This document shows, one piece after another, positions 1 through 64,000 of a stretch of 64,000 bases of DNA. The DNA comes from an uncultured Gammaproteobacteria bacterium (lineage in GTDB: Bacteria; Patescibacteriota; Patescibacteriia; SG8-24), in assembly GCA_964491475.1 (NCBI GenBank), contig CAZBFO010000001.1, forward strand, positions 263,538 through 327,537. Direction: 5' to 3'. Position numbers and translations under genes: made by a program. The notes under the pieces were generated by a model. The model saw only the letters and a list, made by a program, of their open reading frames with translations. It was not told where the DNA came from and searched no databases. Positions within the stretch are counted from its first letter, which is position 1. Every line of letters begins with the position of its first letter.

Positions 1-292
1 TCTCGAAGTGATCAGTGCCCGAATGAGCGCCGGACATGTGCGTGAAAATCTGCTCGGCCGCCTTGGGCGTCTGCTCGTTGTTCTTGGGAATGTCGACGGC
101 CAGCACGGTGTACTGCAGGCTGGCACCGTACATCTCCTGACGCGACTGCACCCACAGCAGCCAGAATCCCTGCAACAGGACGAACAGGATGACGATCCAG
201 CCGCCGTCCAGAAAAAGCCTTGCGAGCATCAAGGGAAACGGAAGACTGCCGAGCTGCACGAAGTAGCTGTAGTCAATGGAGATTGTTGGCAT
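1..292 (-). CDS. partial CDS (continues beyond window start): membrane-anchored protein, N-terminus resembles that of the VirB4/HerA-like ATPase at 36003-38564
   Basis: Minus-strand ATG near 292 gives MPTISIDYSYFVQLGSLPFPLMLARLFLDGGWIVILFVLLQGFWLLWVQSRQEMYGASLQYTVLAVDIPKNNEQTPKAAEQIFTHMSGAHSG... with strong GC3 bias. A TM helix followed by a VxVPK..EQ...hydrophobic-GG pattern is also present in the 853-aa ATPase (LVTVPKEQ...QEKIAIMENVYASIGG). Preferred over the antisense track ORF 8..403. Confidence 0.45.
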   Translation of the reverse strand, partial: MPTISIDYSYFVQLGSLPFPLMLARLFLDGGWIVILFVLLQGFWLLWVQSRQEMYGASLQYTVLAVDIPKNNEQTPKAAEQIFTHMSGAHSGTDHFE

Positions 293-404
293 GCCTTAAC
301 AAAGCGAAAAAATCAGGTCCGTGTGCATAGCTTTACCACTCCTAGCATAGCAGAAATAAGGCAAAAAGTCGAGACCCTGAAGGGGCGGGATGCACTTTGG
401 TAGG

Positions 405-539
405 GCGTCCTTCCCCGCCCGCCCCCGTGGGACACGCTTGCGGACGTGCTGCGGCGCGTCCTCGCTAGTCCTCGCGTAACGCGGGCTGCGGCCCGCGTTC
501 GCTGCGGATTGTCCCACGGGGGCGGGCGGGGAAGGACGC
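405..539. repeat. perfect 30-bp inverted repeat (gcgtccttccccgcccgcccccgtgggaca / tgtcccacgggggcgggcggggaaggacgc) flanking a 75-nt GC-rich spacer; MITE-like element or structured RNA
   Basis: Read directly: 405-434 is the exact reverse complement of 510-539. The spacer has further partial self-complementarity. It lies between two minus-strand genes. Confidence 0.6.
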
Positions 540-620
540 GTACCCAAAGTGCATGCGCGGGGCTTGGTGGCTCGATGTGTTGGCTGCGTAAAAAAATCCG
601 CGCTCCTTTGGAGCGGCGGA

Positions 621-1241
621 TTAAGAAGCCTTGGGTTTGAGGGCGACGTAGACGGAGGCGCCGGTGCCGAGTGCGGCGAAGAAGAGAGCCAGTGGCAGCG
701 GCGGCTGGGTGAGCAAGGATGCTGCCAGCGCGGCGAGGAAGAGGGTGATCAGGCCGAGGCGCAGCGGGAGCGCGCTGACTTTGCAGGCGACGGCGGACAG
801 CACGCCGAGCGCGGCGGCCAAGATGAAGGCGGCGGCGAGGACGGCGGAGAGCTTCTCGGCATCGCCGGCCATGGGATCGCCGTAGGCGGTGCGGACGAAA
901 GCGAGGGCCAGCAGCTGTGCGAGAGACAGTGCGGAAGCCAAAGCGCCGAAGGCGACCAGGGCGGCAAAGCCGACCAGCCACCGGCGCAAGGACGATGCCG
1001 ACGGGAGCGACATTGCCAGAACGGACATCGCTAGCGCGGTGCCCAGAAGCAGCATGCCGGCATACAGTCCCCTGCCGACGGTACCGGCGGCATGCAGGCC
1101 GATGGTGACGGCCAAGTTGGCAACGGCGACGATGCTGACGGACGAAAGGAACGCCAGGAGCGCGCGGTCGGGCACGGGCAGACGCTGGACGAACGTGGGT
1201 GAACCGGCGACGGGCTCGAACGGATCATTGAGGGACGCCAT
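621..1241 (-). CDS. hypothetical polytopic membrane protein
   Basis: 206-aa ORF, very hydrophobic (Ala/Leu/Gly-rich TM segments), consistent GC3; no recognisable motif. Confidence 0.5.
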   Translation of the reverse strand: MASLNDPFEPVAGSPTFVQRLPVPDRALLAFLSSVSIVAVANLAVTIGLHAAGTVGRGLYAGMLLLGTALAMSVLAMSLPSASSLRRWLVGFAALVAFGALASALSLAQLLALAFVRTAYGDPMAGDAEKLSAVLAAAFILAAALGVLSAVACKVSALPLRLGLITLFLAALAASLLTQPPLPLALFFAALGTGASVYVALKPKAS

Positions 1242-1310
1242 CCGCGCCTCCTTCCCTGTTTCGTTGATGCCAAAAGGAACGATGCCCCCATCCTAGCAGG
1301 TCCGCCCGCA

Positions 1311-1341
1311 AACAAAAACGCCCGGCGGCAAAGCCGGGCGT
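1311..1341 (-). terminator. rho-independent terminator downstream of secF
   Basis: acgcccggc-ggcaaa-gccgggcgt hairpin followed on the minus strand by a T-run (A-run 1311-1317 on plus). Confidence 0.5.
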
Positions 1342-1355
1342 TCGATGCCGCGCTC

Positions 1356-2246
1356 CTAGCGCGACGATTTCTTCTGCATGGCCACCAGCATCGGGGAAGC
1401 CAGGAAGATGGACGAGTAGGTGCCTGCGGCCAAGCCGATGATCAGCGTGAAGGCGAAGGCGTGCAGCGAGGCGCCGCCGAGGAAGTAGATGGAGATCAGG
1501 GGGAGGGTGGCGGTCAGCGAGGTGTTGATGGAGCGCGAGATGGTCTCGTTGACGCTGCGCTCGACGATCTCCTCGAAGTTGCCGCCGCTCCGGAGCAAGT
1601 TCTCGCGAATGCGGTCGAACACCACGATGGTGTCGTGCACCGAGAAGCCCAGCACGGTCAGGATGGCCGCGACGAAAGCGGAATCGACTTCGGCGTGCGC
1701 GAAGCGGGCCAACAGCGCGAAGGCGGCCAGCGGCAGCAGCACGTCGTGGAGGATGCCGACGATCAGGGTGACCAAGCCGTACTTCCAGGAAGCCACGGGA
1801 CGCGACACCTTGCGGAAGGCGTAGGCGATGTACAAGGCGATGCCCAGCAGCACCAGGCCGATCGAATACAGCGCCTTGGCGCGCAGCTCGTTGCCGACGG
1901 TGGGACCGACCGACTCGAAACGGTGCTCGGTCACGTCGCCGAACTTTTCCTTGAACGCCGACAGCACCTTCTGATGCGTCGGTTCGTCCAGGGTGGTGAG
2001 GCGGACCAGCATCTGCTTGTCGCCTTCGGTCTGGGCGACAGAGTTGCCCAGCTGCAGCGAGGTGACGACGTCGCTGACTTGCACGGTGCTCGGCCGGTTG
2101 GCGAACTCAAGCTCCATGAGCGAGCCGCCGGTGAAGTCGATGCCGAACTTGGGCGGCATCAGGAGCAGGATTGCCAAACTGGCGACGATCAGCGCGCCCG
2201 AGACGGTGAACCAGACGCTGCGGTTCTTGATGATGGGAAGCTTCAT
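1356..2246 (-). CDS. secF: protein-export membrane protein SecF
   Basis: 296 aa. SecF-like N-terminus MKLPIIKNRSVWF, the periplasmic loop and C-terminal six TM segments read as SecF; immediately downstream of secD. Confidence 0.9.
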   Translation of the reverse strand: MKLPIIKNRSVWFTVSGALIVASLAILLLMPPKFGIDFTGGSLMELEFANRPSTVQVSDVVTSLQLGNSVAQTEGDKQMLVRLTTLDEPTHQKVLSAFKEKFGDVTEHRFESVGPTVGNELRAKALYSIGLVLLGIALYIAYAFRKVSRPVASWKYGLVTLIVGILHDVLLPLAAFALLARFAHAEVDSAFVAAILTVLGFSVHDTIVVFDRIRENLLRSGGNFEEIVERSVNETISRSINTSLTATLPLISIYFLGGASLHAFAFTLIIGLAAGTYSSIFLASPMLVAMQKKSSR

Positions 2247-2267
2247 AGGGATATCGGGAGGATCATG

Positions 2268-4424
2268 CTATTTGGCACCCTTGGACTCGTCCGTCTTGGG
2301 CGTGCCGTGCAGGCCCGGCATGTACAGCCAGGGGTTCTTGAGGAAGCCCCAGCCGGAAACCAGGCGGAGCAGCGTGCGGCTGACAGTGATAGCCGAGAAC
2401 ATCGACACCAAGACGCCGAGCGCCAGGTTCAGTGCGAAACCCTTGATGAGCGATGAGCTGGTGTAGAACAGGATGGCGCAGGAGATCAGCGTGGTGAAGT
2501 TGGAGTCGCGGATGGAGTTCCAGGCGCGCTTGAAGCCCTCGTCGATGGCCGAACCCAGGGTGCGGCCGCGCTTCAGCTCTTCCTTCATGCGCTCGAAAAT
2601 GAGCACGTTGGCGTCTACGGCCATACCCACCGACAAGATGAAACCGGCGATACCGGAGAGCGAAAGCGTCACCGGGACCAGCTTGTAGAGCGAAAGGTTC
2701 ATGGCCGCGTACAGGCACAACGCGAAGATGGCGATGAGGCCCGGCAGGCGGTAGTACATCAGCATGAACAGCGCCACTACCAGGAAGCCGATCAGGCCGG
2801 CGCGGAGCGACTTGTCGAGCGAGTCCTTGCCGAGCGAGGCGCCGACGGACTGCTGGCTCTCGAGGGTGATCGGCACCGGCAGCGCGCCGGCGTTCATGCG
2901 GCGGACCAAATCCTTGGCCTCGGCGATGGTGAAGTTGCCGGAAATCACTGCGGATCCGCCGGTGATGGCCTCGTTCACGTTGGGCGTGCTGATGGGCTTG
3001 CCGTCGAGGAAGATGCCGACCGGCTTGCCGACGTTGCGAGTGGTGATTTCACCGAACAGCTTCTTGCCTTCGTCGTTGAACTCCAGCGAAACTTGCGGCT
3101 CGTTGGTGGTCGAGTTGAAGGTCAGCGTGGCCTTCTTGAGGTTCTTGCCGGAGAGTTGGGTGTTCTTCCACGGATCGGCCGGGGGGAGATAGTCGGCGGC
3201 GGACTTGGTCCTGAAAACGATGTCGCGCAGGTGGTACTCGGTGCTGGCACCCTTCTTTTCAGCCACCTTCATGATGACGTGATAGCCGAAGTCGGATTCG
3301 ACCACATCGGAGATTTCGCCGTCTTTGAGCGCATAAGCCGCGTCCGCAAACGGCTTGACCATGGCCGAGCGTTCGAAGAAGCCGAGGTCACCGCCCTTGG
3401 CGGCGCTGCCGGAATCATCCGAGTTCTTCTTGGCGAGATCGGCAAAGTTGTCCTTGGTGGCCTGCTTCTTGAGGTCCTTGGCAAGATTCAGCGCGTCCTC
3501 CTTGGTACGCTCGTTGGTGCAGCGCGGCGCGCCCTTGTAGCAGATGAGGATATGACTGGCCTGCACTTCCTTGTCGGACTTTTCCTCGAGCTTGATGACG
3601 TTGTAGCCGTCATCGGTCTTGATCGGCTCCCAATAGACGGACCCGGTCTTCATTTTTGCAGCGGCATCGGTGACAGCCTTGTACGGACCGGCTCCGGCGG
3701 GAATCCAACCGATGTCTCCGCCGCGACCCTTGTCCGGACCTTCGCCGGCAAGGGAGTTCGCAAGCGCGGAAAACTCATTGCCCGGCTTCTGTGCGGCGAC
3801 CAATCCGGCCTTGGCGTCAGCCAGCGCCTTGGCGTTGGCGGCGTCCATGTCCTTCTTTTCGTCCGCAGTCAGGTCGCGAGCCGGAGCGGTATTCCCCGTC
3901 TCCTTGAACTCCAAAATCGGGGTTTCGCCGATCAGCTTGATGGCCTGGGTGATGTCCTTCACGCCGGCCAAGTCCACGATCAGGCGCCAGGCAGCACCGG
4001 ACTTATTGACCTGCACCAGCGGCTCGGACACGCCAAAAGCGTTGACACGGCGCTCGATGACGTCGCGGACGCCGGCCATGGCTTCGGTACGGTCAGAATC
4101 GGGGATGTCCTTCATGTCGGCGACGTACACCAGGTGGGTGCCGCCCTGAAGGTCGAGACCCAGGCGATAAGGCACGTCCCAAAAGTGCGGAACACGCACC
4201 TTTTCGGGCACCTTGGCAGCCGAAAGCTGACCGTTGGCCCAATCAGCGCCGGCGTTCCAATACGCAGGATGGCTCAAGTTGCCGGCGACAGTAAGCAGCA
4301 CGAGCACGAAAAACGTCGCTTGGCGGACCTTGCCGCGAGGCGTTTTAGGAATGAACAGTGAGCCGATGAACGAGCCGACCTTAGCAACGATGGATTTGGC
4401 CATAGACGACGGTAATCGGAACAA
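2268..4424 (-). CDS. secD: protein translocase subunit SecD carrying an inserted parvulin-type (PpiC) peptidyl-prolyl isomerase module
   Basis: 718 aa. SecD N-terminal TM and P1 region (LDLQGGTHLVYV...), C-terminal SecD TM bundle (LIAIFALCLYAAMNLSLYKLVPVTLSLSGIAGFILSVGMAVDANVLIFERMKEEL). The insert has a full parvulin signature ASHILICYKG...GGDLGFFERSAMVKPFADAAYALKDGEISDVVESDFGYHVIMKV preceded by a second degenerate parvulin-like half (GGDIGWIPAG...YNVIKLEEK). Confidence 0.85.
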   Translation of the reverse strand: MFRLPSSMAKSIVAKVGSFIGSLFIPKTPRGKVRQATFFVLVLLTVAGNLSHPAYWNAGADWANGQLSAAKVPEKVRVPHFWDVPYRLGLDLQGGTHLVYVADMKDIPDSDRTEAMAGVRDVIERRVNAFGVSEPLVQVNKSGAAWRLIVDLAGVKDITQAIKLIGETPILEFKETGNTAPARDLTADEKKDMDAANAKALADAKAGLVAAQKPGNEFSALANSLAGEGPDKGRGGDIGWIPAGAGPYKAVTDAAAKMKTGSVYWEPIKTDDGYNVIKLEEKSDKEVQASHILICYKGAPRCTNERTKEDALNLAKDLKKQATKDNFADLAKKNSDDSGSAAKGGDLGFFERSAMVKPFADAAYALKDGEISDVVESDFGYHVIMKVAEKKGASTEYHLRDIVFRTKSAADYLPPADPWKNTQLSGKNLKKATLTFNSTTNEPQVSLEFNDEGKKLFGEITTRNVGKPVGIFLDGKPISTPNVNEAITGGSAVISGNFTIAEAKDLVRRMNAGALPVPITLESQQSVGASLGKDSLDKSLRAGLIGFLVVALFMLMYYRLPGLIAIFALCLYAAMNLSLYKLVPVTLSLSGIAGFILSVGMAVDANVLIFERMKEELKRGRTLGSAIDEGFKRAWNSIRDSNFTTLISCAILFYTSSSLIKGFALNLALGVLVSMFSAITVSRTLLRLVSGWGFLKNPWLYMPGLHGTPKTDESKGAK

Positions 4425-4536
4425 AAAAGAAAACGCTGCAAAGCGCGAAACTATTCACAGATGCGACTTATGCTAATCGACCGCCCCTGTTTTTGCAATG
4501 GGAACGAAAAAGCCCCGCTTATGCGGGGCGTTTGGG

Positions 4537-5055
4537 TCAGGAGCGCTTGGCGAGCCGCTTCCTCTCGATGAACATAAGGACGGTGTCGGAGGGCACCGTC
4601 GTGGCCGCCTCTCCGGGAACGGCGCGGAGCCACCGCTCACCCCCGGAATTTCCGAGAGCGAAGTTGACCATGCCGATGTCATCGCAGAAGCTGCGATGCA
4701 CCACCGTGACCACCTCGCCGTCGGGCTGGTTCTCGTACGCCAGTCGGACGGTCGGCCCGACGTCGCTGGGGCACGGAAGCAAGCCGCGCTCCTTGGCTGC
4801 CGCCATGATCCGATGCAGCGGCTGGTCGCCGTCGAAGCCCAGCAGGTAGGGAGAGACCATCGCCAGGGTAGGCATGGCCAGCAGCCCGTGCGGCGCGACG
4901 AAGCGCAGGGCGTTGTGCCGCGTGCGCGGGCACAGCGCGATGCGGGCGTTGCCGAACGAACGCAACCAGTCGTCGTACGCGCGCGGCCTGCCGAGCAGGA
5001 CGGAAATCTGCTTGAGGGCCGATGATTCCGGCGGTGCGAAACTCGCTCGTGCCAT
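4537..5055 (-). CDS. hypothetical protein
   Basis: 172-aa ORF between rlmN and secD; GGAG-like spacing before ATG (ggagcctcaccATG); no recognisable domain. Confidence 0.5.
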   Translation of the reverse strand: MARASFAPPESSALKQISVLLGRPRAYDDWLRSFGNARIALCPRTRHNALRFVAPHGLLAMPTLAMVSPYLLGFDGDQPLHRIMAAAKERGLLPCPSDVGPTVRLAYENQPDGEVVTVVHRSFCDDIGMVNFALGNSGGERWLRAVPGEAATTVPSDTVLMFIERKRLAKRS

Positions 5056-5179
5056 GGTGAGGCTCCTTTTCCTTTTGCGGTGTCGAAGTCGCGCCGAAGC
5101 GCGAAGCCAGCGAAAGAACCCGGGACGTTAGCAGAAAAAGCCCTCGCGGTCAAGACTTGCGCCCGCGCGACGAAAGCGT

Positions 5180-6214
5180 TCAGGACATCGTCACGCCAGT
5201 CTTCTTAAGGTGCTTGTTGGCCAGCTGCCCGCAGGCGGCATCGATGTCCTCGCCAAAGGTGATGCGGTGCGTCACTGACACGCCCGCCTTCTTCATGTAG
5301 TCGAGAATTTCGGTGCGGCGGTCGCGCGGCGACGACACGAATGCGCCGGTGGTGTGGTACTTGATGAGGTTGAGGTGATAGAGCGGCTTCTTGAGCAGCA
5401 CGGCCAGCTCGGCGATGACCTCCGGAGTGTCGTTGAGGCCGTCGATGAGCAGGTACTCGAACATCACCTTGCGGCCGGTCTTGGCAATGTAGGCATCGAT
5501 GGCCGGCATCAGCCTGCCGAGCGGGTAGGCGCGGTTGACGGGCATCAGCTTGGTGCGCAACTCGTCGTTGGGCGCGTGGAGAGACACGGCGAGATTCACC
5601 TGCAAGGGCTCGTCGGCCATCCGGTTGATGCCGGCGACGATGCCGCAAGTGGAGATCGAAATGTGGCGCGCTCCGAGCGCCAGGCCCTTCTGGTCGTTGA
5701 GGATGCGGATGGCGGCCATGACGTTGTCGTAGTTGTGCATCGGCTCGCCCATGCCCATCAGCACCATGTTGGTGGCGCGCTCCCCTTTCTCGGCAAGCTG
5801 GCGGCTGAAGTGCAGCACCTGACCGACGATTTCGCTCGTGGTCAAGTTGCGCTTGAGGCCCATGGTGCCGGTGGCGCAGAAGGTGCAGGCCATCGGGCAG
5901 CCGGCCTGCGAGGAGACGCAGACGGTATTGCGGCCCTTGGAATGGCGCATCAGCACGGTCTCGATGAGGTTGCCGTCGGCCAGCTTGAGAGCCGCCTTGC
6001 GGGTGTCGCCGCGTTCGGCCTCGGACTCGCGGACCACTTCCATCTCGATGATCGGCAGCGCGGCGTTCAGCTTTTCGCGCAGAGCCGGCGGCAGCGCAGT
6101 CGCCTCGCTCCAATCGGAAATCAGCTGCCTGCAGACAGCGTCCTTGGCCTGTGCGAAACGGTAGGATTTCTCCCCCATGCCTTCGAGCGCGGTTTTGAGC
6201 TTGGCTACATCCAT
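5180..6214 (-). CDS. rlmN: 23S rRNA (adenine2503-C2)-methyltransferase RlmN, radical SAM
   Basis: CxxxCxxC radical-SAM cluster in GCPMACTFCATGTMGLKRNLT plus RlmN/Cfr-family context. Start moved to the MDVAKL Met (track ORF starts 18 codons earlier). A TATAGT box lies 9 nt upstream of this ATG. Confidence 0.85.
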   Translation of the reverse strand: MDVAKLKTALEGMGEKSYRFAQAKDAVCRQLISDWSEATALPPALREKLNAALPIIEMEVVRESEAERGDTRKAALKLADGNLIETVLMRHSKGRNTVCVSSQAGCPMACTFCATGTMGLKRNLTTSEIVGQVLHFSRQLAEKGERATNMVLMGMGEPMHNYDNVMAAIRILNDQKGLALGARHISISTCGIVAGINRMADEPLQVNLAVSLHAPNDELRTKLMPVNRAYPLGRLMPAIDAYIAKTGRKVMFEYLLIDGLNDTPEVIAELAVLLKKPLYHLNLIKYHTTGAFVSSPRDRRTEILDYMKKAGVSVTHRITFGEDIDAACGQLANKHLKKTGVTMS

Positions 6215-6223
6215 ATGACGTGG

Positions 6224-6229
6224 GACTAT
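6224..6229 (-). promoter_or_regulatory. -10 box (TATAGT) directly upstream of rlmN ATG; probable leaderless transcript
   Basis: cgcTATAGTcccacgtcatATG on the minus strand. Confidence 0.35.
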
Positions 6230-6317
6230 AGCGGAAAACGGGCGCTTTGGCAAGGGAGAAGCCCACACCCTCGCGGCTTGGCCGCAAACCTGTTAAAATG
6301 AAGCCGACATCATCTTT

Positions 6318-6509
6318 ATGGCCAAAGCCGCAAAAAAACTTCCGCCGGAATTCCAGACCAAGGCGCTGCGCATCGACGCGGCGCTGAACTCGTACATCGA
6401 AGAACTGCGCTTGTTGCAGAAGCAGCGCCGTGCGGTCACGCAAGGCTTCCTGAACCGGGTCGAGTCGGTCAAGATCGAAGAGGCCAAGAAGTGGCTGCAG
6501 TCGCTGTAG
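6318..6509 (+). CDS. small hypothetical protein (63 aa, basic, helical)
   Basis: ORF MAKAAKKLPPEFQTKALRIDAALNSYIEELRLLQKQRRAVTQGF..., divergent from rlmN, immediately upstream of the next plus-strand gene. Confidence 0.45.
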   Translation: MAKAAKKLPPEFQTKALRIDAALNSYIEELRLLQKQRRAVTQGFLNRVESVKIEEAKKWLQSL

Positions 6510-6518
6510 CGTAGCGCT

Positions 6519-8324
6519 ATGCCCCCGAGACCAGCCGAGCTCCCTCGCGGAGAACAAATCGAACGCAACGAGGTTCCGCCCGAGTCAACCGAGCGGGGCA
6601 GGGAGACTTTGGAATTGATGAGCAATCAGGAGGCGCTGGAGGAACTGACTGAAAGGGCAAAAGAGGCGGAGACGCGCGGCAAGGAAGAACGCAAGGAATT
6701 GGACCTGTCGAAAAAAACGATGGAGTCGGTCGCGCAGCGATACGGCGTGGAACTTGATGCCGAGGCGGCCAACGATAATGCCAAGATCGACGCCGAAGCC
6801 GACGCCTCCACCAAGCGCTTCAAAGAGGCGCTCAAAGAAGCGCAGAAACCGGATGCCAAACCGCAGACCGCACAGGACGCCGAGCTAGCGCAGATCGACG
6901 CGGGCTGGGACAAGATTGCCACCGATCATGAGGAGAAGGCGCAGCAGACGGCAGAGCTCGCCAAAATCGACGCGGGCTGGGACGACATCGCCGCCGAAGC
7001 GCCAAAGGAGACCGCACCCGCCGCGACCGCACAAGTCGAGAGCGGCATCGAACTGACTTCCCTTCAGGACCAGATGGCCGAAGTGCAGAAGACTGCCGAC
7101 AAGGAGGCGACGATCGAGGGGTCGCTGATGTCGATGCAGGAACAGATGCAATACGTGCAGCGCGTGGCCGACGCCGCGCCGCGCCCCCTGGAGAAGCCTC
7201 GTGCAGAAAAGCCGCCGGTACCCAAAAAGGCGCCGGAAGCCATACCCGAAGTGGCAGACGAAGACATTTTGGAAGTCACTCCCGCGCAATCCGCGCCCGA
7301 AGCGAAACCAGATACTGCCGCAGTCGAGGCCGCTCGACTGGCGGAGTTACAGGCCATGGAGCAGAAACTCGTCGCCGATTACGACAAGCTCGCGGCGCAA
7401 GTCGCCACCGAGGCGCAGTTCATGACGCCGGATGACGCCAAGGCGTACAAGAAGGCGCTCAAATCCGGCGACATGAGCGCACTGCCGAAGGCCACGCAGA
7501 CGGAAACGGCAATGAACGACACCTTCAAGAGGCTGAACGCCCTGCGTGCCGAGAAGAACGCCCTGCTCTCGGGACAAAAAGCTGCCGAAAAACCAGCTGC
7601 CGCACAGGCGAAGCCCGCCGCCGAGCAGCCGAGGGCCGAAGCGAAACAGGCTGCACCGGCGTCAGAAGCCGCCCCCGCGTTCGAAATGCCAAGCGTGGAA
7701 GCCATCGTCAAAGACGGCGAATTGCTGACGGTCGAATCCGACATGGCGGCCATGGAGGGCGAATTGGACAAGTTGCCGCCCGGACCGGCCTCATCGGCCG
7801 CGCGCGAGAGCCGGCAGAAGGACATCGAGCGCATGCGCGCGGCCGTCGAGCGCATGAGCGCCCCGGAAGGCCTGCGGAAAGAGATCGCCAAACTCCAGAT
7901 GAAAATCGACGACCGCATGAACAGGATGGTCGGCGTTTCCGAAAGCGAGGAGAAAGCCCACCTGCAGGCCATCGAAGCGCTGGTCACCCAGGTTCGGGAA
8001 CTGCAACGGCGCCAGCGCGAATCGGGCGCAGAGCAGTCCTCGCCGGACGGCCGCCAGGCGGCCTCCGCCGGTTTCGAGAATCCGGAGGCCGATGAAGAGC
8101 TGACGGCGACGATGCTGGAAGACGATCCGCGATACAACGAACTGTACGACAAGAAAGCCGCGCAGCTCAAGGCGAAGGGCGTGGAGAAAAAGCAGATCGA
8201 CCTGGAGGCGGCCGAATGGGCCCAGACGATGTTCAAGAAAAAATTCCCCGAAGACGCGGGGGTGTACGAGGAAAGGCGAAAACGCAAAGACGAAATGCTC
8301 GGCGCCGACAAACCAGAGGCATAG
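6519..8324 (+). CDS. hypothetical charged, Ala/Glu/Lys-rich coiled-coil protein with an internal tandem repeat
   Basis: 601 aa, low complexity. Direct repeat ELAQIDAGWDKIATDHEEKAQQTAELAKIDAGWDDIAAEAPKE near 6880-6990. Confidence 0.55.
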   Translation: MPPRPAELPRGEQIERNEVPPESTERGRETLELMSNQEALEELTERAKEAETRGKEERKELDLSKKTMESVAQRYGVELDAEAANDNAKIDAEADASTKRFKEALKEAQKPDAKPQTAQDAELAQIDAGWDKIATDHEEKAQQTAELAKIDAGWDDIAAEAPKETAPAATAQVESGIELTSLQDQMAEVQKTADKEATIEGSLMSMQEQMQYVQRVADAAPRPLEKPRAEKPPVPKKAPEAIPEVADEDILEVTPAQSAPEAKPDTAAVEAARLAELQAMEQKLVADYDKLAAQVATEAQFMTPDDAKAYKKALKSGDMSALPKATQTETAMNDTFKRLNALRAEKNALLSGQKAAEKPAAAQAKPAAEQPRAEAKQAAPASEAAPAFEMPSVEAIVKDGELLTVESDMAAMEGELDKLPPGPASSAARESRQKDIERMRAAVERMSAPEGLRKEIAKLQMKIDDRMNRMVGVSESEEKAHLQAIEALVTQVRELQRRQRESGAEQSSPDGRQAASAGFENPEADEELTATMLEDDPRYNELYDKKAAQLKAKGVEKKQIDLEAAEWAQTMFKKKFPEDAGVYEERRKRKDEMLGADKPEA

Positions 8325-8400
8325 CGGGCGAGCCGCCGTTGACTGCCCGCGCCGTCCGACGTACCCTTGCTCCGCACCATAACGGCAGGAGTCCTTTGTC

Positions 8401-8988
8401 ATGGGCAAACGCATTTTTGCCTTCGTCGGTCCCAGCGGCTGCGGCAAGACCTCCATCATGGAGGCGCTGCTCAAGAAGCACGGACGGCGCGTCGGTTTCG
8501 TGAAGACGGTCACGACCCGCGCGCCGCGCGCCCCGGAAGAAAACGCCCTGTACACCTTCGTGACGACCGAGGCGTTCATGGAGCTGCTGGCGAAAAACCG
8601 CCTGCTGCAGCACGGCGAAGTCTATTACGCCGGCCATTGGTACGACAACGACCGGGCCGACGTCGACGCGGTATTCGAAGCCGGCAAGGTCGGCATCTGC
8701 GCATTGGTCGAGAAGAGCATCGCCACCTTCCGCGACGCCGGCTACCGGGTGGTGATGATCCGCGTCCGTCCGAAGGGCGGCCACGACGGCCGGTCCGAAG
8801 AGCGACGCCGTCTTGACGAGGAACGCGAGCGCGACGGCCCCAAGCCGGACCACGTCATCGTCAACGACTTCGCGCATCCCAAGGGCCTGCGCCGCGCCGT
8901 TGCCGCGGCCGAACGGATCATCCGACGGCACGCCGAGGGCACGCCGGACAAGCGCTGCCGCGGCAAGAAACGCGACAAACGCAGGTAA
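8401..8988 (+). CDS. guanylate kinase-like P-loop kinase
   Basis: GPSGCGKTS Walker A followed by TTRAPR..E..G..Y.FV pattern typical of guanylate kinases. SD-like GGCAGGAG 8 nt upstream. Confidence 0.7.
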   Translation: MGKRIFAFVGPSGCGKTSIMEALLKKHGRRVGFVKTVTTRAPRAPEENALYTFVTTEAFMELLAKNRLLQHGEVYYAGHWYDNDRADVDAVFEAGKVGICALVEKSIATFRDAGYRVVMIRVRPKGGHDGRSEERRRLDEERERDGPKPDHVIVNDFAHPKGLRRAVAAAERIIRRHAEGTPDKRCRGKKRDKRR

Positions 8989-8996
8989 CGTGAACG

Positions 8997-9020
8997 CTCC
9001 GGTTTTGCCGGAGCTTTTTT
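8997..9020 (+). terminator. rho-independent terminator after the guanylate-kinase-like gene
   Basis: ctccgg-tttt-gccggag hairpin plus TTTTTT. Confidence 0.55.
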
Positions 9021-9062
9021 ATCGTCGTCCCGTCGGTCACGACCACGACAAAGCACCGCAAG

Positions 9063-9088
9063 AAAAAACCGCCCGAAGTCGGGCGGCA
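9063..9088 (-). terminator. rho-independent terminator after purA
   Basis: gccgcccgacttcgggcgg hairpin followed by TTTTTT on the minus strand. Confidence 0.55.
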
Positions 9089-9096
9089 TGCGGATA

Positions 9097-10485
9097 TCAC
9101 GGTTTCCGGAGGAAAAGCTTGTGCTTGGCGGTGGGTCCGACCGAGACGACGGCCACCGGCCTTCCCAAACCTTCGTCGCTCTCGAGAAAGCGGATGAACG
9201 CCTGGGCGTTCTTCGGCAGGTCTTCGAACCGGCTCACGAGATTGATGTCCTCTTTCCAACCCGGCAACGCCTGATACGTCGGACGGCACGATGCGACTCG
9301 TCCTCGCAGCAGTGCGCCCGAAGTCGTGACGTTCCCGAGCGAGCGCAGGCTCTGCGCCGCGTTCTCGTCACGGTACTCGACGCAGACGTTGACCGTTTCC
9401 AATCCCGACAGCCTGTCGAGACCGGTGACGGCCAAACCGTCGACGCCGCCGTTCATGGCGATGGCGTAGCGCAGCGCCGGAAGGTCCAGCCAACCGACGC
9501 GGAAGACCCCCTGCCAGCGGTTGTGACGGTTGTTGGCGTCGTCGAAGCGCTCGCGCAGCGACTCGTCCTCGGTGGGGAACGGTCCGTTGCCGTGCCGGTG
9601 GCCGTAGGCGCGGAGGATGCCGAGCTTGTACGGCGGGTGAACGAAGACTTCCCTGATCAGGCGGACGGCGTTTGCCGCCGTCGTGTCCGACTTGGTGACG
9701 TGCGGAACGAATCCGCGCCGCCGGTCGAGCAGCGCGCCCTGCGCCCCCTCGAAGATGACCGCGTCCCTCTCGGTGAGAGAGCGACGCAAGGCGTGCCCGT
9801 CGTCCACGCGCAGGCCGGAGTCGCGGAGAATCGCGCGGTATTGCGAGGCCATCTGCTCGGCGCTGGCCTTGTCGCCCAGCCAACCGAGCATGCGCTTCGT
9901 TTCGGCGGGATCGACGTCGAGCGCCAGGGCACCCATCTGCGCCAGCTTGACGTCCATCAGCCGCCGCAACTTGGCGACGGCAGCGGACGACAGCAAGTCG
10001 CGCACGCGCACCGACAGGCCTTCTTCGCCGTCGACGACGGTTTCGCCGACGCCCATGCCGCAGGAGCCGTTGGCTTTTGCGCCCCGGGCCATCTCGCGCA
10101 TCTGCCCGACGAACTTCTGATACGGCGTCACTACCAGGCAGTCCGGATCGACCGTCAGCCGCGACAGCGGCGAACGGACGCCCTTCAATGCCAGCGCCTC
10201 GGCTTCGGCCTCGAGCGCCTTCAGGTCCAGCAGCATGTGCCGAGACAGGAAGGTGTTCGAGGTGCGCACCAGGCTGCCCGCGCCGAACTGCGCGAAGCAA
10301 TGCCAGCGGCCGTCGGCGGTGACCACGTTGTGTCCCGCCTGCGCGCCGCCGTTGTAACGGACCACGGTCGAGGATCGGCGGCGACGCGCCAGCGCGTCGA
10401 CCACGGTCCCCTTCCCTTCGTCACCGAACCCGAGCCCGGCGACGATTACTGCCCTATGCGTTTTCATGGACCCCTCTCTTTGCAA
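9097..10485 (-). CDS. purA: adenylosuccinate synthetase
   Basis: GDEGKGT P-loop (GLGFGDEGKGTVVD) and overall PurA layout, 462 aa. Confidence 0.9.
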   Translation of the reverse strand: MQREGSMKTHRAVIVAGLGFGDEGKGTVVDALARRRRSSTVVRYNGGAQAGHNVVTADGRWHCFAQFGAGSLVRTSNTFLSRHMLLDLKALEAEAEALALKGVRSPLSRLTVDPDCLVVTPYQKFVGQMREMARGAKANGSCGMGVGETVVDGEEGLSVRVRDLLSSAAVAKLRRLMDVKLAQMGALALDVDPAETKRMLGWLGDKASAEQMASQYRAILRDSGLRVDDGHALRRSLTERDAVIFEGAQGALLDRRRGFVPHVTKSDTTAANAVRLIREVFVHPPYKLGILRAYGHRHGNGPFPTEDESLRERFDDANNRHNRWQGVFRVGWLDLPALRYAIAMNGGVDGLAVTGLDRLSGLETVNVCVEYRDENAAQSLRSLGNVTTSGALLRGRVASCRPTYQALPGWKEDINLVSRFEDLPKNAQAFIRFLESDEGLGRPVAVVSVGPTAKHKLFLRKP

Positions 10486-10573
10486 GGTGCTGCTCCCTGA
10501 TGGTCGCCGAAAACCGACCGAAAGTCAACCGTGCGCGTACGAAAAACCCGCGCCGTAAGGACGCGGGAAGTCT

Positions 10574-11569
10574 TCAGATGCGGCCGCGCTTGGTCTTCTT
10601 GCGCGAGCCCGTCGCCGGAGCGGCAGCGTCGTCGGCCGCCTCGGCCTCCGCGCGCACGCGCTTCCGGGTCTTGCGGCCCTGCGGCGCGATGGCCGTGAGC
10701 TGCTGCAGCGCCGTCCGGACCTCGGCGACGCGGTCGTCGCTCTGGGCCTTGTCTCGCTTGGTCCTCATGTCCTCGCAGTATTCGTCGAGCGTACGGCTGC
10801 CGGTCATGACGGCGAAGATGCCGAGCGTGACGTCGGCCACGGCCTTGTCGCTGTCGAGCACGATGACGCGCTCCGGACCGACCATGCCACGCCACTGTTC
10901 GACGACGCCGGACCTCTCGTTGCCGCCATGCGAGGCGTAGATCAGGAAGACGTTGCCCTGGAACTTCTCCAGGAGCTCCTTGAACACCTGCGCGGCCCCG
11001 ACGGTCTCGTGCGTACCGCCGAAGTGCCTGGCCAGATCCTCGCGATCGAGCGTCTCACGCATCGGTTCGTCGCCGGTCATCAGGAAGAACGGCGCGACCG
11101 CTTTGGGCATCTCGCAATAACGGGCGTAGAAGTAGGCGGTGAACTCGTAGGATTCGCCGCCGTTGCCGCCGCCGTTGCCTTCGAGCCAGATGCGTTCCAG
11201 CCAGCTGTCGAGCTTCCTGACCTCGGAGAAATCGCCGATCTGGATAGGCGCCTGGTCGCACTCGATGTCGCCGACAGCTGCCAGGCTGACCTCGGGATCT
11301 TTGATGTAGCCGTTCTCGACGATCTGTCCGGCGATCAGGGGCATCTTGTCGTAGATGATCTTGGGCAAGTTGCCCATCGAGCCGGTCTCGTCGAAAGCGT
11401 AGACGACGGGGTTCTCGGCCTCGCTGACCAGCTTCCTGCCCTTGGGGTCCAGACCGCTGTTCATGAACGTGCGCGAGAGCTTCTCCTCGGCCTGTCGCGA
11501 CACGCCTGCCGAGGTCGTTGCGTAACCGTCGGTCGTGTCACGGTCGTAATATGAACCTCCACCGCCCAT
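10574..11569 (-). CDS. von Willebrand factor A (vWA) domain protein with basic C-terminal tail
   Basis: MIDAS motif VYAFDETGSMG. Start moved to the MGGGG Met preceded by AAAGGAGG. C-terminal K/R-rich tail. Confidence 0.75.
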   Translation of the reverse strand: MGGGGSYYDRDTTDGYATTSAGVSRQAEEKLSRTFMNSGLDPKGRKLVSEAENPVVYAFDETGSMGNLPKIIYDKMPLIAGQIVENGYIKDPEVSLAAVGDIECDQAPIQIGDFSEVRKLDSWLERIWLEGNGGGNGGESYEFTAYFYARYCEMPKAVAPFFLMTGDEPMRETLDREDLARHFGGTHETVGAAQVFKELLEKFQGNVFLIYASHGGNERSGVVEQWRGMVGPERVIVLDSDKAVADVTLGIFAVMTGSRTLDEYCEDMRTKRDKAQSDDRVAEVRTALQQLTAIAPQGRKTRKRVRAEAEAADDAAAPATGSRKKTKRGRI

Positions 11570-11626
11570 GGTGGCCTCCTTTGCGTAGTTTGCTTCGGGC
11601 TTGCCGAAAACCATTTCGGCACCGCC

Positions 11627-11654
11627 ACTGTAGTGCTTTTCTGCCGATTGTCAA
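11627..11654 (-). promoter_or_regulatory. sigma70-like promoter for the vWA gene (TTGACA-16-TACAGT)
   Basis: Minus-strand TTGACAatcggcagaaaagcacTACAGT about 55 nt upstream of the ATG. Confidence 0.4.
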
Positions 11655-11821
11655 TGACACTCCCCGGGCCAAGGCCCGGGGTTTCTTTACCAAGCTGCTG
11701 CGGCAGCCGCCCCGCGCCGTCCCGAAGCGCCGGAGCCGGACGCGCGCCTGCCCGGACGACGCGGGTCGGGCCAGAGGAACTCCCGGGCTTACGCCCGGGG
11801 TTTTCCGGTCAATAAAAAAGA

Positions 11822-11848
11822 CGGACGAGAACCGTCCGTCTGCATTCG
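11822..11848 (-). terminator. rho-independent terminator after ndk
   Basis: gacggacggttctcgtccgtc hairpin followed by TTTTTT on the minus strand. Confidence 0.5.
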
Positions 11849-11850
11849 GG

Positions 11851-12339
11851 TCAGCGCGACAGCAGCCGCGTCAGGCCCAACCACGAGGCGATGCGTCGCC
11901 ACAGCGCCCGCCACCAGCTCTCATCGGCGCCGAAGAACCGCCGAATCTCCACTTCCGCCTCTTCGGGCTTTTCGGACGCGTGGACGACGTTCTCCACTGC
12001 GCCGTTCGGCAAGCACCTGCCGAAGCGGGCGCGCAAGGTATGCGGCGCCGCCTTGGCCGGGCTGGTGACGCCGACCAATTCGCGCACTCTTGCGACGGCT
12101 TCGGGCCCTTCGACTTCCATGATCACCACTGGCCCGCGAGTCATGTAGTTGCACAGGCCGGGAAAAAACGGCTTGTCGGCATGATGCGCGTAATGTTCGG
12201 CGACGACTTCGCGCTTAAGCACGGCCTTTCGCCGGCGGTTGATCCGCAACCCGAGGTCCGTCAGCTCGTTCGCCACCGTGGCCTCGAGGCGCTTCTCGAC
12301 GCCGTCAGGCTTGAGAATCACCAATGTTCGTTCTTCCAA
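11851..12339 (-). CDS. ndk: nucleoside diphosphate kinase with about 25-aa basic/aromatic C-terminal extension
   Basis: MEERTLVILKPDGV N-terminus, active-site NVVHASE, typical NDK length plus extension WWRALWRRIASWLGLTRLLSR. Confidence 0.85.
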   Translation of the reverse strand: MEERTLVILKPDGVEKRLEATVANELTDLGLRINRRRKAVLKREVVAEHYAHHADKPFFPGLCNYMTRGPVVIMEVEGPEAVARVRELVGVTSPAKAAPHTLRARFGRCLPNGAVENVVHASEKPEEAEVEIRRFFGADESWWRALWRRIASWLGLTRLLSR

Positions 12340-13081
12340 TGAGCACCTCCTGTCGTGCGTAGTGTTTGGCGTAGGCTGCCGCGCATTCCGACGATCGCTG
12401 GGGGCCGAATGCGGCCAGCAGAGTGCGCAGCGCCGGCCGGTCCGCGGCAGGATCGTTTCCTTCGGCGACTTCGCCCAGATCCCAGCCGACGTCCACGTAG
12501 CGCAGCGTACCGTCGGCCAGCACCATCAGGTCCGCGACGAAGTTAAGCGGACGGGCTCCCCGCGCGTCCAGGATGGCCGCTATCGCGGCCGGACCCTCGA
12601 CGTCGTGATGCGCCATCGGCGCCAACGGCCTGCCGATCAGCAGTTCCATGTAGATGGTACCGTCGTCGTGCCCGTAGACGAAGGGCGTGGGTATCCCCCA
12701 CCGCACCAGTAAACGCAGCCTTTCGACTTGCGTCACGACAGCCTTTCGCGACTGCGAAACGCCGAAGCCGGCGATAATCGCCTTCGCGTACGCGTGTCGC
12801 TCGACTGTACCGCCGCGGCCCTCGACGGTGACGCAAAACGCGGCACCGTACGATTCGCCGCCCATGCGGACGAAGGCGCTGTCCTCGCGGTAGCCGAGCA
12901 TGCGCTCGCCGGCGGCGATCACGCCGCATCCGCGAAGCGCGGCCTCGACGTCAGCGCGTGCGCCGGCGTTGCCGCTTACCGGCGTGCCGCCGATGATGGC
13001 GTGCTTACCAAGTACCTGCAGCATCTCTCCTCCGTGGCGGAACTGTAAGCGTTCAGTCCGCAAAGTCAAGCCGCGCGGCAA
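12305..13081 (-). CDS. hypothetical protein, weak resemblance to the protein-kinase-like fold (possible pseudokinase)
   Basis: 258-aa ORF. DGTIYMELL and NFVADLMVLADGTLRYVDVGWD loosely resemble APH/Kdo-kinase motifs but lack the HGD catalytic triad. Overlaps the ndk start by about 35 nt. Confidence 0.4.
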   Translation of the reverse strand: MPRGLTLRTERLQFRHGGEMLQVLGKHAIIGGTPVSGNAGARADVEAALRGCGVIAAGERMLGYREDSAFVRMGGESYGAAFCVTVEGRGGTVERHAYAKAIIAGFGVSQSRKAVVTQVERLRLLVRWGIPTPFVYGHDDGTIYMELLIGRPLAPMAHHDVEGPAAIAAILDARGARPLNFVADLMVLADGTLRYVDVGWDLGEVAEGNDPAADRPALRTLLAAFGPQRSSECAAAYAKHYARQEVLIGRTNIGDSQA

Positions 13082-13121
13082 AGAAAAATCCGCCCCCGAA
13101 CGGGGACGGATGCGTTCTCGC

Positions 13122-14948
13122 CTAGGCGGCCGCGATGGCCGACGGTGGCAGGATCTTGCGGTCGACCAACCGCGCCAGCACGCCGTCGAAGTCGCGGACC
13201 AGCCCGCGCTGCCGGATGCCGGCGATGATCTCGCCGATGTGCGGCGGGAGCAGCCTGCGCGATGAGCATTCCAGCAGGCCGGCGACGGTCATGCCGTCGA
13301 TCTCGGTCATGTTGTTGCTGGGAATGAAGTCGCGCACGGCCTCGTGCAGCGCCTCGGCATCGACTGCCTTCTTGCCTTGTTCGTCGGCGAAACGGAAGGA
13401 ACCCAGCACCACCGCCTCGATGTCCGCGCCGGACAGTCCGGCGCTGCAGTCGGCGAACTCCTTGAAGTCCTTGATGCCCGACGGCACCGCGTGCCGCTTG
13501 AACATCACCTTGAAGATGAGCGAGCGCTCGGTCTCCGAAGGCATCGGCATCAGGATGCGCTCGTCGCTGCGGCCGCTGCGCTTGAGCGCCGCGTCCATGC
13601 GGTCCGGACGGTTGGTGCAGTTGATGACGATGACCTTGCCGCGGATTCGGGGATCCGAGAGCAGTTCCATCCACATCTTCATCAGCCGTTCGGAGACGCC
13701 GGAGTCGCCCTTGAGCGAGTCGCGGCCGGCTTCGGCCAGGTCGGCCTCGTCGTTCATCACGACCACCGGCGCCAGCGAGCGCAGTCCCGCGATGAACTTC
13801 TCCATGCGGGCCTCGGACTCGCCGTTCCACATCGACCGGATGCTTTTCGTCTTCACGAAGTTGAACCCGGCCTCCTTGGCCAGCGCTTCCACGATGGCGG
13901 TCTTGCCGGTGCCGGGCGGGCCCATCAGGGTCACGCCCATCGGTACCAGCCGGTTTTCGCCCTCGCGGATGGCCTTGAGCACGCCGCGGAAGTAGGTCTT
14001 GATGTGCTCGTGGCCGCCGATGTCCTCCAGCCCGCGTTCCGGCTCGATCACTTCCATGACGTCGCCGTACTCGTTGTTGAGCATCTCGCGCTTTTTGTCC
14101 TTGACGAAGCGGAGGCTCAAAGGGGCGTCGGCTGCTTTGGCGTTCTGGAACAGCTCGGCGATCTGCCGCAGGCTCATGCCTTGGCAGGCGCGGGCCATCA
14201 CGGCGACATCGAGCCCCGACTTGCCTTTGCGGAGGCTGTCGTCGATGCGCACTTTTTCCTTGGCGCTGCGCACCGTCCAGGTGATGAATGCCGCGCGCTC
14301 GGCGTACTCGGGCTTCGGGATGAAGACCGTGCGCACCTCGCTGTCCGGCAGCCGCAGTTCCTGCGACATCTTGGAGGCCTGATCGGTGAACAGCAGCACC
14401 ACGGAGCCGTTGGCACGGACCTTGGTGCTTCGCGCCCAGATGCGGATGCGCTCCACGATGGCCCGTTCGTTGGGCGGCGGCGGAATGCCGTTGCCGGTGA
14501 ACGGCGCCACGGTATGGGCCGACTCGACAATCAGCACCGACTCATCGACGCGGCGCAGCGCCTTCTCGATCAGCGGGAAGCAGGCTTCGGGCTCGCGCGG
14601 CAGTCCGCGCTTGGCCGCCAATCCCGCCTTCGCTGCCGCGACCGCGTCGCCGCCGGAAGCCTTGGCGTCATCGATGTCCGCGACCTTGCGGAACAGCTTG
14701 TCCATTTCGGGACGCTGCGTCCACAGGCCAGGGGCGATGTTGTAATGCATCATCAGCTCGCGCTCGTCGAAGACCTTCTCGAGGAAGCGCCGGATGGGCA
14801 CGTACTCCTCTTCAGGCTCGTCGTCCGCGTCGGGATTCCGAACCAGGCAGTTGATGTCGCCGTGCACGATGAAGACCGAAGCGAGTCCGGACTTCAGCGG
14901 TCCGGCGAACTCGCGCGTGAACCACTCGGGCATTTCGTCTGCGCTCAT
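13122..14948 (-). CDS. AAA+ ATPase (classical AAA clade) with degenerate N-terminal AAA-like domain
   Basis: LMGPPGTGKT Walker A, VVVMNDEAD Walker B, SRH-like CTNRPDRMDAALKRSGRSDE. The N-terminal about 300 aa has no intact P-loop. Confidence 0.8.
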   Translation of the reverse strand: MSADEMPEWFTREFAGPLKSGLASVFIVHGDINCLVRNPDADDEPEEEYVPIRRFLEKVFDERELMMHYNIAPGLWTQRPEMDKLFRKVADIDDAKASGGDAVAAAKAGLAAKRGLPREPEACFPLIEKALRRVDESVLIVESAHTVAPFTGNGIPPPPNERAIVERIRIWARSTKVRANGSVVLLFTDQASKMSQELRLPDSEVRTVFIPKPEYAERAAFITWTVRSAKEKVRIDDSLRKGKSGLDVAVMARACQGMSLRQIAELFQNAKAADAPLSLRFVKDKKREMLNNEYGDVMEVIEPERGLEDIGGHEHIKTYFRGVLKAIREGENRLVPMGVTLMGPPGTGKTAIVEALAKEAGFNFVKTKSIRSMWNGESEARMEKFIAGLRSLAPVVVMNDEADLAEAGRDSLKGDSGVSERLMKMWMELLSDPRIRGKVIVINCTNRPDRMDAALKRSGRSDERILMPMPSETERSLIFKVMFKRHAVPSGIKDFKEFADCSAGLSGADIEAVVLGSFRFADEQGKKAVDAEALHEAVRDFIPSNNMTEIDGMTVAGLLECSSRRLLPPHIGEIIAGIRQRGLVRDFDGVLARLVDRKILPPSAIAAA

Positions 14949-14957
14949 CGGTGCTCC

Positions 14958-15638
14958 TTACTTGCGTCCATGTTGCTTGAGGAAGTGCCCGTGCACCGCC
15001 CCTTCCGGAATGGGACTGCCGCTCTGACGGGTGGACTGCACGTCTATGCGCACGCCCAACCGTTGCGACAGCGCCAGGAACTTGTCGCGCATGGCGTCGA
15101 CCTCCTTCTTGGAGGCGAAGTGCTCGAACAGCATCGTCGTCTCCGCTCCCGGGTCGAGCGTGACGCGCAGGTACTCGTGCACCTGCGACGTCCCGTGCTT
15201 CTCCCCCTCGAGCATCAGCACCTCGCGCCCGTCGACCTTGCTGACGGTGACTTGCGTCTCGAAGTCGAGCAGCTTGGCCACGATGGCCAGCACCTCGACC
15301 TGCCAGCGCCGGGACACCTTGTCGACGGCCTTTTCGACGCGCCGCTTTTCGGTGTCGTTGCGGCAGGTGGCGTCGACGGTCAGGCCGCCGGCGTCGACGC
15401 CAAAGCGCGCGCCCGGCACCTGACCCTTCTGCGCCAGTGCGGCATCGAGCGCCTGCTGCAGCAACGGCCCGATATCCAGCTCGCCGATCCATTCGACGAA
15501 GGCCCGGTCATCCTGACCGATCAGCTGCAGCAGCTCCGCGTCGACTTGCGGCGCGGCGTAACGCTTCTTGAGCGTCATCGGTTGCGGCACGGGAACGTCC
15601 ACGCGCGAGTAGCTCTTGAAGCCGAGATCGCAAGGCAT
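14958..15638 (-). CDS. hypothetical protein, 10 nt upstream of and co-oriented with the AAA ATPase
   Basis: 226-aa ORF with good GC3; no recognisable domain. Confidence 0.5.
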   Translation of the reverse strand: MPCDLGFKSYSRVDVPVPQPMTLKKRYAAPQVDAELLQLIGQDDRAFVEWIGELDIGPLLQQALDAALAQKGQVPGARFGVDAGGLTVDATCRNDTEKRRVEKAVDKVSRRWQVEVLAIVAKLLDFETQVTVSKVDGREVLMLEGEKHGTSQVHEYLRVTLDPGAETTMLFEHFASKKEVDAMRDKFLALSQRLGVRIDVQSTRQSGSPIPEGAVHGHFLKQHGRK

Positions 15639-15711
15639 GCGGAACTCCTTTGTGATTGACTGTGCAATGGGAAGGAACAGCGCTGTAAACCTACATTTTT
15701 CCTACGGAAAG

Positions 15712-16012
15712 TCAATCGCCTCCCGTCGCTGAAAAAAGGCTATTCAACTTGGCCAGCGTCCGCTTTCCCGCATAACCCGGCTCGCCCGTTATGCCGTATC
15801 GTTTCTGAAAGGCGGCCAACGCCGACGAAGTGCACCTGCCGAAGCCGCCTCCGCGCGGGCAGTCATGCCTGTTCTTTCCCGTGGGCGGAAACAGGCCGTC
15901 GGCGGCCAGCCGACGGCACCGGTTCGACGCGGCGCTGCAACGGCAAATATGTCCCGCCAAGAATGCCGGCGGACAGGAGCAGCGCGCCGATGATGGTGCT
16001 TTCCTTCTTCAT
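15712..16012 (-). pseudogene. possible frameshifted small secreted protein with C-terminal peptidoglycan-binding-like domain
   Basis: TATAGT box plus ATG at about 16012 opens a 48-codon signal-peptide ORF (MKKESTIIGALLLSAGILGGTYLPLQ...) that stops at about 15866. A different frame (track ORF 15712..15960) encodes ...LAAFQKRYGITGEPGYAGKRTLAKLNSLF, resembling PG_binding_1. Confidence 0.35.
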
Positions 16013-16048
16013 GGAAAGCTCGAACTCACTATACCATCTCCGACAGAC

Positions 16049-16080
16049 GAAAAACGGGCGTGCAGAGCGCCCGTTTTTCT
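16049..16080. terminator. bidirectional rho-independent terminator (downstream of the FN3-repeat gene)
   Basis: acgggcg-tgcagag-cgcccgt hairpin flanked by an A-run and a T-run. Confidence 0.5.
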
Positions 16081-16099
16081 TTCGCGTTTTTCGTTTTGG

Positions 16100-17389
16100 T
16101 TAGGGAGCCGTGGTGACGGTCGCGACGTTGGAAATCGCGGCGACGTTGGCGGCGTTGTCGGTGGCCTTGATGGCGAAGTAGTAGGCGGTGTTGGCGGTCA
16201 GGCCGGAAACCGTCATCGACTGCACCGTGCCCGCGACGGCCGGAGCCGGCTCGCCGGTCACTGCGGCAGCGGAACCGAAGTTGGCGGCGGTGATGACCGA
16301 GGTCGAGTAGCGGACGTCGTACGAGCTGGCCGTACCGACGTTGCCGTCGTCGCCGGGAGCGCTCCAGTTGAGGTTCACGGCAGACGAGGTGACGTTCGAA
16401 AGCGACAGGTCGGAAACGGCGGCGGGAGCGATGGTGTCCGCGGCAGCCATCGTGGCGGTACTGACGACGTTGGACAGCGCCGAGAGGTTGGCAGCGTCAT
16501 CCGAAGACTTGATGGCAAAGTAGTAGGTGGTGCTCGATGCGAGACCGGAAACGGTCATCGACTGCGAGGTGCCGGCGGCGGACGGAACCGGCTCGCCGAT
16601 GACTGCGGCTGCCGAGGCGAAGTTCGCGTCAGTGATTGCCGAGGTCGAGTAGCGGACGTCGTACGAAGCGACCGTGCCCATGGAGGCGTCGTCACCCGAG
16701 GAGGTCCAGTTGAGAATCACCGAGGACGAAGTGACGCCGGAGAGCGAAAGGTCGGTGATGGCACCGGGAAGGATCGTGTCCGAAGCCGGAGGAACGGTCG
16801 TACCGCAAGCGGCGGTGGCGGCTTGCAGGTCGGCAATCGCCTTGGCCCTGGCGGCATCCTTAGCCGAGGCGGCCGCTTCCTTGGCCGAAGCCCACGCGGC
16901 GCGAGTCGACCTCACCGAAAAGCCCCAGGCCTTGTTCGCCGACTTCCTGGCCGACAGGTAGGCCGACCAGGCGGTCGCGCCCTTGTCGCTGGCAAGGAAG
17001 GTGGCGCGCGCCGAGAGGCGAGCGCTCGTACGCGTCTGGGTGGCGGCAGCAACCGCGTTCAGATAAGCGGTGCGAGCCGTCGCCAAGGCGTCATTGTAGG
17101 CGTCCTCGGCCAAAGTCATGGCGTTCTTCTTGGCGGTTTTGGCGGCATCGAGGCAGGCGGAGTCGGAGTCGGAGTCGGAATCAGAAGACTCGTCGTCCGA
17201 ACCATGCAGGAACCAGCCCAAGTGCAGGCCGCGATCCTCATGTTCGCCCTCGCCCTCTTCCGAGGACTGGTGTTTGTCTTTTCCATTACCGTGACCACGG
17301 CCCTCGCCGTTGCCGTGGGCATAGGCCGGGATGGCCATCGTGGCGAACAACAGCGCCGAAGCCGTCGCCTGCATCAGACGATTACGCAT
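16100..17389 (-). CDS. secreted protein with His/Gly/acidic N-terminal region, (DS)n run and two tandem fibronectin-III-like repeats
   Basis: Signal peptide MRNRLMQATASALLFATMAIPAYA. Two repeats of about 105 aa (DLSLSxVTSSxVxLNW...SYDVRYSTS...YYFAIKxxDxAAN). SDSDSDSDS stretch. Confidence 0.7.
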   Translation of the reverse strand: MRNRLMQATASALLFATMAIPAYAHGNGEGRGHGNGKDKHQSSEEGEGEHEDRGLHLGWFLHGSDDESSDSDSDSDSACLDAAKTAKKNAMTLAEDAYNDALATARTAYLNAVAAATQTRTSARLSARATFLASDKGATAWSAYLSARKSANKAWGFSVRSTRAAWASAKEAAASAKDAARAKAIADLQAATAACGTTVPPASDTILPGAITDLSLSGVTSSSVILNWTSSGDDASMGTVASYDVRYSTSAITDANFASAAAVIGEPVPSAAGTSQSMTVSGLASSTTYYFAIKSSDDAANLSALSNVVSTATMAAADTIAPAAVSDLSLSNVTSSAVNLNWSAPGDDGNVGTASSYDVRYSTSVITAANFGSAAAVTGEPAPAVAGTVQSMTVSGLTANTAYYFAIKATDNAANVAAISNVATVTTAP

Positions 17390-17554
17390 AAAAATGAGGC
17401 TAATCGATTAAGTTACGCCTAGTTTGACGGCCATATCGGCCGCTTCTTACTAGCCGATTCCCCTCTTCTTGCGCAAAACGTTTTTTTCTTGCATGCTGAC
17501 CGGTGCAAATCGAAAAGCGCTCCTTGACCGAAAACCCCAAAACGGAGAGTACCG

Positions 17555-17905
17555 ATGTCACAGTCGAATCTGCCGCCCAACCGCGAAGGGCGGCCCCGCG
17601 AACCGTCGCTCGAGAACGTCCGCGTCAGCGTCCTGACCGATCCGCAGCGCAAACCCGGCGGCAAAGAGTACGCCCAACGCGTCGCGCGCCAGCTCAAAGG
17701 CGAGGTGGAGTCGGCCATCACGGCCGCAGCGCCGTCCGGACTGCGCGCCCAGTTCGCGGCCGTACAGGAGATGATCAAAAGCGCCTTGCAGAAGATCGAT
17801 CCCAACGCCGTCGACTCCGTCAAAGTGCTCATCCAGGCCGAACAAGGCGATGCCCGGCACCACCGCGAGTACTACGCCACGCCGCAACGGACGCTCGGTT
17901 ACTGA
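17555..17905 (+). CDS. hypothetical small protein
   Basis: 116-aa ORF with ACGGAGAG SD-like sequence upstream; no motif. Confidence 0.45.
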   Translation: MSQSNLPPNREGRPREPSLENVRVSVLTDPQRKPGGKEYAQRVARQLKGEVESAITAAAPSGLRAQFAAVQEMIKSALQKIDPNAVDSVKVLIQAEQGDARHHREYYATPQRTLGY

Positions 17906-18011
17906 CCCCCGTTCCCCGATGCTCATCGGGGAATTTTTATTAGTACTTTGGCCGAAAAATCAGGCGCAGGCGGGTTTGACGCTGCGACTGAACCCGTGAG
18001 ATAGTATCGGC

Positions 18012-18917
18012 ATGAAACCGTCTGCCAAGCTCGGACTCGTCTTTCTGCTCGCGGTATGCGCCGCGCTGCTTTTCAAGTTCCTGATCGGCGACAGCACCGT
18101 GACCTTGTTCATGCCGCGCGGCACGGTTGCCGCCCACGAACTCCAAGTCTTGCTTCAGCTCGCAGGCATCATGTTGGCGCTCGGCGCACCGATGCTGGTG
18201 CTGTTCTGCGTCTTTGCCTGGAAATACCGCGCCGACAACGCCGAAGCGAAATTCGAGCCGGACCGCATCGCCAGCGGCAGGATGCAGCTGCTGATGTGGC
18301 TCATTCCCGCGCTGTTCGTGGCCGTCATGTGGGGCGTCACCTGGAAGGGGGCGCACAAGCTCGACCCCTTCAAGCCGATTGCTTCCGACAAGCCGCCGAT
18401 CACCATTCAGGTGGTGGCGCTCCGCTGGAAGTGGCTGTTCATCTATCCCGAGCAGCACGTCGCCTCCACCGGCCTGGTGGTATTCCCCGAGGACACCCCG
18501 ATACATTTTGACCTGACCGCCGACGGCCCCATGAGCCTGTTCTGGATCCCGCAGCTGGGCGGCCAGATGGCCGCGATGACCGCGATGAAGACGCAACTGA
18601 ACCTGATTGCGGAGCGCGGCAACTACGACGGAAAGAACACTGAAATCAACGGTCAAGGGTACTCGGACATGGTGTTCGACGCTAAGGCCGTCTCGCGGGA
18701 AGACTTCGACGCCTGGGTGCGGCAAACCAGGATGTCATCGGCCATGCTCGACTCGGACGCCTACGCGAAGCTGGCCGAACCCAGCCGCGACGCCCCGCAA
18801 ATGTACTTTGGCTCGGTCGACCCGGACCTGTTCAGTACCATCATGATGAAAGACAAGCCGGCGACGGCTGATAAAGAACCGGCCCGACCAGAAGCGCCGG
18901 CAATGCACGGCATGTAA
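18012..18917 (+). CDS. cyoA: cytochrome bo3 ubiquinol oxidase subunit II (no CuA site)
   Basis: Two N-terminal TM helices, cupredoxin-like domain without the CxExCGxxH CuA motif; operon context with cyoBCDE. Confidence 0.85.
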   Translation: MKPSAKLGLVFLLAVCAALLFKFLIGDSTVTLFMPRGTVAAHELQVLLQLAGIMLALGAPMLVLFCVFAWKYRADNAEAKFEPDRIASGRMQLLMWLIPALFVAVMWGVTWKGAHKLDPFKPIASDKPPITIQVVALRWKWLFIYPEQHVASTGLVVFPEDTPIHFDLTADGPMSLFWIPQLGGQMAAMTAMKTQLNLIAERGNYDGKNTEINGQGYSDMVFDAKAVSREDFDAWVRQTRMSSAMLDSDAYAKLAEPSRDAPQMYFGSVDPDLFSTIMMKDKPATADKEPARPEAPAMHGM

Positions 18918-18925
18918 CCGCACCT

Positions 18926-20896
18926 ATGGGACACTTTCTCTTCGGCAACATCACCTGGGAGGCCCTTCCGCACCAATGGTTCACCGTCGGCGCCACCGCG
19001 TCGCTGACGCTGATGCTGGGCACCATCGCCGCGCTCATCACCAAGGCCAAGCGCTGGAAATGGCTGTGGCACGAATGGCTCACCTCGACCGACCCCAAGA
19101 AGGTCGGCGTGATGTACATCGTCGTGGCGGCCGCGATGTTCTTCCGCGGGCTGCTCGATGCGGTGATGATCTGGGTGCAGCAGGCCATGTCATCCGGCAG
19201 CTCGCACGGCTACGTGAACTCCGAACATTTTCAGCAGATTTTCACGGCACACGGCGACATCATGGTGTTCTTCGTGGCCACGGCGTTCATCGTCGGCCTG
19301 ATGAACATCGTCATCCCCTTGCAGATCGGCACGCGTGACCTGGCCTTCCCCTTCCTGAACACGCTGGGCTTCTGGCTGTTCGTGGCGGGCGCGGTGCTCA
19401 TCAACATGTTCTTCGTGGTCGGCGGCGAGTTCGCGGCTTCTGGCTGGCTGTCGCTGCCGCCGCTGGCCGAACTGGCCTTCAGCCCAAGCACGGGCACCGA
19501 CTATTGGATTTGGAGCTTGCAGATTTCGGGCGCGGGCAGCCTGCTGGCCGGCATCAACTTCGTGGTGACCATCCTCAAGATGCGCGCCCCGGGCATGACG
19601 CTCATGAAAATGCCGGCCTTCACCTGGACCACGCTGTGCAGCTCGGTGCTGGTGCTTTCCGCCTTTCCGGTGCTGACGGCGGTCACGGCGCTGCTGTGGC
19701 TCGACCGCTATTTCGGCATGCATTTCTTCACCACCGACATGGGCGGCAACCCGATGCTGTACGTCAACCTCATCTGGATGTGGGGTCACCCCGAAGTCTA
19801 CATCTTGGTCATTCCCTCGTTCGGCATCTTCTCCGAAGTCATCTCCACCTTCTCCGGCAAGAAGCTGTTCGGCTACGCCTCGATGGTCTGGGCGGCCGTG
19901 GCCATCACCTCGCTGTCCTATCTGGTGTGGCTGCACCATTTCTTCACCATGGGCGCCGGCGCCGACGTCAATGCCATCTTCGGCATGTCGACCATGCTCA
20001 TCGGCATTCCCTCGGCCGTGCAGATCTTCAACTGGACCATGACCATGTACCGCAGCCGCATCCGCTACGCCTCGGCGCTGTACTGGTTCTTCGGCTTCGT
20101 GGCGCTGTTCGCCTTCGGCGGCATGGCGGGAATGCTGCTGGCCTCCCCCGCTTCCGACTACCAGCTGCACAACACCCTCTTCCTGGTGGCCCACTTCCAC
20201 ACCATGATCGTCGGCGTGGCGCTGTTCGGCCTGTTCTCCGGCATCACCTACTGGGCGCCGAAGGTGCTGGGCTTCACTCTCGACGAAAAGTGGGGCAAGC
20301 GCGCCTTCTGGCTGTGGCTGATCGGCTTTTTGGTGTCGTTCGGCCCGCTCTACGTGCTGGGCTCGATGGGCGCGCCGCGCCGCATGGACCACTACGCCGC
20401 CTCGACCGGCTTCCAGCCGCTGTTCATCGTGGCGGCCATCGGCTGCGTCATCCTGACCGCCGGGGCGGTGGCCCAGGGCTGGCAGTTCGTGGTCAGCATC
20501 AGGAACCGCAAGCAGAACATGGACCGCACCGGCGACCCTTGGAACGGCCGCACCCTGGAGTGGTCCGTCCCCTCACCGCCGCCGTTCTATAACTTCGCCG
20601 TAATTCCCGAGGTCCGCGATCGTGACGCCTGGTGGGACATGAAGCAGCACCCGAGCACCGCGCCAATCCAATACAAGGACATCGAGCTGCCCAAGAACAC
20701 CCCGATGGGCATTTACCTGGCCGGCTTCGCCTTCCTGCTCGGCTTCGCCCTCACCTGGCACATTCATTGGATGGAAATCCTCGGCCTCGCGGGCATCATC
20801 GGCGTGGTCATCGTCCGTTCGTTCGACGAGCACACCGAGTACGTCCTGCCCGCGGCAGAAGTGGAGCGGCTTGAACTGGCACGCAAGAACGTATGA
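18926..20896 (+). CDS. cyoB: cytochrome bo3 ubiquinol oxidase subunit I
   Basis: 656 aa heme-copper oxidase subunit I; WGHPEVY and histidine ligand pattern. Confidence 0.9.
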   Translation: MGHFLFGNITWEALPHQWFTVGATASLTLMLGTIAALITKAKRWKWLWHEWLTSTDPKKVGVMYIVVAAAMFFRGLLDAVMIWVQQAMSSGSSHGYVNSEHFQQIFTAHGDIMVFFVATAFIVGLMNIVIPLQIGTRDLAFPFLNTLGFWLFVAGAVLINMFFVVGGEFAASGWLSLPPLAELAFSPSTGTDYWIWSLQISGAGSLLAGINFVVTILKMRAPGMTLMKMPAFTWTTLCSSVLVLSAFPVLTAVTALLWLDRYFGMHFFTTDMGGNPMLYVNLIWMWGHPEVYILVIPSFGIFSEVISTFSGKKLFGYASMVWAAVAITSLSYLVWLHHFFTMGAGADVNAIFGMSTMLIGIPSAVQIFNWTMTMYRSRIRYASALYWFFGFVALFAFGGMAGMLLASPASDYQLHNTLFLVAHFHTMIVGVALFGLFSGITYWAPKVLGFTLDEKWGKRAFWLWLIGFLVSFGPLYVLGSMGAPRRMDHYAASTGFQPLFIVAAIGCVILTAGAVAQGWQFVVSIRNRKQNMDRTGDPWNGRTLEWSVPSPPPFYNFAVIPEVRDRDAWWDMKQHPSTAPIQYKDIELPKNTPMGIYLAGFAFLLGFALTWHIHWMEILGLAGIIGVVIVRSFDEHTEYVLPAAEVERLELARKNV

Positions 20897-21474
20897 GCAC
20901 CCATCACGAGGAAGCAGCCAAGGAACGCGTCGTGTTCGGCCTGTGGGTCTACCTGATGACCGACCTGGTGGTGTTCGCGTCGCTGTTCGGCGCGTACGCG
21001 GTGCTGCATAACGCCACCGCCGGCGGCCCGACCGGCAAGGAAATCTTCAGCATGCCGGCGGTGCTGGCCGAAACGCTCATTCTTTTGGCGAGCAGTTTCA
21101 CGAGCAGCCTGGCGATGCTGGCCGTGAGCGGCAAGGACGTGCGAAAGACGCTGCTCTGGTTCGGCGCCACCTTCCTGCTCGGCTGCGCCTTCCTCGGATT
21201 CGAACTGCAGGAGTTCTCCGCGCTCATCCGCGAAGGCAACGGGCCGCAGCGCTCGGCGTTCCTCTCCGCGTTCTTCACGCTGGTGGGCACGCACGGGGCG
21301 CACATCTTCACCGGCCTGCTCTGGATGGCCGTGTCGATGGTGCAGGTCAGGAAATTCGGCCTGTCCGCGTTCGTGTCCTCCAAGCTGGAGCGGTTGAGCC
21401 TGTTCTGGCACTTCCTGGACCTGGTCTGGATCTTCATCTTCACGGTGGTCTACCTGATGGGCCACGCCGCCTAG
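20893..21474 (+). CDS. cyoC: cytochrome bo3 ubiquinol oxidase subunit III
   Basis: 193 aa, 5-TM subunit-III-like, ATGA overlap with cyoB. Confidence 0.85.
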   Translation: MSTHHEEAAKERVVFGLWVYLMTDLVVFASLFGAYAVLHNATAGGPTGKEIFSMPAVLAETLILLASSFTSSLAMLAVSGKDVRKTLLWFGATFLLGCAFLGFELQEFSALIREGNGPQRSAFLSAFFTLVGTHGAHIFTGLLWMAVSMVQVRKFGLSAFVSSKLERLSLFWHFLDLVWIFIFTVVYLMGHAA

Positions 21475-21485
21475 CGCCTCTCCAT

Positions 21486-21824
21486 ATGAAAAGCGCAACT
21501 CTCAAAAGCTACTCCGTCGGACTGGTCGCCTCGGTCGGCCTGACCTTGGCCGCATACTTCCTGGTGGTCAATCAGGTGCTTTCCGGCCGCCAACTTACGC
21601 ACGTCATCCTGGCGATGGCCGTGGCGCAGCTGGTGGTGCAGATGGTCTACTTCCTCGGCGCCGAATCGCGCGACCGCTGGAACTTGAGCACGTTCCTGCT
21701 GACGCTGGGCCTGGTGCTGATCGTGGTGGTCGGCTCCCTGTGGATCATGGATCACCTCAACGTGGCCATGTCCGGCTCGCAGCCCAAGATGATGGAATAC
21801 ATCGACAGCCAGCAGGGCTTCTAA
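21486..21824 (+). CDS. cyoD: cytochrome bo3 ubiquinol oxidase subunit IV
   Basis: 112 aa, 3 TM, position in operon. Confidence 0.75.
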   Translation: MKSATLKSYSVGLVASVGLTLAAYFLVVNQVLSGRQLTHVILAMAVAQLVVQMVYFLGAESRDRWNLSTFLLTLGLVLIVVVGSLWIMDHLNVAMSGSQPKMMEYIDSQQGF

Positions 21825-21835
21825 ACGCGAACCGG

Positions 21836-22708
21836 ATGTCTTTCAAGAACTACTACCGCCTTGCCAAGCCCGGCATCGTCTACGGCAACCTGGTTCCGGT
21901 CATCGGCGCCTTCCTCCTGGCGTCGCACGGGCAGGTGCGCCCCGTCACTTTCACGGCCACGCTCGCGGGCATCGCGCTGCTGATGGGCTCGTCGTGCGTG
22001 TTCAACAACGTCATCGACCGCGACATCGACGCCAAGATGAACCGCACCAAGAACCGCGCCACCGTCACAGGGCAGATTTCGGTTCGCGCGGCGCTGCTGT
22101 ACGGCACCGTCCTCGGCGCCGTCGGCCTGGCCTTGCTTTTGCCGTACGCCAACTTCACCGCCGCCGCAGTCGGCGCCGTCGGCTTTTTCTTTTACGTGGT
22201 GCTGTACAGCATGTGGGCCAAGCGCCATACCGTCTGGGCTACCGAAATCGGCAGCGTCGCCGGGGCCGTGCCGCCGGTGGTAGGCTACGTGGCCGTCACC
22301 GACCGTCTCGACCTGGCCGCCGTGCTCCTGTTCGCCCTGATGGTCGCCTGGCAGATGCCCCACTTTTACGGCATCGCCATCCGCCTCGCCGACGACTACG
22401 CGGCCGCCAAAATCCCCGCCCTGCCACTCGCGCGCGGCCTGCGTGCCGCCAAGGTGCGGATGACCGGCTATATCGTCGCCTTCATCGTCGCTGCTTCCCT
22501 GCTGACGGTGCTCGGCTACACCGGCTACGTCTACCTGGCCGTAGTGCTGCTGTTCGGCCTGGCTTGGCTGCGCCTGTGCCTGCTGGGGTTCAGCATTCCC
22601 GATCAGGACAAGGCAAACGCGCCTTGGGCAAGGCGCGTGTTCCTGTTCTCGCTGTGGGTGCTTTTGGCGACGTTCGCCGCCATGGGCCTTTCTCCGTGGC
22701 TGCCCTAA
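21836..22708 (+). CDS. cyoE: protoheme IX farnesyltransferase (heme O synthase)
   Basis: UbiA-family polytopic protein with NxxxDxxxD (NNVIDRDID) motif. Start at the MSFKNYY Met (track ORF starts 32 codons upstream, overlapping cyoD). Confidence 0.85.
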   Translation: MSFKNYYRLAKPGIVYGNLVPVIGAFLLASHGQVRPVTFTATLAGIALLMGSSCVFNNVIDRDIDAKMNRTKNRATVTGQISVRAALLYGTVLGAVGLALLLPYANFTAAAVGAVGFFFYVVLYSMWAKRHTVWATEIGSVAGAVPPVVGYVAVTDRLDLAAVLLFALMVAWQMPHFYGIAIRLADDYAAAKIPALPLARGLRAAKVRMTGYIVAFIVAASLLTVLGYTGYVYLAVVLLFGLAWLRLCLLGFSIPDQDKANAPWARRVFLFSLWVLLATFAAMGLSPWLP

Positions 22709-23415
22709 TAATCCGTGAGCGCGTCGCCGCCGCCGGTGCTCCAGTTCTGGGGAATGACGTATGTGGCCGACAAGCTGCTGCCGGTGTCCGTCGTTTGCGC
22801 TCCTCCTGCCACGGACGCGCCGGCATCCGCGGCTGCGGCGGCCGCATCTGCCGCAGGAGTCGCGTTCGCAGCCGCAGCTGCGTCCGACGTCGCCGCCGCA
22901 GCCGTCTCCGGCAAAGTGCCGACCGGAATCTGCGCGAGATCGGCATTGGTGATGCCCAAGCTCAAGTAGCGCATGATCGCGTACGCGGCAGAGCCGTCAG
23001 CCATGTAGATGATGCGGCACTTTCCGGGATCGACGTACCAGGCTTCGCCGCGCTTCTGCACCTGCAGCAGGATTTTGCCCCGCAGACCGGCAGCGAAGGC
23101 GTTGCCGGCGCAAATCGAAGCCGACGCCTTCATGTCGGCCGTCGTCGCGACGGACGGCATCTTGGCAAGATCCGCATCGGTGATGCCCAAGCTGAACTTG
23201 CGCATCATCTGATACGCCGTGGCACCGTCCTTCATGTAGTAGCGCTTGCCGTCGGTCGGAACGACGTACCAGGCTTCGCCCCTGCTTTGGACCTGAAGCA
23301 GGATATGCCCCTTGAGCCTGTCGGCAAGGGTCTGCGCGGGTGCGGCGGCAACCATGACCGTCGGCAACGCCAGCAGCAGAGCGGCGAAAGCGATTTTGAG
23401 AAGTCTCCGTGGCAT
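22705..23415 (-). CDS. secreted protein with two tandem about 65-aa repeats (GxILLQVQxRGEAWYVxP...YMxDGxxAYxxMRxxSLGITxADLAxxP) and Ala/Thr-rich tail
   Basis: Signal peptide MPRRLLKIAFAALLLALPTVMVAAAPA; internal duplication visible in the protein. Confidence 0.65.
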   Translation of the reverse strand: MPRRLLKIAFAALLLALPTVMVAAAPAQTLADRLKGHILLQVQSRGEAWYVVPTDGKRYYMKDGATAYQMMRKFSLGITDADLAKMPSVATTADMKASASICAGNAFAAGLRGKILLQVQKRGEAWYVDPGKCRIIYMADGSAAYAIMRYLSLGITNADLAQIPVGTLPETAAAATSDAAAAANATPAADAAAAAADAGASVAGGAQTTDTGSSLSATYVIPQNWSTGGGDALTDY

Positions 23416-23461
23416 ACGCCGTCAGTATAGCGCAAAACGCCCCTAGCCGTCAGCCGCAACG

Positions 23462-25057
23462 TCAGGCCGCGGGCAGAGAGAAGCAGAATGTCGAACCCTT
23501 GTTCCTTCCCTTGGAAACGAAAGTGATTTTGGCCTTGTGCGCGTCCAGGATGTGCTTGACGATGAACAGGCCCAGTCCCGAGCCGCCAGTGTCCAGTCGG
23601 ACCGCCTCCATGCCCCTGGAAAAGACCTCGAACAGGCGGCTCTTCTCGACATCCGTCATGCCGATGCCGGTGTCCTTCACCTGCACGGCGACCTGGTCGC
23701 CCTCCTTGCGCAAGCTCAAGCACACCTGCCCTTCCTTGGTGTATTTGATGGAGTTGTCGAGCAGGTTCATGATGACGTGAAAGATCTTTCCTTCGTCGCA
23801 GGTGACGTGCGGCAGGTCGGCGGGGATGACGGCGACGACCTTAATGCCTTTCTTCCGCCCCAGCGGCTCCAGCTCGGCGACGGCCTGCTTGGCCAGCTTG
23901 GCGAGTTCCACCTCGCTCAACAGCAGCTCCAGCTTGCCCAACTGGATCTTGGCCGCGTCGAGGAACGTGTCGATGGTCGATTCGAGGAGGTTGAGCGCCT
24001 GAATGTTGGTGTCGAGGATTCGCACCTGGTCCTTGCTGACCCTGCCGAAATTCCCTTCCTTGAACATCTCCAGGTACATCCGGACGCCGGAAACGGGAGC
24101 GCGCATCTGGTGCGACGCCAGGGAAACGAAGCGCGACTTGAGCCGGTCCGCCTCGATCAGGTTCTTGTTCAGCTTGAGCGCGTGCTCGTTGAGCATCTGC
24201 ACCTGCTGCATGCGCCGCACTTCGTCGATGAGGGTGCGGGTGATCAGCGCCGTGTACAGCATCAGGATGATCATCATCACCGCGCGCAGCGTAAAGTCGA
24301 TCTGCGCCTGGGTGATGACGATGTTCAGCAGGACGACGAACAAGGTGATGACCATGAACAGCTGCGGTCCAAGCAGGCGCACCCGAGCGATGAAGTTCTT
24401 GTCGATGACCGAAGTGGCCATCACGCCCATGCCCACCACCAGGCAGACGTTGGCGAGCAAAATCGAGTTCGGCTCGTCCGTGAAGCGCGTGCCGTACAGC
24501 ACGCCGAACACGGCGTCAAAGGCGATGATGGCACCCAGGAGCACGTAGATGAGGTTGTTGCTGTCCTTGACCCCTCCGCGCCGCGATCCGCGAAACACGA
24601 CCGCGAACGAGGCGATCAGCAGCACGGCCAGATGGACGGCAAACAGGTTCTGCCCCGTTTCTGCGACCACCTGGTTGCCCATCACGTCGGCCACCACGGC
24701 GTCGGAAAGGTAGGCGACGCCGAACAGAAATACGTTGGGCAGCGCCATCAGCGCCTGCGCCCACAGGGGCGGAAACTTTCCGCGAACGAAAGTGCTGACG
24801 AACACCAGGAAAAGCAGCGGGATGAGCGACCCCAGGAAGAAGATGGTGCGCAGCCAGAAAATCTTCCCGCTGACGTCTTCCGCGTTCCTCCACAGCCCCA
24901 ACGCGAACATCCACGAAGAAACGACAAGGAGCAGCGTGCCGAAGGCGACGTTGCGTGCGTCATGGCGCCGCTCATAATACACCCAGATGCCAAGCGCAAA
25001 AGTGATCAGCGCCGCGAGCAGCGTATTGTGCGCGATGACGAAAGAGAGCGGATCCAT
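23462..25057 (-). CDS. sensor histidine kinase with about 8 N-terminal TM helices (intramembrane sensing)
   Basis: H-box SLASHQMRAPV, HATPase_c motifs (NLLDNSIKYT, DTGIGM, GGSGLGL); hydrophobic N-terminal 270 aa. Confidence 0.85.
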   Translation of the reverse strand: MDPLSFVIAHNTLLAALITFALGIWVYYERRHDARNVAFGTLLLVVSSWMFALGLWRNAEDVSGKIFWLRTIFFLGSLIPLLFLVFVSTFVRGKFPPLWAQALMALPNVFLFGVAYLSDAVVADVMGNQVVAETGQNLFAVHLAVLLIASFAVVFRGSRRGGVKDSNNLIYVLLGAIIAFDAVFGVLYGTRFTDEPNSILLANVCLVVGMGVMATSVIDKNFIARVRLLGPQLFMVITLFVVLLNIVITQAQIDFTLRAVMMIILMLYTALITRTLIDEVRRMQQVQMLNEHALKLNKNLIEADRLKSRFVSLASHQMRAPVSGVRMYLEMFKEGNFGRVSKDQVRILDTNIQALNLLESTIDTFLDAAKIQLGKLELLLSEVELAKLAKQAVAELEPLGRKKGIKVVAVIPADLPHVTCDEGKIFHVIMNLLDNSIKYTKEGQVCLSLRKEGDQVAVQVKDTGIGMTDVEKSRLFEVFSRGMEAVRLDTGGSGLGLFIVKHILDAHKAKITFVSKGRNKGSTFCFSLPAA

Positions 25058-25082
25058 AACTGCAGCGTCTTACCCGGACGTT

Positions 25083-25541
25083 TTACTTCTTTTTTGCCGA
25101 CCCTGACTTCTTCGCGGGTTTCCGCGCGGGCTTCTTGGTCGTCCTGCTCTTGCTCAACACCTGCTCGATGGTGGCGATGGCATCAGAGGGAATCACCTTG
25201 GTCTTGGCCAAGTACGCCGCCGCCCCGTCGGCCAGCCCCTTCTCGACGTCGGCCGGCTGCGACATGCCGGTGAGCATGATGACCGGAACGGCCTGGGTCT
25301 TTGCCGAGGACTTGAGCTGCGACAGCGTCTCAAAACCGTCCATTTCCGGCATCACCACGTCGAGAAGCACCAGGTCGTACTTGAGGGTCCCCGCCTCCTT
25401 TAGCCCCTCCCTGCCGTTACGGGCGTAGGTCACCGAATAACCGGCGCGCGTGAGCATTTCGCCATATAGACCGCTGATAAAGACGTCGTCGTCGACCACC
25501 AGGATATTGGCTTTTTGGGGCTGGATGGGGATTTCCTTCAT
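25083..25541 (-). CDS. single-domain (REC-only) response regulator with Lys-rich C-terminal tail
   Basis: ILVVDDD, conserved D/T/K receiver residues, tail KKPARKPAKKSGSAKKK. Start set at the MKEIP Met, preceded by TGCTATACT 12 nt upstream. Confidence 0.8.
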   Translation of the reverse strand: MKEIPIQPQKANILVVDDDVFISGLYGEMLTRAGYSVTYARNGREGLKEAGTLKYDLVLLDVVMPEMDGFETLSQLKSSAKTQAVPVIMLTGMSQPADVEKGLADGAAAYLAKTKVIPSDAIATIEQVLSKSRTTKKPARKPAKKSGSAKKK

Positions 25542-25552
25542 AGGAATGTCGT

Positions 25553-25561
25553 GAGTATAGC
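25553..25561 (-). promoter_or_regulatory. extended -10 box TGCTATACT upstream of the response regulator
   Basis: Read on the minus strand; 12 nt before ATG. Confidence 0.4.
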
Positions 25562-25656
25562 ACGAAACCGGCGAAGCCGGGCGTACCTGCCAGCACGGCC
25601 TTCTTATGCCACGCGCACCTACTTGCACTGCGGCACCAGATCAACCCTGAAGCGCG

Positions 25657-25995
25657 CTACGCCTGGCTGGCGGCCAAAAACGCGATGATCAAAAACGTCA
25701 GGCAGGCAAAGGCCCCGACGGTCCAGCCGAGCATCTGCAAGGCCTCTTTTTTCTTTCCGTCCACGTACAGCATGACCGGCTTGCCGAAGATGAGCGATGC
25801 CATCACCGTCGCCGAGAGGACGAACAGCGACAGGAACATCATCGGTATGACGACATTCGGTTCGCCGACATTTCCGAATATGCGTGCGGTATTCGAAAAG
25901 AACAGGGCGATGAGCACTATGTAGGCAATGGCGGCAAGAGCGTTCAGGACTCCCCTTTTGGCGACGATTTTTTGATCGTTATGGCGAAAAAACAT
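25657..25995 (-). CDS. hypothetical small membrane protein
   Basis: 3 predicted TM helices. Start chosen at MFFRHNDQK to avoid overlap with the upstream lipoprotein gene; the track ORF extends to 26049. Confidence 0.45.
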   Translation of the reverse strand: MFFRHNDQKIVAKRGVLNALAAIAYIVLIALFFSNTARIFGNVGEPNVVIPMMFLSLFVLSATVMASLIFGKPVMLYVDGKKKEALQMLGWTVGAFACLTFLIIAFLAASQA

Positions 25996-26020
25996 GGCTT
26001 TGGGGCTTACGCTTGAAAAA

Positions 26021-26554
26021 CTATTTGCAAGTGAACGTCGCGTCGACATTGACGGTCGGATCGGTCGTCAATCCGATGCCGGCGATGAATTTGCCCTTGA
26101 CGGTCGCGGTCTTGAGATCGGCTCCCCAAGTGACGGTGGCATCGCCAGCCGCCTCGCTCTGGTGGTAACCATGGTGGGGACTGTTGAGCACGGCGAGTTG
26201 CGTCTGCACGCCCGGGGTGCGCGAGGAGTCGTTGATCGACGAAAGCTGCCAGCCGTCGAAGCTCGCTTGGAACACCGCACCGGTCATCGTCGCCGGATAG
26301 GCGTATCCGCAGTGCGCCGGAAACGTACCGTGCTCGGTTTCTGCGCCAGTGACGGTCACCGTGACCGTAGAGGCCTCGGCAACCGGCGCGGCCGACGGGG
26401 TGGGTGCCGACGTCGGAGCCGGAGCGGGCGCAGGCGCGGGGGCAGGATTCGCCGCGACCGAGCCGCCCTGCGTCGCTGCGCATCCGGCGCCAACGAACAG
26501 CAAGCCGGCGATGCTTACCGAAAACGCGAATGCATGCGAAAAACGTTTTTGCAT
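26021..26554 (-). CDS. hypothetical lipoprotein
   Basis: MQKRFSHAFAFSVSIAGLLFVGAGC lipobox, PAPAPAP linker, then beta-rich domain ending in Cys. Confidence 0.65.
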   Translation of the reverse strand: MQKRFSHAFAFSVSIAGLLFVGAGCAATQGGSVAANPAPAPAPAPAPTSAPTPSAAPVAEASTVTVTVTGAETEHGTFPAHCGYAYPATMTGAVFQASFDGWQLSSINDSSRTPGVQTQLAVLNSPHHGYHQSEAAGDATVTWGADLKTATVKGKFIAGIGLTTDPTVNVDATFTCK

Positions 26555-26631
26555 AGTTGGAGGGTTACTCGCTAAGGATGCCATCATTATTGCACAAAAA
26601 ACGCCGACTTTGAAGGCAGTTAACCGAAGGG

Positions 26632-27267
26632 CTAGGCGCGCCCCCGCAGAAACGCCTGTACCTGCACCGTACCCGTCAGGGGCTTTCCCGCAGGCTCGTA
26701 CGTGGCGATGATGACGCCGGAGGGCGAAATTTTGGCGTCGAGCAGTTTGAATCCGGTCGGTTGCGTACCGTCGGCGAAAAGCCGTTTCCCGCACCCGATG
26801 GTCACCGGGTACGTCCAAACATGCATCTCATCGACGAGGCCATGCCGAAGCAGGGTTTGAATCAGGTTGCCGCTCCCGTGCACCCACAGATCGGGGCCGT
26901 CTTGCCGCTTGAGCTTCTTGATTTCCGCGACGACGTCACCCGTGACGCAGACGGAGTTGTTCCAGGCCGGCTCAAAAGACGCATGCGAAACCACGTATTT
27001 CCTGGTCGAGTTGAATGGAGTCGCGACGGTTTCAATTTCTGGATGGTTCGGCCAATAGCCGGCGAAGATGTCGTAGGTGACCCTGCCGAGCAGGAGTTCG
27101 AACGGAGCGCGCATGAATCCGCTCATGATCGTGCCCGACACGTCGTCCCAGTAGCTCATTGACCAGCCGCCGTAGGCAAAACCGCCGGACCTGTCCTCAT
27201 CGGGATCGCCCGGCGCCTGCATGACGCCGTCCATGGTGACGAATGTGGTGGTAATGATTTTTCGCAT
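26632..27267 (-). CDS. dihydrofolate reductase-like protein (RibD C-terminal domain family)
   Basis: MRKIITTTFVTMDGV...W.. N-terminus and overall YwjB/YyaP-like pattern. Confidence 0.8.
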   Translation of the reverse strand: MRKIITTTFVTMDGVMQAPGDPDEDRSGGFAYGGWSMSYWDDVSGTIMSGFMRAPFELLLGRVTYDIFAGYWPNHPEIETVATPFNSTRKYVVSHASFEPAWNNSVCVTGDVVAEIKKLKRQDGPDLWVHGSGNLIQTLLRHGLVDEMHVWTYPVTIGCGKRLFADGTQPTGFKLLDAKISPSGVIIATYEPAGKPLTGTVQVQAFLRGRA

Positions 27268-27440
27268 AGAATTGAATAGGATTACTCGGCTTCCTCATCC
27301 ATTCGCCGGCATGGATTTCGCGGGCACGGGATACCAATCTGGCAGCTTTTGACCGACGGTATTGTCATAAGGCCGCGAGCCCATTGGCTTGGGCTTGAGT
27401 CAGATTTTGAATTGATGACAACCCCCATAGCATACCAAAA

Positions 27441-27466
27441 CCCGAACCTTTCGGCTCGGGTTTTCG
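27441..27466. terminator. bidirectional hairpin terminator just 3' of tRNA-Gln
   Basis: cccgaacc-tttc-ggctcggg hairpin flanked by AAAA and TTTT. Confidence 0.5.
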
Positions 27467-27540
27467 TGGCTGCGGGACTAGGACTCGAACCTAGATAAGC
27501 AGATTCAGAGTCTGCTGTCCTACCATTAGACGATCCCGCA
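27467..27540 (-). tRNA. tRNA-Gln (anticodon CUG)
   Basis: Hand-folded: 7-bp acceptor stem TGCGGGA/TCCCGCA, anticodon stem-loop GCAGA-CTCTGAA-TCTGC, T-arm CTAGG-TTCGAGT-CCTAG, discriminator G plus encoded CCA. Confidence 0.8.
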
Positions 27541-27697
27541 AAATGTTTTCAGCACACCGATGATAACAGGGGGCGGAATAATTATCAAGCCGGCCGCGCG
27601 ACCCTCGCCGGGAGGTAGGAGGCAGCGTCAGTTATCCACAGCAGCACAATTTGACGCTCGGAAGGCGTGGGTGGTAAGACCGCCCACGCTTTTTGCT

Positions 27698-28897
27698 ATG
27701 TCGCTCTCCCCTCTCGAACAGGAACTTGCGCGGCCGGGCGGTCCGTCCATCATTACGGTGGTGGACATGCTGCTCACCGAGGGTTATCGGCGCCGCGCTT
27801 CGGACGTGCACGTGCATCCTGAACGCGGCGGGTTGCGCGTGCGCATGCGAGTCGACGGCGTCCTTTGGGACGCCTTTTGTTTTCCCAGCGCGATGCATGC
27901 GGAGATGATCGCGCGGCTGAAGGTGCTCGCGGGGATGCGCACCGATGAGCATGCCGCGGCGCAGGACGGCCGCATTCGGCGCGTGCTGGAAGACGGCACG
28001 GCGATTGACGTGCGCGTGTCAGTGCTGCCGACGCACTTCGGCGAGAACGCCGTGCTGCGGCTGCTGGACGTGTCTGCAGGGACGACCTCGCTGGCCGACC
28101 TTGGGTTCGGTGATTTCGACCGACGCAGGATGGAGGAAGCGATGACGAGGCCGCACGGCATGGTGCTGGTGACGGGGCCGACCGGCTCCGGAAAGACGAC
28201 CACGCTGCATGCGATGCTGCGGCTGCGCGCCGTGCGGACGGCTTCGCTGGTGACGCTCGAGGACCCGATCGAAAGGGAGCTGGACGGCGTGACGCAGATA
28301 CCGGTTCGCGAACGCAACGGACTGGGTTTCGCCGCGGGATTGCGGGCGGTGCTGCGGCAGGATCCGGACGTCATCATGGTCGGTGAAATCCGCGATGCGG
28401 AAACGGCCAACGTGGCCGTGAACGCGGCGCTGACCGGCCACCTGCTGCTGTCGACCTTGCACACCAATGACGCCGCCTCCGCGGTGATGCGGATGGCGGA
28501 GACGAAAGTAGAGCCGCACCTGCTCGCATCGACGCTGTCGATGGTAGTGGCGCAGCGGCTGGTCCGGCGGACGTGCCAGAACTGCGGCGAGGAACGGATG
28601 CCGAACGACATCGAGGCTCCGGCCCACGCGACGATCGGCCTGCTTCCGAACGAGCGCTGCCGCAAAGGACGGGGTTGCCGTTCGTGCAACGGCAGCGGCT
28701 ACATGGGACGGATTTGCCTGAACGAAACGCTGGCAGTCAGTGACGCGCTTCGAACGGCAATTTCACAAAAAGCGGCGCCGCGCGAAATCGCCGCAATCGC
28801 CATTGCGGAAGGCATGGTACCGATGCGCGAGGACGGCTTGCGGAAGGTTCGCGCCGGCCTGACCACGCCCGAGGAAATCATTCGCATAACCCCCTGA
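27698..28897 (+). CDS. type II secretion / type IV pilus assembly ATPase (GspE/PilB/ComGA family), short form without N1 domain
   Basis: ASDVHVHPE N2 motif, Walker A LVTGPTGSGKTTT, Asp/His boxes, C-terminal tetracysteine CQNCGEE...CRSCNGSG. Start uncertain (27560 or 27698). Confidence 0.85.
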   Translation: MSLSPLEQELARPGGPSIITVVDMLLTEGYRRRASDVHVHPERGGLRVRMRVDGVLWDAFCFPSAMHAEMIARLKVLAGMRTDEHAAAQDGRIRRVLEDGTAIDVRVSVLPTHFGENAVLRLLDVSAGTTSLADLGFGDFDRRRMEEAMTRPHGMVLVTGPTGSGKTTTLHAMLRLRAVRTASLVTLEDPIERELDGVTQIPVRERNGLGFAAGLRAVLRQDPDVIMVGEIRDAETANVAVNAALTGHLLLSTLHTNDAASAVMRMAETKVEPHLLASTLSMVVAQRLVRRTCQNCGEERMPNDIEAPAHATIGLLPNERCRKGRGCRSCNGSGYMGRICLNETLAVSDALRTAISQKAAPREIAAIAIAEGMVPMREDGLRKVRAGLTTPEEIIRITP

Positions 28898-28900
28898 ACC

Positions 28901-29938
28901 ATGCGCCTCCCCATCGTCGACCAGGCATTCTTCGCCCAACGGCTGGCATTCCTCATTGATGGCGGCATGCCGCTGCTCGAAGCGCTGGCCGTGACCGAAC
29001 GGCAGCTGCGTTCAAAAGATGCCAAGCGCGTCGCGGCAACGCTCCACGCGGAAGTGTCACGAGGACGATCGTTGGGCGACGGGATGCAGGCCACCGGCGC
29101 GTTCGGCGGCGCTGCCGTGACGTTGGTGAGCGTCGGGGAGAGGTGCGGAATGCTGGGACGGAACCTGCAACGGCTTGCGGACGAGATGAAGAAAGGCCGT
29201 CGGCTGCGCAGAAAGGTGCTTGGCGCAATGGCTTATCCGTGCATCGTGCTGACGGCAACCTGCGGCATCGTCGTCTACCTGCTGGCCTCGTTGCTGCCGA
29301 AGCTGTTGCCGATGTTCGCCGAGTTGCACGCCGAATTGCCGCCGAGCACGCGGGCAGTCATCGCCTTGTCGGGATTTTTGCGGAGATACGGGGCATGGAT
29401 GGCGGCCGCCGCCGTTACGGTTCTCGGTTGCATTCGGCTTTTGCGACTCCGCCCGCAAATGCGGCAACGATGCGAGCTGGCGCTGCTGCGCGTGCCGGCC
29501 ATCGGTCCCCTGCTCCGTGACCTGCAACTGGCCCGATTGGGCAGGTCCGTCGGGACGATGCTTTCAGGCGGACTCTCGCTGCGTGACGCCTGCGCCCTTG
29601 CGGCCGACCCGGGTGCGGGCGCGTACGACGCGCAGCTGCTGGCGATGGCCGAGGCCGTCAACGAGGGACGTTCCTTGTCCTCTCACCTGGCGACGCAGCC
29701 GAAGCTCTTCCCCGAAGCGTTTACGCAGTTGGTCGCGTCCGGAGAAGAGAGCGGCAAGCTGCCCGAAGCGTTCCTGTACCTGGCCGACCACTACGAGCGC
29801 GAGATTGACGAGTCTGCGGCCGGATTGTCCGCGACGCTGGAACCGGCGCTGATGCTGCTTACCGGCGCCGCGGTCGGATTCATCGCCATTGCCGTCATCT
29901 CGCCGATGTATTCCCTGACCCAATCGCTGCATGCGTGA
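28901..29938 (+). CDS. type II secretion / type IV pilus platform protein (GspF/PilC/ComGB family)
   Basis: 345 aa, T2SSF-like repeats with 3 TM segments, directly after the ATPase. Confidence 0.8.
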   Translation: MRLPIVDQAFFAQRLAFLIDGGMPLLEALAVTERQLRSKDAKRVAATLHAEVSRGRSLGDGMQATGAFGGAAVTLVSVGERCGMLGRNLQRLADEMKKGRRLRRKVLGAMAYPCIVLTATCGIVVYLLASLLPKLLPMFAELHAELPPSTRAVIALSGFLRRYGAWMAAAAVTVLGCIRLLRLRPQMRQRCELALLRVPAIGPLLRDLQLARLGRSVGTMLSGGLSLRDACALAADPGAGAYDAQLLAMAEAVNEGRSLSSHLATQPKLFPEAFTQLVASGEESGKLPEAFLYLADHYEREIDESAAGLSATLEPALMLLTGAAVGFIAIAVISPMYSLTQSLHA

Positions 29939-31409
29939 TGCCGGCTTCGCTTCGATCGAAATCCTGCTGACGATGACGCTGATCGGCGTCGCCTTCACGG
30001 GCGCGTTGCTTACGGAACAAGGCATGGCACGTTGGCTGCGCTCGACGCGCGAATCGATCGATGACCTCGCCGTCGCGGCCTCGGCAGCCGAAGCGGCGAA
30101 GGCCGACGGGGAACGCGATTTCTTTCATCTGGTCTCGGCGTTCGCGCCGGACCGACCGGACTGCGCTGCACAGGACTCCTGCTCGGGCGTGCGCAGGGTC
30201 GTCACGGACGCATCGGCCTGCACGAAGGGAGTCGAAACGCGCGCGGTACGGCAAAATTTTGACCGACCCGCGCGGGAAACCGCACTTCCGGCAATCGTGA
30301 CGGACGCGGCAGAGATGGCGGCCCTCGGCGACGACTGCTCCACGGCCTTTCCTGCCGGAAACTGGTCCGCGCCAGCCGTTGCAGGGACGGCCGTGACGGG
30401 ACCCGGAAATGCCACGGGCATCGACGCCTACCAAGGCAAGGCCTATGTGACCTTCGACGCACCGCCGTATTTGCGGATTTTTGCGAACGGCTCCGAGAGA
30501 GCGTACTCGAACGGTTTTGTCGGCGGAGGTCCCTTTAACGCCGTCGACGTCGCGCGTGATCCCGTGACCGGTCGCGTCTACGCGTATGCGGCCGCCGTCT
30601 CGCCGCAGCTGCAAATCATCGACGTGACGGATGCAGACGCGCCGAAGACCGTATCAAGCGCTCCGCTTGCGGGCGTGTCGCTCAAGGGCGCACAGGCGCA
30701 AGGATGGCGGGTGCGCGTGTACGGAGGAGTGGCGTACATGACGGCGCGCTACATGATTTCTTCGAATCCGGAGCTGCATCTGTTCGACGTGCGCGACCCC
30801 GCAAGCCCGCGCGAGCGCGGCACGGGTCGCAAGACCGGCACGTCGGCATACGACATCTTGCTGCACGAACAATCCGTACCCAGCTTGGACGGCGCCCGCC
30901 GACGACTGGCCTATTTCGCGACGACCGCGCCGGGCGGCGAGCTGCAAGTGCTCGACGTCACCGACCCCGAGAGGATGACGCCATTGGCAACGTGCGACCT
31001 GCCGGGCGCGTATCAGGCCACGGCTTTGGCATTGCTCGGCACCACGCTGTACGTGGGGCGCGACAACGTGCCAGGTGGAGGCGAGGACCTGTATGCCTTC
31101 GACGCCTCGGACCCGGCCTCGGCGGCATTTTGCGTCCCGATCGCAAAGACGGACATCGGTACGGACGGTTACAGCCGGCACGTGCAGGCGCTCCGTGCTG
31201 CCGGGAAGTACCTTTTCGTGGCCACCAACAACACCACCAACGCGCACGGACAGATGCAAGTGCGCAGCGCCGATCCTGCCACCGGTCTTTCGCTGCTGGG
31301 AACGTACTCGCTGCCGGGCATGACCGAAAACGGGTCGGACCTGGAGGGCGGCTTTCTGTATGCCGCCGCCGCAACGGCACCGCAACTCACCGTAATCACC
31401 GGCTCATGA
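29931..31409 (+). CDS. large minor pseudopilin fused to an LVIVD-repeat beta-propeller
   Basis: Prepilin N-terminus MRDAGFASIEILLTMTLIG (E+5 present). Repeated LQIIDVTDADAP / LHLFDVRDPASP / LQVLDVTDPERM / LYAFDASDPASA motifs spaced about 40-50 aa. Confidence 0.7.
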   Translation: MRDAGFASIEILLTMTLIGVAFTGALLTEQGMARWLRSTRESIDDLAVAASAAEAAKADGERDFFHLVSAFAPDRPDCAAQDSCSGVRRVVTDASACTKGVETRAVRQNFDRPARETALPAIVTDAAEMAALGDDCSTAFPAGNWSAPAVAGTAVTGPGNATGIDAYQGKAYVTFDAPPYLRIFANGSERAYSNGFVGGGPFNAVDVARDPVTGRVYAYAAAVSPQLQIIDVTDADAPKTVSSAPLAGVSLKGAQAQGWRVRVYGGVAYMTARYMISSNPELHLFDVRDPASPRERGTGRKTGTSAYDILLHEQSVPSLDGARRRLAYFATTAPGGELQVLDVTDPERMTPLATCDLPGAYQATALALLGTTLYVGRDNVPGGGEDLYAFDASDPASAAFCVPIAKTDIGTDGYSRHVQALRAAGKYLFVATNNTTNAHGQMQVRSADPATGLSLLGTYSLPGMTENGSDLEGGFLYAAAATAPQLTVITGS

Positions 31410-31909
31410 ACCAGCGTGGCTTTACCCTCATCGAAAGCATCGTGTACCTGGCGCTGGCGGGCGTGCTGCTGGGCGCGCTCTTGCCGACGGCGTACGGGCT
31501 GGCCTCGGCCATGCAGCATGACAAGAAGGCCGCCGAGGCCCTCGACGAGGCGCTGCTCGTCGACCGGCGGCTGCATTGGGCGTTGGCAGATGCGGCGGAA
31601 GTGTCGGTGCCGTCGCCGCAACGACTCGATGTAACCGAAACGGACGGCGGCTTCGTTCATTTTGCAGTCGCCGATTCGAAGCTGACCGTGGCGGAAAACG
31701 AGGCATCGCCGGCGACCGCCCTTAACGTCGGCATGCCGATATCTGCGGTTTCATTCTCCTTACGGCCATTTTCGACGCCTGCGGATCGAACTGCGGTCGC
31801 GGTCCCCGAAAACCTGACGGTCGATTTCACGCTTGGTGACGCGCCGTTCACCTTTCATTATCCGCTGCCAAAACGCGGCAGCCTCCCGACCGCATGCTTT
31901 TCCCGATGA
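31406..31909 (+). CDS. minor pseudopilin
   Basis: MNQRGFTLIESIVYLALAG prepilin motif; ATGA overlap with the preceding gene. Embedded in an alternative-frame track ORF, which I reject. Confidence 0.7.
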   Translation: MNQRGFTLIESIVYLALAGVLLGALLPTAYGLASAMQHDKKAAEALDEALLVDRRLHWALADAAEVSVPSPQRLDVTETDGGFVHFAVADSKLTVAENEASPATALNVGMPISAVSFSLRPFSTPADRTAVAVPENLTVDFTLGDAPFTFHYPLPKRGSLPTACFSR

Positions 31910-32355
31910 CCCGCGCTCACGGATCGACAGATGAACGCGGATTCGCCCTGCTGGTAACGGTCATTCTCACGGCCGCGCTGCTGGCGAGCGCGGGCGTCGC
32001 CGCCAGCGTGGCGACCTCCCGCGCCTCGGCGCAATCGTCCCTGATGCTGTGGCGTTCGCAGGCGCGGTCGCTGGCCGACGGCTGCGCGGAGGCGGCCGCC
32101 GCACGACTGCTTGGCAACCCGGCATACGATGGCGGAGAGGAAGTGATCCTGCCGACGGGTTCCTGTCGCGTCACGTCCGTCAGGCATGACGACCCGTCGC
32201 CGGGTACGACCGCCGTTGAAGCCACGGGCAAAACGCACGGAGCATCCGCGTCGGTGACCGTCATCGGAGAATCTCGCGCGCGTTGCCTTTCTTCGTCCCC
32301 CGCCCCGTTCGGGATGAGATTGCGTTCTTGGATTGAAGTCCCCGCGCATGAGTGA
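31906..32355 (+). CDS. minor pseudopilin (GspK/ComGG-like, lacks E+5)
   Basis: MTRAHGSTDERGFALLVTVILTAALLA; ATGA overlap with the preceding gene. Confidence 0.65.
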   Translation: MTRAHGSTDERGFALLVTVILTAALLASAGVAASVATSRASAQSSLMLWRSQARSLADGCAEAAAARLLGNPAYDGGEEVILPTGSCRVTSVRHDDPSPGTTAVEATGKTHGASASVTVIGESRARCLSSSPAPFGMRLRSWIEVPAHE

Positions 32356-32457
32356 CTGCCTCGTCACCATCGCCGCCTTGCACCGTCGCGTCCGCGGCCC
32401 GCCGCCGTCCGCGCGAGTCGCATGCTTCGTCTCATTACTCATGCTCACCTTTTTCCC

Positions 32458-32970
32458 ATGCGCCACGTCCTCCGCCACCGCCGCCCATCTGCAAACAAGG
32501 GATTCACGCTGATCGAAATGCTGGTCGTAATGGGCATCATCGCCGCGCTGGCCGGCATGGTGATCACGGCGGTCAATCCCGCCAAGCAGTTCGCTCAAGC
32601 TCGCAATGCCGAGCGCCAGTCTGGCGTCACGGCGATTCTGAACGCCATCGGCCAGCGCATGGCCGACAACAAGGGCACTTTCGCCGGGACTTTCAGCGTC
32701 GGTGGCACCGGCTATACCTGCCCGACGCTGCCGAACAGCGCCGCCGCAATCGCGGCACAGGGCGGCGCGGACCTGTCGTGTCTCACGCCCACGTACCTGT
32801 CTTCGCAGATTCCCGTCGATCCGAACGGCGGAACCTGGACCGGACCTCTCGCCTACGCCAGCGGCTACACCGTCGCGGCCGACGCGCTCGGCCGAGTGAC
32901 GATCTGCGCGCCGAACGCCGCAACCGAGACCGCAGTACCAGGTGCGACACCGATCTGCCAAACGCGTTAG
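32458..32970 (+). CDS. type IV major pilin / pseudopilin (ComGC-like)
   Basis: Leader MRHVLRHRRPSANKG then FTLIEMLVVMGIIAALAGMV; Cys pair near C-terminus. Start could also be 32422. Confidence 0.75.
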   Translation: MRHVLRHRRPSANKGFTLIEMLVVMGIIAALAGMVITAVNPAKQFAQARNAERQSGVTAILNAIGQRMADNKGTFAGTFSVGGTGYTCPTLPNSAAAIAAQGGADLSCLTPTYLSSQIPVDPNGGTWTGPLAYASGYTVAADALGRVTICAPNAATETAVPGATPICQTR

Positions 32971-33016
32971 CCGGCGAACGGTCCGCCCAGAGCCCGCCGC
33001 GGCCCGACAATGCAAA

Positions 33017-33049
33017 GACCGCCTCGGCATGCCGAGGCGGTCGTTTTTT
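33017..33049 (+). terminator. rho-independent terminator after the pilin operon
   Basis: gaccgcctcggc-at-gccgaggcggtc hairpin plus TTTTTT. Confidence 0.6.
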
Positions 33050-33056
33050 CACGTCA

Positions 33057-34871
33057 TCACCCCACCACTTTCCCTCCAAAGGCCTCCAGCACGTTCCCGC
33101 TGAACGTCGGTTCTTTCGCAGCGGACGCGCCGGCCGGAGCAAAGTTCTCCTCTTGCCCGATGCCGGACTTGGTTTCGAGCAGCACGCCCTCCACGCGCAC
33201 GGTCTTGCCGAGCACGTCGCACAGGACTTCCTCGACCAGGCGGCGGTTCTTGTCGTGGTTGAGCTTGTCACGGTGAAAGGCGAAGTCGAAACCCACGCGC
33301 ACCACCGTGCCGACCACCTCCGTGACCGTGCCCAGCGCCAGCACGTACAGGAGCGCCGCGCTTTTCTCGCCCGACTTCTCCATGAACGGCTTCCAGATGG
33401 ATTTGACGTGCTCGACGGTGGTCACCGGTGCGCCTGTACCGCGATCGACTGCCAGGGCGGCGGCTTCCGCAGATTCGTCGACGATGGGATTCAAGATGGG
33501 CGCCTCGACGGTAGCCTCGAGCGCGGCGGCGACCGCGGCGGCTTGCGCGGCCGCGTCGGCTGACGGCGCTTCCACGGGAACCGACGGTTCGGCTGCCGCA
33601 GAAGCCTCGGCCAGCACGGTGGCCACCGTGACCTTGGCGGCAGGTTCGGCGTTCTTTTTGGGAACCGCTGCCGCAGACGGAGTCTGCTTCGGTGCGGGGC
33701 CGCTCGACGACGCTCCCCCGGCAGGACGTTGCGGCGCGCTGGGCGCGATGGCCGGCGCGGACGTGCTCACCTTGGTGAGCTGCTCGCAGATGCGCACCAC
33801 GGCCAGCTCCAATGGCAGCTGTGCCGGGTGCGCGGATTTTATCTCGCGGCGCTTTTCCATCAGCGTCTCGATGGCGAAGACCAGTTCGGCGGTGCCGGCC
33901 AGCATGGCCCAGCCCTCCAGCTGCTTCTTGGACTGCTCGTCCATCTCGGCCGAGAATACGTCGGGGTTGCCGCTCATCTTGGCCAGCATGGTTTTGCGCA
34001 GCAGTTCGATGGCGTCGGTGGCGAACTGGTCCAAGTCGGTGCCGCCCTCCATGCAATCGCCGACGATCATGACGGCCGAGCGGGCGTCGTGGTGCAGCAA
34101 GGCGTCCACGAAGTTGGCCAGCGCCTGCGCGTCGGAACGCGGCAGCACCACCAAGGCTTCGTCGTAGGTGACGCGCTTGCCGTCGCCCATGGTCAGCACC
34201 TTGCCGAGCAGGCTTTCGGCGTCACGGAGCGACCCGTCGGCGTGACGGGCGATGTCTTCGAGCGTGCGGCGGTCCACCTTGACCTTTTCCTTTTCTGCCA
34301 AACGGTGCAGGCGGTCGACCAGGTCGTTGAACGGGATCTTGCGGAAGTCGAAACGCTGGCAGCGCGAGAGGATGGTCTGCGGCACCTTGTGCAGTTCGGT
34401 GGTGGCCAGGATGAACACCACGTGCGCCGGCGGCTCTTCCAACGTCTTGAGCAAGGCGTTGAAGGCCTCGGTGGTCAGCATGTGGACTTCGTCGATGATG
34501 AAGACCTTGTAGGCCAGCCGCGCGGGCGAAAAGCGGGCGTTCTCGATGATGTTCTCGCGGACGGCGTCGATGCCGCGGTGCGAGGCGGCGTCGATCTCGA
34601 TGACGTCGAGCGAGCGGCCTTCCAAAATGGACTGGCAGCTTTCGCACTCGCCGCACGGTTCGCCGGCGGAGGTGTCGCGCTTTTCGCAGTTCACGGCGCG
34701 GCTGAAGATGCGGGCGGTGGTGGTCTTGCCGACGCCGCGCGGGCCGGAAAACAGGTAGGCGTGGGCGATTTTCTTGCTGGCAATCTCAAAGGCCAGCGTG
34801 ACCTTCACGTGGTTCTGGCCGGAGACTTCGGCCCAGGCCTGCGGGCGGTATTTTCGGTACAGGGTCGCCAT
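33057..34871 (-). CDS. dnaX: DNA polymerase III subunit gamma/tau
   Basis: LFSGPRGVGKTT P-loop, Zn-finger CxxCxxC (CGECESC), DEVHML box, Pro/Ala-rich linker and C-terminal tau-like region. Start at the MATLYRKYRP Met. Confidence 0.9.
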   Translation of the reverse strand: MATLYRKYRPQAWAEVSGQNHVKVTLAFEIASKKIAHAYLFSGPRGVGKTTTARIFSRAVNCEKRDTSAGEPCGECESCQSILEGRSLDVIEIDAASHRGIDAVRENIIENARFSPARLAYKVFIIDEVHMLTTEAFNALLKTLEEPPAHVVFILATTELHKVPQTILSRCQRFDFRKIPFNDLVDRLHRLAEKEKVKVDRRTLEDIARHADGSLRDAESLLGKVLTMGDGKRVTYDEALVVLPRSDAQALANFVDALLHHDARSAVMIVGDCMEGGTDLDQFATDAIELLRKTMLAKMSGNPDVFSAEMDEQSKKQLEGWAMLAGTAELVFAIETLMEKRREIKSAHPAQLPLELAVVRICEQLTKVSTSAPAIAPSAPQRPAGGASSSGPAPKQTPSAAAVPKKNAEPAAKVTVATVLAEASAAAEPSVPVEAPSADAAAQAAAVAAALEATVEAPILNPIVDESAEAAALAVDRGTGAPVTTVEHVKSIWKPFMEKSGEKSAALLYVLALGTVTEVVGTVVRVGFDFAFHRDKLNHDKNRRLVEEVLCDVLGKTVRVEGVLLETKSGIGQEENFAPAGASAAKEPTFSGNVLEAFGGKVVG

Positions 34872-35052
34872 GCTGCTAGTGTGCCATTTTTTGAGAGGCT
34901 TACCAATCGTCAAAAGGCCGACAAACCGGACTTTTGCACCGGGACGTTCATCCCCTTTTCGTCCCCAAACCGGGCAGGCAAAAGTCGTCAAATCGGGACG
35001 AGAAACGGAACGAAAAACCGCCTCGGACGCGCCGGGCGGTTTCGCGGTCCTA

Positions 35053-35937
35053 CTAGATGACCGGACTCTGCTTGATGATGTTCTCGACCGCTGCCCAGCG
35101 GGACGGCGCGTTCTTGGGGACCAGCAGGATGACTTCGTCTTCCGGCTCGCCCTTGAAGTAGGTGACGCTGGCCTTGATGATGGTCCAGCGGCGGCTGTCC
35201 TGGGTGGCGTAGTATTCGCCGTTGGTGGCGTCGAAGCCGAGCGTGGCCACCACGCGGGTGCGCTCGATGGGGCCGATCTGCTTGTAGATGAACGATCCCT
35301 TGGTGGTGATGGTCAGCTTGAGCAGGTCGCCTTCGACCAGCTTGGACTTGGAAGCGTAGTTCGGCGGCACGGTGTAGATCTTGCCGTCGGAACCGACCAT
35401 GCTCTGGCCGTCGAAGACGCCCTCGATGACGCGGCCGTCCACCTGGCGGATGCCGTTCAGTTCGGCTTCGCGGGCCATGGCCGGGTCGACCGACTCGGCG
35501 GTGGCGGTGAAAGTCGACGTGGCGCCGGCCGGGGCGTCATCCTCGAGCAGGCGGATGATGTTGGCGATGTTGGTCTCCATGGCGCGCAGCGCCTTGGCGA
35601 TGATGCGCACCTTGTTGGCATGGATGGCGGCAGCGTCCTGCGCGGGAGCCTTTTCTGCACCTTCGGCCGCAGTGTCGGGCCGCGCAGCGACGACGGGCAA
35701 CGCGATGGCGGCGGTTTCCATGCCCGGTGCGACGGACTCGCTTGGCCAGACCGAAGCGGTCGGGGCGGCGGCCTGTTCGGCAGCCGCCGGTGCCGGCGAG
35801 GCTGCCGGAGCGTCAGCGGGCGGTTCCTGCACCGTCGTTTCGGAAGACTTATGACGCAAGGAGTAAAGGAAATCGGTCATCGGCGTCGAGGACTGGTCGT
35901 CCATAGTGGCGATTTTTATGTTTATTACGTCGGCCAT
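35053..35937 (-). CDS. hypothetical protein (Ala/Pro-rich N-terminal half, conserved-looking C-terminal domain)
   Basis: 294-aa ORF upstream of dnaX on the same strand; no motif recognised. Confidence 0.5.
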   Translation of the reverse strand: MADVINIKIATMDDQSSTPMTDFLYSLRHKSSETTVQEPPADAPAASPAPAAAEQAAAPTASVWPSESVAPGMETAAIALPVVAARPDTAAEGAEKAPAQDAAAIHANKVRIIAKALRAMETNIANIIRLLEDDAPAGATSTFTATAESVDPAMAREAELNGIRQVDGRVIEGVFDGQSMVGSDGKIYTVPPNYASKSKLVEGDLLKLTITTKGSFIYKQIGPIERTRVVATLGFDATNGEYYATQDSRRWTIIKASVTYFKGEPEDEVILLVPKNAPSRWAAVENIIKQSPVI

Positions 35938-36002
35938 TCGGCCGGATTAACGCTGGTACCGTAGCACCGCGGTTTTTGAGGGTCAATGGCCCTGCGCGGA
36001 CG

Positions 36003-38564
36003 CTATTTGGCCTGCTGCGGGGCCGCCGGCATCGCCTTGAGCTGGGTGCGCTCCAGAATCTCCTGCTCCACGATGGCCCGGTCGCGACCGAATTTGAGTC
36101 GGGAGAGCTGCTTCAGCGCCTCGCCGATGCGCTTGTCGCCGCGGATGGGCATCGGCGCCTTGAAGTTGAACGGCCGGCTGGCTTGGCTGCTGATGAGCAG
36201 CTTGGAGTTCCAGCTGAACTTTTCCACGTTGGTGAGGTCGAGCGCCGAGAACACCGGCGCGAATTCCTTCTCGAGCACCTCGCCGTCCTCGATGCCGATG
36301 CGGCCGATGAGCATGTTGCCCACGTTGCCCAGCACGGCGTCACGGATTTCGGTGTCGCCCTTGGGCGCCAGCTGACCCATGTACTGGTGGGCGATGATCA
36401 GGCCCAGGCGGTACTTACGGGCTTCGGAAAGAATCGTGGCGATCGACGGCGTGATGAAGTTCTGGAACTCGTCGATGTACAGGAAGAAGTCCTTGCGATC
36501 CTTCTCCGGCATGTTGGCACGGCTCATTGCCGCCATCTGCAGCTTGGTGACGATGATCAGGCCGAGCAGGTTGGCATTGATGTCGCCGATCTTTCCCTTG
36601 GACAGGTTCACCAGGAAAATCTTGCGGTTGTCCATGACCTGACTGAAGTCAAAGGCCGACTTCTGCTGGCCGATGATGTTGCGCATCATGGCATTCTCCA
36701 CGAAGCGGCCCACCTTGGAGATGAGGTAGCCGAGCATTTCGGACTTGTGGAAGTCGGAAGTCTTGTCCATTTCGTTCTCCCAGAACGAGCGCACCACCGG
36801 GTCGGTGACCTTCTTGCGCCACTCCTTTTGGAAATCGGCATCGGAGACCAGGCGCGGAATCTCGGCGATGGTGCCGGGGTTGTCCTTGTCGCTCATCAGC
36901 GTGAGCATGTAGTTGCGCATCTGGTGCTCGAACATCGGGCCGATCATCTCGGCGCCGAACAGCTTGTAGAAGATGGCCACCATTTCGCCGCAGACGAAGT
37001 CCTTCATCTCGTCGCTGGGAGCCTCGATCATGTTCAGCGCCACGGGGCGATCCAAGTCGGACGGATCGAAGACGATGACGTCGTCGGCACGTTCCTTGGG
37101 GATGCAGCTCAAAACGTTTTCCACCAGATCGCCGTGCGGATCGATGACCGCCACGCCGTCGCCGCGCTTGATGTCCTGGACGATCAGGTTGGCGATGTAT
37201 TCCGACTTGCCGGAACCCGATTTGCCGATGATGTACATGTGACGCAGGCGGTCTTCGGTCTTGATGTACACCTGGGTCTTCTCGCCGCGGTACTCCACGA
37301 AGCCCAAATGCAGTCCGTCCTTGGGAAGGTTGGTCGGCGGCGGCGCCTTGCGCGAGGTCAGCCAGCGGATGTTCGGCGTTTCGGTGGACGACAGCGGGAA
37401 GTGGCACAGGCTGGCCATCTCCTCGCCGCTCATGATCATCCGTTTCTTCTCGTCGAAGTGGCGGAAGATGAAGTCCTTGATGATCTTGTTGCCGGCGGCG
37501 CCCTTGACGATCTGGTTGCCGTACTGCGGAATGCTGTACTGCGAGAAGGCGTTGATGATGTTGTTGAGGTAGTTGTTGGCGGCCATGGGGGTGGCGGCCG
37601 AAGCCACCACCCGGATGACCACGTCCAGGCCGTACTTGGCGGCCTTGTCGTCGATGGCCTTGACCATCTCCTCTTCGGCCGCGCTCATGCGGCGCATTTC
37701 CTTCTTGTCGTCCTTCTTGCTTGCGACCATCGCGCCTGCCGTGGACAGCAGACTCTTGCCGCTCATGGCCTCCTTGAGCGTCTTGCCTTCGTTCATGCCT
37801 TTCACCACGGACAGCGGCAGCGTCCGCCATTCCTTCTTGGCCGAGCGCACGATGATCTGGATGGCGGCACCGTCGGTCTTTTCGACTTTGGCCAGCGCGT
37901 TGGTAAGGCTGTTGAGCGGATCGGATTCCTGTTTCTTGTAGGTCTTGATGGGGAAGAAGTACTCGCGCTTGAAAATCATGCGTGCGCCCACCGCCGTACC
38001 CTGCGGCTTGAAGATGTCGTAGTCGGACACCGGCTCGATCTGCGCCAGCGGAAACTGACCATGTATTTGCTGCTCCACGAACTCCTTGAGGTGGTGCGGC
38101 GCGGCCACGTAGAACGACACCAGACCGTCCTTGGCGACCATCTCGAACGAGACATGGTCGGCACGACCGACCATCCAGGCCCTGAACCCGCGCTCGGCGG
38201 TCAGGCCGCCGATCGAGGCGTAGACGTTCTCCATGATGGCGATCTTCTCCTGGACCTGTTGCAAGGACTTTTCCTGCTGGCCGGATTCGCCCTTTTCGGA
38301 CTGTTCCTTGGGAACGGTCACCAGCATCACTTCCATCTTGAAGGCCACGTCGGACTGGTACTTGGCGCGCATGCGCGAACGCACGATCGCAAAGGCGATC
38401 CAGACGGCCAGAAGCGCGAACAGCGCCAGACCGACGAGGATGCCGGCGGGTCCGGTCGCGGACGACAACGCAGACGACGCATTGAGGTTTTTCACGAAGG
38501 CGAGTTGGAACAGCGCGAATGGCATGGGCGTCCGGTTAATCCTCGAAGACCCCGTCGGCGGCAC
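36003..38564 (-). CDS. membrane-anchored P-loop ATPase of the FtsK-HerA/VirB4 superfamily (TraC/VirB4- or TraG-like)
   Basis: N-terminal TM helix. Walker A IIGKSGSGKSEYIANLIV, Walker B FFLYIDEFQNF, arginine-finger-like ARKYRLGLIIAHQYMGQL (RKxxG...xQ pattern of HerA/VirB4). 853 aa. Confidence 0.6.
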   Translation of the reverse strand: MPPTGSSRINRTPMPFALFQLAFVKNLNASSALSSATGPAGILVGLALFALLAVWIAFAIVRSRMRAKYQSDVAFKMEVMLVTVPKEQSEKGESGQQEKSLQQVQEKIAIMENVYASIGGLTAERGFRAWMVGRADHVSFEMVAKDGLVSFYVAAPHHLKEFVEQQIHGQFPLAQIEPVSDYDIFKPQGTAVGARMIFKREYFFPIKTYKKQESDPLNSLTNALAKVEKTDGAAIQIIVRSAKKEWRTLPLSVVKGMNEGKTLKEAMSGKSLLSTAGAMVASKKDDKKEMRRMSAAEEEMVKAIDDKAAKYGLDVVIRVVASAATPMAANNYLNNIINAFSQYSIPQYGNQIVKGAAGNKIIKDFIFRHFDEKKRMIMSGEEMASLCHFPLSSTETPNIRWLTSRKAPPPTNLPKDGLHLGFVEYRGEKTQVYIKTEDRLRHMYIIGKSGSGKSEYIANLIVQDIKRGDGVAVIDPHGDLVENVLSCIPKERADDVIVFDPSDLDRPVALNMIEAPSDEMKDFVCGEMVAIFYKLFGAEMIGPMFEHQMRNYMLTLMSDKDNPGTIAEIPRLVSDADFQKEWRKKVTDPVVRSFWENEMDKTSDFHKSEMLGYLISKVGRFVENAMMRNIIGQQKSAFDFSQVMDNRKIFLVNLSKGKIGDINANLLGLIIVTKLQMAAMSRANMPEKDRKDFFLYIDEFQNFITPSIATILSEARKYRLGLIIAHQYMGQLAPKGDTEIRDAVLGNVGNMLIGRIGIEDGEVLEKEFAPVFSALDLTNVEKFSWNSKLLISSQASRPFNFKAPMPIRGDKRIGEALKQLSRLKFGRDRAIVEQEILERTQLKAMPAAPQQAK

Positions 38565-39048
38565 GGCGCTCCTTGACGATGGCCATGACGTTGTCGGTCT
38601 TGATCTTGCCTTCCTGCAGCAGAAACCACTGGTTAACGCGGGGAATGGTGCGGAGCCAGCGGACGATCACCGAATGGAAGGCGTTGGGGCGGGTCTTCTT
38701 CTGGTCGATCAGGGTGCGGACCTCCTCGGCTGCCTTTTCGCCTTCGGCGCGGAACTTGGCGCGAGCGTCCTTTGGCATGGCGTAGTACGCATCCCACAGG
38801 TTCTCTTCGAGCACGCGTTCCACTTTCATCCGCGTTTCGTCCTTGGTCACCGGTGCGGGGGCGGAAGCGGGCGCCGGGGCGGCCGCTGGCGTCGGAGCAG
38901 GCGTCTGGGAAGGCTCGGGTGCACGAACCTCGGCGCTCGGGCTGGGCGCCTCCCTGTTCGGCTCTGATTCCTTCGCGGTTTCCGGGGAACGCGGCGCCTC
39001 GGGCGGCTTTTCCATGCCCATTCCGGCTCCCATTTCGCCGTTCATCAT
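38536..39048 (-). CDS. hypothetical protein (Pro/Ala-rich N-terminal, globular C-terminal), overlaps start of the ATPase gene
   Basis: 170-aa ORF whose 3' end overlaps the ATPase start by about 29 nt, suggesting coupling. Confidence 0.5.
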   Translation of the reverse strand: MMNGEMGAGMGMEKPPEAPRSPETAKESEPNREAPSPSAEVRAPEPSQTPAPTPAAAPAPASAPAPVTKDETRMKVERVLEENLWDAYYAMPKDARAKFRAEGEKAAEEVRTLIDQKKTRPNAFHSVIVRWLRTIPRVNQWFLLQEGKIKTDNVMAIVKERRAADGVFED

Positions 39049-39150
39049 ACGCGGTTTAGCCTATGTATCCGGCTACAGCATACCACGAAGCCGGTTGGCG
39101 AACCAAAGCCGAGTTCTCCCCAATGCAGCTGGTTTAGCCGACAGGGCAAA

Positions 39151-39159
39151 TGCTATGAT
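39151..39159 (+). promoter_or_regulatory. extended -10 box TGCTATGAT 6 nt before corA ATG (leaderless start likely)
   Basis: aaTGCTATGATgcacccATG read directly. Confidence 0.4.
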
Positions 39160-39165
39160 GCACCC

Positions 39166-40131
39166 ATGCCTCAACGACGCAGTGAGCCAAAAAAACCCAG
39201 GAGCCGCGCGGAGCAGGTGTTCGTCGGCAGCCCCGTCACCTGGCGCAACGTGCTCGATCCGGACCAGGCCGCGCTAAAGGAGCTCAAGCAGCTGTACCCG
39301 TTCCTGCTGGAAGAAGACCTGCAGGACTGCCTGCCGCCGTTCCAACGGCCGAAGATGCTCCGCCGCGAAGGGTACCTGTTCCTGGTACTGCTCTTCCCCG
39401 TGTACGACGACCGGACCCGTACCATCCTCCCCTACGAGGTCGATTTTTTCGTGGGCAAGGATTTTTTGGTCACCAGCCACAACGGCTCTCATCCGGCGCT
39501 CACTTCGCTGGCCGAGGCATGCAACGCCGACACCGGCACCTGCACCGTCCGCCCCGGCGACACCGCGCTGCGTCTGACGCTCGACATCATCCACGGCTTG
39601 ACCGTGGCCTGCTACCCGATGGTAACGGAGCTTTCCAACCAGCTGATTGGCGTCGAGAAGGAGCTGTTCGCTGACGAGGGCGACGGCGAGATCACCAAGA
39701 AGATGCTGCGCATCCGCACCAGCGTGGCCGGCTTCCGCAAGGCCACCGAAGGTTCCGACAACGTGCTGCGCAAGCTGACAGACAAAGGCAGCGCGATGTT
39801 CGCCGTCGAGGAATATCGCGCCCAGATCGAAGACATCACCATGCACGGCCGCGAAATCCGCGAGTTCCTGGAGAACGACCGCGACACCGTCTCGGCGCTG
39901 TACGACGCGCACCTGGCAATGGTCTCCTACCGCGCCACGCAGGCCACCAAAACCCTGACCGCGCTGGCCTTCATCATCTTCCCCATGACGCTGGTGGCCG
40001 CCGTGTTCTCGATGCGAGCCGAACACATGCCCATCATCGGCATGCGCGACGACTTTTGGCTGATTTTGGCGCTGATCTTCGCCATGATGCTGGTCCTGCT
40101 GGCACTGATGCGCAAGAAGCGCTGGCTGTAA
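39166..40131 (+). CDS. corA: CorA-family divalent cation transporter with non-canonical SMR in place of the GMN motif
   Basis: Cytoplasmic CorA-like domain (YLFLVLLFPVYDD), two C-terminal TM helices. Loop FSMRAEHMP aligns with YGMNFEYMP of canonical CorA. Confidence 0.7.
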   Translation: MPQRRSEPKKPRSRAEQVFVGSPVTWRNVLDPDQAALKELKQLYPFLLEEDLQDCLPPFQRPKMLRREGYLFLVLLFPVYDDRTRTILPYEVDFFVGKDFLVTSHNGSHPALTSLAEACNADTGTCTVRPGDTALRLTLDIIHGLTVACYPMVTELSNQLIGVEKELFADEGDGEITKKMLRIRTSVAGFRKATEGSDNVLRKLTDKGSAMFAVEEYRAQIEDITMHGREIREFLENDRDTVSALYDAHLAMVSYRATQATKTLTALAFIIFPMTLVAAVFSMRAEHMPIIGMRDDFWLILALIFAMMLVLLALMRKKRWL

Positions 40132-40140
40132 TCTCGGACA

Positions 40141-40187
40141 AAACCCCCTCGCGCGGGTGCCCCCGCCGCCCGCGCGAGGGGGTTTTC
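40141..40187. terminator. bidirectional terminator between convergent corA and cysS
   Basis: 14-bp stem ccccctcgcgcggg / cccgcgcgaggggg flanked by AAAA and TTTT. Confidence 0.6.
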
Positions 40188-40195
40188 GTGCCCCA

Positions 40196-41626
40196 TCAGA
40201 TGCGCTTGATGCGACGCCCCTCGGGAGTATCTTCGACCAGGTAGCCGCGGCTCTTGAGCTCGTCGCGGACGGTGTCGGCCTCGGCGAAGCGCTTTTCGCG
40301 GCGGGCCTCGTCGCGCTTGTCGATCAGCGACAGGATGCTGGCTGGGATATCGGCCTCGTCGGTGCTGACGCCGAAGGAAAAGCCCAGCACATTGCCGACG
40401 TCGTCGAAGAAAGCGATGGCCGCCTGGCGCGCCTTCTTGGTCAGCTCGCCCTTGGCGATGCGGTCGTTGGTGACGCGCACGAACTCGAACACGGCAGCCA
40501 AGGCTTCGGCCACGTTCAGGTCGTCGTCGAGCGCTCCCGTGAACGCCTCGGTGGCCTTCTTGGCTTCGGCGTCTGCAGTTCCCCCTTCCTGCGGCGTGGA
40601 CTGCCTGACCGCGTCGACGGCGGCGTCGATGCGTGCCAACGCCGCGCGCGCGCCGTCCAAGCCGTGCAGGGTGAAGTTCAGTGAGCCGCGGTAGTGCGTG
40701 GACAACAGCTGGTAGCGGATGCTGCGCGGGTCGTATCCGCGAGCAACCAGGTCGTCGAGGGTATAGAAGTTTCCCTTGGACTTGGACATTTTGACGCCAT
40801 CGACCAGCAGATGGGTGGCGTGCAGCCAGTACTTCACGAAGGTCTTGCCGCTGGCGGCCTCGGACTGGGCGATCTCGCACTCGTGGTGCGGGAACTTGTT
40901 GTCCTCGCCGCCGGTGTGGATGTCGATGGTCTCGCCCAGGTACTTGGTGGCCATGGCCGAGCACTCGATGTGCCAGCCGGGATAGCCCTTGCCCCAGGGC
41001 GCTTCCCACTGCAGCAGGTGCTTGGGGTTGTAAATCCAGAGCGCGAAGTCGGCGGGGTGGCGCTTTTCGTCGCGCACCTCGATGCGAGCGCCGGCGTCGA
41101 GCGCGTCGAGCGTGTTGCCGGAGAGGGCGCCGTAGTCCTTGAAGGAAGTGACGTCAAAATAGACGCTCGTTCCCCCGTCCTTCTCCACCTTATAGGCGTG
41201 GCCGTTCTCCAGCAGCTTGGCGATGATGGCGATCATCTCGGGCACGTGGTCGCTGGCCTTGGGGTAGACGCTGGCCGGCTTCATGCCCATGCGGCCGATG
41301 TCGCGGAAGAAGGCGTCGGTGTAGAACTGCGCCACTTCTGCCGGCGTCTTGCCGGCTTTCTCGGCGGCCACTTCCATCTTGTCCTCGCCTTCGTCGGCGT
41401 CGGCCAGCATGTGCCCGACGTCGGTGATGTTCATCACCTGCGTCACTACGAAGCCGCGGTACTCCAAGTAGCGTCGCAGCAGGTCGGCCAGCAGGAACGA
41501 GCGCAGGTTGCCGATGTGGATGTAGTCGTAGACCGTGGGACCGCAGTTGTACATGGTCACACGCCCCTTTTTGAGGGGTTTGAACTCCAGGTCGGACTTG
41601 GTCAGCGAGTCGTGAAAACGCAGCAT
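40196..41626 (-). CDS. cysS: cysteinyl-tRNA synthetase
   Basis: HIGH-type motif [28 protein letters not shown], Zn-binding Cys. Start at the MLRFHD Met with GGAGG upstream. Confidence 0.9.
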
Positions 41627-41668
41627 AATGACAGATGTCCTCCACTCTACCCTCGCCAAGTCCCAGTA

Positions 41669-42322
41669 TCAAGGGGCTCGGAGGGCCTTTGGAGGCGAGT
41701 CGGACGGCTTCCCCGTCGTCATGAAAACGGGAACGCCGATGACGATGGCGCTTGCGGTGAACTGTTCCTTTTCCTTGATGTCCTCGCCGGACATGGCTTC
41801 GACGACGATTCCCGGACGAACGTCGGCAAGCGTCGCCTTCGTGTCGACATACGGCATGGGATGCGAACCGCGCCGACCCTTTGCGTCGTAGTCCTGCAGT
41901 TCCTTCATGAAAATTGAGGCATCCTTCTGCGTCCGCACCGCGAACGACGTCTTTGCGTCGACCATGACCGTCCTTTCCTCGGGTATCGACGAATATTCGC
42001 TCGGCCAAGATTCCACTTGCATGGCGAACGATGCGGCCCCGACGTTCATGACGTGTCCGGATACGGTGAGCAATGTCTTCGGCTCAAACGGGGAAGGTCC
42101 GCGGACGACCGGCGCAGCAGACGGTTCCCGTGCCGCATGCGGAGATGCCTCCTGGTGCGCCCGAAAGCTCCCGGTGTCCTTAGCATCCCCGACCGTCAAG
42201 GCGCGATCAGAGGGCGGTGCGCTGCGTCCGAAGGAGTAACCGATGAGCGTGCCTACGGCCATAGACGCGGCCACCAGTGCCAAAATCGAACCGGTCATGG
42301 ATTGTGGATGTCTTTCGCTCAT
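41669..42322 (-). CDS. membrane-anchored protein, member of a 4-copy paralog family (N-terminal TM, about 120-aa beta-rich possible OB-fold domain, Pro-rich tail)
   Basis: TM MSERHPQSMTGSILALVAASMAVGTLIG; core TLLTVSGHVMNVGAASFAMQV... similar to the cores of the 42412, 46759 and 50994 genes. Confidence 0.5.
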   Translation of the reverse strand: MSERHPQSMTGSILALVAASMAVGTLIGYSFGRSAPPSDRALTVGDAKDTGSFRAHQEASPHAAREPSAAPVVRGPSPFEPKTLLTVSGHVMNVGAASFAMQVESWPSEYSSIPEERTVMVDAKTSFAVRTQKDASIFMKELQDYDAKGRRGSHPMPYVDTKATLADVRPGIVVEAMSGEDIKEKEQFTASAIVIGVPVFMTTGKPSDSPPKALRAP

Positions 42323-42411
42323 GGAAATGCCTTACGTAGACGGCGGAGACCGTCGTCACATGCAGAAAATCGGACCCCGAGCGCGGAATCCGATTCCTGC
42401 CTTAGCAATCG

Positions 42412-43128
42412 TTAGCGCGGCGCCTGACCGCTTGGGACGACTACGGGCGGAATGGCCGCACCCGCAGACGGCGGGCCTACTGGCGCATCCGAAGGAGGCA
42501 GAGGGACCGTCGCTCGCTGCAAATCCGGAGGCGCGGCGTTCTTGTCCAAGGAAACGGTCGCGGCCGCGAACTTCGGCTGTGCCTTCACGTCGCCAGTGGT
42601 CTCAATCTGTACGTGCATGCCGACCTTCACGTCCCCGATGCTGCCAATTGCCGTTTCGAACTGGGAAGGAGGGGCTATGTCGGTAACCGGAGGCGTTGCG
42701 GAACCGGTCGGAGGCGCGAGCACAGGCTTCTTGAAAGCCTGCAGCTCCTTCGCTACTGCCGCAGGATCCCTGGGTGACCTGACGTTGATTTTCGTGTTGG
42801 CGTCGATGACGACCTCACGTGTCAATGGAACGTCAGTAACGAGAGGGTTCAGCACTTGGTCGTCGACAGTGACGGTAAAAGACGACTCCCCGACGTTCGT
42901 TACCGTACCCGTCAGATGGCGCAACTCCTTCGGTTCCGGAACCAGCACGCCCGACCGCTCAAGCTTGTCTTTAGCGGCGGCATATCCCTGACTGTAGCCA
43001 TCCGAAAGGAGTCCTTTTCCCGGCGCCGTCGAGGTCGTGCCGTACTTGCAGGCGGCGTAACCAATGACGAGACCGACGGTCAGCGCCACGGCGAAGATCG
43101 CCGGCACCAGACCAGACATTTTCTTCAT
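42412..43128 (-). CDS. membrane-anchored paralog-family protein (as 41669..42322) with long Pro-rich C-terminus
   Basis: MKKMSGLVPAIFAVALTVGLVIGYAA TM; core LTGTVTNVGESSFTVTVDDQ.... SD GGAGA 10 nt upstream of the chosen ATG; lies just downstream of giant gene 1. Confidence 0.5.
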   Translation of the reverse strand: MKKMSGLVPAIFAVALTVGLVIGYAACKYGTTSTAPGKGLLSDGYSQGYAAAKDKLERSGVLVPEPKELRHLTGTVTNVGESSFTVTVDDQVLNPLVTDVPLTREVVIDANTKINVRSPRDPAAVAKELQAFKKPVLAPPTGSATPPVTDIAPPSQFETAIGSIGDVKVGMHVQIETTGDVKAQPKFAAATVSLDKNAAPPDLQRATVPLPPSDAPVGPPSAGAAIPPVVVPSGQAPR

Positions 43129-43151
43129 GTTTGGCATGTCTCCCATAGGCG

Positions 43152-46100
43152 TCATAGCTGATTGCAATACACGTACTGTCCACCGCTCCATACCTGCGTC
43201 ACGAAGTAGCCGTTGGGGCAAGCGCAGGAATTGCCCGGTGCGCAGTACACCCAACCGTAACCGGCACCGTCACTGTTGCCCGAGGCAACCAGGTCGTAGT
43301 AGACGGTCGCGCCCCATGAGGTGATGCCGCCATAGGCATAAATGTTACCGCTCGCCGACATCCAACTGGAAGAGGAGAGCGTACTCACACTCGTGGCGCC
43401 GGCGCTAAGACTGCCGGAAATGGACGCGTTACCGCTGTTGTTGAGCGTGCCGGATCCAAGGAAGGAATACGGACCGCTTCCGTAGACGCCGGCGTAGGTT
43501 CCCGTGCCGTAGACGCCATACGAACCGCCATTGCCGTACACGCCGTAGGTGCCGCCAGAACCCTGACCGTAAACGCCCGTGGAAGTACCTGAACCGATGA
43601 CGCCGTAGAATCCGGAACCCTGCACGCCGTAAGTTTGGCCGGTTCCCGAAACGCCGATACCTCCCCCCGCATTGACGGTGCCCTGAACGCCGATCCAGCT
43701 GCTCGTACCGAACAAACCGTAATTTGAACCGCTGCCGTAGACGCCGTAGGTGCCGCCAGTGCCGTTGACGCCGTATGATCCGCCGTTGCCCGCGACGCCC
43801 GTGGTGGAACCGACGCCCGCGACGCCATAGGAACCGTTACCGTAGAGGCCGTAATTTCCTCCTTGTCCCCAGACGCCGTAGGTGTTACCGCTGCCATACA
43901 TGCCGGTGCCGATACCGGTGCCGTACACGCCAAAAGTGCCGTTACCGTACACGCCGTAGGTGCCGCCGTTGCCGTAGACGCCGTAGGTGCCGGAAGAGCT
44001 GAAGCTGCCACCGGTCGTAGAACCGCTTCCATAGACACCTTGTGTTCCGCCAGCGAACCAGCCGCCCCAATTAGGTCCGGTACCGTAGACGCCGATACCC
44101 GCACCGCCCGTCGAAGTACCGGAGACGCCGTAGCTGGGACCTTCGCCATAGACGCCATAGGCGCTGCCGTAACCGCGAACGCCCATGTTGCTGCTGGGAG
44201 AGACGCCCGCGCCGAGATTGGACTGGACGTAAGCGTCACCGAGCACCATCAGCTTTTGGCCCGATGCCGAGCCGCCGATGCCGACGGTCGTGCCGTTATC
44301 GACGATCTGCGAATTGCCTATGCTCGAGGCGGCAGTGAACTTCGGTACGTAGTTGGCGGTGCCGCTGCCCGTCACGCCTGCCACATTCGTGTCCGTAATC
44401 GTGACCGCGCCGGTCGAGCCGGAGAGGCTGATGCCCGAACCGGCCGTGAGCGACGTCACGCCCGTGTTCGAGAAGGTCACCGCGCCGGTAGCGCCGGACA
44501 CGCCGATGCCGGTGCCGGCCGTGGCGGAGGTGACGCCGGTGTTGGAAACGACGACCGCGCCCGTGGTGGGAGCGACGGAAATGCCAGATCCGGATCCGGA
44601 GACGGAAGTGACCGGCGCAGAGGCAGCTGTCGTCCAAGTGCCGTTGCCGGAAGCGTCAGAAGTGAGCACCTTGCCCGCGCCAGCGCCCGTGGCCATCAGG
44701 AAGCCGGTCATCTTGGCGGTGCCGTTGACGTCGAGTTTCTGCGTCGGGACGGCGACGCCGAGACCGAGGTTGCCGGACAAGTAGCTCTGGCCGCCGGCAG
44801 AATAGAGGGCGTACTTGTTGGTGCCGACGCCGATGGAGTCGATGTAGATGCCGTAGTTATTGGTGAGGGTTCCGGACGGCGTACCGCTCTGGTAAACGCG
44901 CAAGCCGTAGGCGTTGGTGACGTTGGCGGGGTTGCCGAAGTACAGGTTCGAGTACATGCCGTACAGGTTGGTGATGGTACCTGAACCGCCGTTCGAGGCG
45001 GCACCGTAAACGCCGGCCATGTCCGTCACCGCGCCGGAGCCGCTGCGGTACACTTCGCCGTTGACCGCGTAGGCGGACTGCGTCGTTCCGCTATGACCGA
45101 CGACCACGTTGGCCTCGATGCCGCTCAACCAGCTGGTGAAGTTGGTCGCTCCGGCAGAGCTGGTATCGACGTCGGCGTAAATGGCATCGAACCAGCTGGC
45201 CGGGCTGGCCGACGGAACCGGCTTGATGATGTTGGACATGCCCAGGCCGATGTTGCCGGTCAGGTTCTCCGAGATGTTCGTGACGTAATTGGTGCTGGTG
45301 CTCGCGGTCGCGCCGAAGGCCGAATGGCCGGCGACGGTCAGCTTGCCGCTGGTGGAAGTGTCGCCAGCCGAGGTGACCTTGAACTGCGAGGTGGGACCGA
45401 CGGAGAGCAGGGCGGTAGGCGCGGCATTGCCGATACCGACGTTGGTGCCGTCATCGAACACCAGCGAATTGCCGATGGCGCTGGCAGAGGTGAACTTGGC
45501 GTGGTAATTGGTGGTGCCGCTGCCCGTGATGCCGGACTGCGTGGTCCAGGTGCCGTTGCCGGAGGCATCGGAAACCAGCACCTTGCCCGCGCCCGCGCCG
45601 GTCGTCAGCTGCAAGCCGGTCATCTTGGCGGTGCCGTTGACATCAAGAAGAGTGCCCGGTGTCGAGGTGCCGATGCCGACGTAGCCGTTTTGATCGATCC
45701 TGACGCGCTCGGCGCGGGTCGTCGAGCCGTTGGGGGTGGTTTCAAGCGTGAGCAAGGTGCCATGCGCGGCATCGGTCTGATTTTCCGCAGCGCGGATGAT
45801 GAAGGCGCCGTTGCTCAATGACGAGAACCCCGTGGTGCCATAGGCCCGGCCGCTGAAGAACGCCAGGGCGTCACCGGACTGCGCGGCGGTAGGCGCGGCG
45901 GTGGTTCCACGCGCGCGGCGTCCCGTGAAGTTCGAGGCAACCGCCGAGCCGTAGGAGTCGACGTTCGCCGCCACGGGGTCGACGGTGCCGACGATGTTCA
46001 GGCTGCCGGTCGGCGTAGAAGTACCGATGCCCAAGCTGCCGTACAAGCCCATGTACATGCTGGTGCCGCCCGAACCCCAGTTGCCGACGTTCAGCGTGGT

Positions 46101-46607
46101 CACGCCGGAGCCGTCGACGCGGATGGCCTTGCCGCTGGAGAGGTAGGCGTCGCCGCCGCTCGACTTGAGGTCGCCAGTGACGCTGATGTAGCCGGTCTGC
46201 GCGGACGACGGGCTGATGAGGACGTAAGGGTTGTCGCAGGTGTCGGCGCAGACGTTCCAGGTGCTGCCGGTGGGGCAGGTGCGGTTAGTGACGCAAGAGC
46301 CGGAGCTGGAACATTGCGTCGTGCCTGACGGGCACACGCAGCTCAACGACGAGCAGTCATACACCTGCGTGGACGAAGTGCACGGACGAGAATCCGATTG
46401 GCACGAGGCGTCAGACGCCCGGTACAGCAGGCCGCCGAAGCAGGTGGTGCCGCCGCCCGAGGTGGGACAGGCGCAGGAGGCCTGCGTGGAGTTGTAGGGG
46501 CAGGTCTGGGCGGATGCGGCAACGGGCAGCAAGGTCGAACCAGCTGCGATGAGCAAAGAAGCAACGACACTAACGAAGACTGCGGCTCGAGAACGGGCCA
46601 TACGCAT
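43152..46607 (-). CDS. giant secreted fibre-like protein 1: Cys-rich N-domain, tail-fibre-like GIGTxxP...LDVNG modules, Gly/Tyr nonapeptide array, Cys-containing C-terminal cap
   Basis: 1151 aa. Signal peptide MRMARSRAAVFVSVVASLLIAAGSTLLPVAASA; about 16 Cys in residues 35-125. Repeated VGIGTSTPGTLLDVNGTAKMTG-type motifs and an about 200-aa run of xYGVYGxGx. C-terminus YCAPGNSCACPNGYFVTQVWSGGQYVYCNQL. Paralog of the 47405..49816 gene. Confidence 0.75.
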   Translation of the reverse strand: MRMARSRAAVFVSVVASLLIAAGSTLLPVAASAQTCPYNSTQASCACPTSGGGTTCFGGLLYRASDASCQSDSRPCTSSTQVYDCSSLSCVCPSGTTQCSSSGSCVTNRTCPTGSTWNVCADTCDNPYVLISPSSAQTGYISVTGDLKSSGGDAYLSSGKAIRVDGSGVTTLNVGNWGSGGTSMYMGLYGSLGIGTSTPTGSLNIVGTVDPVAANVDSYGSAVASNFTGRRARGTTAAPTAAQSGDALAFFSGRAYGTTGFSSLSNGAFIIRAAENQTDAAHGTLLTLETTPNGSTTRAERVRIDQNGYVGIGTSTPGTLLDVNGTAKMTGLQLTTGAGAGKVLVSDASGNGTWTTQSGITGSGTTNYHAKFTSASAIGNSLVFDDGTNVGIGNAAPTALLSVGPTSQFKVTSAGDTSTSGKLTVAGHSAFGATASTSTNYVTNISENLTGNIGLGMSNIIKPVPSASPASWFDAIYADVDTSSAGATNFTSWLSGIEANVVVGHSGTTQSAYAVNGEVYRSGSGAVTDMAGVYGAASNGGSGTITNLYGMYSNLYFGNPANVTNAYGLRVYQSGTPSGTLTNNYGIYIDSIGVGTNKYALYSAGGQSYLSGNLGLGVAVPTQKLDVNGTAKMTGFLMATGAGAGKVLTSDASGNGTWTTAASAPVTSVSGSGSGISVAPTTGAVVVSNTGVTSATAGTGIGVSGATGAVTFSNTGVTSLTAGSGISLSGSTGAVTITDTNVAGVTGSGTANYVPKFTAASSIGNSQIVDNGTTVGIGGSASGQKLMVLGDAYVQSNLGAGVSPSSNMGVRGYGSAYGVYGEGPSYGVSGTSTGGAGIGVYGTGPNWGGWFAGGTQGVYGSGSTTGGSFSSSGTYGVYGNGGTYGVYGNGTFGVYGTGIGTGMYGSGNTYGVWGQGGNYGLYGNGSYGVAGVGSTTGVAGNGGSYGVNGTGGTYGVYGSGSNYGLFGTSSWIGVQGTVNAGGGIGVSGTGQTYGVQGSGFYGVIGSGTSTGVYGQGSGGTYGVYGNGGSYGVYGTGTYAGVYGSGPYSFLGSGTLNNSGNASISGSLSAGATSVSTLSSSSWMSASGNIYAYGGITSWGATVYYDLVASGNSDGAGYGWVYCAPGNSCACPNGYFVTQVWSGGQYVYCNQL

Positions 46608-46630
46608 GCATGTATTAGTAAATCGCGTTC

Positions 46631-46639
46631 AGCATAGCA
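46631..46639 (-). promoter_or_regulatory. extended -10 box TGCTATGCT about 24 nt upstream of giant gene 1 ATG
   Basis: Read on the minus strand within an AT-rich divergent region 46608-46758. Confidence 0.4.
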
Positions 46640-46715
46640 CAAAAAAAGGTAAAAAGTTTAACTTATCCACAGATGAAGGCCGAAAACGGCACTGACTGCG
46701 CGTCCTCCACGGTTC

Positions 46716-46724
46716 TGCTATACT
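46716..46724 (+). promoter_or_regulatory. extended -10 box TGCTATACT about 35 nt upstream of the 46759 gene
   Basis: ggttcTGCTATACTcacggcg read directly. Confidence 0.4.
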
Positions 46725-46758
46725 CACGGCGTTTTCACCCCACCCTCATCAAATCGCC

Positions 46759-47364
46759 ATGCCGACCGGCCAGAACCAGTTTAGCGGCTCCCGATCGCCA
46801 GTGATCACCATGGTAACCATGACGGCCTTCGCTTTGGCGGTCGGTATCGGCATCGGTTTCTCTTGGGGCAAGCGTGCTGCAAAGCGAGTCGGCGCAGAAT
46901 CCCCTGCCGGCACGCAGCAAGCACGGGGTCCGTCCTCGCGGACACCGTTGCCGCCGTCGGTCATGGTCACGTTGGTCGGCACTGTCGAGACGGTTTCGTC
47001 CGATTCGTTCACGATGGAAGCGCAGCGTCCGCCGTTCCCGGGAACGTGGTTGGCAGAGCGCAAAGTGCGCGTCGACAAGTCCACCGCTTTCGTTCGCATG
47101 CAGCCAAAAGACGCCGAACAGTCAGCCAAGGACGCGGAAGCATACGTCACGGCGCAAAACCGGCACCCCGCATCTGGGAGCAAGCGGCCCACCCCGTACA
47201 CGGAGACGCCCGCAAAGTTCAGCGAGATACGGACCGGAACGCTCGTGGTGGTGTACGCCTCTCCCGAAGTGCACCTCGAGGACGCCGCGGAGTTCACCGC
47301 CACGCGCATCGAAACCGGCCCTCCGCCCACGACGCCTACGAACCCGCCGAAACCGAAAGGATGA
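46759..47364 (+). CDS. membrane-anchored paralog-family protein (as 41669..42322)
   Basis: TM ITMVTMTAFALAVGIGIGFSW; core TLVGTVETVSSDSFTMEA...; Pro/Thr-rich tail; convergent with giant gene 2. Confidence 0.5.
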   Translation: MPTGQNQFSGSRSPVITMVTMTAFALAVGIGIGFSWGKRAAKRVGAESPAGTQQARGPSSRTPLPPSVMVTLVGTVETVSSDSFTMEAQRPPFPGTWLAERKVRVDKSTAFVRMQPKDAEQSAKDAEAYVTAQNRHPASGSKRPTPYTETPAKFSEIRTGTLVVVYASPEVHLEDAAEFTATRIETGPPPTTPTNPPKPKG

Positions 47365-47404
47365 AAAAGCCGCCTCGTCGGGCGGCTTTTCCGTACCTCG
47401 CCCG

Positions 47405-49816
47405 TTACAGGCGCGAGCAATAGATCCAGGTGTTCGTTCCCCAGGACGCCCAGTACGGGTTCGACCCGTACACGCCGACCATGAACATGCCGTTCGGGCA
47501 GACGCAGTAGGAGCTGGTGCACTGGTAGTACTGGTTGGTTCCCCAGGAATTTCCTTCGGCCGCCAGGTCGTAGAAGATGTTCGCGCCCCAGGAAGTCAGG
47601 CCGTTGTAGGCGGTGATGGCGTTGCCGGAAATGTTGCCGTTGATCGACATGTTGCCGTTGTTGGTGATGATGCCGCTGCCGCTGAACGCGTACCAGTTGG
47701 TGCCGATCGAGGCGCTGGTCGGGTTGGAACAGCCGGTGCAGTAAAAGTAGCCGCCCGTCGAACCGACGCCCTGTACGCCGATGCTGTTGCCGTTGCCGTA
47801 CACGCCGACGCTGCTGCCGCTTCCGTAGACGCCGGTCGGACCGTTGCCGTTCACGCCATAGGTGGTGCCGTTGCCCTGGACGCCGTACGAGCCTCCCGCG
47901 CCGATGACGCCGTAATTGGAACCGTAGGAGTAGATGCCGGTCGGACCGCCGTAGCTGCGGATGCCGTAGCTGCTACCGGTAGTGTAGACGCCGTCAGTGC
48001 CGCCGGTGGTGTAGACGCCGTCGGTGGAGCCCTGGGCGTAGACGCCGTACGTGGAACCGTCGCCACGCAGGCCGATCTGGCCGGTGCCATAGCCGCCATA
48101 CAGGGTACCGACCGCGTTGATGCCCGTGTAGCCGTGGGTGTCGATGCCGGTATTGGGCGAAGTCACGTAGACGCCGGTGCCTGAACCAGTGGCGGAGAAG
48201 TAGCCGCCGTAGGTCGCGCCCGTCGCCGCCAAGCCGGTGCTCGAAAGCGACGAGAAGCTGCCGCCGTAGCTCGACTGGCTGTATCCCGTGACGCCGAAGC
48301 CGGAGTTCGAAGTGCCGTACACGCCCGAAGTGGCGTTGGCGCTGCCGCCGTATACGCCGTAGGTGGTGCCGTTACCGTACACGCCGTACGAACCCGCCGC
48401 GTACACGCCAAAGGAAGGGTTGGGCGTCATGCCGCCGAAGCCGGCAGTGCCGGTCGCGCGCAGGTTACCGGTGACATCCAGCGGATAAGCCGGGGCCGCG
48501 TTGGCCACGCCGACGTACGAGCCGTTGTCGTAGATGAGCGAGTTGCCGATCGACGTGGAAGCGGTGAACTTCGGCACGTAGTTGGTGGTGCCGCTGCCGC
48601 TGATGCCAGCCGGAACCGTATTGGAAATGGTCACCGAGCCCGTCGAGCCCGACAGGCTGATGCCCGAGCCGGCGGCGAGCGAGGTCACGCCGGTGTTCGA
48701 GAAGGTCACCGCACCGGTGCCGCTCGATACGCCGATGCCGGTACCGGCCGCAGCAGAAGTCACGCCGGTATTGGAGACGACGACAGCGCCAGTGGTCGGG
48801 CTCACCGAAATGCCCGCGCCAGAACCGGAGACCGAGGTGACCGGGGCGCTGTAAGTGGCCCACGTGCCGTTGCCGGAAGCGTCAGAAGTGAGCAACTTTC
48901 CGGCGCCAGCGCCCGTGGCCATCAGGAAGCCGGTCATCTTGGCAGTGCCGTTGACGTCGAGCTTCTGGGCCGGCGTGGTGGTGCCGACGCCGAGGTTGCC
49001 GCTACCCTGCATCAACGACAGCAGCGTCAGGCCATTGATGTTGTCGCGGAAGTACAGGTCATTGGTGCTGCTGTTGCGCAGGCCGACGCTCCATTGGGTC
49101 GTTCCGGCGGTGTCGAAGGAGAGCGAAGCAAAATCGGTGGCAGGTGCCTCGCGACGAATGGTCAAGGATGTGGTGCCGCCGTTAGCGATCTTCACGTTGC
49201 CCTGCACGTCCAGCTTGGCAGAAGGTGTCGAGGTGCCCAGACCCAGGTTGCCGTACACGCCCATGTTGAGACCGGTCGCACCGGACCCCCAATTGCCCAC
49301 GTTCAGCGTGGTCACGCCGGAGCCGTCGACGCGGATGGCCTTGCCGCTGGAAAGGTAGGCGTCGCCGCCGCTCGACTTGAGGTCGCCGGTCACGTTGATG
49401 AAGCCGGTCTGCACCGAGGACGGGCTGATCAGCACATAGGGATTGTCGCAAGTGTCGGTGCAGACGTTCCAGGTGCTTCCTGCCGGGCAGGTGCGATTGG
49501 TGACGCAAGCCCCCGAGCTGGAACAGAGCGTGGTGCCAGAAGGGCAGACGCAGCTCAAAGTGGAGCAGTCATACACCTGGGCGGAAGAGCCGCAGGGGCG
49601 CGAGTCCGCGCGGCAGGACGAATCCGAAGCGCGGTACAGCAGGCCGCCGAAACAGGTGGTGCCGCCGCCCGAGGTGGGGCAGGCGCAGGAGGCCTGCGTG
49701 GAGTTGTAAGGGCAGGTCTGGGCGGATGCCATCCCGGCAATCGTCAACGAAGAAAAGACGAAGGCTACCGTGGCCGCGAACTTGCCGAACCGTAACCGCT
49801 GCTGCCGCATGCTCAT
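47405..49816 (-). CDS. giant secreted fibre-like protein 2 (paralog of 43152..46607)
   Basis: 803 aa. N-terminal 180 aa about 90 percent identical to giant 1, shared internal segment (KLDVNGTAKMTGFLMATGAGAGK...NYVPKFTA), divergent Gly/Tyr repeat array, C-terminal YCVCPNGMF...WIYCSRL. Confidence 0.75.
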   Translation of the reverse strand: MSMRQQRLRFGKFAATVAFVFSSLTIAGMASAQTCPYNSTQASCACPTSGGGTTCFGGLLYRASDSSCRADSRPCGSSAQVYDCSTLSCVCPSGTTLCSSSGACVTNRTCPAGSTWNVCTDTCDNPYVLISPSSVQTGFINVTGDLKSSGGDAYLSSGKAIRVDGSGVTTLNVGNWGSGATGLNMGVYGNLGLGTSTPSAKLDVQGNVKIANGGTTSLTIRREAPATDFASLSFDTAGTTQWSVGLRNSSTNDLYFRDNINGLTLLSLMQGSGNLGVGTTTPAQKLDVNGTAKMTGFLMATGAGAGKLLTSDASGNGTWATYSAPVTSVSGSGAGISVSPTTGAVVVSNTGVTSAAAGTGIGVSSGTGAVTFSNTGVTSLAAGSGISLSGSTGSVTISNTVPAGISGSGTTNYVPKFTASTSIGNSLIYDNGSYVGVANAAPAYPLDVTGNLRATGTAGFGGMTPNPSFGVYAAGSYGVYGNGTTYGVYGGSANATSGVYGTSNSGFGVTGYSQSSYGGSFSSLSSTGLAATGATYGGYFSATGSGTGVYVTSPNTGIDTHGYTGINAVGTLYGGYGTGQIGLRGDGSTYGVYAQGSTDGVYTTGGTDGVYTTGSSYGIRSYGGPTGIYSYGSNYGVIGAGGSYGVQGNGTTYGVNGNGPTGVYGSGSSVGVYGNGNSIGVQGVGSTGGYFYCTGCSNPTSASIGTNWYAFSGSGIITNNGNMSINGNISGNAITAYNGLTSWGANIFYDLAAEGNSWGTNQYYQCTSSYCVCPNGMFMVGVYGSNPYWASWGTNTWIYCSRL

Positions 49817-49839
49817 ACTCTTGAGGGGGAAAGTTGCCG

Positions 49840-50850
49840 CTACTTGCAGCAGGCGTACTTAAGTCCGACCGGAATGTTGCATCCCGTGAGCGTGCCGCGT
49901 CCACCGGAGGTGTTGTCGAATGCCCAGACGCTGCCGAACACCGACGCGCTGGTGCTGGTCCAACCGAGACAGTCGCTGGCGTTGAAGGCCGAAGCGCCCG
50001 GCGGACCGTTGTCGATCCAAGCGAAGTTGCCGCCGTTGCTGCGCACCGGATCGCTGGATGTCGAGCACTGGATGCTCTCAAGCATCTCTTCGGAGCGGCA
50101 GACGTGCGAACCGGCGTACTGCGTGGAGCACTTGTCGTCGGCGGAATAGTATCCCGTCTGACCGACGTTGGTGTGGCCCGTGGGCACCGCGGCCAAATTG
50201 GGCGTGTAGGCAGAAGTCGTCAGGCCGACGAACACCTTGCCGAAGCAGCCCGAGGTGCTGATGCTGCCGGTGTAAGTGAGGTTGCCGTTGGGGTCGACGC
50301 GGAACTTGGTGACGCCGTTGTTCTGCAGGAGCAGCAGCGAAGTGTTGGCGGTGCCGCTCTGGATGTTGCCGTAGAGGAGGTTCTGCGTGCCGGTCAGCGG
50401 CAGCGTCGACTTGCCGAAAGTGTTCATGCCGGCAGCCGAAACGCCGCCGTCGATGTCGATCGAGGCGTTCGTCTGCGTGCCCGAAGAACTGACGCGGTTC
50501 CAAATGATGGCCGGGATGTTTCCGCCCGGCGGCAAGGCCGTCGGCGGCGTGTAGGTGGCAGCACTGACAGTATGGATCACGAACCCGCCAATCGAGATGA
50601 TTGCCATGGCGAAACCGAAGAACGCGGCGATGAGCCGGAACGGCGAAGCGTTGGCGCGTACCGACACGGGCAAGGCAGCGGGCACCGGCGCGGACGCAAA
50701 AATCTCGGCAGGCTCGGTGACCGGTACCGACCGCCGAACCGCACGTCTGGCGCGGATCGGTTTCCGCGTGGTTCCCCCGCTTTTCTTGGCGGAAATTTTC
50801 CGCTCACACTTGGGAGCACCCTTTGGCAAAGCTTTGCGTTTTGCCGCCAT
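49840..50850 (-). CDS. type-II membrane protein with basic cytoplasmic N-terminus and Cys-containing extracellular domain, 24 nt upstream of giant gene 2
   Basis: MAAKRKALPKGAPKCERKISAKKSGG... then TM FRLIAAFFGFAMAIISIGGFVIHTV; extracellular Thr/Ser/Gly-rich domain ending CNIPVGLKYACCK. Start at the second Met of the track ORF. Confidence 0.55.
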   Translation of the reverse strand: MAAKRKALPKGAPKCERKISAKKSGGTTRKPIRARRAVRRSVPVTEPAEIFASAPVPAALPVSVRANASPFRLIAAFFGFAMAIISIGGFVIHTVSAATYTPPTALPPGGNIPAIIWNRVSSSGTQTNASIDIDGGVSAAGMNTFGKSTLPLTGTQNLLYGNIQSGTANTSLLLLQNNGVTKFRVDPNGNLTYTGSISTSGCFGKVFVGLTTSAYTPNLAAVPTGHTNVGQTGYYSADDKCSTQYAGSHVCRSEEMLESIQCSTSSDPVRSNGGNFAWIDNGPPGASAFNASDCLGWTSTSASVFGSVWAFDNTSGGRGTLTGCNIPVGLKYACCK

Positions 50851-50993
50851 AAGATAAGGAAAAATCACCGCTACTATACCATAAGGCGGCCCCCTCACCC
50901 AGCATCGGCGTTATCCACAATGCACCGACGTGCAGCGCTTCCCGAAAAACGCTATAGTCATTGCAGCTTTTCCTATTACTAAAAGACAGCACT

Positions 50994-52034
50994 ATGCCTC
51001 CAAGCCCAATGATGTCGCGCCAGTCGACATCTTCGATGAGCTCATCATCGGCAAAGATGCCCTCGCGCGGCATGCCCGGCGCCGGTCCGGTACTCGCCCT
51101 GCTCCTTGCGGGCGCCACATTCATCGGCGGCTACTACCTCGGCTCTCTGGCCGGACAGAAAGCCGGCTATCGGCAAGGCAGCGAAGAAACGAAGGCCGAC
51201 CTCAAGTCAAAAATCGCGGCGTCAGGTGCGTTCCCCACCCAGACGGAAATTCACGCGCTTTCCGGCAAAGTGACTGCCGTCCGGCCTGACGGTTTCGACC
51301 TCGACGTTTCCGCAGCGCAAAAGAACCCGCTAGAAGACTCCGGCCCGGCCAAGCGCTCCATTTCCGTGACCGAAAAGACCAAGATTTCCCTGCTCAAGCA
51401 ACGTGACTTCGCCGAATTCGAAGCCGCGCAGAAGGAATACCTGGCCACGCTCCAGAAAACGTCAGGCAAGACTGATCAGAAGCCGACAGAGCCTCCGCAA
51501 CCGTTCATGTTGGAACCGCTCAAATTGAGCGACATCAAGGTGGGAATGACCGTAGCGGTTTCCTCCGAAGCGAACATCGCCAAGGCGGCCACCATCCAGC
51601 CGACCGAGGTGACCGTCCAACCTGCACCGCCGCAACCGGCGCAAATTCCCGGCGCTCCGGCTCCCGGCACGGTGCCGCCGCCCGGCGCACCGACTCCGCC
51701 GCCCGGCGCCCCGGCCCCCGGCCCCGGCCCGGCACCGACAATCAAGTACAAGAAAAAGCCCCGGCTCACTGCCGGGGTTTTTGCTTGCATGCCAAGGTCA
51801 CCTCAACGCTTGCCCGCGAACTCTTCGCTCTTCACGAACGCCAGCGCCAGGATCGGCGCCACGATCCAGAAGAACCGCCCGTTGTCCGAGGCGAACACCT
51901 GCCGAGTCATCGGCGCCAAGTGCGAGACCGTTTCGGACGGAAGAAATGACAGGATGATGCTCACCAAAAGTCCGACATGGAAGGTGGAGAACAGAATCAC
52001 CTGCCACCACTTGGCCCCCGCGATGCCGCCGTAG
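50994..52034 (+). CDS. membrane-anchored paralog-family protein; 3' end uncertain (assembled ORF runs through a terminator hairpin and into the convergent gene)
   Basis: TATAGT box at about 50953. MPPSPMMSRQ... TM PVLALLLAGATFIGGYYLG; core LSGKVTAVRPDGFDLDVS...; Pro-rich PGAPAPGTVPPPGAPTPPPGAPAPGPGPAP. After about 51760 the GC3 bias of this frame collapses while the minus-strand frame is strongly coding. Confidence 0.4.
   Translation: MPPSPMMSRQSTSSMSSSSAKMPSRGMPGAGPVLALLLAGATFIGGYYLGSLAGQKAGYRQGSEETKADLKSKIAASGAFPTQTEIHALSGKVTAVRPDGFDLDVSAAQKNPLEDSGPAKRSISVTEKTKISLLKQRDFAEFEAAQKEYLATLQKTSGKTDQKPTEPPQPFMLEPLKLSDIKVGMTVAVSSEANIAKAATIQPTEVTVQPAPPQPAQIPGAPAPGTVPPPGAPTPPPGAPAPGPGPAPTIKYKKKPRLTAGVFACMPRSPQRLPANSSLFTNASARIGATIQKNRPLSEANTCRVIGAKCETVSDGRNDRMMLTKSPTWKVENRITCHHLAPAMPP
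51752..51783. terminator. bidirectional rho-independent terminator
   Basis: gccccggc-tcact-gccgggg hairpin flanked by AAAAA and TTTTT; downstream of the minus-strand gene ending at 51803. Confidence 0.55.
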
Positions 52035-52438
52035 GTCTTGGCCAAAGCCGAGCGCGAGGTCAGCAGGAACAGCAGCACGAACGTCGCCAGGAAAGTGAGC
52101 GCCTTGAAGGCGAAGAAGTTCCCCGAATTCGCCGTACGGTCGAGCGTGTTAATGTACGGCGCGTTGGTGACCACCGCCAGCGCCATGTAGATGTTGACGA
52201 GAATGACGATGACCCGCTCGCGCCCCATCGAGATGCCGTACAGGAACACGGTCACCATGAAGAACAGCACGATGAAGAGGTCCCAAGTGGGCGACGACCA
52301 GTTGATGTGCTGCAGGTAGGTCGTGGCGTCCTGCCCCAAGCGCATCGCGCCGGCAGAGAGCGGCGCGTTCACGTTGGCATTGCTGGCCGTGCTGCTCATG
52401 CTGCCGTAGTTCGAACCGCTGATGATGGTCTCCAACAT
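51803..52438 (-). CDS. hypothetical polytopic membrane protein
   Basis: About 211 aa from MLETIISGSNYG. About 5 TM helices, strong GC3. The track ORF extends 47 codons further upstream. Confidence 0.55.
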   Translation of the reverse strand: MLETIISGSNYGSMSSTASNANVNAPLSAGAMRLGQDATTYLQHINWSSPTWDLFIVLFFMVTVFLYGISMGRERVIVILVNIYMALAVVTNAPYINTLDRTANSGNFFAFKALTFLATFVLLFLLTSRSALAKTYGGIAGAKWWQVILFSTFHVGLLVSIILSFLPSETVSHLAPMTRQVFASDNGRFFWIVAPILALAFVKSEEFAGKR

Positions 52439-52544
52439 ATGGACGGAGTATAGCGCACGGAACGGGGAGTTTAAAGCAACGCCGTGACGAAAAGAAAGGC
52501 GACACCCGCATAAACGGGTGCCGCCGAAAGCAATACGATACTTG

Positions 52545-53279
52545 TCAGGTCCGGTGTTCACCGAAGCTGCAGCCGCCATCGCTGTCGATGGAGGCGAACT
52601 TCGTGCCGAATCCGAGTGAGACCTTGCTCAGCTCGCGGGGATCGAAGGGATCGTCCTTCTCCGGAGCGGAGAGTGAAACCGTTCGACCATCCTTAAGCTC
52701 CAACGTGAATCCGCTGCCGTCGAAGTTCGGCACAAGGCGTGCCACGCCGACGGCAACGATTGCCGCAGACACTTCGTCGGTGAACTTTTCCACCGCTCTT
52801 TGGCGTTCCTCGCGTGCACGCTTAGCCTCTTGTGCCCGAAGGGACTTCTTCTCCTCCTCGCGCCGTTTCGTTTCCTCTGCGGCGCGTTCCTGCTCGCGAC
52901 GAGCGCGATTGCGCTCGGCTTCGTATGTGGGCAAGTGCACCAACTTGAGCGCTACGGCCTCGTAGGGAATTTCCCTCCAGCCGCCGCCGTGGATCTTCTT
53001 CTTTTGCTCTCGGCGGACTTTGGTGATGCTGAAGACGATGGTCTTCACGCCGTTGTGGTCCTCACCGAAGTTCATCCGAGTGTCTTCGCAGTCGATGCTC
53101 GCCGAAATCAGCTCGGTCTTGCCTGCCGTTCCCGACTCGCGGCTGACGATAACGGCGGAACCGTCATCCGTCATCGCCACGTTCCGAACCGGAAGCGGTT
53201 GCCGCATGGGGATGCGCACCGCCCACTCGCCCGAAGAGACTTCAGTCCGCAGCTGTGAAAAGACTTCGTCGGTAATCAT
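52545..53279 (-). CDS. hypothetical protein with central charged coiled-coil segment
   Basis: 244-aa ORF; RARREQERAAEETKRREEEKKSLRAQEAKRAREERQRAVEK region. Preceded by TTGACA-17-TGCTATATT promoter. Confidence 0.5.
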   Translation of the reverse strand: MITDEVFSQLRTEVSSGEWAVRIPMRQPLPVRNVAMTDDGSAVIVSRESGTAGKTELISASIDCEDTRMNFGEDHNGVKTIVFSITKVRREQKKKIHGGGWREIPYEAVALKLVHLPTYEAERNRARREQERAAEETKRREEEKKSLRAQEAKRAREERQRAVEKFTDEVSAAIVAVGVARLVPNFDGSGFTLELKDGRTVSLSAPEKDDPFDPRELSKVSLGFGTKFASIDSDGGCSFGEHRT

Positions 53280-53336
53280 TCGTTATGTGCCTTCCGTGCT
53301 CGTTATTCATGCGTCGCTGCACCATGCAGAGACAAC

Positions 53337-53365
53337 CAAATATAGCACATTTTACCCATTTTGTC
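53337..53365 (-). promoter_or_regulatory. promoter TTGACA-N17-TGCTATATT for the 52545..53279 gene
   Basis: Minus-strand read ggaTTGACAaaatgggtaaaatgTGCTATATTt. Confidence 0.45.
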
Positions 53366-53437
53366 AATCCTATTTGTAGCTATATATAGCCAAAAAAATC
53401 GCCCTATTGCGGACGATTTTCAGGCTAAATCATGTTT

Positions 53438-54493
53438 TTATATATCCCACGATTCCAGCGCCTTGCGCTGCTCCTTGGTCAGCTTCTTGGGAATCACCAC
53501 CGTGACGTGCACCAAGTGGTCCCCGCGCCCGCTGCGCTTCAGGTGCGGCACGCCCTTGCCCTTGAGCCGGAACACCGCGTCCGGCTGCGTCGCCGCAGGA
53601 ATGGTCAGCTCGACTTTGCCGTCGACAGTTTCGACAGTCTCAATGCCTCCGAGCGTCGCACGAGCAATGCCGATTTCCAGCTCGCTGTTCACGTCAAATC
53701 CTTCGCGAACAAAGCGCGGATCGCGCTTAATGCGCATGGCCAAGTACAAATCACCGGAACGGCCGCCATGCGGAGCAGCTTCGCCTTCGCCGCCAACGCG
53801 CAGCACTTCACCGTCGTTGATGCCGGCGGGAATTTTCACGCTGAAGTTCCGCTCGCCCTTGGTAATCCCTTCGCCGTGACACTTCTTGCACGGCTTTTCG
53901 GGAATGGTGCCAGCGCCGTCGCAGCGCGAGCAGATTGCCGCCGTGGCGAAACTGCCCAAAATGGTCTGCTGAATCTTGCGGACCTGTCCCGTACCCGAGC
54001 ACTGCACGCAGTCCACGCGCTTGGAGCCGGCCGCCGCGCCGCTGCCCTCGCACTCGTTGCAAGTGATGGCGCGATGCACCTTCACGTCCTTGTCCGCGCC
54101 GAAAGCGGCCTCGGTGAAGGACAGGTGCATGTCCATCTGGATGTTGCGCCCCGATTCCGGCTCGCGTCGGCCGCGTCCCCCACCGCCGAACATCTCGCCG
54201 AAGATGTCGCCAAAGTCCATGTTGACGCCGCCCTGTCCGAACCCGCCGAATCCCCCACCGCCGAAGCCGCCTTGGTTCATCTGCTCGAACTGCGGCCCGA
54301 ACTGGTCGTACTTGGCGCGCTTGTCGGCGTCGCTGAGCACTTGGTAGGCGGAGTTGATCTCCTTGAACTTCTCGGCGTTGCCCGTCGGCTTGTCCGGATG
54401 GTATTCGTGGGCGAGTTTGCGAAAAGCCTTCTTGATGTCGTCATCAGAAGCGCCTTTGCTCACGCCGAGAATGTCGTAGTAGTCGCGGGCCAT
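53438..54493 (-). CDS. dnaJ: chaperone DnaJ
   Basis: J-domain HPD (YHPDKP), G/F-rich linker, four CxxCxGxG zinc-finger repeats, C-terminal domain. Confidence 0.9.
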
Positions 54494-54502
54494 GTGGTGA
54501 CG

Positions 54503-54826
54503 TTAGGCGGCGTTGTTGTTGTCCACTTCCGAAACGAAATCCGAATCCGGGAAGGCGTATTCCAGCACGTCCTGGTAGCGCATGCCCACGAAGGTGGCCG
54601 GGGCGACGGTGGCGGCCTCGAGCAGCACGTCGTGCGCCATGAGCGGGTTCGGCGCAGTCGGCGCGACCGAAATCGCCGCCGTGGCACCGTTGCCGAAACC
54701 GAAAGTGAGCGTCAGCCCGTGTTCGCCCTGCGCGTCGCTGACGGTGGTCACCGTTTCGTCATGCAGGCTCTCGTGCGTGGCGCCCGTGACGGTTTCTGCG
54801 AAGCTTGTGCGGTCGTTGAGGTACAT
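54503..54826 (-). CDS. hypothetical protein (107 aa, acidic)
   Basis: ORF with good GC3 between dnaJ and the next gene; no motif. Confidence 0.45.
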   Translation of the reverse strand: MYLNDRTSFAETVTGATHESLHDETVTTVSDAQGEHGLTLTFGFGNGATAAISVAPTAPNPLMAHDVLLEAATVAPATFVGMRYQDVLEYAFPDSDFVSEVDNNNAA

Positions 54827-54882
54827 AGTGTTTGTTGGTGGTTGAGTTTGGAGTATTGGGTTGCGAGCGTGAGCGTATGCCG

Positions 54883-55173
54883 CTACTTGGTAGCGTATCC
54901 GATTTCCGCCGGAGCTTCGGAAGCCGTAACCGCGCCGTGCTGCGCTTCGTAGCGTCGCACCACGTCGGTGAGCACCGCCGCTAACCGCTTGGCGTGGCCC
55001 GGCGAGAGGATCACGCGAGCGTTGAGCATGGTCACCGGAGGAAGCTGGTTCATGAAGTCGATGACGAACTCCTCCTTTTGGAACTGGACTTGGGCGGAGT
55101 TGGAGTAGACACCGCGGAGGGCTACATCGTCGGCTTTGACTTGCATCTGGTTTTGGTTGGGTTGGGGGTTCAT
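54883..55173 (-). CDS. hypothetical small protein (96 aa)
   Basis: ORF with good codon bias inside the dnaK-dnaJ operon. Confidence 0.5.
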   Translation of the reverse strand: MNPQPNQNQMQVKADDVALRGVYSNSAQVQFQKEEFVIDFMNQLPPVTMLNARVILSPGHAKRLAAVLTDVVRRYEAQHGAVTASEAPAEIGYATK

Positions 55174-55179
55174 AGAAAT

Positions 55180-55830
55180 CTACTTCTTTAACACATCCAG
55201 CAAACCTTTTCTAAACTCTACTGCCCCGCCATTTGCGGGATGACGTACGAGGACGCACTCCTCCACACCGCAGCTCTTCAGATTCCGCTGAGCAACGCGA
55301 CCGACCGCGACAATCTCCTTAATGTCGAATATGTCGACTAGCTCGCGTAGGAATTTCTGACCCACAGCAACTTCTTCTTCGCTCGGTGTCCGATTGGAAC
55401 GATCTGCTCCTTTCTTGTGAGGATGAAAAGGATACGACGGCCACATTAGAGGAAGTTGCTTAGCGTCTTCAAGCACATTCCAGACAATAGTAGCGGACGC
55501 TTCGCTCTTTATATCTTCCCATTCTTTTGTAGTTCCGTATCCTTTCTTTTCGCCGAACATCAGCCAGCGCCTTACTCCATTCAAAATCTGACGCCGACCA
55601 GTAAACGGGACTCCAGTTAATCTTGCCCCCTTGTATCCAGGTGCCTCACTCAAGAGAAGAACTTTGGGATTGAAGGCACGCATGTCCACGAGGTAGCGTT
55701 GCAGATTCTGACGTCTCACCTCGTTATTCTTGTCATCAAACGAATATTGATTCTTCGTCGTCAATGAGTCGACGGGCTCCTTTGCCAATTCAACAATGAA
55801 TTTTTCTACGCGCTTTTCAAAGGAGCCCAT
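55180..55830 (-). CDS. uracil-DNA glycosylase superfamily protein (family-4-like motif A variant SEAPG)
   Basis: LLLSEAPGYKGARLTGVPFTG matches motif A GEAPG...G.PF.G; motif-B-like VRHPANG. Start at the MGSFEK Met with GGAGAAGAAG upstream. Confidence 0.6.
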   Translation of the reverse strand: MGSFEKRVEKFIVELAKEPVDSLTTKNQYSFDDKNNEVRRQNLQRYLVDMRAFNPKVLLLSEAPGYKGARLTGVPFTGRRQILNGVRRWLMFGEKKGYGTTKEWEDIKSEASATIVWNVLEDAKQLPLMWPSYPFHPHKKGADRSNRTPSEEEVAVGQKFLRELVDIFDIKEIVAVGRVAQRNLKSCGVEECVLVRHPANGGAVEFRKGLLDVLKK

Positions 55831-55834
55831 AGCA

Positions 55835-57751
<1,917 letters not shown>

Positions 57752-57778
57752 ATGGTTCAAGTGGGAAATGTCAGGAAA

Positions 57779-58342
57779 TTATTCAGCGACGACAACCTTC
57801 GCCGGCCGTATCACTTTCTCATGGAGCAAATACCCCGGCTCCAGCACGTTCATCACCGTCCCAGCAGCGCACTCCGGCGTGGCCGGCTGCATCATCATCG
57901 CTTCGTGCATGTTCGGGTCGAAGGGGACGTTGCTCTGGTCGATGGGTTTGACTCCGGCACCCGCGAGCACTGCGTCGAGCTGGCTGCGGATGAGCTTCAC
58001 GCCGTCGATCCACTGCTTCACGCGGGTTTCGTCGAGCGGTTCCCCTTCTTTGACGGGGCTGTGCTCGGAGGCTTTGCGGAAGCTGTCGACCACGGGCAGG
58101 AGCTTGCCGAGGAATCCGCCGACGGCGTACTTGGCGAGGTCGGCGGTGGTGCGTTCCATTTCGCGCTTCAGATTGGCGTAGTCGGCGATGGCGCGCGTCC
58201 AGCCGGCCATGTTCTCGTCGGCTTTGGCTCGGGCGGCGGTCAGTTCGTCGACGGGAGCGGCGGCAGGTTCCACCGGCACGTTCTGCGCTATGTTTTGTGA
58301 TTCGTCATCCAAAGGCGTGTTGTTCTGGTTCAAGTCGTCCAT
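57779..58342 (-). CDS. grpE: nucleotide exchange factor GrpE
   Basis: 187 aa; GrpE coiled-coil plus C-terminal beta domain; between hrcA and dnaK. Confidence 0.85.
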   Translation of the reverse strand: MDDLNQNNTPLDDESQNIAQNVPVEPAAAPVDELTAARAKADENMAGWTRAIADYANLKREMERTTADLAKYAVGGFLGKLLPVVDSFRKASEHSPVKEGEPLDETRVKQWIDGVKLIRSQLDAVLAGAGVKPIDQSNVPFDPNMHEAMMMQPATPECAAGTVMNVLEPGYLLHEKVIRPAKVVVAE

Positions 58343-58356
58343 AGTTCAGGAAAAAA

Positions 58357-59082
58357 TTACGTCCCCGCGGAAAGCTTGCGGAACCGTTCGCGCACGTAGC
58401 GCATCAGCGCGACGTTGGCATCGTAGTCCATGCGCGTGGGGCCCAAGATGCCGAAGACGCCTTCGCCGAGGTTCGGCACTTTGATGGAGGTCAGCACGGT
58501 GGAAAGGTCCTGGCCGAAGGGGTTGTCTTGGCCGATGAAGATTTCGATCTCCCCCGTCGGCTTCTTCTCGACTTCCTTGATGATCATCTCCAGGTCGTCG
58601 ACCACGCGCGAGGCGGTGGCCATCAGCGACGTTCCCTGGAACTCCGGCTTGGCGACCAGGTTGGTCATGCCGGTGAGGAAGTTCTCGTCGCCGAAGTGCA
58701 CGAATGCCGTTTCGCCGGAAAGCTGCGCGATGGTCTTGGCGAAGCCGCGAAGCGTGTGCGCCGCTTCCTGCCGCATCACCACCATCGACTGCTGGTCGAT
58801 CTGCAGGCGCGAGTCGGGCGCCAGCTCCGGTGTGCCCACGAACTCGTCCACGTAGTAGCGGTAGCCCTGCTCGGTGGGAATGCGTCCGGCCGAAGTGTGC
58901 GGCTGTTCCAGCAACCCCTTGAACTCCAGCTCGGCCATGTCGTTGCGGATGGTGGCCGAGGATACGCCCAAGTCGTGGCGCGAGGCGATGATCGCCGAAC
59001 CGACCGGCTCGGCAGAACGCAAATACTCCCGCACGATGATGCGGAAGATGTGTTTTTGGCGTTCTTCGGGGGAGTTCGGCAT
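58357..59082 (-). CDS. hrcA: heat-inducible transcription repressor HrcA
   Basis: N-terminal wHTH IFRIIVREYLRSAEPVGSAIIASRHDLGVSSATIRNDMAELE; CIRCE element immediately upstream. Confidence 0.85.
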   Translation of the reverse strand: MPNSPEERQKHIFRIIVREYLRSAEPVGSAIIASRHDLGVSSATIRNDMAELEFKGLLEQPHTSAGRIPTEQGYRYYVDEFVGTPELAPDSRLQIDQQSMVVMRQEAAHTLRGFAKTIAQLSGETAFVHFGDENFLTGMTNLVAKPEFQGTSLMATASRVVDDLEMIIKEVEKKPTGEIEIFIGQDNPFGQDLSTVLTSIKVPNLGEGVFGILGPTRMDYDANVALMRYVRERFRKLSAGT

Positions 59083-59097
59083 ATGTGCAAACCTATG

Positions 59098-59124
59098 TTA
59101 GCACTCTCTGTATACGAGTGCTAG
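59098..59124. promoter_or_regulatory. CIRCE operator (TTAGCACTC-N9-GAGTGCTAg)
   Basis: Inverted repeat ttagcactc tctgtatac gagtgctag in the hrcA 5' region. Confidence 0.8.
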
Positions 59125-59150
59125 TATAGAACGCCAAAAAAGAGTGTCAA
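59123..59150 (-). promoter_or_regulatory. sigma70-type promoter of the hrcA operon (TTGACA-16-TATACT) overlapping CIRCE
   Basis: Minus-strand TTGACActcttttttggcgttcTATACT. Confidence 0.55.
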
Positions 59151-59218
59151 GCGGCCAAAGGAAGACTCCCCTTAACCACAGGCAATAAAAAAGCCGACCG
59201 CTAAGGGTCGGCAGGCGA

Positions 59219-59722
59219 TTACTCGCTCCAGTCGAAGTGGTTTGCCCACCTCTTGATGCTGGCGACGTCGGGCACGAGCGTGCCCCCGCAGATGTCGCCC
59301 ACTATGGGCAGGCGCTTTTCCTCGTTGGCGCAGGCGATGACCAATCGGATGATCGGCACCGCCACCTCGTAGTAGTCGGCGATGGCCTGCATGACCTCCT
59401 CGCTGGGAATGCCTACGCGGAACGGCTCGAACCGGTTGGAACGGACCATCTCGCTCATCAGCCAGACGCAGTAGCCCTCGAGGGCATGGCGGGCGGCATG
59501 GCGCAGGTCGTTCCTCATCTGCAGGCTCGCGGCGAAGGGGTCGATTTTCGGGTCGGGAGCGCGTACGGCCAGGCTGTCGAGCGCGGCCTGCAGAGGCACG
59601 AGCTTGTCGACGGCGATGGCTTCGGCGATGGCGTCCCGCTGTTGGTGCAGCTCCGAAAGCCAATCCGGATCCTGTTCCTGTTCCGTGATTTCGATTTCCG
59701 TTTCTTCTTTTTCTGTCGTCAC
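59219..59722 (-). CDS. hypothetical protein with acidic N-terminus
   Basis: 167-aa ORF between maf and the hrcA promoter; no motif. Confidence 0.5.
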   Translation of the reverse strand: MTTEKEETEIEITEQEQDPDWLSELHQQRDAIAEAIAVDKLVPLQAALDSLAVRAPDPKIDPFAASLQMRNDLRHAARHALEGYCVWLMSEMVRSNRFEPFRVGIPSEEVMQAIADYYEVAVPIIRLVIACANEEKRLPIVGDICGGTLVPDVASIKRWANHFDWSE

Positions 59723-59732
59723 TCTCTCCTCC

Positions 59733-60413
59733 TTATTTTTCCCACCCCAGCTGCCGGAGCAGCCGCAGGGTGAGCTTCAGCGGCAGGCCGCTGACGCTGC
59801 TAAGGACGTCCTTGTCGGGCTTGTCTGTCCCGTGACGTCGCGCCGTTGACGGTCCCGTAAAGCCTTCGTCGCGATGACAACGGACGAACGGGGCGATGGC
59901 CGGATCTTCGTGGACGAAGGCGCCGCACGACTGCAGCACGTCGCCTTTGCCGATCAGGCAGTCAATGACCTGGTCCGGAAACGGTCCGAAGTCGACGGTG
60001 ACCGTGTCGTGGCCGCTGGCGCTGAAACGGGTCGCCGCGCTGGTGACCACGACCGTCGTGATCACGTGGACGCAGTCGTCGCGATACTGCGCCAGCCAGC
60101 GCCGCGCCTGGGTGCGACTGCTCGGCTTTTCGCGGACGTCACCGTGGAACAGGGTGACCTGGTCGGCAGTGATGACCAGCGCCTGCTCCGCCTCGTTTTC
60201 CCGCATCATGCCGATGACGGCCTCGGCCTTCGCCTGGGCGATTGCCAGAGTCAGCACGTAAGGGTTGTCGTTGCGGATGCTTTTCTCGTCGATGTCGGGC
60301 GAGCGCACCATGAACGGTATGCCCGCGTCGCGCAGCACCCCGGCCCGCCACTTGGACGAACTGCCGAGGACTATCGGTTTCCTTGGAGCGTTGTCTGATT
60401 GCAAAGGACTCAT
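59733..60413 (-). CDS. maf: Maf-like nucleoside triphosphate pyrophosphatase
   Basis: IVLGSSSKWR N-terminal motif and Maf-family length. Confidence 0.75.
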   Translation of the reverse strand: MSPLQSDNAPRKPIVLGSSSKWRAGVLRDAGIPFMVRSPDIDEKSIRNDNPYVLTLAIAQAKAEAVIGMMRENEAEQALVITADQVTLFHGDVREKPSSRTQARRWLAQYRDDCVHVITTVVVTSAATRFSASGHDTVTVDFGPFPDQVIDCLIGKGDVLQSCGAFVHEDPAIAPFVRCHRDEGFTGPSTARRHGTDKPDKDVLSSVSGLPLKLTLRLLRQLGWEK

Positions 60414-60482
60414 CGCTTCCCTCCGTCGGCCTTATTGCCGACGCCCGACCGTACGTCAACCCCGCCATTTTGTCAACATTGG

Positions 60483-60512
60483 CAACCAAAAACGCCCCGG
60501 CGAACCGGAGCG
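60483..60512. terminator. bidirectional hairpin terminator downstream of the SPFH gene
   Basis: acgccccgg-cgaa-ccggagcgt hairpin flanked by AAAAA and TTTT. Confidence 0.45.
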
Positions 60513-60525
60513 TCTTTTCAGAATG

Positions 60526-61188
60526 TTATTCCTTGTCGTCTTCGCCTTCGTCCTCGCCGCCGCCGCTGACATGCTTGATGTCCGAGAGCAGCACGTTTTC
60601 GACGAAGATGCCGCGCGGGTAGAAGATGCGCTCCAGCTCGTTCTTGGTCTCCATTTCGACCTGATCACGATGCGTAGAGAGGATGTCCTGGCTGTTGAAG
60701 CGCGAGGCGATCATGCGCATGCGGCTGCGGATGGTCGGGCGGACGATCTTGGAGACGAAGTCCTCGCCGACGTTCTGCCAGATGGTCGGCACCTGGTTGA
60801 TGTCCAAGCGAAGCAGCACGGTTCCTTCGATGGAAATGCGCTTGCCGTCGACCGTCTGCGCGGTGATGGGGGTGTCGCCGAGCGCCTGGGTGTGCTCGGG
60901 GTTGAAGCGCTTGCTGACGGAGTATTCGAGCGTCTGGGTGTTGAACAGCTTGGCCTTCTGCCAGAACGGAATCTTGAGATGCAGGCCCGGCGTCAGCACC
61001 TTCTTGAGCACGCCGCGGCCCAGGTCGTACACGCAGGCCACGTAGCCCGGCGGAACGTAAATAAAGAGTCCCTTCAGGACGTCTTCGACCACGAACGAAT
61101 ACATCATTTTGTCGAGGCTGTCGCTCATAGTAGGAAACGGGAAGGCGCAGGAGACTGCTAAGGTTAGCCATTTAATGGCACTGCGCAC
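60526..61188 (-). CDS. SPFH/band-7 (prohibitin/stomatin-like) domain protein
   Basis: VYDLGRGVLKKVLTPGLHLKIPFWQKAKLFNTQTLEYSV and following band-7 core. Start uncertain (GTG at 61188 is 7 nt after a TGCTATAGT box; alternative ATG at about 61128). Confidence 0.7.
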   Translation of the reverse strand: MRSAIKWLTLAVSCAFPFPTMSDSLDKMMYSFVVEDVLKGLFIYVPPGYVACVYDLGRGVLKKVLTPGLHLKIPFWQKAKLFNTQTLEYSVSKRFNPEHTQALGDTPITAQTVDGKRISIEGTVLLRLDINQVPTIWQNVGEDFVSKIVRPTIRSRMRMIASRFNSQDILSTHRDQVEMETKNELERIFYPRGIFVENVLLSDIKHVSGGGEDEGEDDKE

Positions 61189-61244
61189 TCACTCCACTAT
61201 AGCACAAATAGCCTTAAAAGGCAACCATCTGGGCCCCGAACCTG

Positions 61245-61946
61245 CTATTTGGCCTCCCCCGCCGCCGGCACCTTAAAAAACAGCCTGCGCGCCCCGGCGA
61301 CGAAAATCGTGAAGAACATCGAGGACAAAATGAACAGCGATTTGACCATCGGCAGGAGCAGCAGCACGACTATCGAAAAAATCGGGAACAAAAACAGGTA
61401 CATCACGTCCGGACGGCGAATCAGGTGCTCGCGGCGCTTCTGATCGGTGTAGATTTCGAGGAACAGGACGATGCCCACGGCGGCCGCCCAGCCCAGGCTC
61501 TTCTGCGCCAGGTCGAACCCGAAGAAAAGGGTGTTGACCTTGGCCGGCGCCTGCACCCAGGAGTACAGCTGCTCCTGCGGCGTGAAGCGGATGCCGCCGA
61601 TGAACACCTGGTACAGCAGGATAAGCACGAGCAGCTGCACGCCCATCACGAACACTTTGGACCAGTAGCTGACCTTGTGCTGCTTGAGCAGGTCGCGGAT
61701 CTTCTCGGCGCGCTTGACGTGGTCGGTCTTGAAGTCGCGCTCGATGGCCTCGAATTTCCTGTTGAGCTTTTCGTAGCGGAAGCGGTTGCGCTCGTCGAGC
61801 ACGGTGAAAGGCAGCAGGGCCACGCGCAGCAGCACCGTCAGCATGATCACGGCCACGCCCAAGTTCTCCGAAGCCGGCCCCGAATACAGGAAAATCAGGA
61901 CGTTCAGCAGCGGCGTGTACAGGTAGTCGTGCCAAAATGAATGCAT
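61245..61946 (-). CDS. yidC: YidC/Oxa1-family membrane protein insertase (short form)
   Basis: LLPFTVLDERNRFRYEKLNRKFEAIERDFK...KIRDLLKQHKVS loop and 5 TM helices. Start at the MHSFWHDY Met. Confidence 0.65.
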   Translation of the reverse strand: MHSFWHDYLYTPLLNVLIFLYSGPASENLGVAVIMLTVLLRVALLPFTVLDERNRFRYEKLNRKFEAIERDFKTDHVKRAEKIRDLLKQHKVSYWSKVFVMGVQLLVLILLYQVFIGGIRFTPQEQLYSWVQAPAKVNTLFFGFDLAQKSLGWAAAVGIVLFLEIYTDQKRREHLIRRPDVMYLFLFPIFSIVVLLLLPMVKSLFILSSMFFTIFVAGARRLFFKVPAAGEAK

Positions 61947-61954
61947 ACTGGGTA

Positions 61955-62614
61955 TTATGGCAATTTTTCCTTCTCGGCCGCAATCACGAAGGCTGTCGAG
62001 CTGCCGCTCCGCGGCGCCGTCCCGTCCATGTCCTTCCCGATGAGGGTGAGCAGCGCGGCGCCGACGAACGAGAAGGCCGAGGTCAGAAGGAAGATGATGC
62101 TGAACCCGAACCGCTCGGCCAAAACGCCGCCCACGGAAGAAGTGATGGCGAAGCCCAGTCCCACGGCGTTGGAATGCAGCATCCATTCCCAGCCTTCGCG
62201 GTGGCGGTCGATGTGGCGGGTGTAGATGGCCAGCCAGGTCGGCACCAGCATGGCGTAGCCGATGCCGTTGAGCGTCTCCACGGCGAACATCTGCCAGGTT
62301 TCGCGGACGAAGAGGTAGTAGAGCAGCGGCACGGCGCTGGCAATCACCGCGCCGGTGACCATGACCCGAAAGTCATCCCTCTCCCCCTTTACCGAGTCGA
62401 TATAGGAAGAAACGGGCAGCTGCATGGCCGATTTGACCACCCAGAACAGGGTGGTCACGAAGCCGACGGTTGCCAGCGAGGCGCCCGCCACCTGCTTGGT
62501 GACGAATACCGCGTAAATCGGTGCCAAAAAACCGGTAGCAGAAATCAACAGGAAGTCCGCGTAGATCATGGTCATGATCACCTTGTTGACTTTCGGTTGT
62601 TGCCACCAAGACAT
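61955..62614 (-). CDS. hypothetical 6-TM membrane protein (MFS-half-like)
   Basis: Hydrophobic profile and ETLNGIGYAML loop. Start at the MSWWQQP Met with TATAGT about 30 nt upstream. Confidence 0.45.
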   Translation of the reverse strand: MSWWQQPKVNKVIMTMIYADFLLISATGFLAPIYAVFVTKQVAGASLATVGFVTTLFWVVKSAMQLPVSSYIDSVKGERDDFRVMVTGAVIASAVPLLYYLFVRETWQMFAVETLNGIGYAMLVPTWLAIYTRHIDRHREGWEWMLHSNAVGLGFAITSSVGGVLAERFGFSIIFLLTSAFSFVGAALLTLIGKDMDGTAPRSGSSTAFVIAAEKEKLP

Positions 62615-62678
62615 AGCAGCTGACGGCCTTACGTCATTACCCAACTATAGCGCGGCCGCCGCCTATTTGGAAGATGGC

Positions 62679-62942
62679 CTAGTTCCCCGCGTCCGGAGCG
62701 GCCATCAGACGCTCTTTGAGCTCGCGCCGCATGCGCTTGATGACCGCAGCCCGCTTTTCGGCGTCGGCGGCGTTCATGTATTCCTCGGTGTATGCCAAAA
62801 ACACCGGCGTGCGGGCGCGGAGCCAGGCGCTCCCTCCCCCGCCGTTGATGGCGCGCAGGTCGTGTTCGAGGTTTTGCGTGATGCCGGAGTACAGCGAACC
62901 GTCGCTGCAGCGCATCACGTAGACGAACCAATGTTGGCACAT
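62679..62942 (-). CDS. small GIY-YIG nuclease-domain protein (YhbQ/UPF0213-like)
   Basis: WFVYVMRCSDGSLYSGITQNLEHDLRAIN...VFLAYTEEY. Start at the MCQHW Met; the track ORF extends upstream. Confidence 0.65.
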   Translation of the reverse strand: MCQHWFVYVMRCSDGSLYSGITQNLEHDLRAINGGGGSAWLRARTPVFLAYTEEYMNAADAEKRAAVIKRMRRELKERLMAAPDAGN

Positions 62943-63015
62943 AGGCGTTGCGAACTTCGGGACTTTTCCACAGGTCGCAGAACGATGGGCATAGTAACAC
63001 GGGCGGCAGACAATC

Positions 63016-63044
63016 AAAAAGCCCCCGGCTTTTCGGGGGCTTTT
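63016..63044. terminator. bidirectional terminator (gcccccg-gcttttc-gggggc)
   Basis: Hairpin flanked by AAAAA and TTTT, downstream of the minus-strand gene ending at 63058. Confidence 0.5.
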
Positions 63045-63057
63045 CCGTACACGGAGA

Positions 63058-63769
63058 TCAGGAGGCCTTCTTCTCTTCGCCGAATCCGCCCAACAGGTCG
63101 TCGATGTCCTCGTCGGAAGCGTCGATGCCGGTCTCGGTCTGTTTGGCCTTGATGGCTTCTTCTTCGGCCTTGAAGTGCTCGGTGGCACGAGCGATGAGCA
63201 GGTTCACTTCGGTGCCGGGAATCTGATTGCCGGCGCCTTTCATGCGCTTGTCGAGGGCGGCATTGAACTCGCCCATGTCGGCGAACATGCCGGAGTCGAT
63301 CATCTCCGCCAAGACCTTGCCCTGCTCGGAACTGACTTCGCCGGCGTTTTCGAGCGAACGGGCGAACGAATCGATTTCGGCCGCCTGCGCGTCGAGGCCG
63401 GCCTCCCTATAGGAGTCATGGAACTGGCCGAGCTGCTCGATGAGAGCAGCGCGAGCCCGCGCCTCATCGACACCCTCGTCCTTGGCCTGCGCCACGAACT
63501 TGTCGACGATGCTGCCAAGCTCGGCCAGGCGCTTTCCGGCGAAGGCCCTCTGTATTTCGCCCGCAGCTCTGGAGCCGAGATCGGCGACAGCCTTGGCTGC
63601 CGCCGCATCCTGCGCGGCTTCAGAAGCATTGATCTTTTCGAGATACGCACCGGGGATCTCGTCCGGTTCGGGCTCAACGACGGCTGGAAGAGTTTCGGCA
63701 GCCGGCTTCTCCTGCTGTGCTTACTTCTTCCTCGATCATGCGGCTGATTTCGGTATTGCGTTCGCTCAT
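63058..63769 (-). CDS. hypothetical acidic protein, apparently interrupted by a frameshift near 63720
   Basis: Promoter TTGACA-N17-TGCTATGTT at about 63783-63815 and ATG at about 63769 open a 31-codon ORF (MSERNTEISRMIEEEV...). The adjacent frame is open from about 63720 to 63058 and contains the track ORF 63058..63495. Confidence 0.4.
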
Positions 63770-63830
63770 AAAGGGAAACAATTACAGCCGTAAACATAGC
63801 AAAAAATGACCAAACTGTCAATCGGTCCGC

Positions 63831-63858
63831 AAAGAAAAAGACGCCTTGTTCAGGCGTC
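63831..63858 (-). terminator. rho-independent terminator overlapping the stop codon of the partial gene at the window end
   Basis: gacgcc-tgaacaa-ggcgtc hairpin followed by TTTTTCTTT on the minus strand. Confidence 0.5.
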
Positions 63859-64000
63859 CTGTCCGGCTGCCAGGGGCAGCACGGCGGTTTCGGTTTTTTG
63901 GCAGAGCGCATTGAGCAGTGCCGCGCAGCGCTTGGCGAACAGGCCTTCGGCCGCGTCGTCGAACTGCGTCAGCGCCGCCTCCCACCACCGTCCGAACATG
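63850..64000 (-). CDS. partial CDS (5' end outside window), hypothetical
   Basis: Minus-strand frame ...MFGRWWEAALTQFDDAAEGLFAKRCAALLNALCQKTETAVLPLAAGQDA* with strong GC3. Confidence 0.35.
   Translation of the reverse strand, partial: MFGRWWEAALTQFDDAAEGLFAKRCAALLNALCQKTETAVLPLAAGQDA

Follow-up and report, generated by a model that had tools for sequence, protein, structure and literature searches.

A chromosomal type IV coupling protein-like ATPase with a DUF8128 domain and two small partner genes in Patescibacteria

Results

Within the 64,000 nt stretch of DNA analysed here (the window), a gene for an ATPase resembling type IV coupling proteins (T4CPs) occupies 36003..38525 on the minus strand and encodes 840 aa from the ATG at 38525, as indicated by the ORF, an identical database protein and the N-termini of homologues. 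The mechanically called ORF extends further upstream (36003..38564, minus strand; 853 codons from GTG 38564), and an earlier sequence-only reading of the locus had proposed an 853-aa product. That ORF is real and its codon bias is of the coding type (GC3 0.88, GC2 0.37), but the 100% identical database protein has 840 aa, and the N-termini of close homologues align at the Met of ATG 38525. It is this ATG, not GTG 38564, that the homologue alignment supports as the start. Directly upstream lies a partner gene of 170 aa (38536..39048, minus strand), an ORF with a conserved position in related loci. Starting the ATPase at ATG 38525 leaves a 10-nt spacer after the stop codon of this gene (38536-38538), immediately ahead of which stands GAGGA; in related loci, the partner stop and the ATPase start are as a rule separated by anything from a 4-nt overlap to a gap of a few nts. 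The Pro/Ala-rich partner pointed out earlier therefore proved real, directly upstream and coupled, whereas its proposed overlap with the ATPase gene gave way to the short gap.

The upstream partner consists of a low-complexity, Pro/Ala/Glu-rich N-terminal half and a conserved C-terminal region of ~95 aa, in which the alignment revealed WLxxIPGVNxFFLEQEAKIKTD; it has no TM segment, and no relative was found in Pfam or PDB. A downstream partner candidate was recognized from synteny and alignment (35053..35937, minus strand; 294 aa, 283 aa in the database version). Its family is β-rich, with a variable N-terminus, one conserved helix-like segment and a conserved C-terminal domain (~35068-35436) carrying EGVFDG..DGK.Y.VPxNYASKSKLVEGD.LKLTI. 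More than 7,900 homologues of it exist, none with a Pfam domain, and PDB and Pfam searches gave no match. The final gene of this same-strand array is dnaX (DNA polymerase III τ/γ; 33057..34991, minus strand), assigned from the Pfam families on the identical locus L001. The array is closed by a strong bidirectional terminator-like hairpin (33017..33042; 11-bp stem, 9 G-C pairs), and no comparable hairpin was found on the minus strand from 39048 to 33057.

The N-terminus of the ATPase carries a single TM helix at about residues 27-49 of the 840 aa (38379..38447, minus strand), oriented N-out/C-in. Kyte-Doolittle analysis detected only one hydrophobic stretch (residues 19-52), in agreement with the membrane anchoring by one N-terminal helix noted previously, and the AF2 model places a long helix (residues 26-62) over it. 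Four Arg/Lys residues lie just C-terminal to the TM helix and one lies N-terminal. Next comes a domain of ~350 aa, DUF8128 (PF26449; residues 52-402; 37320..38372, minus strand), defined by precomputed Pfam annotation, AF2 and Foldseek; PF26449 is precomputed on all homologues of the ATPase. Because there is one TM helix, followed by Arg/Lys residues, and the ATPase is necessarily cytoplasmic, DUF8128 is cytoplasmic too, which rules out the extracytoplasmic location considered before for this region. Its AF2 model (pLDDT 85, pTM 0.85) matched PDB entries significantly only in TrwK/VirB4 chains (E 7e-6 to 4e-3, TMq 0.43-0.49), and in BFVD it matched phage G gp156, the VirB4-like gp155 and a 'Component of type IV transporter system'. 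At the sequence level, DUF8128 has no PDB or other Pfam relative, with neither PF03135 nor TrwK matched. The domain thus resembles the VirB4 N-terminal domain in its predicted fold only.

The remainder of the protein is a T4CP-type P-loop motor domain (residues 403-830; 36036..37319, minus strand), delimited by Pfam, Foldseek and a PDB profile. Its Walker A motif, GKSGSGKS (37203..37226, minus strand), corresponds to residues 447-454 in the 853-aa reading. The homologue alignment further defined a Walker B motif, FFLYIDE(F) (36468..36488), and a sensor-type RKYRLGLIIAHQ motif in the strand after Walker B (36384..36419), both on the minus strand. In the alignment of 31 homologues, G434, G437, G439 and K440 of Walker A, F680, L682, Y683, D685 and E686 of Walker B, and R703, K704, Y705, H713 and Q714 of RKYRLGLIIAHQ are invariant; GKSGSGKS, FFLYIDEF and RKYRLGLIIAHQ, all picked out earlier as hallmarks, are invariant or nearly so as a whole. 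Between Walker A and Walker B, the AF2 model contains an all-α insertion of eight consecutive helices (about residues 505-632; 36630..37013, minus strand). We infer that it is the equivalent of the T4CP all-α domain, which occupies the same position; in relatives, the PF10412 alignment spans the all-α region (residues 414-727 of P0374, for example).

The Pfam models that match the ATPase are DUF87, TrwB_AAD_bind, T4SS-DNA_transf and TraG-D_C. PF02534 (T4SS-DNA_transf) reached 33.3 bits over residues 433-747 against a cut-off of 20.1, PF10412 reached 34.7 bits (cut-off 20.5), and PF12696 reached 26.8 bits (cut-off 22). When the family profile was compared with PDB sequences, TrwB (2.6e-6) and DotL (5.5e-5) were the best matches and TrwK was absent. 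Supportively, Foldseek with the motor domain retrieved TrwB (E 1e-11, TMt ~0.6), and also Cagβ and HerA. NCBIfam equivalogs for T4CPs all stayed below their cut-offs, with SXT_TraD the best (51.5 bits vs 366) and conju_CD1115 at 37.5 bits vs 250. Long variants of the family bear low-complexity C-terminal tails of 300-600 aa, rich in Ser/Pro/Gln and in acidic residues. TraD and DotL carry adaptor-binding tails, which the tails of the long variants resemble by analogy.

The sequence-only reading had pointed to a stand-alone VirB4-like ATPase. On this view the protein would be a divergent VirB4 that powers the building of a pilus or of a secretion channel, and not a coupling protein. The structural comparison lends it some substance: the full-length model has TrwK/VirB4 as its top Foldseek matches (E 2e-14, ~900 columns), the N-domain fold finds the VirB4 N-terminal domain alone in PDB, and the overall size and two-domain layout are VirB4-like. 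VirB3-VirB4 fusions offer a parallel to the fused N-terminal TM helix. The motor itself, however, is TrwB/Cagβ/HerA-like. AAA_10 and TraC_F_IV did not match the ATPase even at E values up to 10, CagE_TrbE_VirB gave no match, and P-loop_TraG gave only 13.2 bits (E 0.035; cut-off 25.8). Models of the AAA_10/P-loop_TraG/TraC_F_IV type do match the VirB4 genes that lie beside the Streptomyces and phage G homologues; both families thus occur side by side, each as a separate partner. Moreover, bona fide VirB4 is already present in most Patescibacteria, according to a published survey (PMC12102498). A VirB4-type ATPase is thus improbable. The broader placement among FtsK-HerA/VirB4-superfamily P-loop translocases stands; within it, as judged from the T4CP models passing their cut-offs and the VirB4-type models failing to match, the ATPase is a type IV coupling protein (VirD4/TraD/TrwB-like) and not a VirB4.

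Neighbouring branches of the superfamily were also scored. HerA models remained far below cut-off (NF040937, 20.6 bits vs 800; NF040819, 17.3 vs 970), and a HerA-type NurA nuclease was not found adjacent, the neighbours of the ATPase not being nucleases. Neither did the NCBIfam models of the crenarchaeal Ced ATPases assign the protein (CedD, 37.9 bits vs 600; CedB, 14.6 vs 700). PF01580 (FtsK_SpoIIIE) gave 17.5 bits in the Walker A region only, under its cut-off of 24. An FtsK/SpoIIIE-like translocase for chromosome segregation or division would suit the relatedness of T4CPs and FtsK, the strong conservation described below and housekeeping neighbours such as dnaX here and gyrBA in locus L088. 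Yet the ATPase has a single TM helix instead of a multi-TM N-terminus, and neither a γ domain nor a further DNA-binding family appears among its Pfam matches. The dnaX/gyr neighbours vary between clades but the partner genes do not, and some Patescibacteria may own an FtsK of their own, since 'FtsK' occurs in two TM7x transcriptome papers. We therefore regard a segregation or division translocase as highly improbable.

All close homologues of the ATPase are from Patescibacteria, in keeping with the link to reduced, uncultivated lineages suggested earlier. To describe their surroundings, we searched 83 related loci using only the proteins encoded in the window as queries. A fixed block, cysS–(corA)–partner–ATPase–partner–dnaX, was found in 80 species-representative loci. 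A homologue of the upstream partner stands directly upstream of the ATPase in 80/83 loci, the downstream partner is present beyond it in 59/83, and dnaX lies downstream of the module in 68/83. The downstream partner also adjoins the distant DUF8128 ATPases of L084, L086 and L087 (three of five distant relatives), whereas dnaX does not neighbour the ATPase in distant relatives; dnaX is probably kept beside the module by synteny, not function. The median identity was 53.7% for the ATPase vs 41.6% for CysS, and the ATPase was the more conserved of the two in 42 of 44 loci. Purifying selection on the ATPase is thus stronger than on cysS, a tRNA synthetase gene.

The window yielded no VirB3, VirB4, VirB6, VirB8, relaxase, integrase or hydrolase (26 of the ~54 called ORFs compared with Pfam, and all ~54 surveyed for Walker A motifs and TM segments), which bears out the lack of neighbouring secretion or conjugation genes reported before; the only other large P-loop proteins among the ~54 ORFs are PilB, DnaX and an AAA+ protein. 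These data bear on a canonical conjugative T4CP in an integrative and conjugative element (ICE) whose remaining genes were missed. Although plasmid and phage homologues do belong to conjugation modules (see below), integrase, relaxase and MPF genes were not found in the window, the same conserved housekeeping genes flank the ATPase in 80 species, GC at the locus is unremarkable with no composition shift, and the ATPase is better conserved than CysS. We give an overlooked ICE practically no weight. Of the outcomes that the sequence-only reading had named as contrary to it, a TraG/VirD4-type score was indeed obtained, but the gene lies in a conserved housekeeping neighbourhood and not in an ICE, and FtsK stays below cut-off. 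Collectively, its chromosomal location, the failure to find a relaxase or ICE around it, purifying selection beyond that on cysS and a housekeeping synteny consistent with vertical inheritance show that the Patescibacteria ATPase is domesticated.

Outside Patescibacteria, homologues with the same architecture belong to conjugation modules. On the B. subtilis plasmid NZ_OX419568.1, the gene of WP_213380696.1 (23% identity, 747 columns, E 3e-33; no TM segment seen within the first 100 residues) is directly upstream of genes for a replication-relaxation relaxase and TcpC/TcpE/ATPase proteins. On the Streptomyces sp. BHT-5-2 replicon NZ_CP081497.1, the homologue is an unannotated 814-aa ORF in the order PrgI, VirB4 (AAA_10/P-loop_TraG), homologue, Replic_Relax (E 3e-41) and an NlpC/P60+SLT cell-wall hydrolase. 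In haloarchaeal plasmids, the N-domain and motor are split into adjacent ORFs beside a 'conjugal transfer protein' (WP_317175933.1 and WP_317175934.1 in the Halomontanus plasmid), and in Bacillus phage G, homologue gp156 is paired with the VirB4-like gp155. An HMM built from DUF8128 alone matched the Bacillus, Streptomyces, haloarchaeal and phage G homologues with E values of 5e-19 to 6e-35, and the full-length family HMM reached E values up to 2e-81. These results demonstrated that the same full-length architecture is a coupling ATPase in monoderm and archaeal conjugative elements. No counterpart of either the upstream or the downstream partner was detected in the plasmid or phage loci; the small partners are lineage-specific acquisitions of the Patescibacteria ATPase.

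Discussion

Orphan T4CP homologues as such are already known from Patescibacteria. Quiñonero-Coronel et al. (2025; PMC12102498) report matches to VirD4-type HMMs at ~2 per genome, with T4CP homologues in 2,918 of 3,035 genomes (96%) and VirB4 in 80%; only 148 T4CP homologues were near virB4, relaxases were rare, and exaptation was suggested. In the same source, Tn-seq of S. epibionticum found the T4CP homologue (of whichever subfamily) not essential, and the T4SS essential. T4CP homologues being commoner than VirB4 and, in this organism, nonessential argues against an obligatory role in the T4SS. The protein set of that study is almost certainly the one described here, or includes it as a large part. 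We found in it no account of the N-domain with its DUF8128/VirB4-like character, of the lone TM helix, of the two conserved partner genes or of the housekeeping synteny, nor a link to T4CPs encoded beside relaxases in Bacillus, Streptomyces and haloarchaeal elements. In the literature searched, we found no description of the domain anatomy and partner module.

The protein is most likely a domesticated hexameric translocase of the T4CP type, which either is coupled to the chromosomal T4SS of the lineage or has been co-opted to import DNA. The ATPase would form a membrane-tethered hexameric ring, in which ATP hydrolysis would drive a polymer through the pore, DNA being the most likely one, and the VirB4-like N-domain would dock the ring onto a membrane channel. 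The small partners might act as regulator and/or substrate adaptor, a guess for which the CagZ/Cagβ pair, gene arrangement included, is a loose precedent. As the leading candidate channel we propose an unlinked chromosomal T4SS of the MPF_FATA type, which most Patescibacteria carry, usually without a T4CP gene of its own (PMC12102498). Taken as a whole, this domesticated DUF8128 T4CP with two partners, a membrane-tethered ring and an unlinked T4SS as the leading candidate channel is the explanation we favour, with modest confidence.

A possible, though doubtful, alternative is a T4SS-independent DNA-import motor, that is, a T4CP-derived ring exapted for natural transformation or nucleotide scavenging, which would use the competence channel (ComEC plus type IV pilus) or act alone, by analogy with CedB/CedD of archaea and ComFA of Gram-positive bacteria. 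The architecture of the ATPase is that described for CedD (PMC11868833), and a weak NCBIfam CedD match exists (E 8e-10), but it covers just ~66 residues around Walker A at 38 bits vs 600. The family occurs in more genomes than VirB4 and was dispensable for epibiotic growth in one organism (PMC12102498); ΔcomEC is likewise viable, ABY1-class T4SS loci often contain comF, recG and radA, and the strong conservation of the ATPase suits a lineage-wide physiological role. On the other side, the type IV pilus genes that lie 5 kb off in the window are not conserved as neighbours, with PilB in none and PilC in one of the 83 loci, linkage to comEC, comF or dprA was not seen in any inspected locus, and the demonstrated relatives of the ATPase are DNA exporters, not importers.

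Among known systems, the coupling ATPases with DUF8128 in conjugative elements are collinear with the Patescibacteria protein over N-domain and motor (23-28% identity) and have in common with it Walker A, Walker B, sensor motifs, the all-α insertion and DUF8128. They adjoin VirB4 and/or a Replic_Relax relaxase, whereas the Patescibacteria gene is chromosomal, lacks a relaxase and has two partners absent there. Canonical T4CPs (TrwB of R388, VirD4, TraD, DotL and Cagβ) share the P-loop motor with its inserted helical domain; for residues ~403-830 they gave the best matches in both sequence and fold, albeit with only ~14-15% identity in structural alignments. They have two TM helices where the ATPase has one, and the ATPase has an additional 350-aa cytoplasmic N-domain and no relaxosome partner. 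The small helical protein CagZ, which regulates Cagβ (PDB 8dol title), can be compared loosely with the upstream partner as a precedent. VirB4 (TrwK of R388; PDB 7o42, 7o43 and 8rtd) has the same two-domain layout, with full-length alignments of ~900 columns, but sequence similarity was not found in either domain and only the predicted DUF8128 fold is alike. CedD of the crenarchaeal Ced DNA import system, essential for DNA import in Saccharolobus, combines a TM helix, a VirB4-NTD-like domain and a HerA/VirB4-type ATPase, as the present protein does, and its motor was put in the HerA clade, not among T4CPs (PMC11868833). CedD and CedB are archaeal and DNA-damage-induced, and the sequence match to the ATPase is a 66-residue P-loop only; like the Patescibacteria ATPase, however, they are chromosomal and lie outside conjugative plasmids (PMC11868833).

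Gene start, catalytic motifs and topology of the ATPase

The ATPase gene lies in a G+C-rich chromosome segment (57–67% across the window), within an 853-codon ORF at 36003..38564 on the reverse strand, whose strong coding bias (GC3 0.88, GC2 0.37) bore out the 853-aa ORF proposed by the sequence-only reading. The P-loop and Walker motifs claimed for it were all present, and an alignment of 31 homologues indicated that GKSGSGKS, FFLYIDEF and RKYRLGLIIAHQ are invariant or nearly so. In the same alignment, the Met encoded at 38525 coincided with the N-terminus of close homologues, and an identical protein of 840 aa is in the database. With this start, the gene does not overlap the 170-aa upstream ORF (38536..39048, reverse strand), as had been supposed, but follows its stop after a 10 nt spacer; a GAGGA sequence sits just 5′ of that stop. 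The predicted single N-terminal transmembrane (TM) helix was recovered as the only hydrophobic segment, at about residues 27–49, with Arg/Lys on its C-terminal side. One helix so flanked gives an N-out/C-in topology, and the next ~350 residues are consequently placed in the cytoplasm, not outside it as first read. The original observation was largely real once start, topology and clade were corrected, and its interpretation is partly supported.

Family assignment by sequence

DUF87, TrwB_AAD_bind, T4SS-DNA_transf (residues 433–747) and TraG-D_C of Pfam matched the ATPase above their cut-offs. The best NCBIfam matches, all far under cut-offs, were TraD, CedD and a VirD4-like family, and a search against PDB sequences returned TrwB, DotL and, weakly, HerA, with VirB4 undetected. 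Among the 120 homologues listed, every one was from Patescibacteria metagenomes, with 54–80% identity over the full length, and PF26449 (DUF8128) preceded the domains of the type IV coupling protein (T4CP) in all of them. Judged by sequence, the ATPase is best assigned as a coupling-protein relative rather than a VirB4; of the VirB4/HerA-superfamily assignment made at first sight, the superfamily stood, with the clade corrected from VirB4 to T4CP. The FtsK/SpoIIIE outcome raised at the same time was not borne out, as FtsK_SpoIIIE stayed below the Pfam cut-off. That the ATPase replaces FtsK was also considered and set aside, given the sub-threshold PF01580 score and the occurrence of the term 'FtsK' in two TM7x papers. 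VirB4-type, FtsK-type and integrative-element (ICE) readings were all disfavoured by the tests made.

Predicted structure of the N-domain and motor

In the AF2 model of the full ATPase (pLDDT 82.5), a TM helix leads into an α/β N-domain and then a RecA-like domain, into which eight helices are inserted between the Walker A and Walker B motifs. A Foldseek search of the PDB with the whole model placed TrwK/VirB4 first, over the full length (E 2e-14, ~900 columns), followed by TrwB, Cagβ and HerA, which matched the motor only. Modelled separately (pLDDT 85, pTM 0.85), the N-domain matched TrwK/VirB4 chains alone in the PDB (13 hits, E 7e-6 to 4e-3, TMq 0.43–0.49), lower matches being unrelated. 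In BFVD, its matches were phage G gp156 and proteins of phages JL and Slash, with weaker ones to VirB4-like gp155 and to a 'Component of type IV transporter system'. Between DUF8128 and VirB4, neither a profile search of PDB sequences nor Pfam scans of individual members rose above noise; because sequence profiles do not confirm the similarity, the VirB4-NTD-like fold of the modelled DUF8128 N-domain is graded as probable, not proven.

Collinear relatives in plasmids and phages

Using tblastn against plasmids and phages, collinear homologues covering both domains of the ATPase were found. The homologue on a B. subtilis plasmid (913 aa, 23% identity across 747 columns, E 3e-33) is directly followed downstream by genes for a replication-relaxation relaxase, TcpC, TcpE and an ATPase, and a Streptomyces replicon has the order PrgI (VirB3-like), VirB4 (AAA_10/P-loop_TraG/TraC), homologue, Replic_Relax (E 3e-41) and NlpC/P60+SLT hydrolase. 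In haloarchaeal plasmids, N-domain and motor are adjacent ORFs beside a 'conjugal transfer protein'; on the Halomontanus plasmid NZ_CP135526.1 (locus L091, 6788–11033), a separate 391-aa DUF8128 ORF and a 1,026-aa T4CP-like ATPase overlap at the start of the latter, so that the domains which bacteria fuse are naturally split here. In the jumbo Bacillus phage G, the VirB4-like gp155 is paired with the homologue gp156 (locus L092, 1943–6085), the two genes being adjacent with an HNH endonuclease next; phages JL, Slash, SP-10 and Goe16 also have related proteins. When Patescibacterial N-domains only were used to build an HMM, it matched the B. subtilis, Streptomyces, haloarchaeal and phage G proteins (E 5e-19 to 6e-35). 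The collinear homologues in conjugation modules and these HMM matches therefore indicate that DUF8128 joined to a T4CP motor is the coupling ATPase of one class of monoderm/archaeal conjugation systems, in agreement with the nesting of Patescibacterial VirB4 within MPF_FATA reported in a recent survey (Quiñonero-Coronel et al., 2025, PMC12102498). The VirD4 of pLS20 was rejected as the nearest plasmid relative, since it has a pair of TM helices and the genes of the matching plasmid form another, Tcp-like set.

Genomic context in Patescibacteria

No VirB4, VirB6, relaxase or integrase was found among the window ORFs examined, which upholds the initial remark that conjugation and type IV secretion system (T4SS) genes are not visible nearby. 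The window instead carries genes for SecDF, PurA, quinol oxidase, a histidine kinase, PilB/PilC/pilins, DnaX, CorA, CysS, DnaK/J and YidC. The context was compared across 83 loci, comprising 80 species representatives from GTDB, most of them labelled Uhr-, Magasanik-, Falkowbacteria or Parcubacteria, and three earlier loci. The upstream partner was directly 5′ of the ATPase in 80 of the 83, its stop and the ATPase start abutting or overlapping in most; the downstream protein was present in 59, dnaX lay downstream in 68 and cysS upstream in 59. Median identity was higher for the ATPase than for CysS (53.7% vs 41.6%), the ATPase being ahead in 42 of 44 loci. Other housekeeping neighbours (L31/RF1, PheST, GatCAB, SecDF, GyrBA) were seen in five more distant family members; a small ORF preceded the ATPase in all five, with no detectable homology to the upstream partner, and the downstream-partner family was adjacent in three. 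Functional links of dnaX and cysS to the ATPase were rejected, their synteny holding at clade level only.

A type IV pilus block at 27560–32970 (forward strand) encodes a PilB-like T2SSE ATPase, a PilC-like T2SSF protein, a 492-aa protein and three ORFs with N-terminal TM segments, at least one of which has a prepilin-type GFTLIE motif. As functional partners these genes were discarded, because their adjacency to the ATPase is not kept in the 83 related loci. A bidirectional terminator-like hairpin at 33017–33042 (11-bp G+C-rich stem, T-runs flanking on both strands) sits between dnaX and the last pilin-like gene, whose ends converge there.

Partner proteins and C-terminal tails

The upstream partner has a variable, low-complexity, Pro/Ala/Glu-rich N-terminal half and a conserved ~95-aa C-terminal domain ending WLxxIPGVNxFFLEQEAKIKTD. 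This family evolves fast, and a word-index protein search returned only 10 homologues, others being recovered by tblastn in syntenic loci. In the candidate downstream partner (35053..35937, reverse strand, 294 aa), a variable N-terminus precedes one conserved helix-like segment and a C-terminal domain of ~125 aa (EGVFDG..DGK.Y.VPxNYASKSKLVEGD.LKLTI...). Neither partner has a TM segment, no Pfam or PDB relatives were found for either family, and the partner HMMs matched no counterpart in the plasmid and phage loci.

Long DUF8128 ATPase variants (1,045–1,584 aa) carry low-complexity, Ser/Pro/Gln- and acid-rich C-terminal tails of 300–600 aa. In the two whose sequences were inspected, P0334 (locus L085, 6001–10269) and P0337 (locus L088, 7001–10351), the tail ends in the conserved peptide PGE[IV]YID[DE][DE]G.VH.G. 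Because no downstream-partner homologue is adjacent in either locus, the tail might replace this partner. TraD and DotL have adaptor-binding tails, which the long-variant tails recall by analogy.

Other features of the window

Haem-copper quinol/cytochrome oxidase genes (18012–22708, forward strand) encode a subunit II-like ORF with COX_ARM, COX1, a 4-TM ORF and a UbiA/haem O synthase-like protein, and stand on an otherwise Patescibacteria-looking chromosome; in this group a respiratory chain is usually lacking. On the reverse strand, a 718-aa SecD-type ORF with two PpiC-type peptidyl-prolyl isomerase (rotamase) domains (2268–4424) is followed by SecF (1356–2246), and a 1,151-aa repeat protein rich in Gly, Ser and Thr and bearing a hydrophobic segment at its N-terminus (43152–46607) is likely a surface protein. 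A 608-aa AAA+ ATPase (13122–14948, reverse strand; PF00004 plus lid) has no peptidase, other recognisable domain or TM segment that could be found, and large ORFs of 803 aa (47405–49816, reverse strand) and 601 aa (6519–8324, forward strand) have no Pfam match.

Discussion

These analyses demonstrated that the ATPase belongs to a T4CP subfamily, keeps its catalytic motifs intact and has one anchor and a DUF8128 N-domain, and that it descends from relaxase-adjacent coupling ATPases. In Patescibacteria it is chromosomal and strongly constrained, its conserved synteny with housekeeping genes fits vertical inheritance, and it is tied to at least one lineage-specific partner, probably two. Orphan T4CP homologues in this group are already published: the survey gives VirD4-type homologues in 2,918 of 3,035 genomes (5,713 copies, only 148 near virB4), VirB4 in 2,417 and relaxases in 103, and leaves exaptation of the T4CP homologues possible (Quiñonero-Coronel et al., 2025, PMC12102498). 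In the literature searched, no mention of DUF8128 was found, and neither the domain architecture nor the three-gene module was described there; the same held for how strongly the ATPase is conserved and for its relation to particular conjugative T4CPs.

The ATPase would form a membrane-tethered hexamer whose ATP use moves a polymer, most likely DNA; the partners may regulate it or bring substrate, and the VirB4-like N-domain could dock it on a channel. Coupling to an unlinked chromosomal T4SS ranks first as its role. The Patescibacterial T4SS is essential in the only genetically tractable species, yet neither a coupling protein nor a relaxase has been recognised for it (PMC12102498; Wang et al., 2023), the Se T4SS being without recognisable proteins of either kind (Wang et al., 2023). 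The DUF8128 family is the obvious candidate for the missing or repurposed component: it is reported in 96% of genomes (PMC12102498), is conserved above an aminoacyl-tRNA synthetase and has two uncharacterised partner families. T4SS-independent DNA import is a close second, favoured by a distribution wider than that of VirB4 and by S. epibionticum, where the T4CP homologue is non-essential and the T4SS essential (PMC12102498).

Descent from relaxase-adjacent ATPases, a VirB4-like N-domain and fixed partners make of the "orphan T4CP" a three-gene module that can be tested, its domains being defined and its motifs open to mutation. We regard it as rather unlikely that the ATPase and its two Patescibacteria-specific partners make up a self-contained, lineage-wide, T4SS-independent module for DNA or polymer translocation, with the family as a VirB4–VirD4 intermediate. 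Were this true, a conjugation coupling protein would have been converted into a core cellular import/export motor, possibly one way in which auxotrophic epibionts acquire nucleic acid. The matter bears on how Patescibacteria, a large share of bacterial diversity, come by what they are unable to synthesise. The family also bears on the divergence of VirB4 and VirD4, and may preserve an intermediate in which a T4CP-type motor still bears a VirB4-type N-domain. The layout of TM segment, VirB4-NTD-like domain and ATPase is common to the Patescibacterial ATPase and CedD of Saccharolobus, which is needed for DNA import (PMC11868833).

What the first reader, a model, noticed from the sequence alone, without database searches (positions are those of the whole stretch)
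41669..52438. Cell-surface island: two giant fibre-like secreted paralogs plus a four-copy family of small membrane-anchored proteins
Within about 11 kb there are two giant secreted proteins with the same modular build:
- signal peptide;
- a Cys-rich module of about 90 aa;
- repeated tail-fibre-like GIGTxxP...(K)LDVNG units;
- a long Gly/Tyr array;
- a short Cys-containing C-terminal cap.

Each giant gene is flanked by members of a small paralog family (41669-42322, 42412-43128, 46759-47364, 50994-). Family members share an N-terminal TM anchor, a beta-rich core of about 120 aa (LxGxVxxVxxxxFxxxV... resembling OB-fold BOF/YgiW-type domains), and a Pro-rich tail.

A Cys-rich type-II membrane protein (49840-50850) sits 24 nt upstream of giant gene 2. 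Its own extracellular domain ends in a CC-containing tail.

The arrangement looks like a dedicated system for building or anchoring a surface fibre or adhesin, rather than isolated hypothetical genes. I do not recognise it as any described pilus, S-layer or adhesin operon.
Basis: partly seen in the sequence, partly recalled or inferred. Interest (0 to 1): 0.8.

Follow-up and report, generated by a model that had tools for sequence, protein, structure and literature searches.

The report
Tail-fibre-like adhesin island in an ultrasmall bacterium
A chromosomal island of a candidate-phyla-radiation (Patescibacteria) bacterium encodes three exported, phage-tail-fibre-like surface fibres with swappable tips and four small membrane-anchored OB-fold partner proteins, which makes it a plausible host-recognition kit for a group whose attachment mechanism is largely unknown.

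Summary
In detail: the two giants are 50% identical paralogues, the four small proteins are paralogues, and a Cys-rich membrane protein lies 23 nt from giant 2.

**What the parts are**
- The giants' stalk is homologous to the Bdellovibrio MAT adhesive fibres (family profile against PDB: Bd2133 E 8.6e-8). The tips are mosaic. Orthologues at the same site end in a Peptidase_S74 chaperone or a C-type-lectin-like domain.

**Context**
- The island is not a prophage. It sits between DnaJ and CysRS at a site conserved in more than ten related contigs.
- In fibre-containing loci, all 27 small-family genes lie within 1 kb of a fibre gene.
- A low-GC lineage has the same three parts as one operon.
- In the high-GC clade the downstream small protein co-varies with the fibre tip, not with the N-terminus or the genome background.

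**Reading**
These are most likely host-recognition fibres with dedicated extracytoplasmic partners, either assembly chaperones or docks. I class it as a new variant of a known kind. No function has been tested.

The parts
43152..46607 (-). Giant fibre 1 (1151 aa). Order of modules: signal peptide, Cys-rich N-module, GNWG domain, three GIGT..KLDVNG units, 25-aa repeats, 9-aa Gly/Tyr array, 4-Cys cap.
46053..46508 (-). Giant 1 conserved N-terminal module (aa 34-185): 14 Cys, then NPYVLISP...GNWG.
   Evidence: About 80% identical (alignment A5) to the same module of giant 2. 55-81% identical (alignment A5, first sequence giant 2) to homologues from other contigs. No PDB or viral relative..
43458..44225 (-). 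Giant 1 Gly/Tyr array (aa about 795-1050), xYGVxGxGx nonapeptide repeats.
   Evidence: Autocorrelation peak at lag 9; 27-nt DNA repeats..
43155..43355 (-). Giant 1 C-terminal 4-Cys cap tip (type A: SWG..YYDL...C.CPNG...YC).
   Evidence: The same tip type occurs on L005a and L008a fibres..
47405..49816 (-). Giant fibre 2 (803 aa), same build as giant 1 with two GIGT..KLDV units.
49265..49720 (-). Giant 2 conserved N-terminal Cys-rich/GNWG module (aa 33-184).
47747..48454 (-). Giant 2 Gly/Tyr nonapeptide array (aa about 455-690).
47408..47614 (-). Giant 2 C-terminal Cys cap tip.
49840..50850 (-). Short N-terminally anchored fibre ("type II", 336 aa). Order of modules: Lys/Arg-rich cytoplasmic tail, TM helix (aa 70-87) ending VSA|AT, conserved PPGGNIPxIIWNR motif, one fibre unit, lectin-like tip.
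   Evidence: 75-88% identical to orthologues..
49843..50238 (-). C-type-lectin-like tip domain of the short fibre (aa about 205-336, 8 Cys, ends ACCK).
41669..42322 (-). small1: TM-anchored OB-fold protein with no fibre gene of its own next to it (orphan copy).
42412..43128 (-). small2: TM-anchored OB-fold protein with a Pro-rich tail, 23 nt downstream of giant 1.
   Evidence: AF2 pLDDT 84, OB fold. Most similar to the small proteins that follow type-A-tipped fibres in L005 and L008..
46759..47364 (+). small3: a family member that lies just beyond the 3' end of giant 2 (40-nt gap) on the opposite strand, convergent with it.
50994..52034 (+). small4: a family member divergent from the short fibre. 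The homologous part ends near 51746; the ORF has no stop codon there.
   Evidence: 53-56% identical to the orthologues in L002 and L003..
51759..51777 (.). Bidirectional intrinsic terminator hairpin between small4 and the convergent membrane-protein gene.
51803..52441 (-). Polytopic membrane protein of about 190-210 aa. It always flanks the cassette in the high-GC clade; whether it belongs to the system is uncertain.
   Evidence: 56-88% identical copies sit next to the cassette at 13 distinct loci (16 BLAST rows, three of them duplicate fetches). Absent from the low-GC and L079 versions..

Best explanation
The island is a fibre-adhesin locus of a Patescibacteria (CPR) bacterium.

**Fibres.** It encodes three exported, probably trimeric fibres built like phage tail fibres and like the Bdellovibrio MAT adhesins.
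- Each fibre has a conserved cell-proximal N-terminus. In the two giants this is a signal peptide plus a Cys-rich/GNWG module. In the short fibre it is a membrane anchor plus a PPGGNIP motif.
- Each has a modular beta-helical stalk made of GIGT..KLDVNG units, 25-aa repeats and a 9-aa Gly/Tyr array.
- Each has an exchangeable distal tip: a 4-Cys cap on the giants and a C-type-lectin-like domain on the short fibre.
- The tips most likely bind surface structures of the host cell on which the bacterium lives. The locus diversifies by duplication and by swapping tip cassettes.

**Small proteins.** The four small proteins are N-in/C-out membrane-anchored OB-fold proteins with Pro-rich tails. I read them as dedicated extracytoplasmic partners of the fibres.
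- The most likely role is a tethered assembly or stabilising factor for tips that lack an in-built S74 chaperone. This would be functionally analogous to the tail-fibre assembly proteins encoded just downstream of phage fibre genes.
- A dock that retains the fibre at the surface is the less likely alternative.

**Shown:** gene content, paralogy, stalk homology to MAT fibres, the lectin-like and OB folds, conserved clustering, and tip/partner co-variation.

**Inferred:** trimerisation, surface display, host binding, and the role of the small proteins.
For: **Stalk homology**
- A family profile of 8 fibres hits Bd2133 (8OND, E 8.6e-8) and other MAT structures (8OJN, 8ONB, 8ONC; E 1.8e-7).
- The single sequence hits 8OND weakly.
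- A Thermus phage distal tail fibre matches at E 3e-5.

**Mosaic build**
- The N-terminal 180 aa are conserved, while the middle and the tips are mosaic.
- The orthologue at the same site in L002 ends in Peptidase_S74 with an SDRRVK motif and matches phage tail-fibre PHROGs.
- P0006 and the L011, L014, L015 and L080 fibres carry the lectin-like tip.

**Published model.** The MAT paper describes the same logic: signal peptide, conserved N-domain, trimeric fibre, and swappable S74, lectin and other tips for prey recognition.

**Chromosomal context.** The island lies between DnaK/DnaJ and CysRS/CorA/VirD4. This site is conserved in L001-L003, L005, L006, L008, L009, L014-L018 and L080.

**Small family**
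- 27 of 27 family ORFs in fibre-containing loci lie within 1 kb of a fibre ORF, and 25 are directly adjacent. Only 23% of non-fibre bases lie that close.
- Four of four informative contigs reached by starting from small-family members have adjacent fibres. One of these is the non-syntenic L079.
- A low-GC lineage has a co-directional operon: anchored lectin protein, Cys-rich lectin protein, Cys-rich fibre, small OB protein.

**Co-variation in the high-GC clade**
- Small-protein similarity tracks tip similarity (Mantel r 0.66, p 0.004). It does not track the N-module (r -0.09) or the flanking membrane protein (r -0.10).
- Cys-cap tips are followed by a small gene in 8 of 8 cases. S74 and lectin tips are followed by one in 0 of 8 (Fisher 1.6e-4).
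Against: - No experiment supports any function, and no multimer model could be made.
- The high-GC loci are one orthologous site in related genomes, so the counts are not independent.
- Tip and small gene are physically adjacent, so one recombination event would move both without any functional tie.
- In the low-GC lineage the small protein tracks the fibre N-terminus (r 0.72), not the tip (r -0.06).
- The S74-tipped fibres in L066 and L079 do have a small gene downstream.
- Many lectin-tipped fibre loci (for example L021, L025, L037, L047, L049) have no small-family gene within 10 kb.
- The small family has 1,643 cluster representatives, against a handful of genomes with this N-module. It therefore cannot be specific to these giants.
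- The window's giants have no Pfam, NCBIfam or strong PHROG match.
- The N-terminal module could not be compared with the Bdellovibrio MAT N-domain.
Confidence: 0.6

Rival explanations
1. The fibres are as in the best explanation, but the small OB-fold proteins are membrane docks. The OB domain or the Pro-rich tail holds the secreted fibre, which has no anchor of its own, at the cell surface. This would be the "surface element" postulated for MAT N-domains.
For: - The giants have a cleavable signal peptide and no sortase motif, TM segment or lipobox, so something must retain them.
- The small proteins are N-in/C-out with a wall-spanning-type Pro-rich tail.
- In the low-GC lineage the small protein co-varies with the fibre N-terminus.
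- The MAT paper leaves the binding partner of the N-domain unidentified.
Against: - In the high-GC clade the N-module is highly conserved (normalised alignment score 0.85-0.90 between the window and L003), while the adjacent small proteins are only 4-10% similar on the same scale. They track the tip instead.
- S74-tipped and lectin-tipped giants with the same N-module have no small gene of their own.
Confidence: 0.2
2. The giants are structural envelope proteins (S-layer-like or wall-associated) with no role in host recognition. The small OB-fold proteins are unrelated envelope proteins that merely share a conserved neighbourhood.
For: - All high-GC cases are one syntenic site next to housekeeping genes.
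- The small family is very large.
- It is absent from many fibre loci.
Against: - Adjacency recurs in a non-syntenic context (L079) and in a separate low-GC operon.
- The number and type of fibres and small genes vary while the flanks stay fixed, as expected for a diversifying host-interaction locus.
- The giants are 41-52% identical between genomes whose short fibre is 75-88% identical.
- The tips are adhesion-type domains.
Confidence: 0.1
3. This is a polymorphic toxin system. The giant exoproteins deliver variable C-terminal toxin domains, and each is followed by a cognate immunity gene (the small proteins). small1 would be an orphan immunity gene.
For: - The N-terminus is conserved, the C-terminus is variable, and a small gene immediately downstream co-varies with the tip.
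- An extra small gene lies at the end of the array.
Against: - All the small proteins belong to a single OB-fold family that faces outward, whatever the tip type.
- The tips are 60-110-aa Cys-rich caps with no toxin family match.
- Other tips at the same position are a lectin-like domain and an S74 chaperone.
- The stalk is homologous to adhesive MAT fibres.
Confidence: 0.05
4. The giants are prophage or phage-remnant tail-fibre genes.
For: - They contain tail-fibre-type repeat units.
- An orthologue carries an S74 domain and hits tail-fibre PHROGs.
- There are weak matches to Thermus phage fibres.
- The lectin-like tip type occurs on 2 IMG/VR contigs.
Against: - No phage structural, integrase or lysis gene is nearby. 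The flanks are DnaK/DnaJ, CysRS, CorA and DnaX.
- The site is conserved in many related genomes.
- The giants have Sec signal peptides.
- The N-module is absent from 2.9 million viral contigs.
- Only 3 of 50,697 phage records match, each covering at most 20% of the query.
Confidence: 0.02

Closest known systems
Bdellovibrio bacteriovorus MAT (mosaic adhesive trimeric) fibres: Bd2133, Bd2740, Bd3182 and others (Caulton et al. 2024, PMC10769870)
   Same: - Both have a Sec signal peptide and an N-terminal module conserved among paralogues.
- Both have a long repetitive stalk with sequence homology (E 8.6e-8 to Bd2133).
- Both have mosaic C-terminal tips that include S74 and C-type-lectin folds. 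The short fibre's tip best matches the Bd2740 tip.
- Both have several paralogues per genome.
- Both belong to a bacterium that lives on other bacteria.
   Different: - The N-module here is Cys-rich (14-20 Cys) and has no detectable relative. Its homology to the roughly 130-aa MAT N-domain is untested.
- The Gly/Tyr nonapeptide array and the 4-Cys cap tips are not among the tips described for MAT fibres.
- One fibre is membrane-anchored.
- The organism is a Patescibacteria member, which is thought to lack an outer membrane.
- The genes are clustered with a dedicated small OB-fold family, which is not reported for MAT fibres.
Phage tail fibre plus tail-fibre-assembly chaperone cassettes (for example lambda stf-tfa, Mu S-U, T4 gp37-gp38; from my own knowledge)
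   Same: - The fibre gene is followed at once by a small gene.
- The fibre tip and the small gene are exchanged together.
- Fibres with an intramolecular S74 chaperone lack the small gene (in the high-GC clade).
   Different: - The small proteins are membrane-anchored OB folds that face outward, with no structural match to viral proteins (BFVD best E 0.04).
- The fibres are Sec-exported cellular proteins, not virion parts.
- No phage genes are nearby.
C-type-lectin-fold receptor-binding tips (Bordetella phage Mtd and DGR targets; invasin and intimin)
   Different: - There is no template/variable repeat pair in the window.
- The tip is 75-88% conserved between relatives, so it is not hypervariable.
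- There is no Pfam Lectin_C match.
Bacterial secreted or anchored OB-fold proteins (YobA 4QY7, PilY2 3TDQ, BOF/YgiW, DUF5666, CcmE)
   Different: - No sequence match reaches a Pfam threshold. DUF5666 matches only 3 of 53 members, with best E 1.8e-4.
- The barrel has an inserted helix.
- The linkage to fibre genes is new.

Membership tests
MAT fibre family (Bdellovibrio) | Signal peptide followed directly by an N-terminal domain conserved among all paralogues. | tested here: inconclusive
   A signal peptide and a conserved 150-aa N-module are present. Homology to the Bdellovibrio roughly 130-aa beta-rich domain could not be tested, because no sequence or structure of it was available. The module has no PDB hit.
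MAT fibre family (Bdellovibrio) | Stalk homologous to the MAT beta-helical fibre. | tested here: met
   Profile A2 against PDB gives 8OND Bd2133 at E 8.6e-8 and 8OJN/8ONB/8ONC at E 1.8e-7.
MAT fibre family (Bdellovibrio) | Mosaic C-terminal tips, either S74 or non-S74 (lectin, beta-sandwich and others). | tested here: met
   Orthologues carry an S74 tip. The lectin-like tip best matches Bd2740. At least three further Cys-cap tip types occur.
MAT fibre family (Bdellovibrio) | Trimeric fibre displayed on the cell surface that binds prey glycans. | not testable with these tools
   This needs a multimer prediction or an experiment. It is inferred only from the S74 domain in orthologues that share the stalk.
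Phage or prophage tail fibre | Encoded within a phage structural module or prophage. | tested here: not met
   The flanks are housekeeping genes at a conserved chromosomal site. The neighbours have no PHROG hits. The N-module is absent from IMG/VR.
Phage or prophage tail fibre | Significant match to tail-fibre families or a Peptidase_S74 C-terminus. | tested here: not met
   The window's giants have no Pfam or NCBIfam hit. They have only two weak, short PHROG hits (best E 1.5e-5), both to families of unknown function. Three phage records match weakly and partially. Only the L002 orthologue has an S74 domain.
Trimeric autotransporter adhesins (YadA type) | C-terminal YadA-like beta-barrel membrane anchor. 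| tested here: not met
   There is no Pfam hit in either giant. YadA_head repeats occur only in some distant homologues.
Polymorphic toxin / CDI-like systems | Recognisable C-terminal toxin domain with a cognate immunity gene, where the immunity family varies with the toxin. | tested here: not met
   No toxin family match was found. All downstream small proteins belong to one outward-facing OB-fold family.
C-type lectin-like domain (short-fibre tip) | CTLD fold. | tested here: met
C-type lectin-like domain (short-fibre tip) | Sequence membership (Pfam Lectin_C) and Ca/carbohydrate-binding motifs. | tested here: not met
   There is no Pfam hit at E <= 0.1. The binding motifs were not examined.
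OB fold / BOF / DUF5666 (small family) | Five-stranded OB barrel. | tested here: met
OB fold / BOF / DUF5666 (small family) | Pfam model matched above the gathering score. | tested here: not met
   small2 matches DUF5666 at E 0.047 (14 bits against a 27-bit cut-off). Only 3 of 53 family members match weakly. BOF gives no hit.
Diversity-generating retroelement target | Variable repeat at the 3' end of the lectin-fold gene, with a template repeat nearby. | tested here: not met
   No repeat involves 49840-50240 in the 64-kb window. A systematic search for a reverse transcriptase was not done.

The most novel reading that the evidence does not exclude
The small OB-fold membrane proteins are a previously unrecognised class of extracytoplasmic partners for cellular tail-fibre-like adhesins. 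They would be tip-matched assembly or stabilising factors, a cell-surface counterpart of phage tail-fibre assembly proteins. The DnaJ-CysRS site would then be a hot-spot where "tip + partner" cassettes are swapped to change the host range of an episymbiotic Patescibacteria lineage.
Probability: 0.35. Interest if true: 0.75.

Novelty: new variant of a known kind. Interest (0 to 1): 0.6.

Why it matters
How ultrasmall Patescibacteria find and bind their host cells is largely unknown. Type IV pili are the only well-studied factor (abstracts listed).

This locus offers concrete, testable candidates:
- fibres homologous to the prey-recognition fibres of Bdellovibrio;
- a new conserved N-terminal module;
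- new tip domains;
- an accessory protein family with more than 1,600 cluster representatives and no assigned function.

If the tip/partner pairing is real, it would extend the phage logic of "fibre plus chaperone cassette" to proteins folded outside the cell. It would also give a sequence handle for predicting host range in uncultivated lineages.

Tried and rejected
- Pfam, NCBIfam and PHROGs scans of all island proteins gave essentially nothing.
- A word-indexed homologue search with the small-family alignment found only 4 proteins. The exhaustive HMMER search was needed to see the family.
- The small-family profile has no PDB sequence relative; prion hits on the TM segment are spurious. There is no significant match to viral structures.
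- The N-terminal module has no PDB relative and no viral contig hit.
I scanned with the short-fibre alignment instead.
- The afdb50 fold library was unavailable.
- The look-up of the window's own contig failed and no source names the organism. The Patescibacteria assignment rests on the names of homologues and on gene content.
- The DGR idea was rejected because there is no template/variable repeat.
- The prophage idea was rejected.
- I first read L005 and L008 as two loci of one genome. Both carry the same flanking genes, so they are the same site from two organisms in a mixed bin.
- A universal tip-specific chaperone model was weakened by the low-GC lineage.

Full report
**1. Observation**

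| Gene | Coordinates | Strand |
|---|---|---|
| small1 | 41669-42322 | - |
| small2 | 42412-43128 | - |
| giant 1 (1151 aa) | 43152-46607 | - |
| small3 | 46759-47364 | + |
| giant 2 (803 aa) | 47405-49816 | - |
| Cys-rich membrane protein (start taken from orthologues) | 49840-50850 | - |
| small4 | 50994 onward | + |

- The giants are clear paralogues: 50% identity, E 9e-122 over the N-terminal half and 2e-102 over the C-terminal part.
- Both giants have a signal peptide ending ASA|Q and 14 Cys within about 90 residues. Giant 1 has three and giant 2 has two G[IL]GTxxPxxKLDVxG units. Both have a Gly/Tyr array with a 9-residue (27-nt) period and a 4-Cys C-terminal cap.
- The small proteins align end to end at 24-30% identity, with pairwise E-values of 7e-8 to 4e-14.
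- A family HMM finds only these four in the 64-kb window.
- One correction: small4 has no stop codon where its orthologues end. TAC occupies 51747-51749. The ORF reads through a perfect bidirectional terminator hairpin (51759-51777) and overlaps the convergent gene up to 52034.

**2. Genomic context**

- The window has about 62% GC.
- The flanks are housekeeping or envelope genes: PilB and PilC, DnaX, a VirD4-like coupling ATPase, CorA and CysRS on one side; a polytopic membrane protein, DnaJ, a DUF3467 protein and DnaK on the other.
- The contig is 402,943 bp.
- Homologues are named Parcubacteria or Patescibacteria by their sources.
- The neighbours have no phage family hit.
- The same order recurs in three relatives reached through the giant (L001-L003): DnaK, DUF3467, DnaJ, membrane protein, small (opposite strand), short fibre, giant(s), small, CysRS, CorA, 170-aa protein, VirD4-like.
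- BLAST of the membrane protein shows the same order in L005, L006, L008, L009, L012, L014, L015, L017, L018 and L080.
- So this is one chromosomal site in a clade with GC 52-66%. Its content varies between one and at least three giants and between one and four small genes.

**3. What the giants are**

- Neither giant has a Pfam or NCBIfam hit. They have only two weak PHROG hits, both on one GIGT unit.
- The homologue search found 214 proteins. Some carry Peptidase_S74, YadA_head or collagen repeats, and one is named "tail fiber domain-containing protein".
- Alignment of the closest eight shows a strongly conserved first 180 residues (signal peptide, Cys module, NPYVLISP...GNWG). The middle and the C-terminus are mosaic.
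- Tips seen at the same position:
  - the window's 4-Cys cap;
  - a "CFKY" cap;
  - a third Cys cap;
  - Peptidase_S74 with an SDRRVK motif (the L002 orthologue, which then matches phage tail-fibre PHROGs and PDB 6F45);
  - the complete C-terminal domain of the window's Cys-rich membrane protein (P0006 and others).
- Seventeen of the 120 listed hits carry the N-module.
- Only 4 MAGs among 185,579 species representatives have the N-module. No viral contig has it.
- Giant 2 alone hits only Bd2133 (8OND) in the PDB, and weakly (E 0.24). The family profile gives E 8.6e-8 to Bd2133 and 1.8e-7 to 8OJN/8ONB/8ONC.
- These are the Bdellovibrio "mosaic adhesive trimeric" (MAT) fibres. They have a signal peptide, a conserved N-domain, a trimeric beta-helical fibre and swappable tips (S74, beta-sandwich, TNF-like, C-type lectin). 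They are displayed on the predator and bind prey glycans.
- A Thermus phage distal tail fibre also matches residues 140-301 (E 3e-5). Only 3 of 50,697 phage records match at all.

**4. The "type-II" protein is a short fibre with a lectin-like tip**

- Its family (alignment) has, in order: a Lys/Arg-rich N-terminal tail; one hydrophobic helix ending in an AxA-like site; an invariant PPGGNIPxTIWNR motif; one to three fibre-type units; and an 8-Cys C-terminal domain.
- The AF2 model is poor overall (pLDDT 52), but the C-terminal domain has pLDDT 70-87.
- A protein of more than 2,278 aa in L009 has the same N-terminus, six GIGT units and the start of the same tip.
- A metagenome scan found 65 loci with this tip. 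It usually sits at the end of 500-2,200-aa proteins that carry GIGT units, and these are often in tandem arrays.
- Two IMG/VR contigs carry the tip.
- The window has no DGR-type repeat.

**5. The small family**

- The exhaustive profile search found 1,643 cluster representatives at E <= 1e-3 and 874 at E <= 1e-10, nearly all 170-270 aa long.
- Only 3 of 53 members touch DUF5666, all below threshold. There is no PDB sequence relative.
- The AF2 model (53 sequences, pLDDT 84) has a TM helix (14-35), a helix (46-65), a beta-barrel with one inserted helix, and a disordered Pro-rich tail.
- Positive residues before the helix imply an N-in, C-out orientation (read from the sequence).
- No viral structure matches significantly.

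**6. Are the parts linked?**

- In every locus found through the giant's N-module, the short fibre and small-family genes are present too.
- Across all non-duplicate loci that hold a fibre-type ORF, 27 of 27 small-family ORFs lie within 1 kb of one. Twenty-five are directly adjacent, and the other two are second copies next to another small gene. Only 23% of non-fibre bases lie that close.
- Two arrangements recur:
  - a small gene divergent from the short fibre, with a 20-130-nt spacer;
  - a small gene co-directional and 0-120 nt downstream of a giant.
- I also started from small-family representatives. The four informative contigs all have fibres next door:
  - L009 and L011;
  - L080, which has the same synteny;
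  - L079, which has a different context (DnaE and a pilin-like gene) and an 801-aa S74-tipped fibre ending 1 nt before the small gene.
- Two further contigs (L010, L013) were too short to judge.
- A low-GC lineage (39-45% GC; L045, L055, L062, L066, L068) has a co-directional operon: a short anchored lectin-tip protein, a Cys-rich lectin-tip protein, a Cys-rich-N-terminus fibre, and a small OB protein.
- Caveat: the high-GC cases share ancestry, so they are not independent.
- Caveat: many low-GC lectin-tip loci with 10-kb flanks, some on CPR-sized contigs of 0.8-1.1 Mb, have no small-family gene.
- Caveat: the small family is far larger than this fibre subfamily.

**7. What the small proteins might do**

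| Measure (high-GC clade) | Result |
|---|---|
| Downstream small protein vs giant's last 110 residues | Spearman 0.65-0.66; Mantel p 0.004 |
| Downstream small protein vs N-module | r -0.09 |
| Downstream small protein vs flanking membrane protein | r -0.10 |
| Cys-cap tips followed by a small gene | 8 of 8 |
| S74 tips (L002, L006, L019) followed by a small gene | 0 of 3 |
| Lectin tips (L011, L014 twice, L015, L080) followed by a small gene | 0 of 5 |

- An example of the co-variation: L003 is the window's closest relative, with normalised alignment scores of 0.92 for the membrane protein and 0.85 for the N-module. Yet its tip and its small protein match those of the more distant L001 (0.63 and 0.50).
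- The 8/8 versus 0/8 split gives Fisher p 1.6e-4, with non-independent cases.
- This is the pattern of phage "fibre tip plus assembly chaperone" cassettes (my own knowledge). It fits a partner needed by tips that lack an in-built S74 chaperone.
- Evidence against that reading:
  - Adjacency alone would make the tip and the small gene travel together.
  - In the low-GC group the small protein tracks the fibre N-terminus (0.72), not the tip (-0.06).
  - The S74-tipped fibres in L066 and L079 do have a small gene downstream.
- A dock role, holding a fibre that has no anchor of its own, stays open.

**8. Verdict**

- The island is best read as a Patescibacteria version of the MAT or tail-fibre-like adhesin system: three fibres with conserved proximal ends and swappable distal tips, plus a dedicated OB-fold partner family.
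- Shown here: membership in the MAT stalk superfamily, the lectin-like and OB folds, the conserved clustering, and the absence of a prophage.
- Inferred: trimer formation, surface display, host binding, and the chaperone or dock role.
- I rate it a new variant of a known kind, with interest 0.6.

Noticed in passing
window 51600-52034: small4 has no stop codon where its orthologues end (TAC at 51747-51749). The ORF reads through a perfect bidirectional terminator hairpin (51759-51777, T-runs on both strands) and overlaps the convergent membrane-protein gene by about 230 nt. This could be a lost stop codon, a non-stop transcript or an assembly error. Neither small3 nor small4 was returned by the word-indexed homologue search.
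   Followed up: partly
window 51803-52441 (-): A polytopic membrane protein of about 190-210 aa with no family match. It is 56-88% identical at 13 distinct related loci and always sits between DnaJ and the fibre cassette. It may be part of the system or merely syntenic.
   Followed up: partly
window 36003-39048 (-): A VirD4/TraG-like coupling ATPase (853 aa) overlaps a conserved 170-aa Pro/Ala-rich protein. The pair is syntenic in relatives and looks like part of the Patescibacteria type IV secretion system.
   Followed up: no
window 27560-31409 (+): Type IV pilus genes PilB (T2SSE) and PilC (T2SSF) are followed by a 492-aa protein with only a weak LVIVD-repeat hit. They lie about 12 kb from the fibre island.
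   Followed up: no
window 52545-53279 (-): A 244-aa gene with a Lys/Glu/Arg-rich central stretch is inserted between DnaJ and the membrane protein. It has no counterpart at this site in any related locus.
   Followed up: partly
L005 and L008 (DATJFD01, labelled Candidatus Binatia); L001/L007 (CAYOXM01, labelled Gammaproteobacteria): Contigs with non-Patescibacteria labels carry the same Patescibacteria-type locus. DATJFD01 carries it on two contigs, each with its own DUF3467, membrane-protein and 170-aa flanks, so that bin probably mixes two organisms.
   Followed up: partly
L045 8090-13264; L062 8149-12932; L055; L068: Low-GC (39-45%) co-directional operon: a short anchored lectin-tip protein (about 170 aa), a signal-peptide plus Cys-rich lectin-tip protein (about 500 aa), a Cys-rich-N-terminus fibre (530-680 aa, variable tip), and a small OB-fold protein.
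   Followed up: partly
L081 4372-4668; L082 8001-8285 (IMG/VR contigs): The lectin-like tip type also occurs on two contigs classed as viral. The giants' N-terminal Cys module occurs on none.
   Followed up: no
L013 215-1947: In a 41%-GC contig, a small-family gene follows a 295-aa secreted protein with repeated GW...GWIxF motifs and a Cys-rich end. This is a different kind of neighbour from the fibres.
   Followed up: no
window 16123-16764; 22924-23330; 390-554: Three further repeats: a 300-nt direct repeat (76%) inside the ORF at 16100-17389; two 231-nt-spaced repeats inside the ORF at 22705-23415; and a 45-nt inverted repeat (91% complementary, 75-nt loop) at 390-554.
   Followed up: no

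What the first reader, a model, noticed from the sequence alone, without database searches (positions are those of the whole stretch)
43637..44237. Gly/Tyr nonapeptide array (xYGVYGxGx, about 25 copies) - candidate beta-solenoid of unknown type
Giant protein 1, residues about 790-990, is a near-perfect 9-residue periodic array. It has an invariant aromatic and glycines at fixed phase (SAYGVYGEG PSYGVSGTS ... GTYGVYGNG GTYGVYGNG TFGVYGTGI ...). The array is encoded by 27-nt periodic DNA.

Giant 2 (about 47746-48451) has a related but diverged array (TYGVYGGSA..., DGVYTTGGT DGVYTTGSS YGIRSYGGP).

The composition resembles silk or antifreeze-like flat beta-solenoids. I know of no characterised bacterial domain with this repeat.
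Basis: seen in the sequence. Interest (0 to 1): 0.55.

Follow-up and report, generated by a model that had tools for sequence, protein, structure and literature searches.

The report
Gly/Tyr nonapeptide shaft of surface fibres
The 9-residue Gly/Tyr/Val repeat is real; it is most likely the rod-like shaft of two three-chain surface fibres, related to phage tail fibres, made by a tiny "candidate phyla radiation" bacterium, and this widespread repeat has no family model or solved structure.

Summary
Protein P1 (43152..46607, minus strand, 1151 aa) carries 25 units of xxYGVxGxG at residues 806-1045. Its tandem paralogue P2 (47405..49816, minus strand, 803 aa) carries a diverged, interrupted copy. 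Lag-9 autocorrelation gives z = 9.0 for P1 and 6.6 for P2.

The array matches nothing in Pfam, NCBIfam or PDB sequences. It is not unique, though. At least 150 protein clusters from Patescibacteria, Bacteroidota and a few phage contigs carry the same unit, with consensus x-x-[Y/T]-G-V-x-G-x-[G/S/A] and spacings of 9 (55%), 8, 10 and 12 residues. In 42 of them a Peptidase_S74 intramolecular chaperone follows 21-100 residues downstream. That chaperone is known to fold trimeric triple beta-helices.

P1 and P2 are secreted fibre proteins of a high-GC Patescibacteria chromosome. P1 residues 223-334 align to the trimeric beta-helix of the Bdellovibrio fibre Bd1334 (PDB 8OML, E = 3e-14).

The best reading is a trimeric beta-helical shaft, probably intertwined, with a V-x-G corner like phage T4 gp5C. 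It would hold out a small Cys-rich tip. The fold is inferred, not shown: AlphaFold2 monomer models are low-confidence. Collagen, RTX and polyglycine-II readings fail sequence tests. I rate it a new variant of a known kind, of moderate interest.

The parts
43152..46607 (-). Fibre protein P1, 1151 aa. In order: signal peptide, Cys-rich N-terminal domain, beta-helix modules with capping loops, 25-aa repeats, nonapeptide array, Cys-containing tip.
   Evidence: ORF and translation. 341 homologues were found, many named 'tail fiber domain-containing'. No Pfam or NCBIfam hit.
43473..44192 (-). Nonapeptide array of P1, residues 806-1045: 25 units of x-x-[Y]-G-V-x-G-x-G.
   Evidence: Unit listing. Lag-9 z = 9.0 and DNA lag-27 identity 0.47. 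27-nt periods from Tandem Repeats Finder.
43155..43472 (-). C-terminal tip of P1, residues 1046-1151. It ends in the motif C-x5-C-x-C-P-N-G-...-Y-C-N-Q-L.
   Evidence: Shared with P2 (E = 2.5e-13) and with the extreme C-termini of P0011, P0013 and P0023. The last ~35 residues have pLDDT 77-79 and short strands.
45606..45941 (-). Beta-helix module of P1, residues 223-334, homologous to the Bdellovibrio Bd1334 fibre. It includes the capping loop VGIGTSTPGTLLDV.
   Evidence: phmmer against PDB: 8oml_A E = 3.1e-14 and 8on4_A E = 3.9e-12. The identity of those entries comes from PMC10769870. Motif positions.
45996..46607 (-). Signal peptide (residues 1-33) and Cys-rich N-terminal domain (residues 34-204) of P1.
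   Evidence: Read from the translation. Invariant Cys columns in alignment A1. BLASTP to Patescibacteria proteins P0022 (3e-40) and P0017 (8e-32), but not to Pseudobdellovibrio fibres.
44403..44561 (-). 25-residue repeats (NTGVTS.AG.GI.(V/L)SG.TGAVT...) upstream of the array in P1.
   Evidence: Tandem Repeats Finder: period 75 nt, 2.1 copies, score 190. About 85-90% identical to the equivalent stretch of P2.
47405..49816 (-). Fibre protein P2, 803 aa, a tandem paralogue of P1. It has the same N-terminal domain and central modules, and lacks the ~275-residue insert of P1.
47747..48415 (-). Diverged, interrupted nonapeptide array of P2, residues 468-690: about 17 clear units and about 6 degenerate ones.
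   Evidence: Unit listing. Lag-9 z = 6.6.
47408..47746 (-). C-terminal tip of P2, residues 691-803, with the same terminal Cys motif (..YCVCPNG...IYCSRL).

Best explanation
P1 and P2 are secreted homotrimeric surface fibres of a Patescibacteria (CPR) cell. They are built like phage tail fibres and the Bdellovibrio 'mosaic adhesive trimer' fibres. An N-terminal Cys-rich domain sits at the cell-proximal end. Modular beta-helical shaft segments follow, and a small disulfide-containing tip sits at the far end.

The nonapeptide array is the distal shaft. In each unit, residues 2-6 (x-[Y/T]-G-V-x) would form a short beta-strand. V5 and the residue two before it (Y/T/I/V) would point into the core. 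V5-x6-G7 would make the corner, as V-x-G does in T4 gp5C. Residues x8-[G/S/A]9-x1 would form a turn of variable length.

Three chains would wind around each other into a triangular prism (a triple-stranded beta-helix). Each unit would add one strand, about 4.8 A, so the 25 units of P1 would give a rigid, uncharged, Tyr-studded rod about 12 nm long. The rod would present the tip domain to a target, most plausibly the surface of the host cell on which such episymbionts live.

**Shown:** the repeat, its spread across proteins, its domain contexts, the homology of P1 to a solved trimeric fibre, and the organism.

**Inferred:** that P1 and P2 are trimers, the intertwined fold, which residues face inward, the length, and the adhesive role.
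For: 1. **P1 is a fibre protein.** Residues 223-334 align to the trimeric beta-helix of Bd1334 (8OML, E = 3e-14). The capping-loop motif V-G-G/N-pi-x-x-P-x-x-x-L of those fibres occurs 4 times in P1 and 3 times in P2.
2. **The same unit lies upstream of a trimerising chaperone.** It occurs in 152 of 170 retrieved proteins. In 42 of them a Peptidase_S74 domain starts 21-100 residues after the last unit. [quoted passage not shown]
3. **Other family members swap in unrelated tips.** Different C-terminal domains follow the array, as expected of a shaft module.
4. **Phage proteins carry it too.** A tail-fibre ORF on viral contig L008 has the array followed by a chaperone-like C-terminus. Its N-terminus matches an annotated phage tail fibre protein. 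PHROG tail-fibre profiles align across the array of P0149.
5. **Position-specific conservation over 1550 units fits a strand plus corner.**
   - V5 is 83% Val and 100% aliphatic.
   - Position 9 is 94% small and 1% charged.
   - Position 3 is 65% hydrophobic or aromatic and 5% charged.
   - Charges concentrate at positions 8 (17%), 6 (11%), 2 (9%) and 1 (8%).
   - This gives two inward residues one apart, as in the MyRF and endoNF stalks, and a V-x-G kink as in gp5C (PMC3004832).
6. **Unit length varies.** Spacings of 8, 9, 10 and 12 fit variable turns on a beta-helix.
7. **AlphaFold2 places strands at the repeat period.** Monomer models put 3-4-residue strands on V-x-G-x every 9 residues, at low confidence (pLDDT 53-58). 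Part of the P1 array has pLDDT 66-75 with no intrachain strand pairing. Both are what an obligate intertwined trimer would give when modelled as a monomer.
8. **The setting is a CPR chromosome.** The DnaK gene in the window is 75-89% identical to Parcubacteria, Uhrbacteria and Patescibacteria DnaK. The neighbours are housekeeping genes, not phage genes.
Against: - No structure supports the fold. Both AlphaFold2 models are low-confidence over the array. Foldseek found nothing for it in PDB or BFVD.
- Trimer modelling could not be run.
- P1 and P2 have no S74 chaperone. The folding argument therefore transfers from relatives, not from these proteins.
- The period is 9, not the 8 of gp5C, so the V-x-G analogy rests on a three-residue motif.
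- Identity between units is slightly higher at a lag of 2 units (0.415) than at 1 (0.37). This is a weak hint of a two-unit super-period that a single-chain beta-roll would predict.
- Position 6 is as aromatic as position 3, so which residues face inward is not settled.
- The adhesive function and the host target are pure inference.
Confidence: 0.55

Rival explanations
1. Single-chain beta-solenoid or beta-roll. Each chain folds on its own, with two or three nonapeptides per coil. If the protein is a trimer, three such rods pack side by side, as in the YadA head.
For: - AlphaFold2 monomer models do pair the period-9 strands within one chain over part of the array.
- Identity between units is marginally higher at a lag of 2 units than at 1 (0.415 against 0.37).
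- Nonapeptides form two-per-turn beta-rolls in RTX proteins (my own knowledge).
- Relatives carry YadA-head repeats elsewhere in the protein (PF05658 in P0013, P0021 and P0109).
Against: - Confidence is low (pLDDT 53-58). In my experience AlphaFold2 normally models regular single-chain solenoids well.
- The array sits where S74-dependent intertwined helices sit in solved relatives.
- There is no clear super-period. The lag 2 to 5 identities of 0.415, 0.40, 0.395 and 0.38 decay smoothly.
- There is no Foldseek match to any solenoid.
Confidence: 0.22
2. Flexible or weakly ordered Gly/Ser/Tyr-rich spacer. It would be low-complexity and possibly self-associating like [G/S]Y[G/S] regions, giving the tip reach rather than rigidity.
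For: - The array is 38% Gly, nearly uncharged and Tyr-rich.
- Array pLDDT is about 55 in two independent models.
Against: - Phase is kept strictly over 1550 units in very diverged proteins: V5 at 83%, position 9 small at 94%.
- DNA lag-27 identity is only 0.47. The repeat is therefore kept at the protein level and is not a recent slippage product.
- Folded fibre modules lie on both sides of it.
- An S74 quality-control domain lies next to it in relatives.
Confidence: 0.1
3. Polyproline-II-type assembly. This would be either a collagen-like triple helix (Gly-X-Y) or a polyglycine-II lattice like the glycine-rich domains of phage S16 gp38 and Pam3 gp24.
For: - In the ideal unit G-T-Y-G-V-Y-G-N-G, Gly falls at every third residue.
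- HMMER's only PDB hits are collagens, at E = 0.06-0.3.
- Gly content is 38%, similar to the 39% of the Pam3 gp24 domain.
- Relatives carry true collagen repeats elsewhere in the protein (PF01391).
Against: - The longest uninterrupted G-X-Y run is 8 triplets in P1 and 5 in P2, and the P1 array has only 2 Pro.
- Position 1 is Gly in only 32-34% of family units.
- 29% of unit spacings are 8 or 10 residues, which breaks the triplet frame.
- There is no -GGGGxGG- motif.
- Bulky Val and Tyr occupy two of the three faces of any PPII helix.
- The collagen-like G-V-x-G arrays that are common on viral contigs differ visibly from this unit.
Confidence: 0.04

Closest known systems
Bdellovibrio bacteriovorus mosaic adhesive trimer (MAT) fibres, e.g. 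Bd1334 (PDB 8OML/8ON4), NS74 subgroup (Caulton et al. 2024, PMC10769870)
   Same: - Both are secreted, long, modular fibre proteins.
- P1 residues 223-334 are homologous to the Bd1334 trimeric beta-helix (E = 3e-14).
- The capping-loop motif recurs in P1 and P2.
- The C-terminal tips are variable, and there is no S74 domain.
- Several paralogues occur per genome, with swapped modules.
   Different: - The N-terminal domain is a Cys-rich, Patescibacteria-specific one. It shows no similarity to Pseudobdellovibrio fibre N-termini.
- No nonapeptide array is described in that paper.
- The organism is a CPR bacterium, not a predator.
Peptidase_S74 (intramolecular chaperone) tail-fibre and tailspike proteins: K1F endosialidase stalk (3GW6), GA-1 gp12 (3GUD), MyRF stalk (7DC3)
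   Same: - In 42 relatives the array occupies the position directly upstream of S74, where the solved proteins have a triple beta-helix.
- The two-residue (i, i+2) hydrophobic pattern matches those stalks.
   Different: - P1 and P2 themselves lack S74.
- The solved stalks are short and irregular and are not Gly/Tyr nonapeptides.
- There is no detectable sequence similarity.
Phage T4 gp5C triple-stranded beta-helix (VXGXXXXX octapeptide)
   Same: - Both are long, regular arrays of short units.
- Both have a conserved V-x-G in which Val points inward and Gly kinks the chain (PMC3004832).
- Here V5-x6-G7 is the most conserved part of the unit.
   Different: - The unit is 9 residues with variable turns, not 8.
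- It has extra conserved Gly4 and a small residue at position 9, and it is Tyr-rich and uncharged.
- It lies in a fibre shaft rather than a membrane-piercing needle.
- The fold here is not demonstrated.
RTX nonapeptide beta-roll (GGxGxDxUx)
   Same: Both are 9-residue, Gly-rich tandem repeats with one conserved aliphatic residue.
   Different: - The P1 array has no Asp at all, so it cannot bind calcium in the RTX way.
- The Gly phase differs (G-x-G-x-x-Y against G-G-x-G-x-D).
- There is no Pfam HemolysinCabind hit.
Glycine-rich (polyglycine-II) receptor-binding domains of phage S16 gp38 and Pam3 gp24
   Same: Both are tail-fibre-associated, and both are about 38-39% Gly.
   Different: - Those domains use -GGGGxGG- motifs in a compact lattice at the fibre tip.
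- This array has conserved Val and Tyr, no poly-Gly runs, and a shaft position.

Membership tests
Bdellovibrio-type MAT fibre proteins (Caulton 2024) | Beta-helical fibre modules with the capping-loop motif V-G-G/N-pi-x-x-P-x-x-x-L | tested here: met
   P1 residues 223-334 against 8oml_A, E = 3.1e-14. The motif occurs at P1 residues 192, 310, 390 and 614 and at P2 residues 191, 275 and 435.
Bdellovibrio-type MAT fibre proteins (Caulton 2024) | Conserved ~130-aa beta-rich domain directly after the signal peptide | tested here: not met
   The P1 N-terminus (residues 1-225) aligns only to Patescibacteria proteins (P0022 at 3e-40, P0017 at 8e-32). It shows no N-terminal similarity to the Pseudobdellovibrio fibres P0080 and P0061, which I used as proxies. 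The Bd HD100 sequences themselves were not available.
Bdellovibrio-type MAT fibre proteins (Caulton 2024) | Homotrimeric assembly displayed on the cell surface | not testable with these tools
Peptidase_S74-terminated tail-fibre-domain proteins | C-terminal S74 intramolecular chaperone with the S-D-x-x-x-K dyad | tested here: not met
   Pfam gave 0 families for P1 and P2. The feature is met in 42 array-bearing relatives and in the P0157 model.
gp5C-type triple-stranded beta-helix | Tandem short units with a conserved V-x-G corner | tested here: met
   V5-x6-G7 is present in all 25 units of P1 (V, L, M or W at position 5). Across the family, position 5 is 83% Val (the two Gly positions are fixed by the anchor pattern used to find units). 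The unit is 9 residues here, not 8.
gp5C-type triple-stranded beta-helix | Three chains intertwined so that each face alternates strands from different chains | not testable with these tools
   Only monomer AlphaFold2 was available, and the array pLDDT was 53-75.
RTX calcium-binding beta-roll (PF00353) | GGxGxDxUx with a conserved Asp | tested here: not met
   The P1 array has 0 Asp in 240 residues. There is no Pfam hit.
Collagen-like triple helix (PF01391) | Long uninterrupted Gly-X-Y runs, usually rich in Pro | tested here: not met
   The longest run is 8 triplets in P1 and 5 in P2, with 2 Pro in the P1 array. Position 1 is Gly in 32% of units. 29% of spacings are 8 or 10 residues. There is no Pfam hit.
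Polyglycine-II glycine-rich domain (S16 gp38 / Pam3 gp24) | Glycine-rich motifs such as -GGGGxGG- stacked in a lattice | tested here: not met
   The array has no run of four Gly. Val and Tyr are conserved in every unit.

The most novel reading that the evidence does not exclude
The Y-G-V-x-G-x-G nonapeptide array is a fibre-shaft fold not yet seen in any solved structure. One possibility is a nine-residue-per-side triple beta-helix with a stacked Tyr/Val core and an uncharged aromatic surface. Another is a different trimeric solenoid. Patescibacteria, which depend on attaching to host cells, would have recruited it into a lineage-specific family of mosaic adhesive fibres. That family has its own Cys-rich anchor and swappable tips, and the fibres would mediate episymbiont-host recognition.
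Probability: 0.25. Interest if true: 0.65.

Novelty: new variant of a known kind. Interest (0 to 1): 0.42.

Why it matters
- **An annotation gap.** A repeat present in at least 150 protein clusters has no Pfam or NCBIfam model and no solved structure. The clusters span Patescibacteria, Bacteroidota type IX secretion substrates and some phage tail fibres. A family model plus one trimer structure would annotate many 'hypothetical' surface proteins. It would also add a regular, uncharged, Tyr-rich rod to the set of fibre building blocks.
- **A lead on CPR host attachment.** How CPR/Patescibacteria cells recognise and hold on to their hosts is largely unknown. This window shows two tandem, module-shuffled fibre genes of the kind Bdellovibrio uses to recognise prey. 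That gives concrete candidates for attachment proteins in this lineage. Relatives have the same anchor but four different tips.

Tried and rejected
- **Family libraries.** Pfam, NCBIfam and PHROGs gave nothing on the arrays of P1 and P2.
- **PDB by sequence.** A search with the array and a search with a 41-sequence, five-unit profile gave only insignificant collagen, L3 and kinesin noise.
- **Structure prediction and fold search.**
  - AlphaFold2 monomer of P1 residues 790-1151 had mean pLDDT 54.6. Foldseek on it found nothing in PDB or BFVD.
  - AlphaFold2 of the S74-bearing relative P0157 was confident only in the S74 domain. Foldseek matched only S74/ICA domains.
- **Cultured phages.** tblastn of the array against INPHARED phages found no match; the low-complexity filter may have contributed.
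- **Viral contig scans.**
  - P0149 against viral contigs found nothing.
  - A loose four-unit G-V-x-G DNA pattern found at least 120 viral loci. Nearly all were collagen-like G-X-Y repeats. Only L094, and perhaps L114, resembled this unit.
  - A strict pattern found one locus, L008.
- **Source record.** The exact-sequence look-up of P1's contig failed, and the cluster look-up gave no names.
- **Literature.** A text search for YGVYG-type strings found nothing relevant.
- **Readings rejected.** Collagen, RTX and PGII were rejected on sequence tests.
- **Spurious ORFs.** The large plus-strand ORFs at 35976..38576 and 53432..54952 are antisense artefacts of high GC content.
Full report
**1. The observation**

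The finding lies on the minus strand inside ORF 43152..46607, called P1 here (1151 aa). Its coordinates correspond to residues 791-991. Splitting the sequence at each G-[VLI]-x-G core gives 25 units between residues 806 and 1045 (nt 43473..44192). Sixteen units are exact 9-mers, four are 8-mers, and the others are 10, 11, 12, 12 and 19 residues. The array therefore extends about 165 nt beyond the stated end, and 'near-perfect' is slightly generous.

Lag-9 identity is 0.381 against 0.189 +/- 0.021 in composition-preserving shuffles (z = 9.0; 0 of 2000 shuffles reached it). DNA lag-27 identity is 0.47 against 0.32 in a control stretch of the same gene. Tandem Repeats Finder reports several 27-nt periods.

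The second ORF, P2 (47405..49816, minus strand, 803 aa), has a related array at residues 468-690 with z = 6.6. A degenerate insert interrupts it.

The P1 array is 38% Gly and 12% Tyr. Its 240 residues hold no Asp, one Glu, no Lys, one Arg and two Pro. DNA identity between units is low, so the repeat is maintained at the protein level. It is not a recent slippage product.

**2. What the proteins are**

P1 and P2 have signal peptides followed by a domain with many invariant Cys. They match no Pfam or NCBIfam family.

Against PDB sequences, P1 residues 223-334 match 8oml_A and 8on4_A (E = 3e-14 and 4e-12). These entries are the tip region of Bd1334, one of the trimeric 'mosaic adhesive trimer' fibres of Bdellovibrio. 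The matched part is its intertwined beta-helix (PMC10769870).

That paper's capping-loop motif, V-G-G/N-pi-x-x-P-x-x-x-L, occurs four times in P1 and three times in P2, for example as VGIGTSTPGTLL.

A homologue search returned 341 proteins. Many are named 'tail fiber domain-containing' and carry Peptidase_S74. P1 and P2 are about 90% identical in their N-terminal 200 residues and in a central block of 25-residue repeats. Their arrays and tips have diverged, and P1 has an extra ~275 residues.

**3. Organism and neighbourhood**

The window has 58-66% G+C. It encodes DnaK, DnaJ, DnaX, CysS, CorA, a uracil-DNA glycosylase and a VirD4/TraG-like ATPase. No phage structural genes are present.

The named relatives of its DnaK, at 75-89% identity, are Parcubacteria, Uhrbacteria, Kerfeldbacteria, Magasanikbacteria and 'Patescibacteria group'. 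The source is therefore a high-GC CPR/Patescibacteria chromosome.

A genome scan with the family alignment found seven loci. MAGs labelled Binatia or Gammaproteobacteria among them have DnaK proteins 78-86% identical to this one, on the same contigs. They probably belong to the same clade.

The loci with G+C similar to the window (L001-L005) carry fibre genes with the same N-terminal domain. Those genes occur with or without the array and have at least four different C-terminal tips. Two of the loci hold two such genes.

The N-terminal domain aligns to Patescibacteria proteins (3e-40 and 8e-32). It does not align to Pseudobdellovibrio fibres.

**4. The array elsewhere**

Searching with the array alone gave 60 hits in the word-indexed database. 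It gave 129 cluster representatives at E <= 1e-3 among 1.84 billion proteins.

Of 170 retrieved proteins, 152 have at least four units. Spacings are 9 (55%), 8 (14%), 10 (15%) and 12 (10%). Over 1550 units the profile by position is:

| Position | Main residues | Note |
|---|---|---|
| 1 | G 32%, S 17%, T 12%, N 9% | |
| 2 | S, T, N | |
| 3 | Y 42%, T 16%, I 7%, V 5% | 65% hydrophobic or aromatic, 5% charged |
| 4 | G | fixed by the anchor pattern |
| 5 | V 83%, L 8%, I 7% | |
| 6 | Y 48% | 11% charged |
| 7 | G | fixed by the anchor pattern |
| 8 | variable | 17% charged |
| 9 | G 61%, S 18%, A 13% | 94% small |

Forty-two of these proteins have a Peptidase_S74 domain starting 21-100 residues after the last unit. 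Several of them also end in a type IX secretion sorting domain. Others carry unrelated conserved C-terminal domains.

Forty-three have a capping-loop-like motif, and in 25 of them it lies within 80 residues upstream of the array.

A 619-aa ORF on viral contig L008 has the array followed by a chaperone-like C-terminus. Its N-terminus matches an annotated phage tail fibre protein. PHROG tail-fibre profiles align across the array of P0149.

The array is rare in viruses, however. There was no hit in cultured phages. A loose DNA pattern in IMG/VR recovered mostly collagen-like G-X-Y repeats, with only one or two further true examples.

**5. Fold**

No solved structure resembles the array by sequence.

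The AlphaFold2 monomer model of P1 residues 790-1151 has mean pLDDT 54.6. Short strands fall on V-x-G every 9 residues in part of the array. A stretch with pLDDT 66-75 (P1 residues ~989-1059) has no intrachain strand pairing.

The model of P0157 is confident only in its S74 domain. Its array has pLDDT 53-58, again with V-x-G-x strands every 9 residues. Foldseek matched only S74/ICA structures: 7DC3, 3GUD and 3GW6. Trimer modelling was not possible.

The fold therefore has to be inferred from four points:

- S74/ICA domains trimerise and fold the triple beta-helix immediately upstream of them. They then cleave themselves off, leaving an SDS-resistant trimer (PMC8326128; PMC10769870). The array sits at that position in 42 relatives.
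- In those stalks the core is made of two residues per strand, one residue apart. Positions 3 and 5 of the unit fit this pattern.
- In T4 gp5C, VXGXXXXX units form a triple-stranded helix in which Val points inward and x-Gly makes the corner (PMC3004832). V5-x6-G7 is the conserved heart of the present unit.
- Variable unit length fits variable turns.

With one strand (about 4.8 A) per unit, 25 units would give a rod of about 12 nm. This length is an inference.

**6. Alternatives**

- **Single-chain beta-roll or solenoid.** This remains possible. Unit identity at lags 1 to 5 is 0.37, 0.415, 0.40, 0.395 and 0.38. That is a weak and inconclusive hint of a two-unit period.
- **Collagen.** This fails. 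The longest G-X-Y run is 8 triplets, position 1 is Gly in only a third of units, and 29% of spacings are not multiples of three.
- **RTX.** This fails, because the array has no Asp.
- **Polyglycine-II domains.** Those of gp38 and Pam3 gp24 use -GGGGxGG- motifs, which are absent here.
- **Pure disorder.** This is unlikely given the strict phase conservation across very diverged proteins.

**7. Verdict**

The 'flat silk/antifreeze-like solenoid' part does not.

The array is best read as the distal shaft module of trimeric, tail-fibre-like surface fibres of a CPR bacterium. It belongs to a widespread but unmodelled repeat class. I rate it a new variant of a known kind (beta-helical fibre shafts), with moderate interest. 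The main open question, the actual fold, is directly testable.

Noticed in passing
window 41669..42322 (-), ~42412..43131 (-), 46759..47364 (+): Three paralogous small proteins flank the two fibre genes. Each has one N-terminal transmembrane helix, and they share a motif (L-x-G-x-V-x-x-V-...-SF-...-ER-x-V-x-VD-x-x-T-x-F-x-VR-...-KD-...-KE-x-Q). None has a Pfam family above threshold. They could be fibre-associated accessory or anchoring proteins.
   Followed up: partly
window 43155..43260 (P1 C-terminus) and 47408..47510 (P2 C-terminus); also P0011, P0013, P0023: The fibres share an extreme C-terminal motif, C-x-C-P-x-G-...-(I/V)-Y-C-x-x-L, at the very end. In P0013 and P0023 it lies after the S74 cleavage domain. 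It echoes the C-A-C-P-T-S-G and C-V-C-P-S-G motifs of the N-terminal domain. The role is unknown; it could be a tip, a sorting signal, or contact between the two ends.
   Followed up: partly
window 44403..44561 (-) and the equivalent part of P2: A second repeat type lies upstream of the array. It has 25-residue units, NTGVTS-x-x-AG-x-GI-x-(V/L)-SG-x-TGAVT (75-nt period, Tandem Repeats Finder score 190). It is nearly identical between P1 and P2.
   Followed up: no
window ~44780..45600 (-), P1 residues ~335-610: P1 has a ~275-residue insert that P2 lacks. It includes a looser Tyr/Gly-containing repeat of about 20 residues (..AGVYGAASNGGSGTITNLYGMYSNLYFGNPANVTNAYGLRVYQSG..NNYGIYIDSIG..). P0023 has a similar region.
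   Followed up: no
L001 and L004 (DATJFD01, labelled 'Candidatus Binatia'); L003 and L007 (labelled 'uncultured Gammaproteobacteria'): These MAGs are labelled Binatia or Gammaproteobacteria. They carry the CPR-type fibre genes, and three of the four contigs (those of L001, L004 and L007) also hold a DnaK 78-86% identical to this Patescibacteria DnaK. The taxonomic labels are probably wrong.
   Followed up: partly
L001 and L004 (two fibre genes each), L002, L003, L005: Related CPR genomes keep the same N-terminal anchor domain. They swap shaft modules, with or without the array, and have at least four different C-terminal tips. These end in ..YCYGL, ..CARVN, ..CFKYR, or an S74 domain plus coiled coil. 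This suggests module shuffling for target specificity.
   Followed up: partly
window 36003..38564 (-): An 853-aa VirD4/TraG-like coupling ATPase (T4SS-DNA_transf, TrwB, TraG-D_C) lies about 5 kb from the fibre genes. The large plus-strand ORF over the same DNA is an antisense artefact.
   Followed up: no
IMG/VR loci L009-L128: Very many viral contigs carry long collagen-like G-V-x-G-x-x-G-x-x arrays, for example GVQGIQG and GATGVTG, some with more than 100 units. These are a different, Gly-every-third repeat, and simple pattern searches confuse them with the nonapeptide.
   Followed up: partly
window 27470..27540 (-): A single tRNA gene is the only Rfam match in the window.
   Followed up: no
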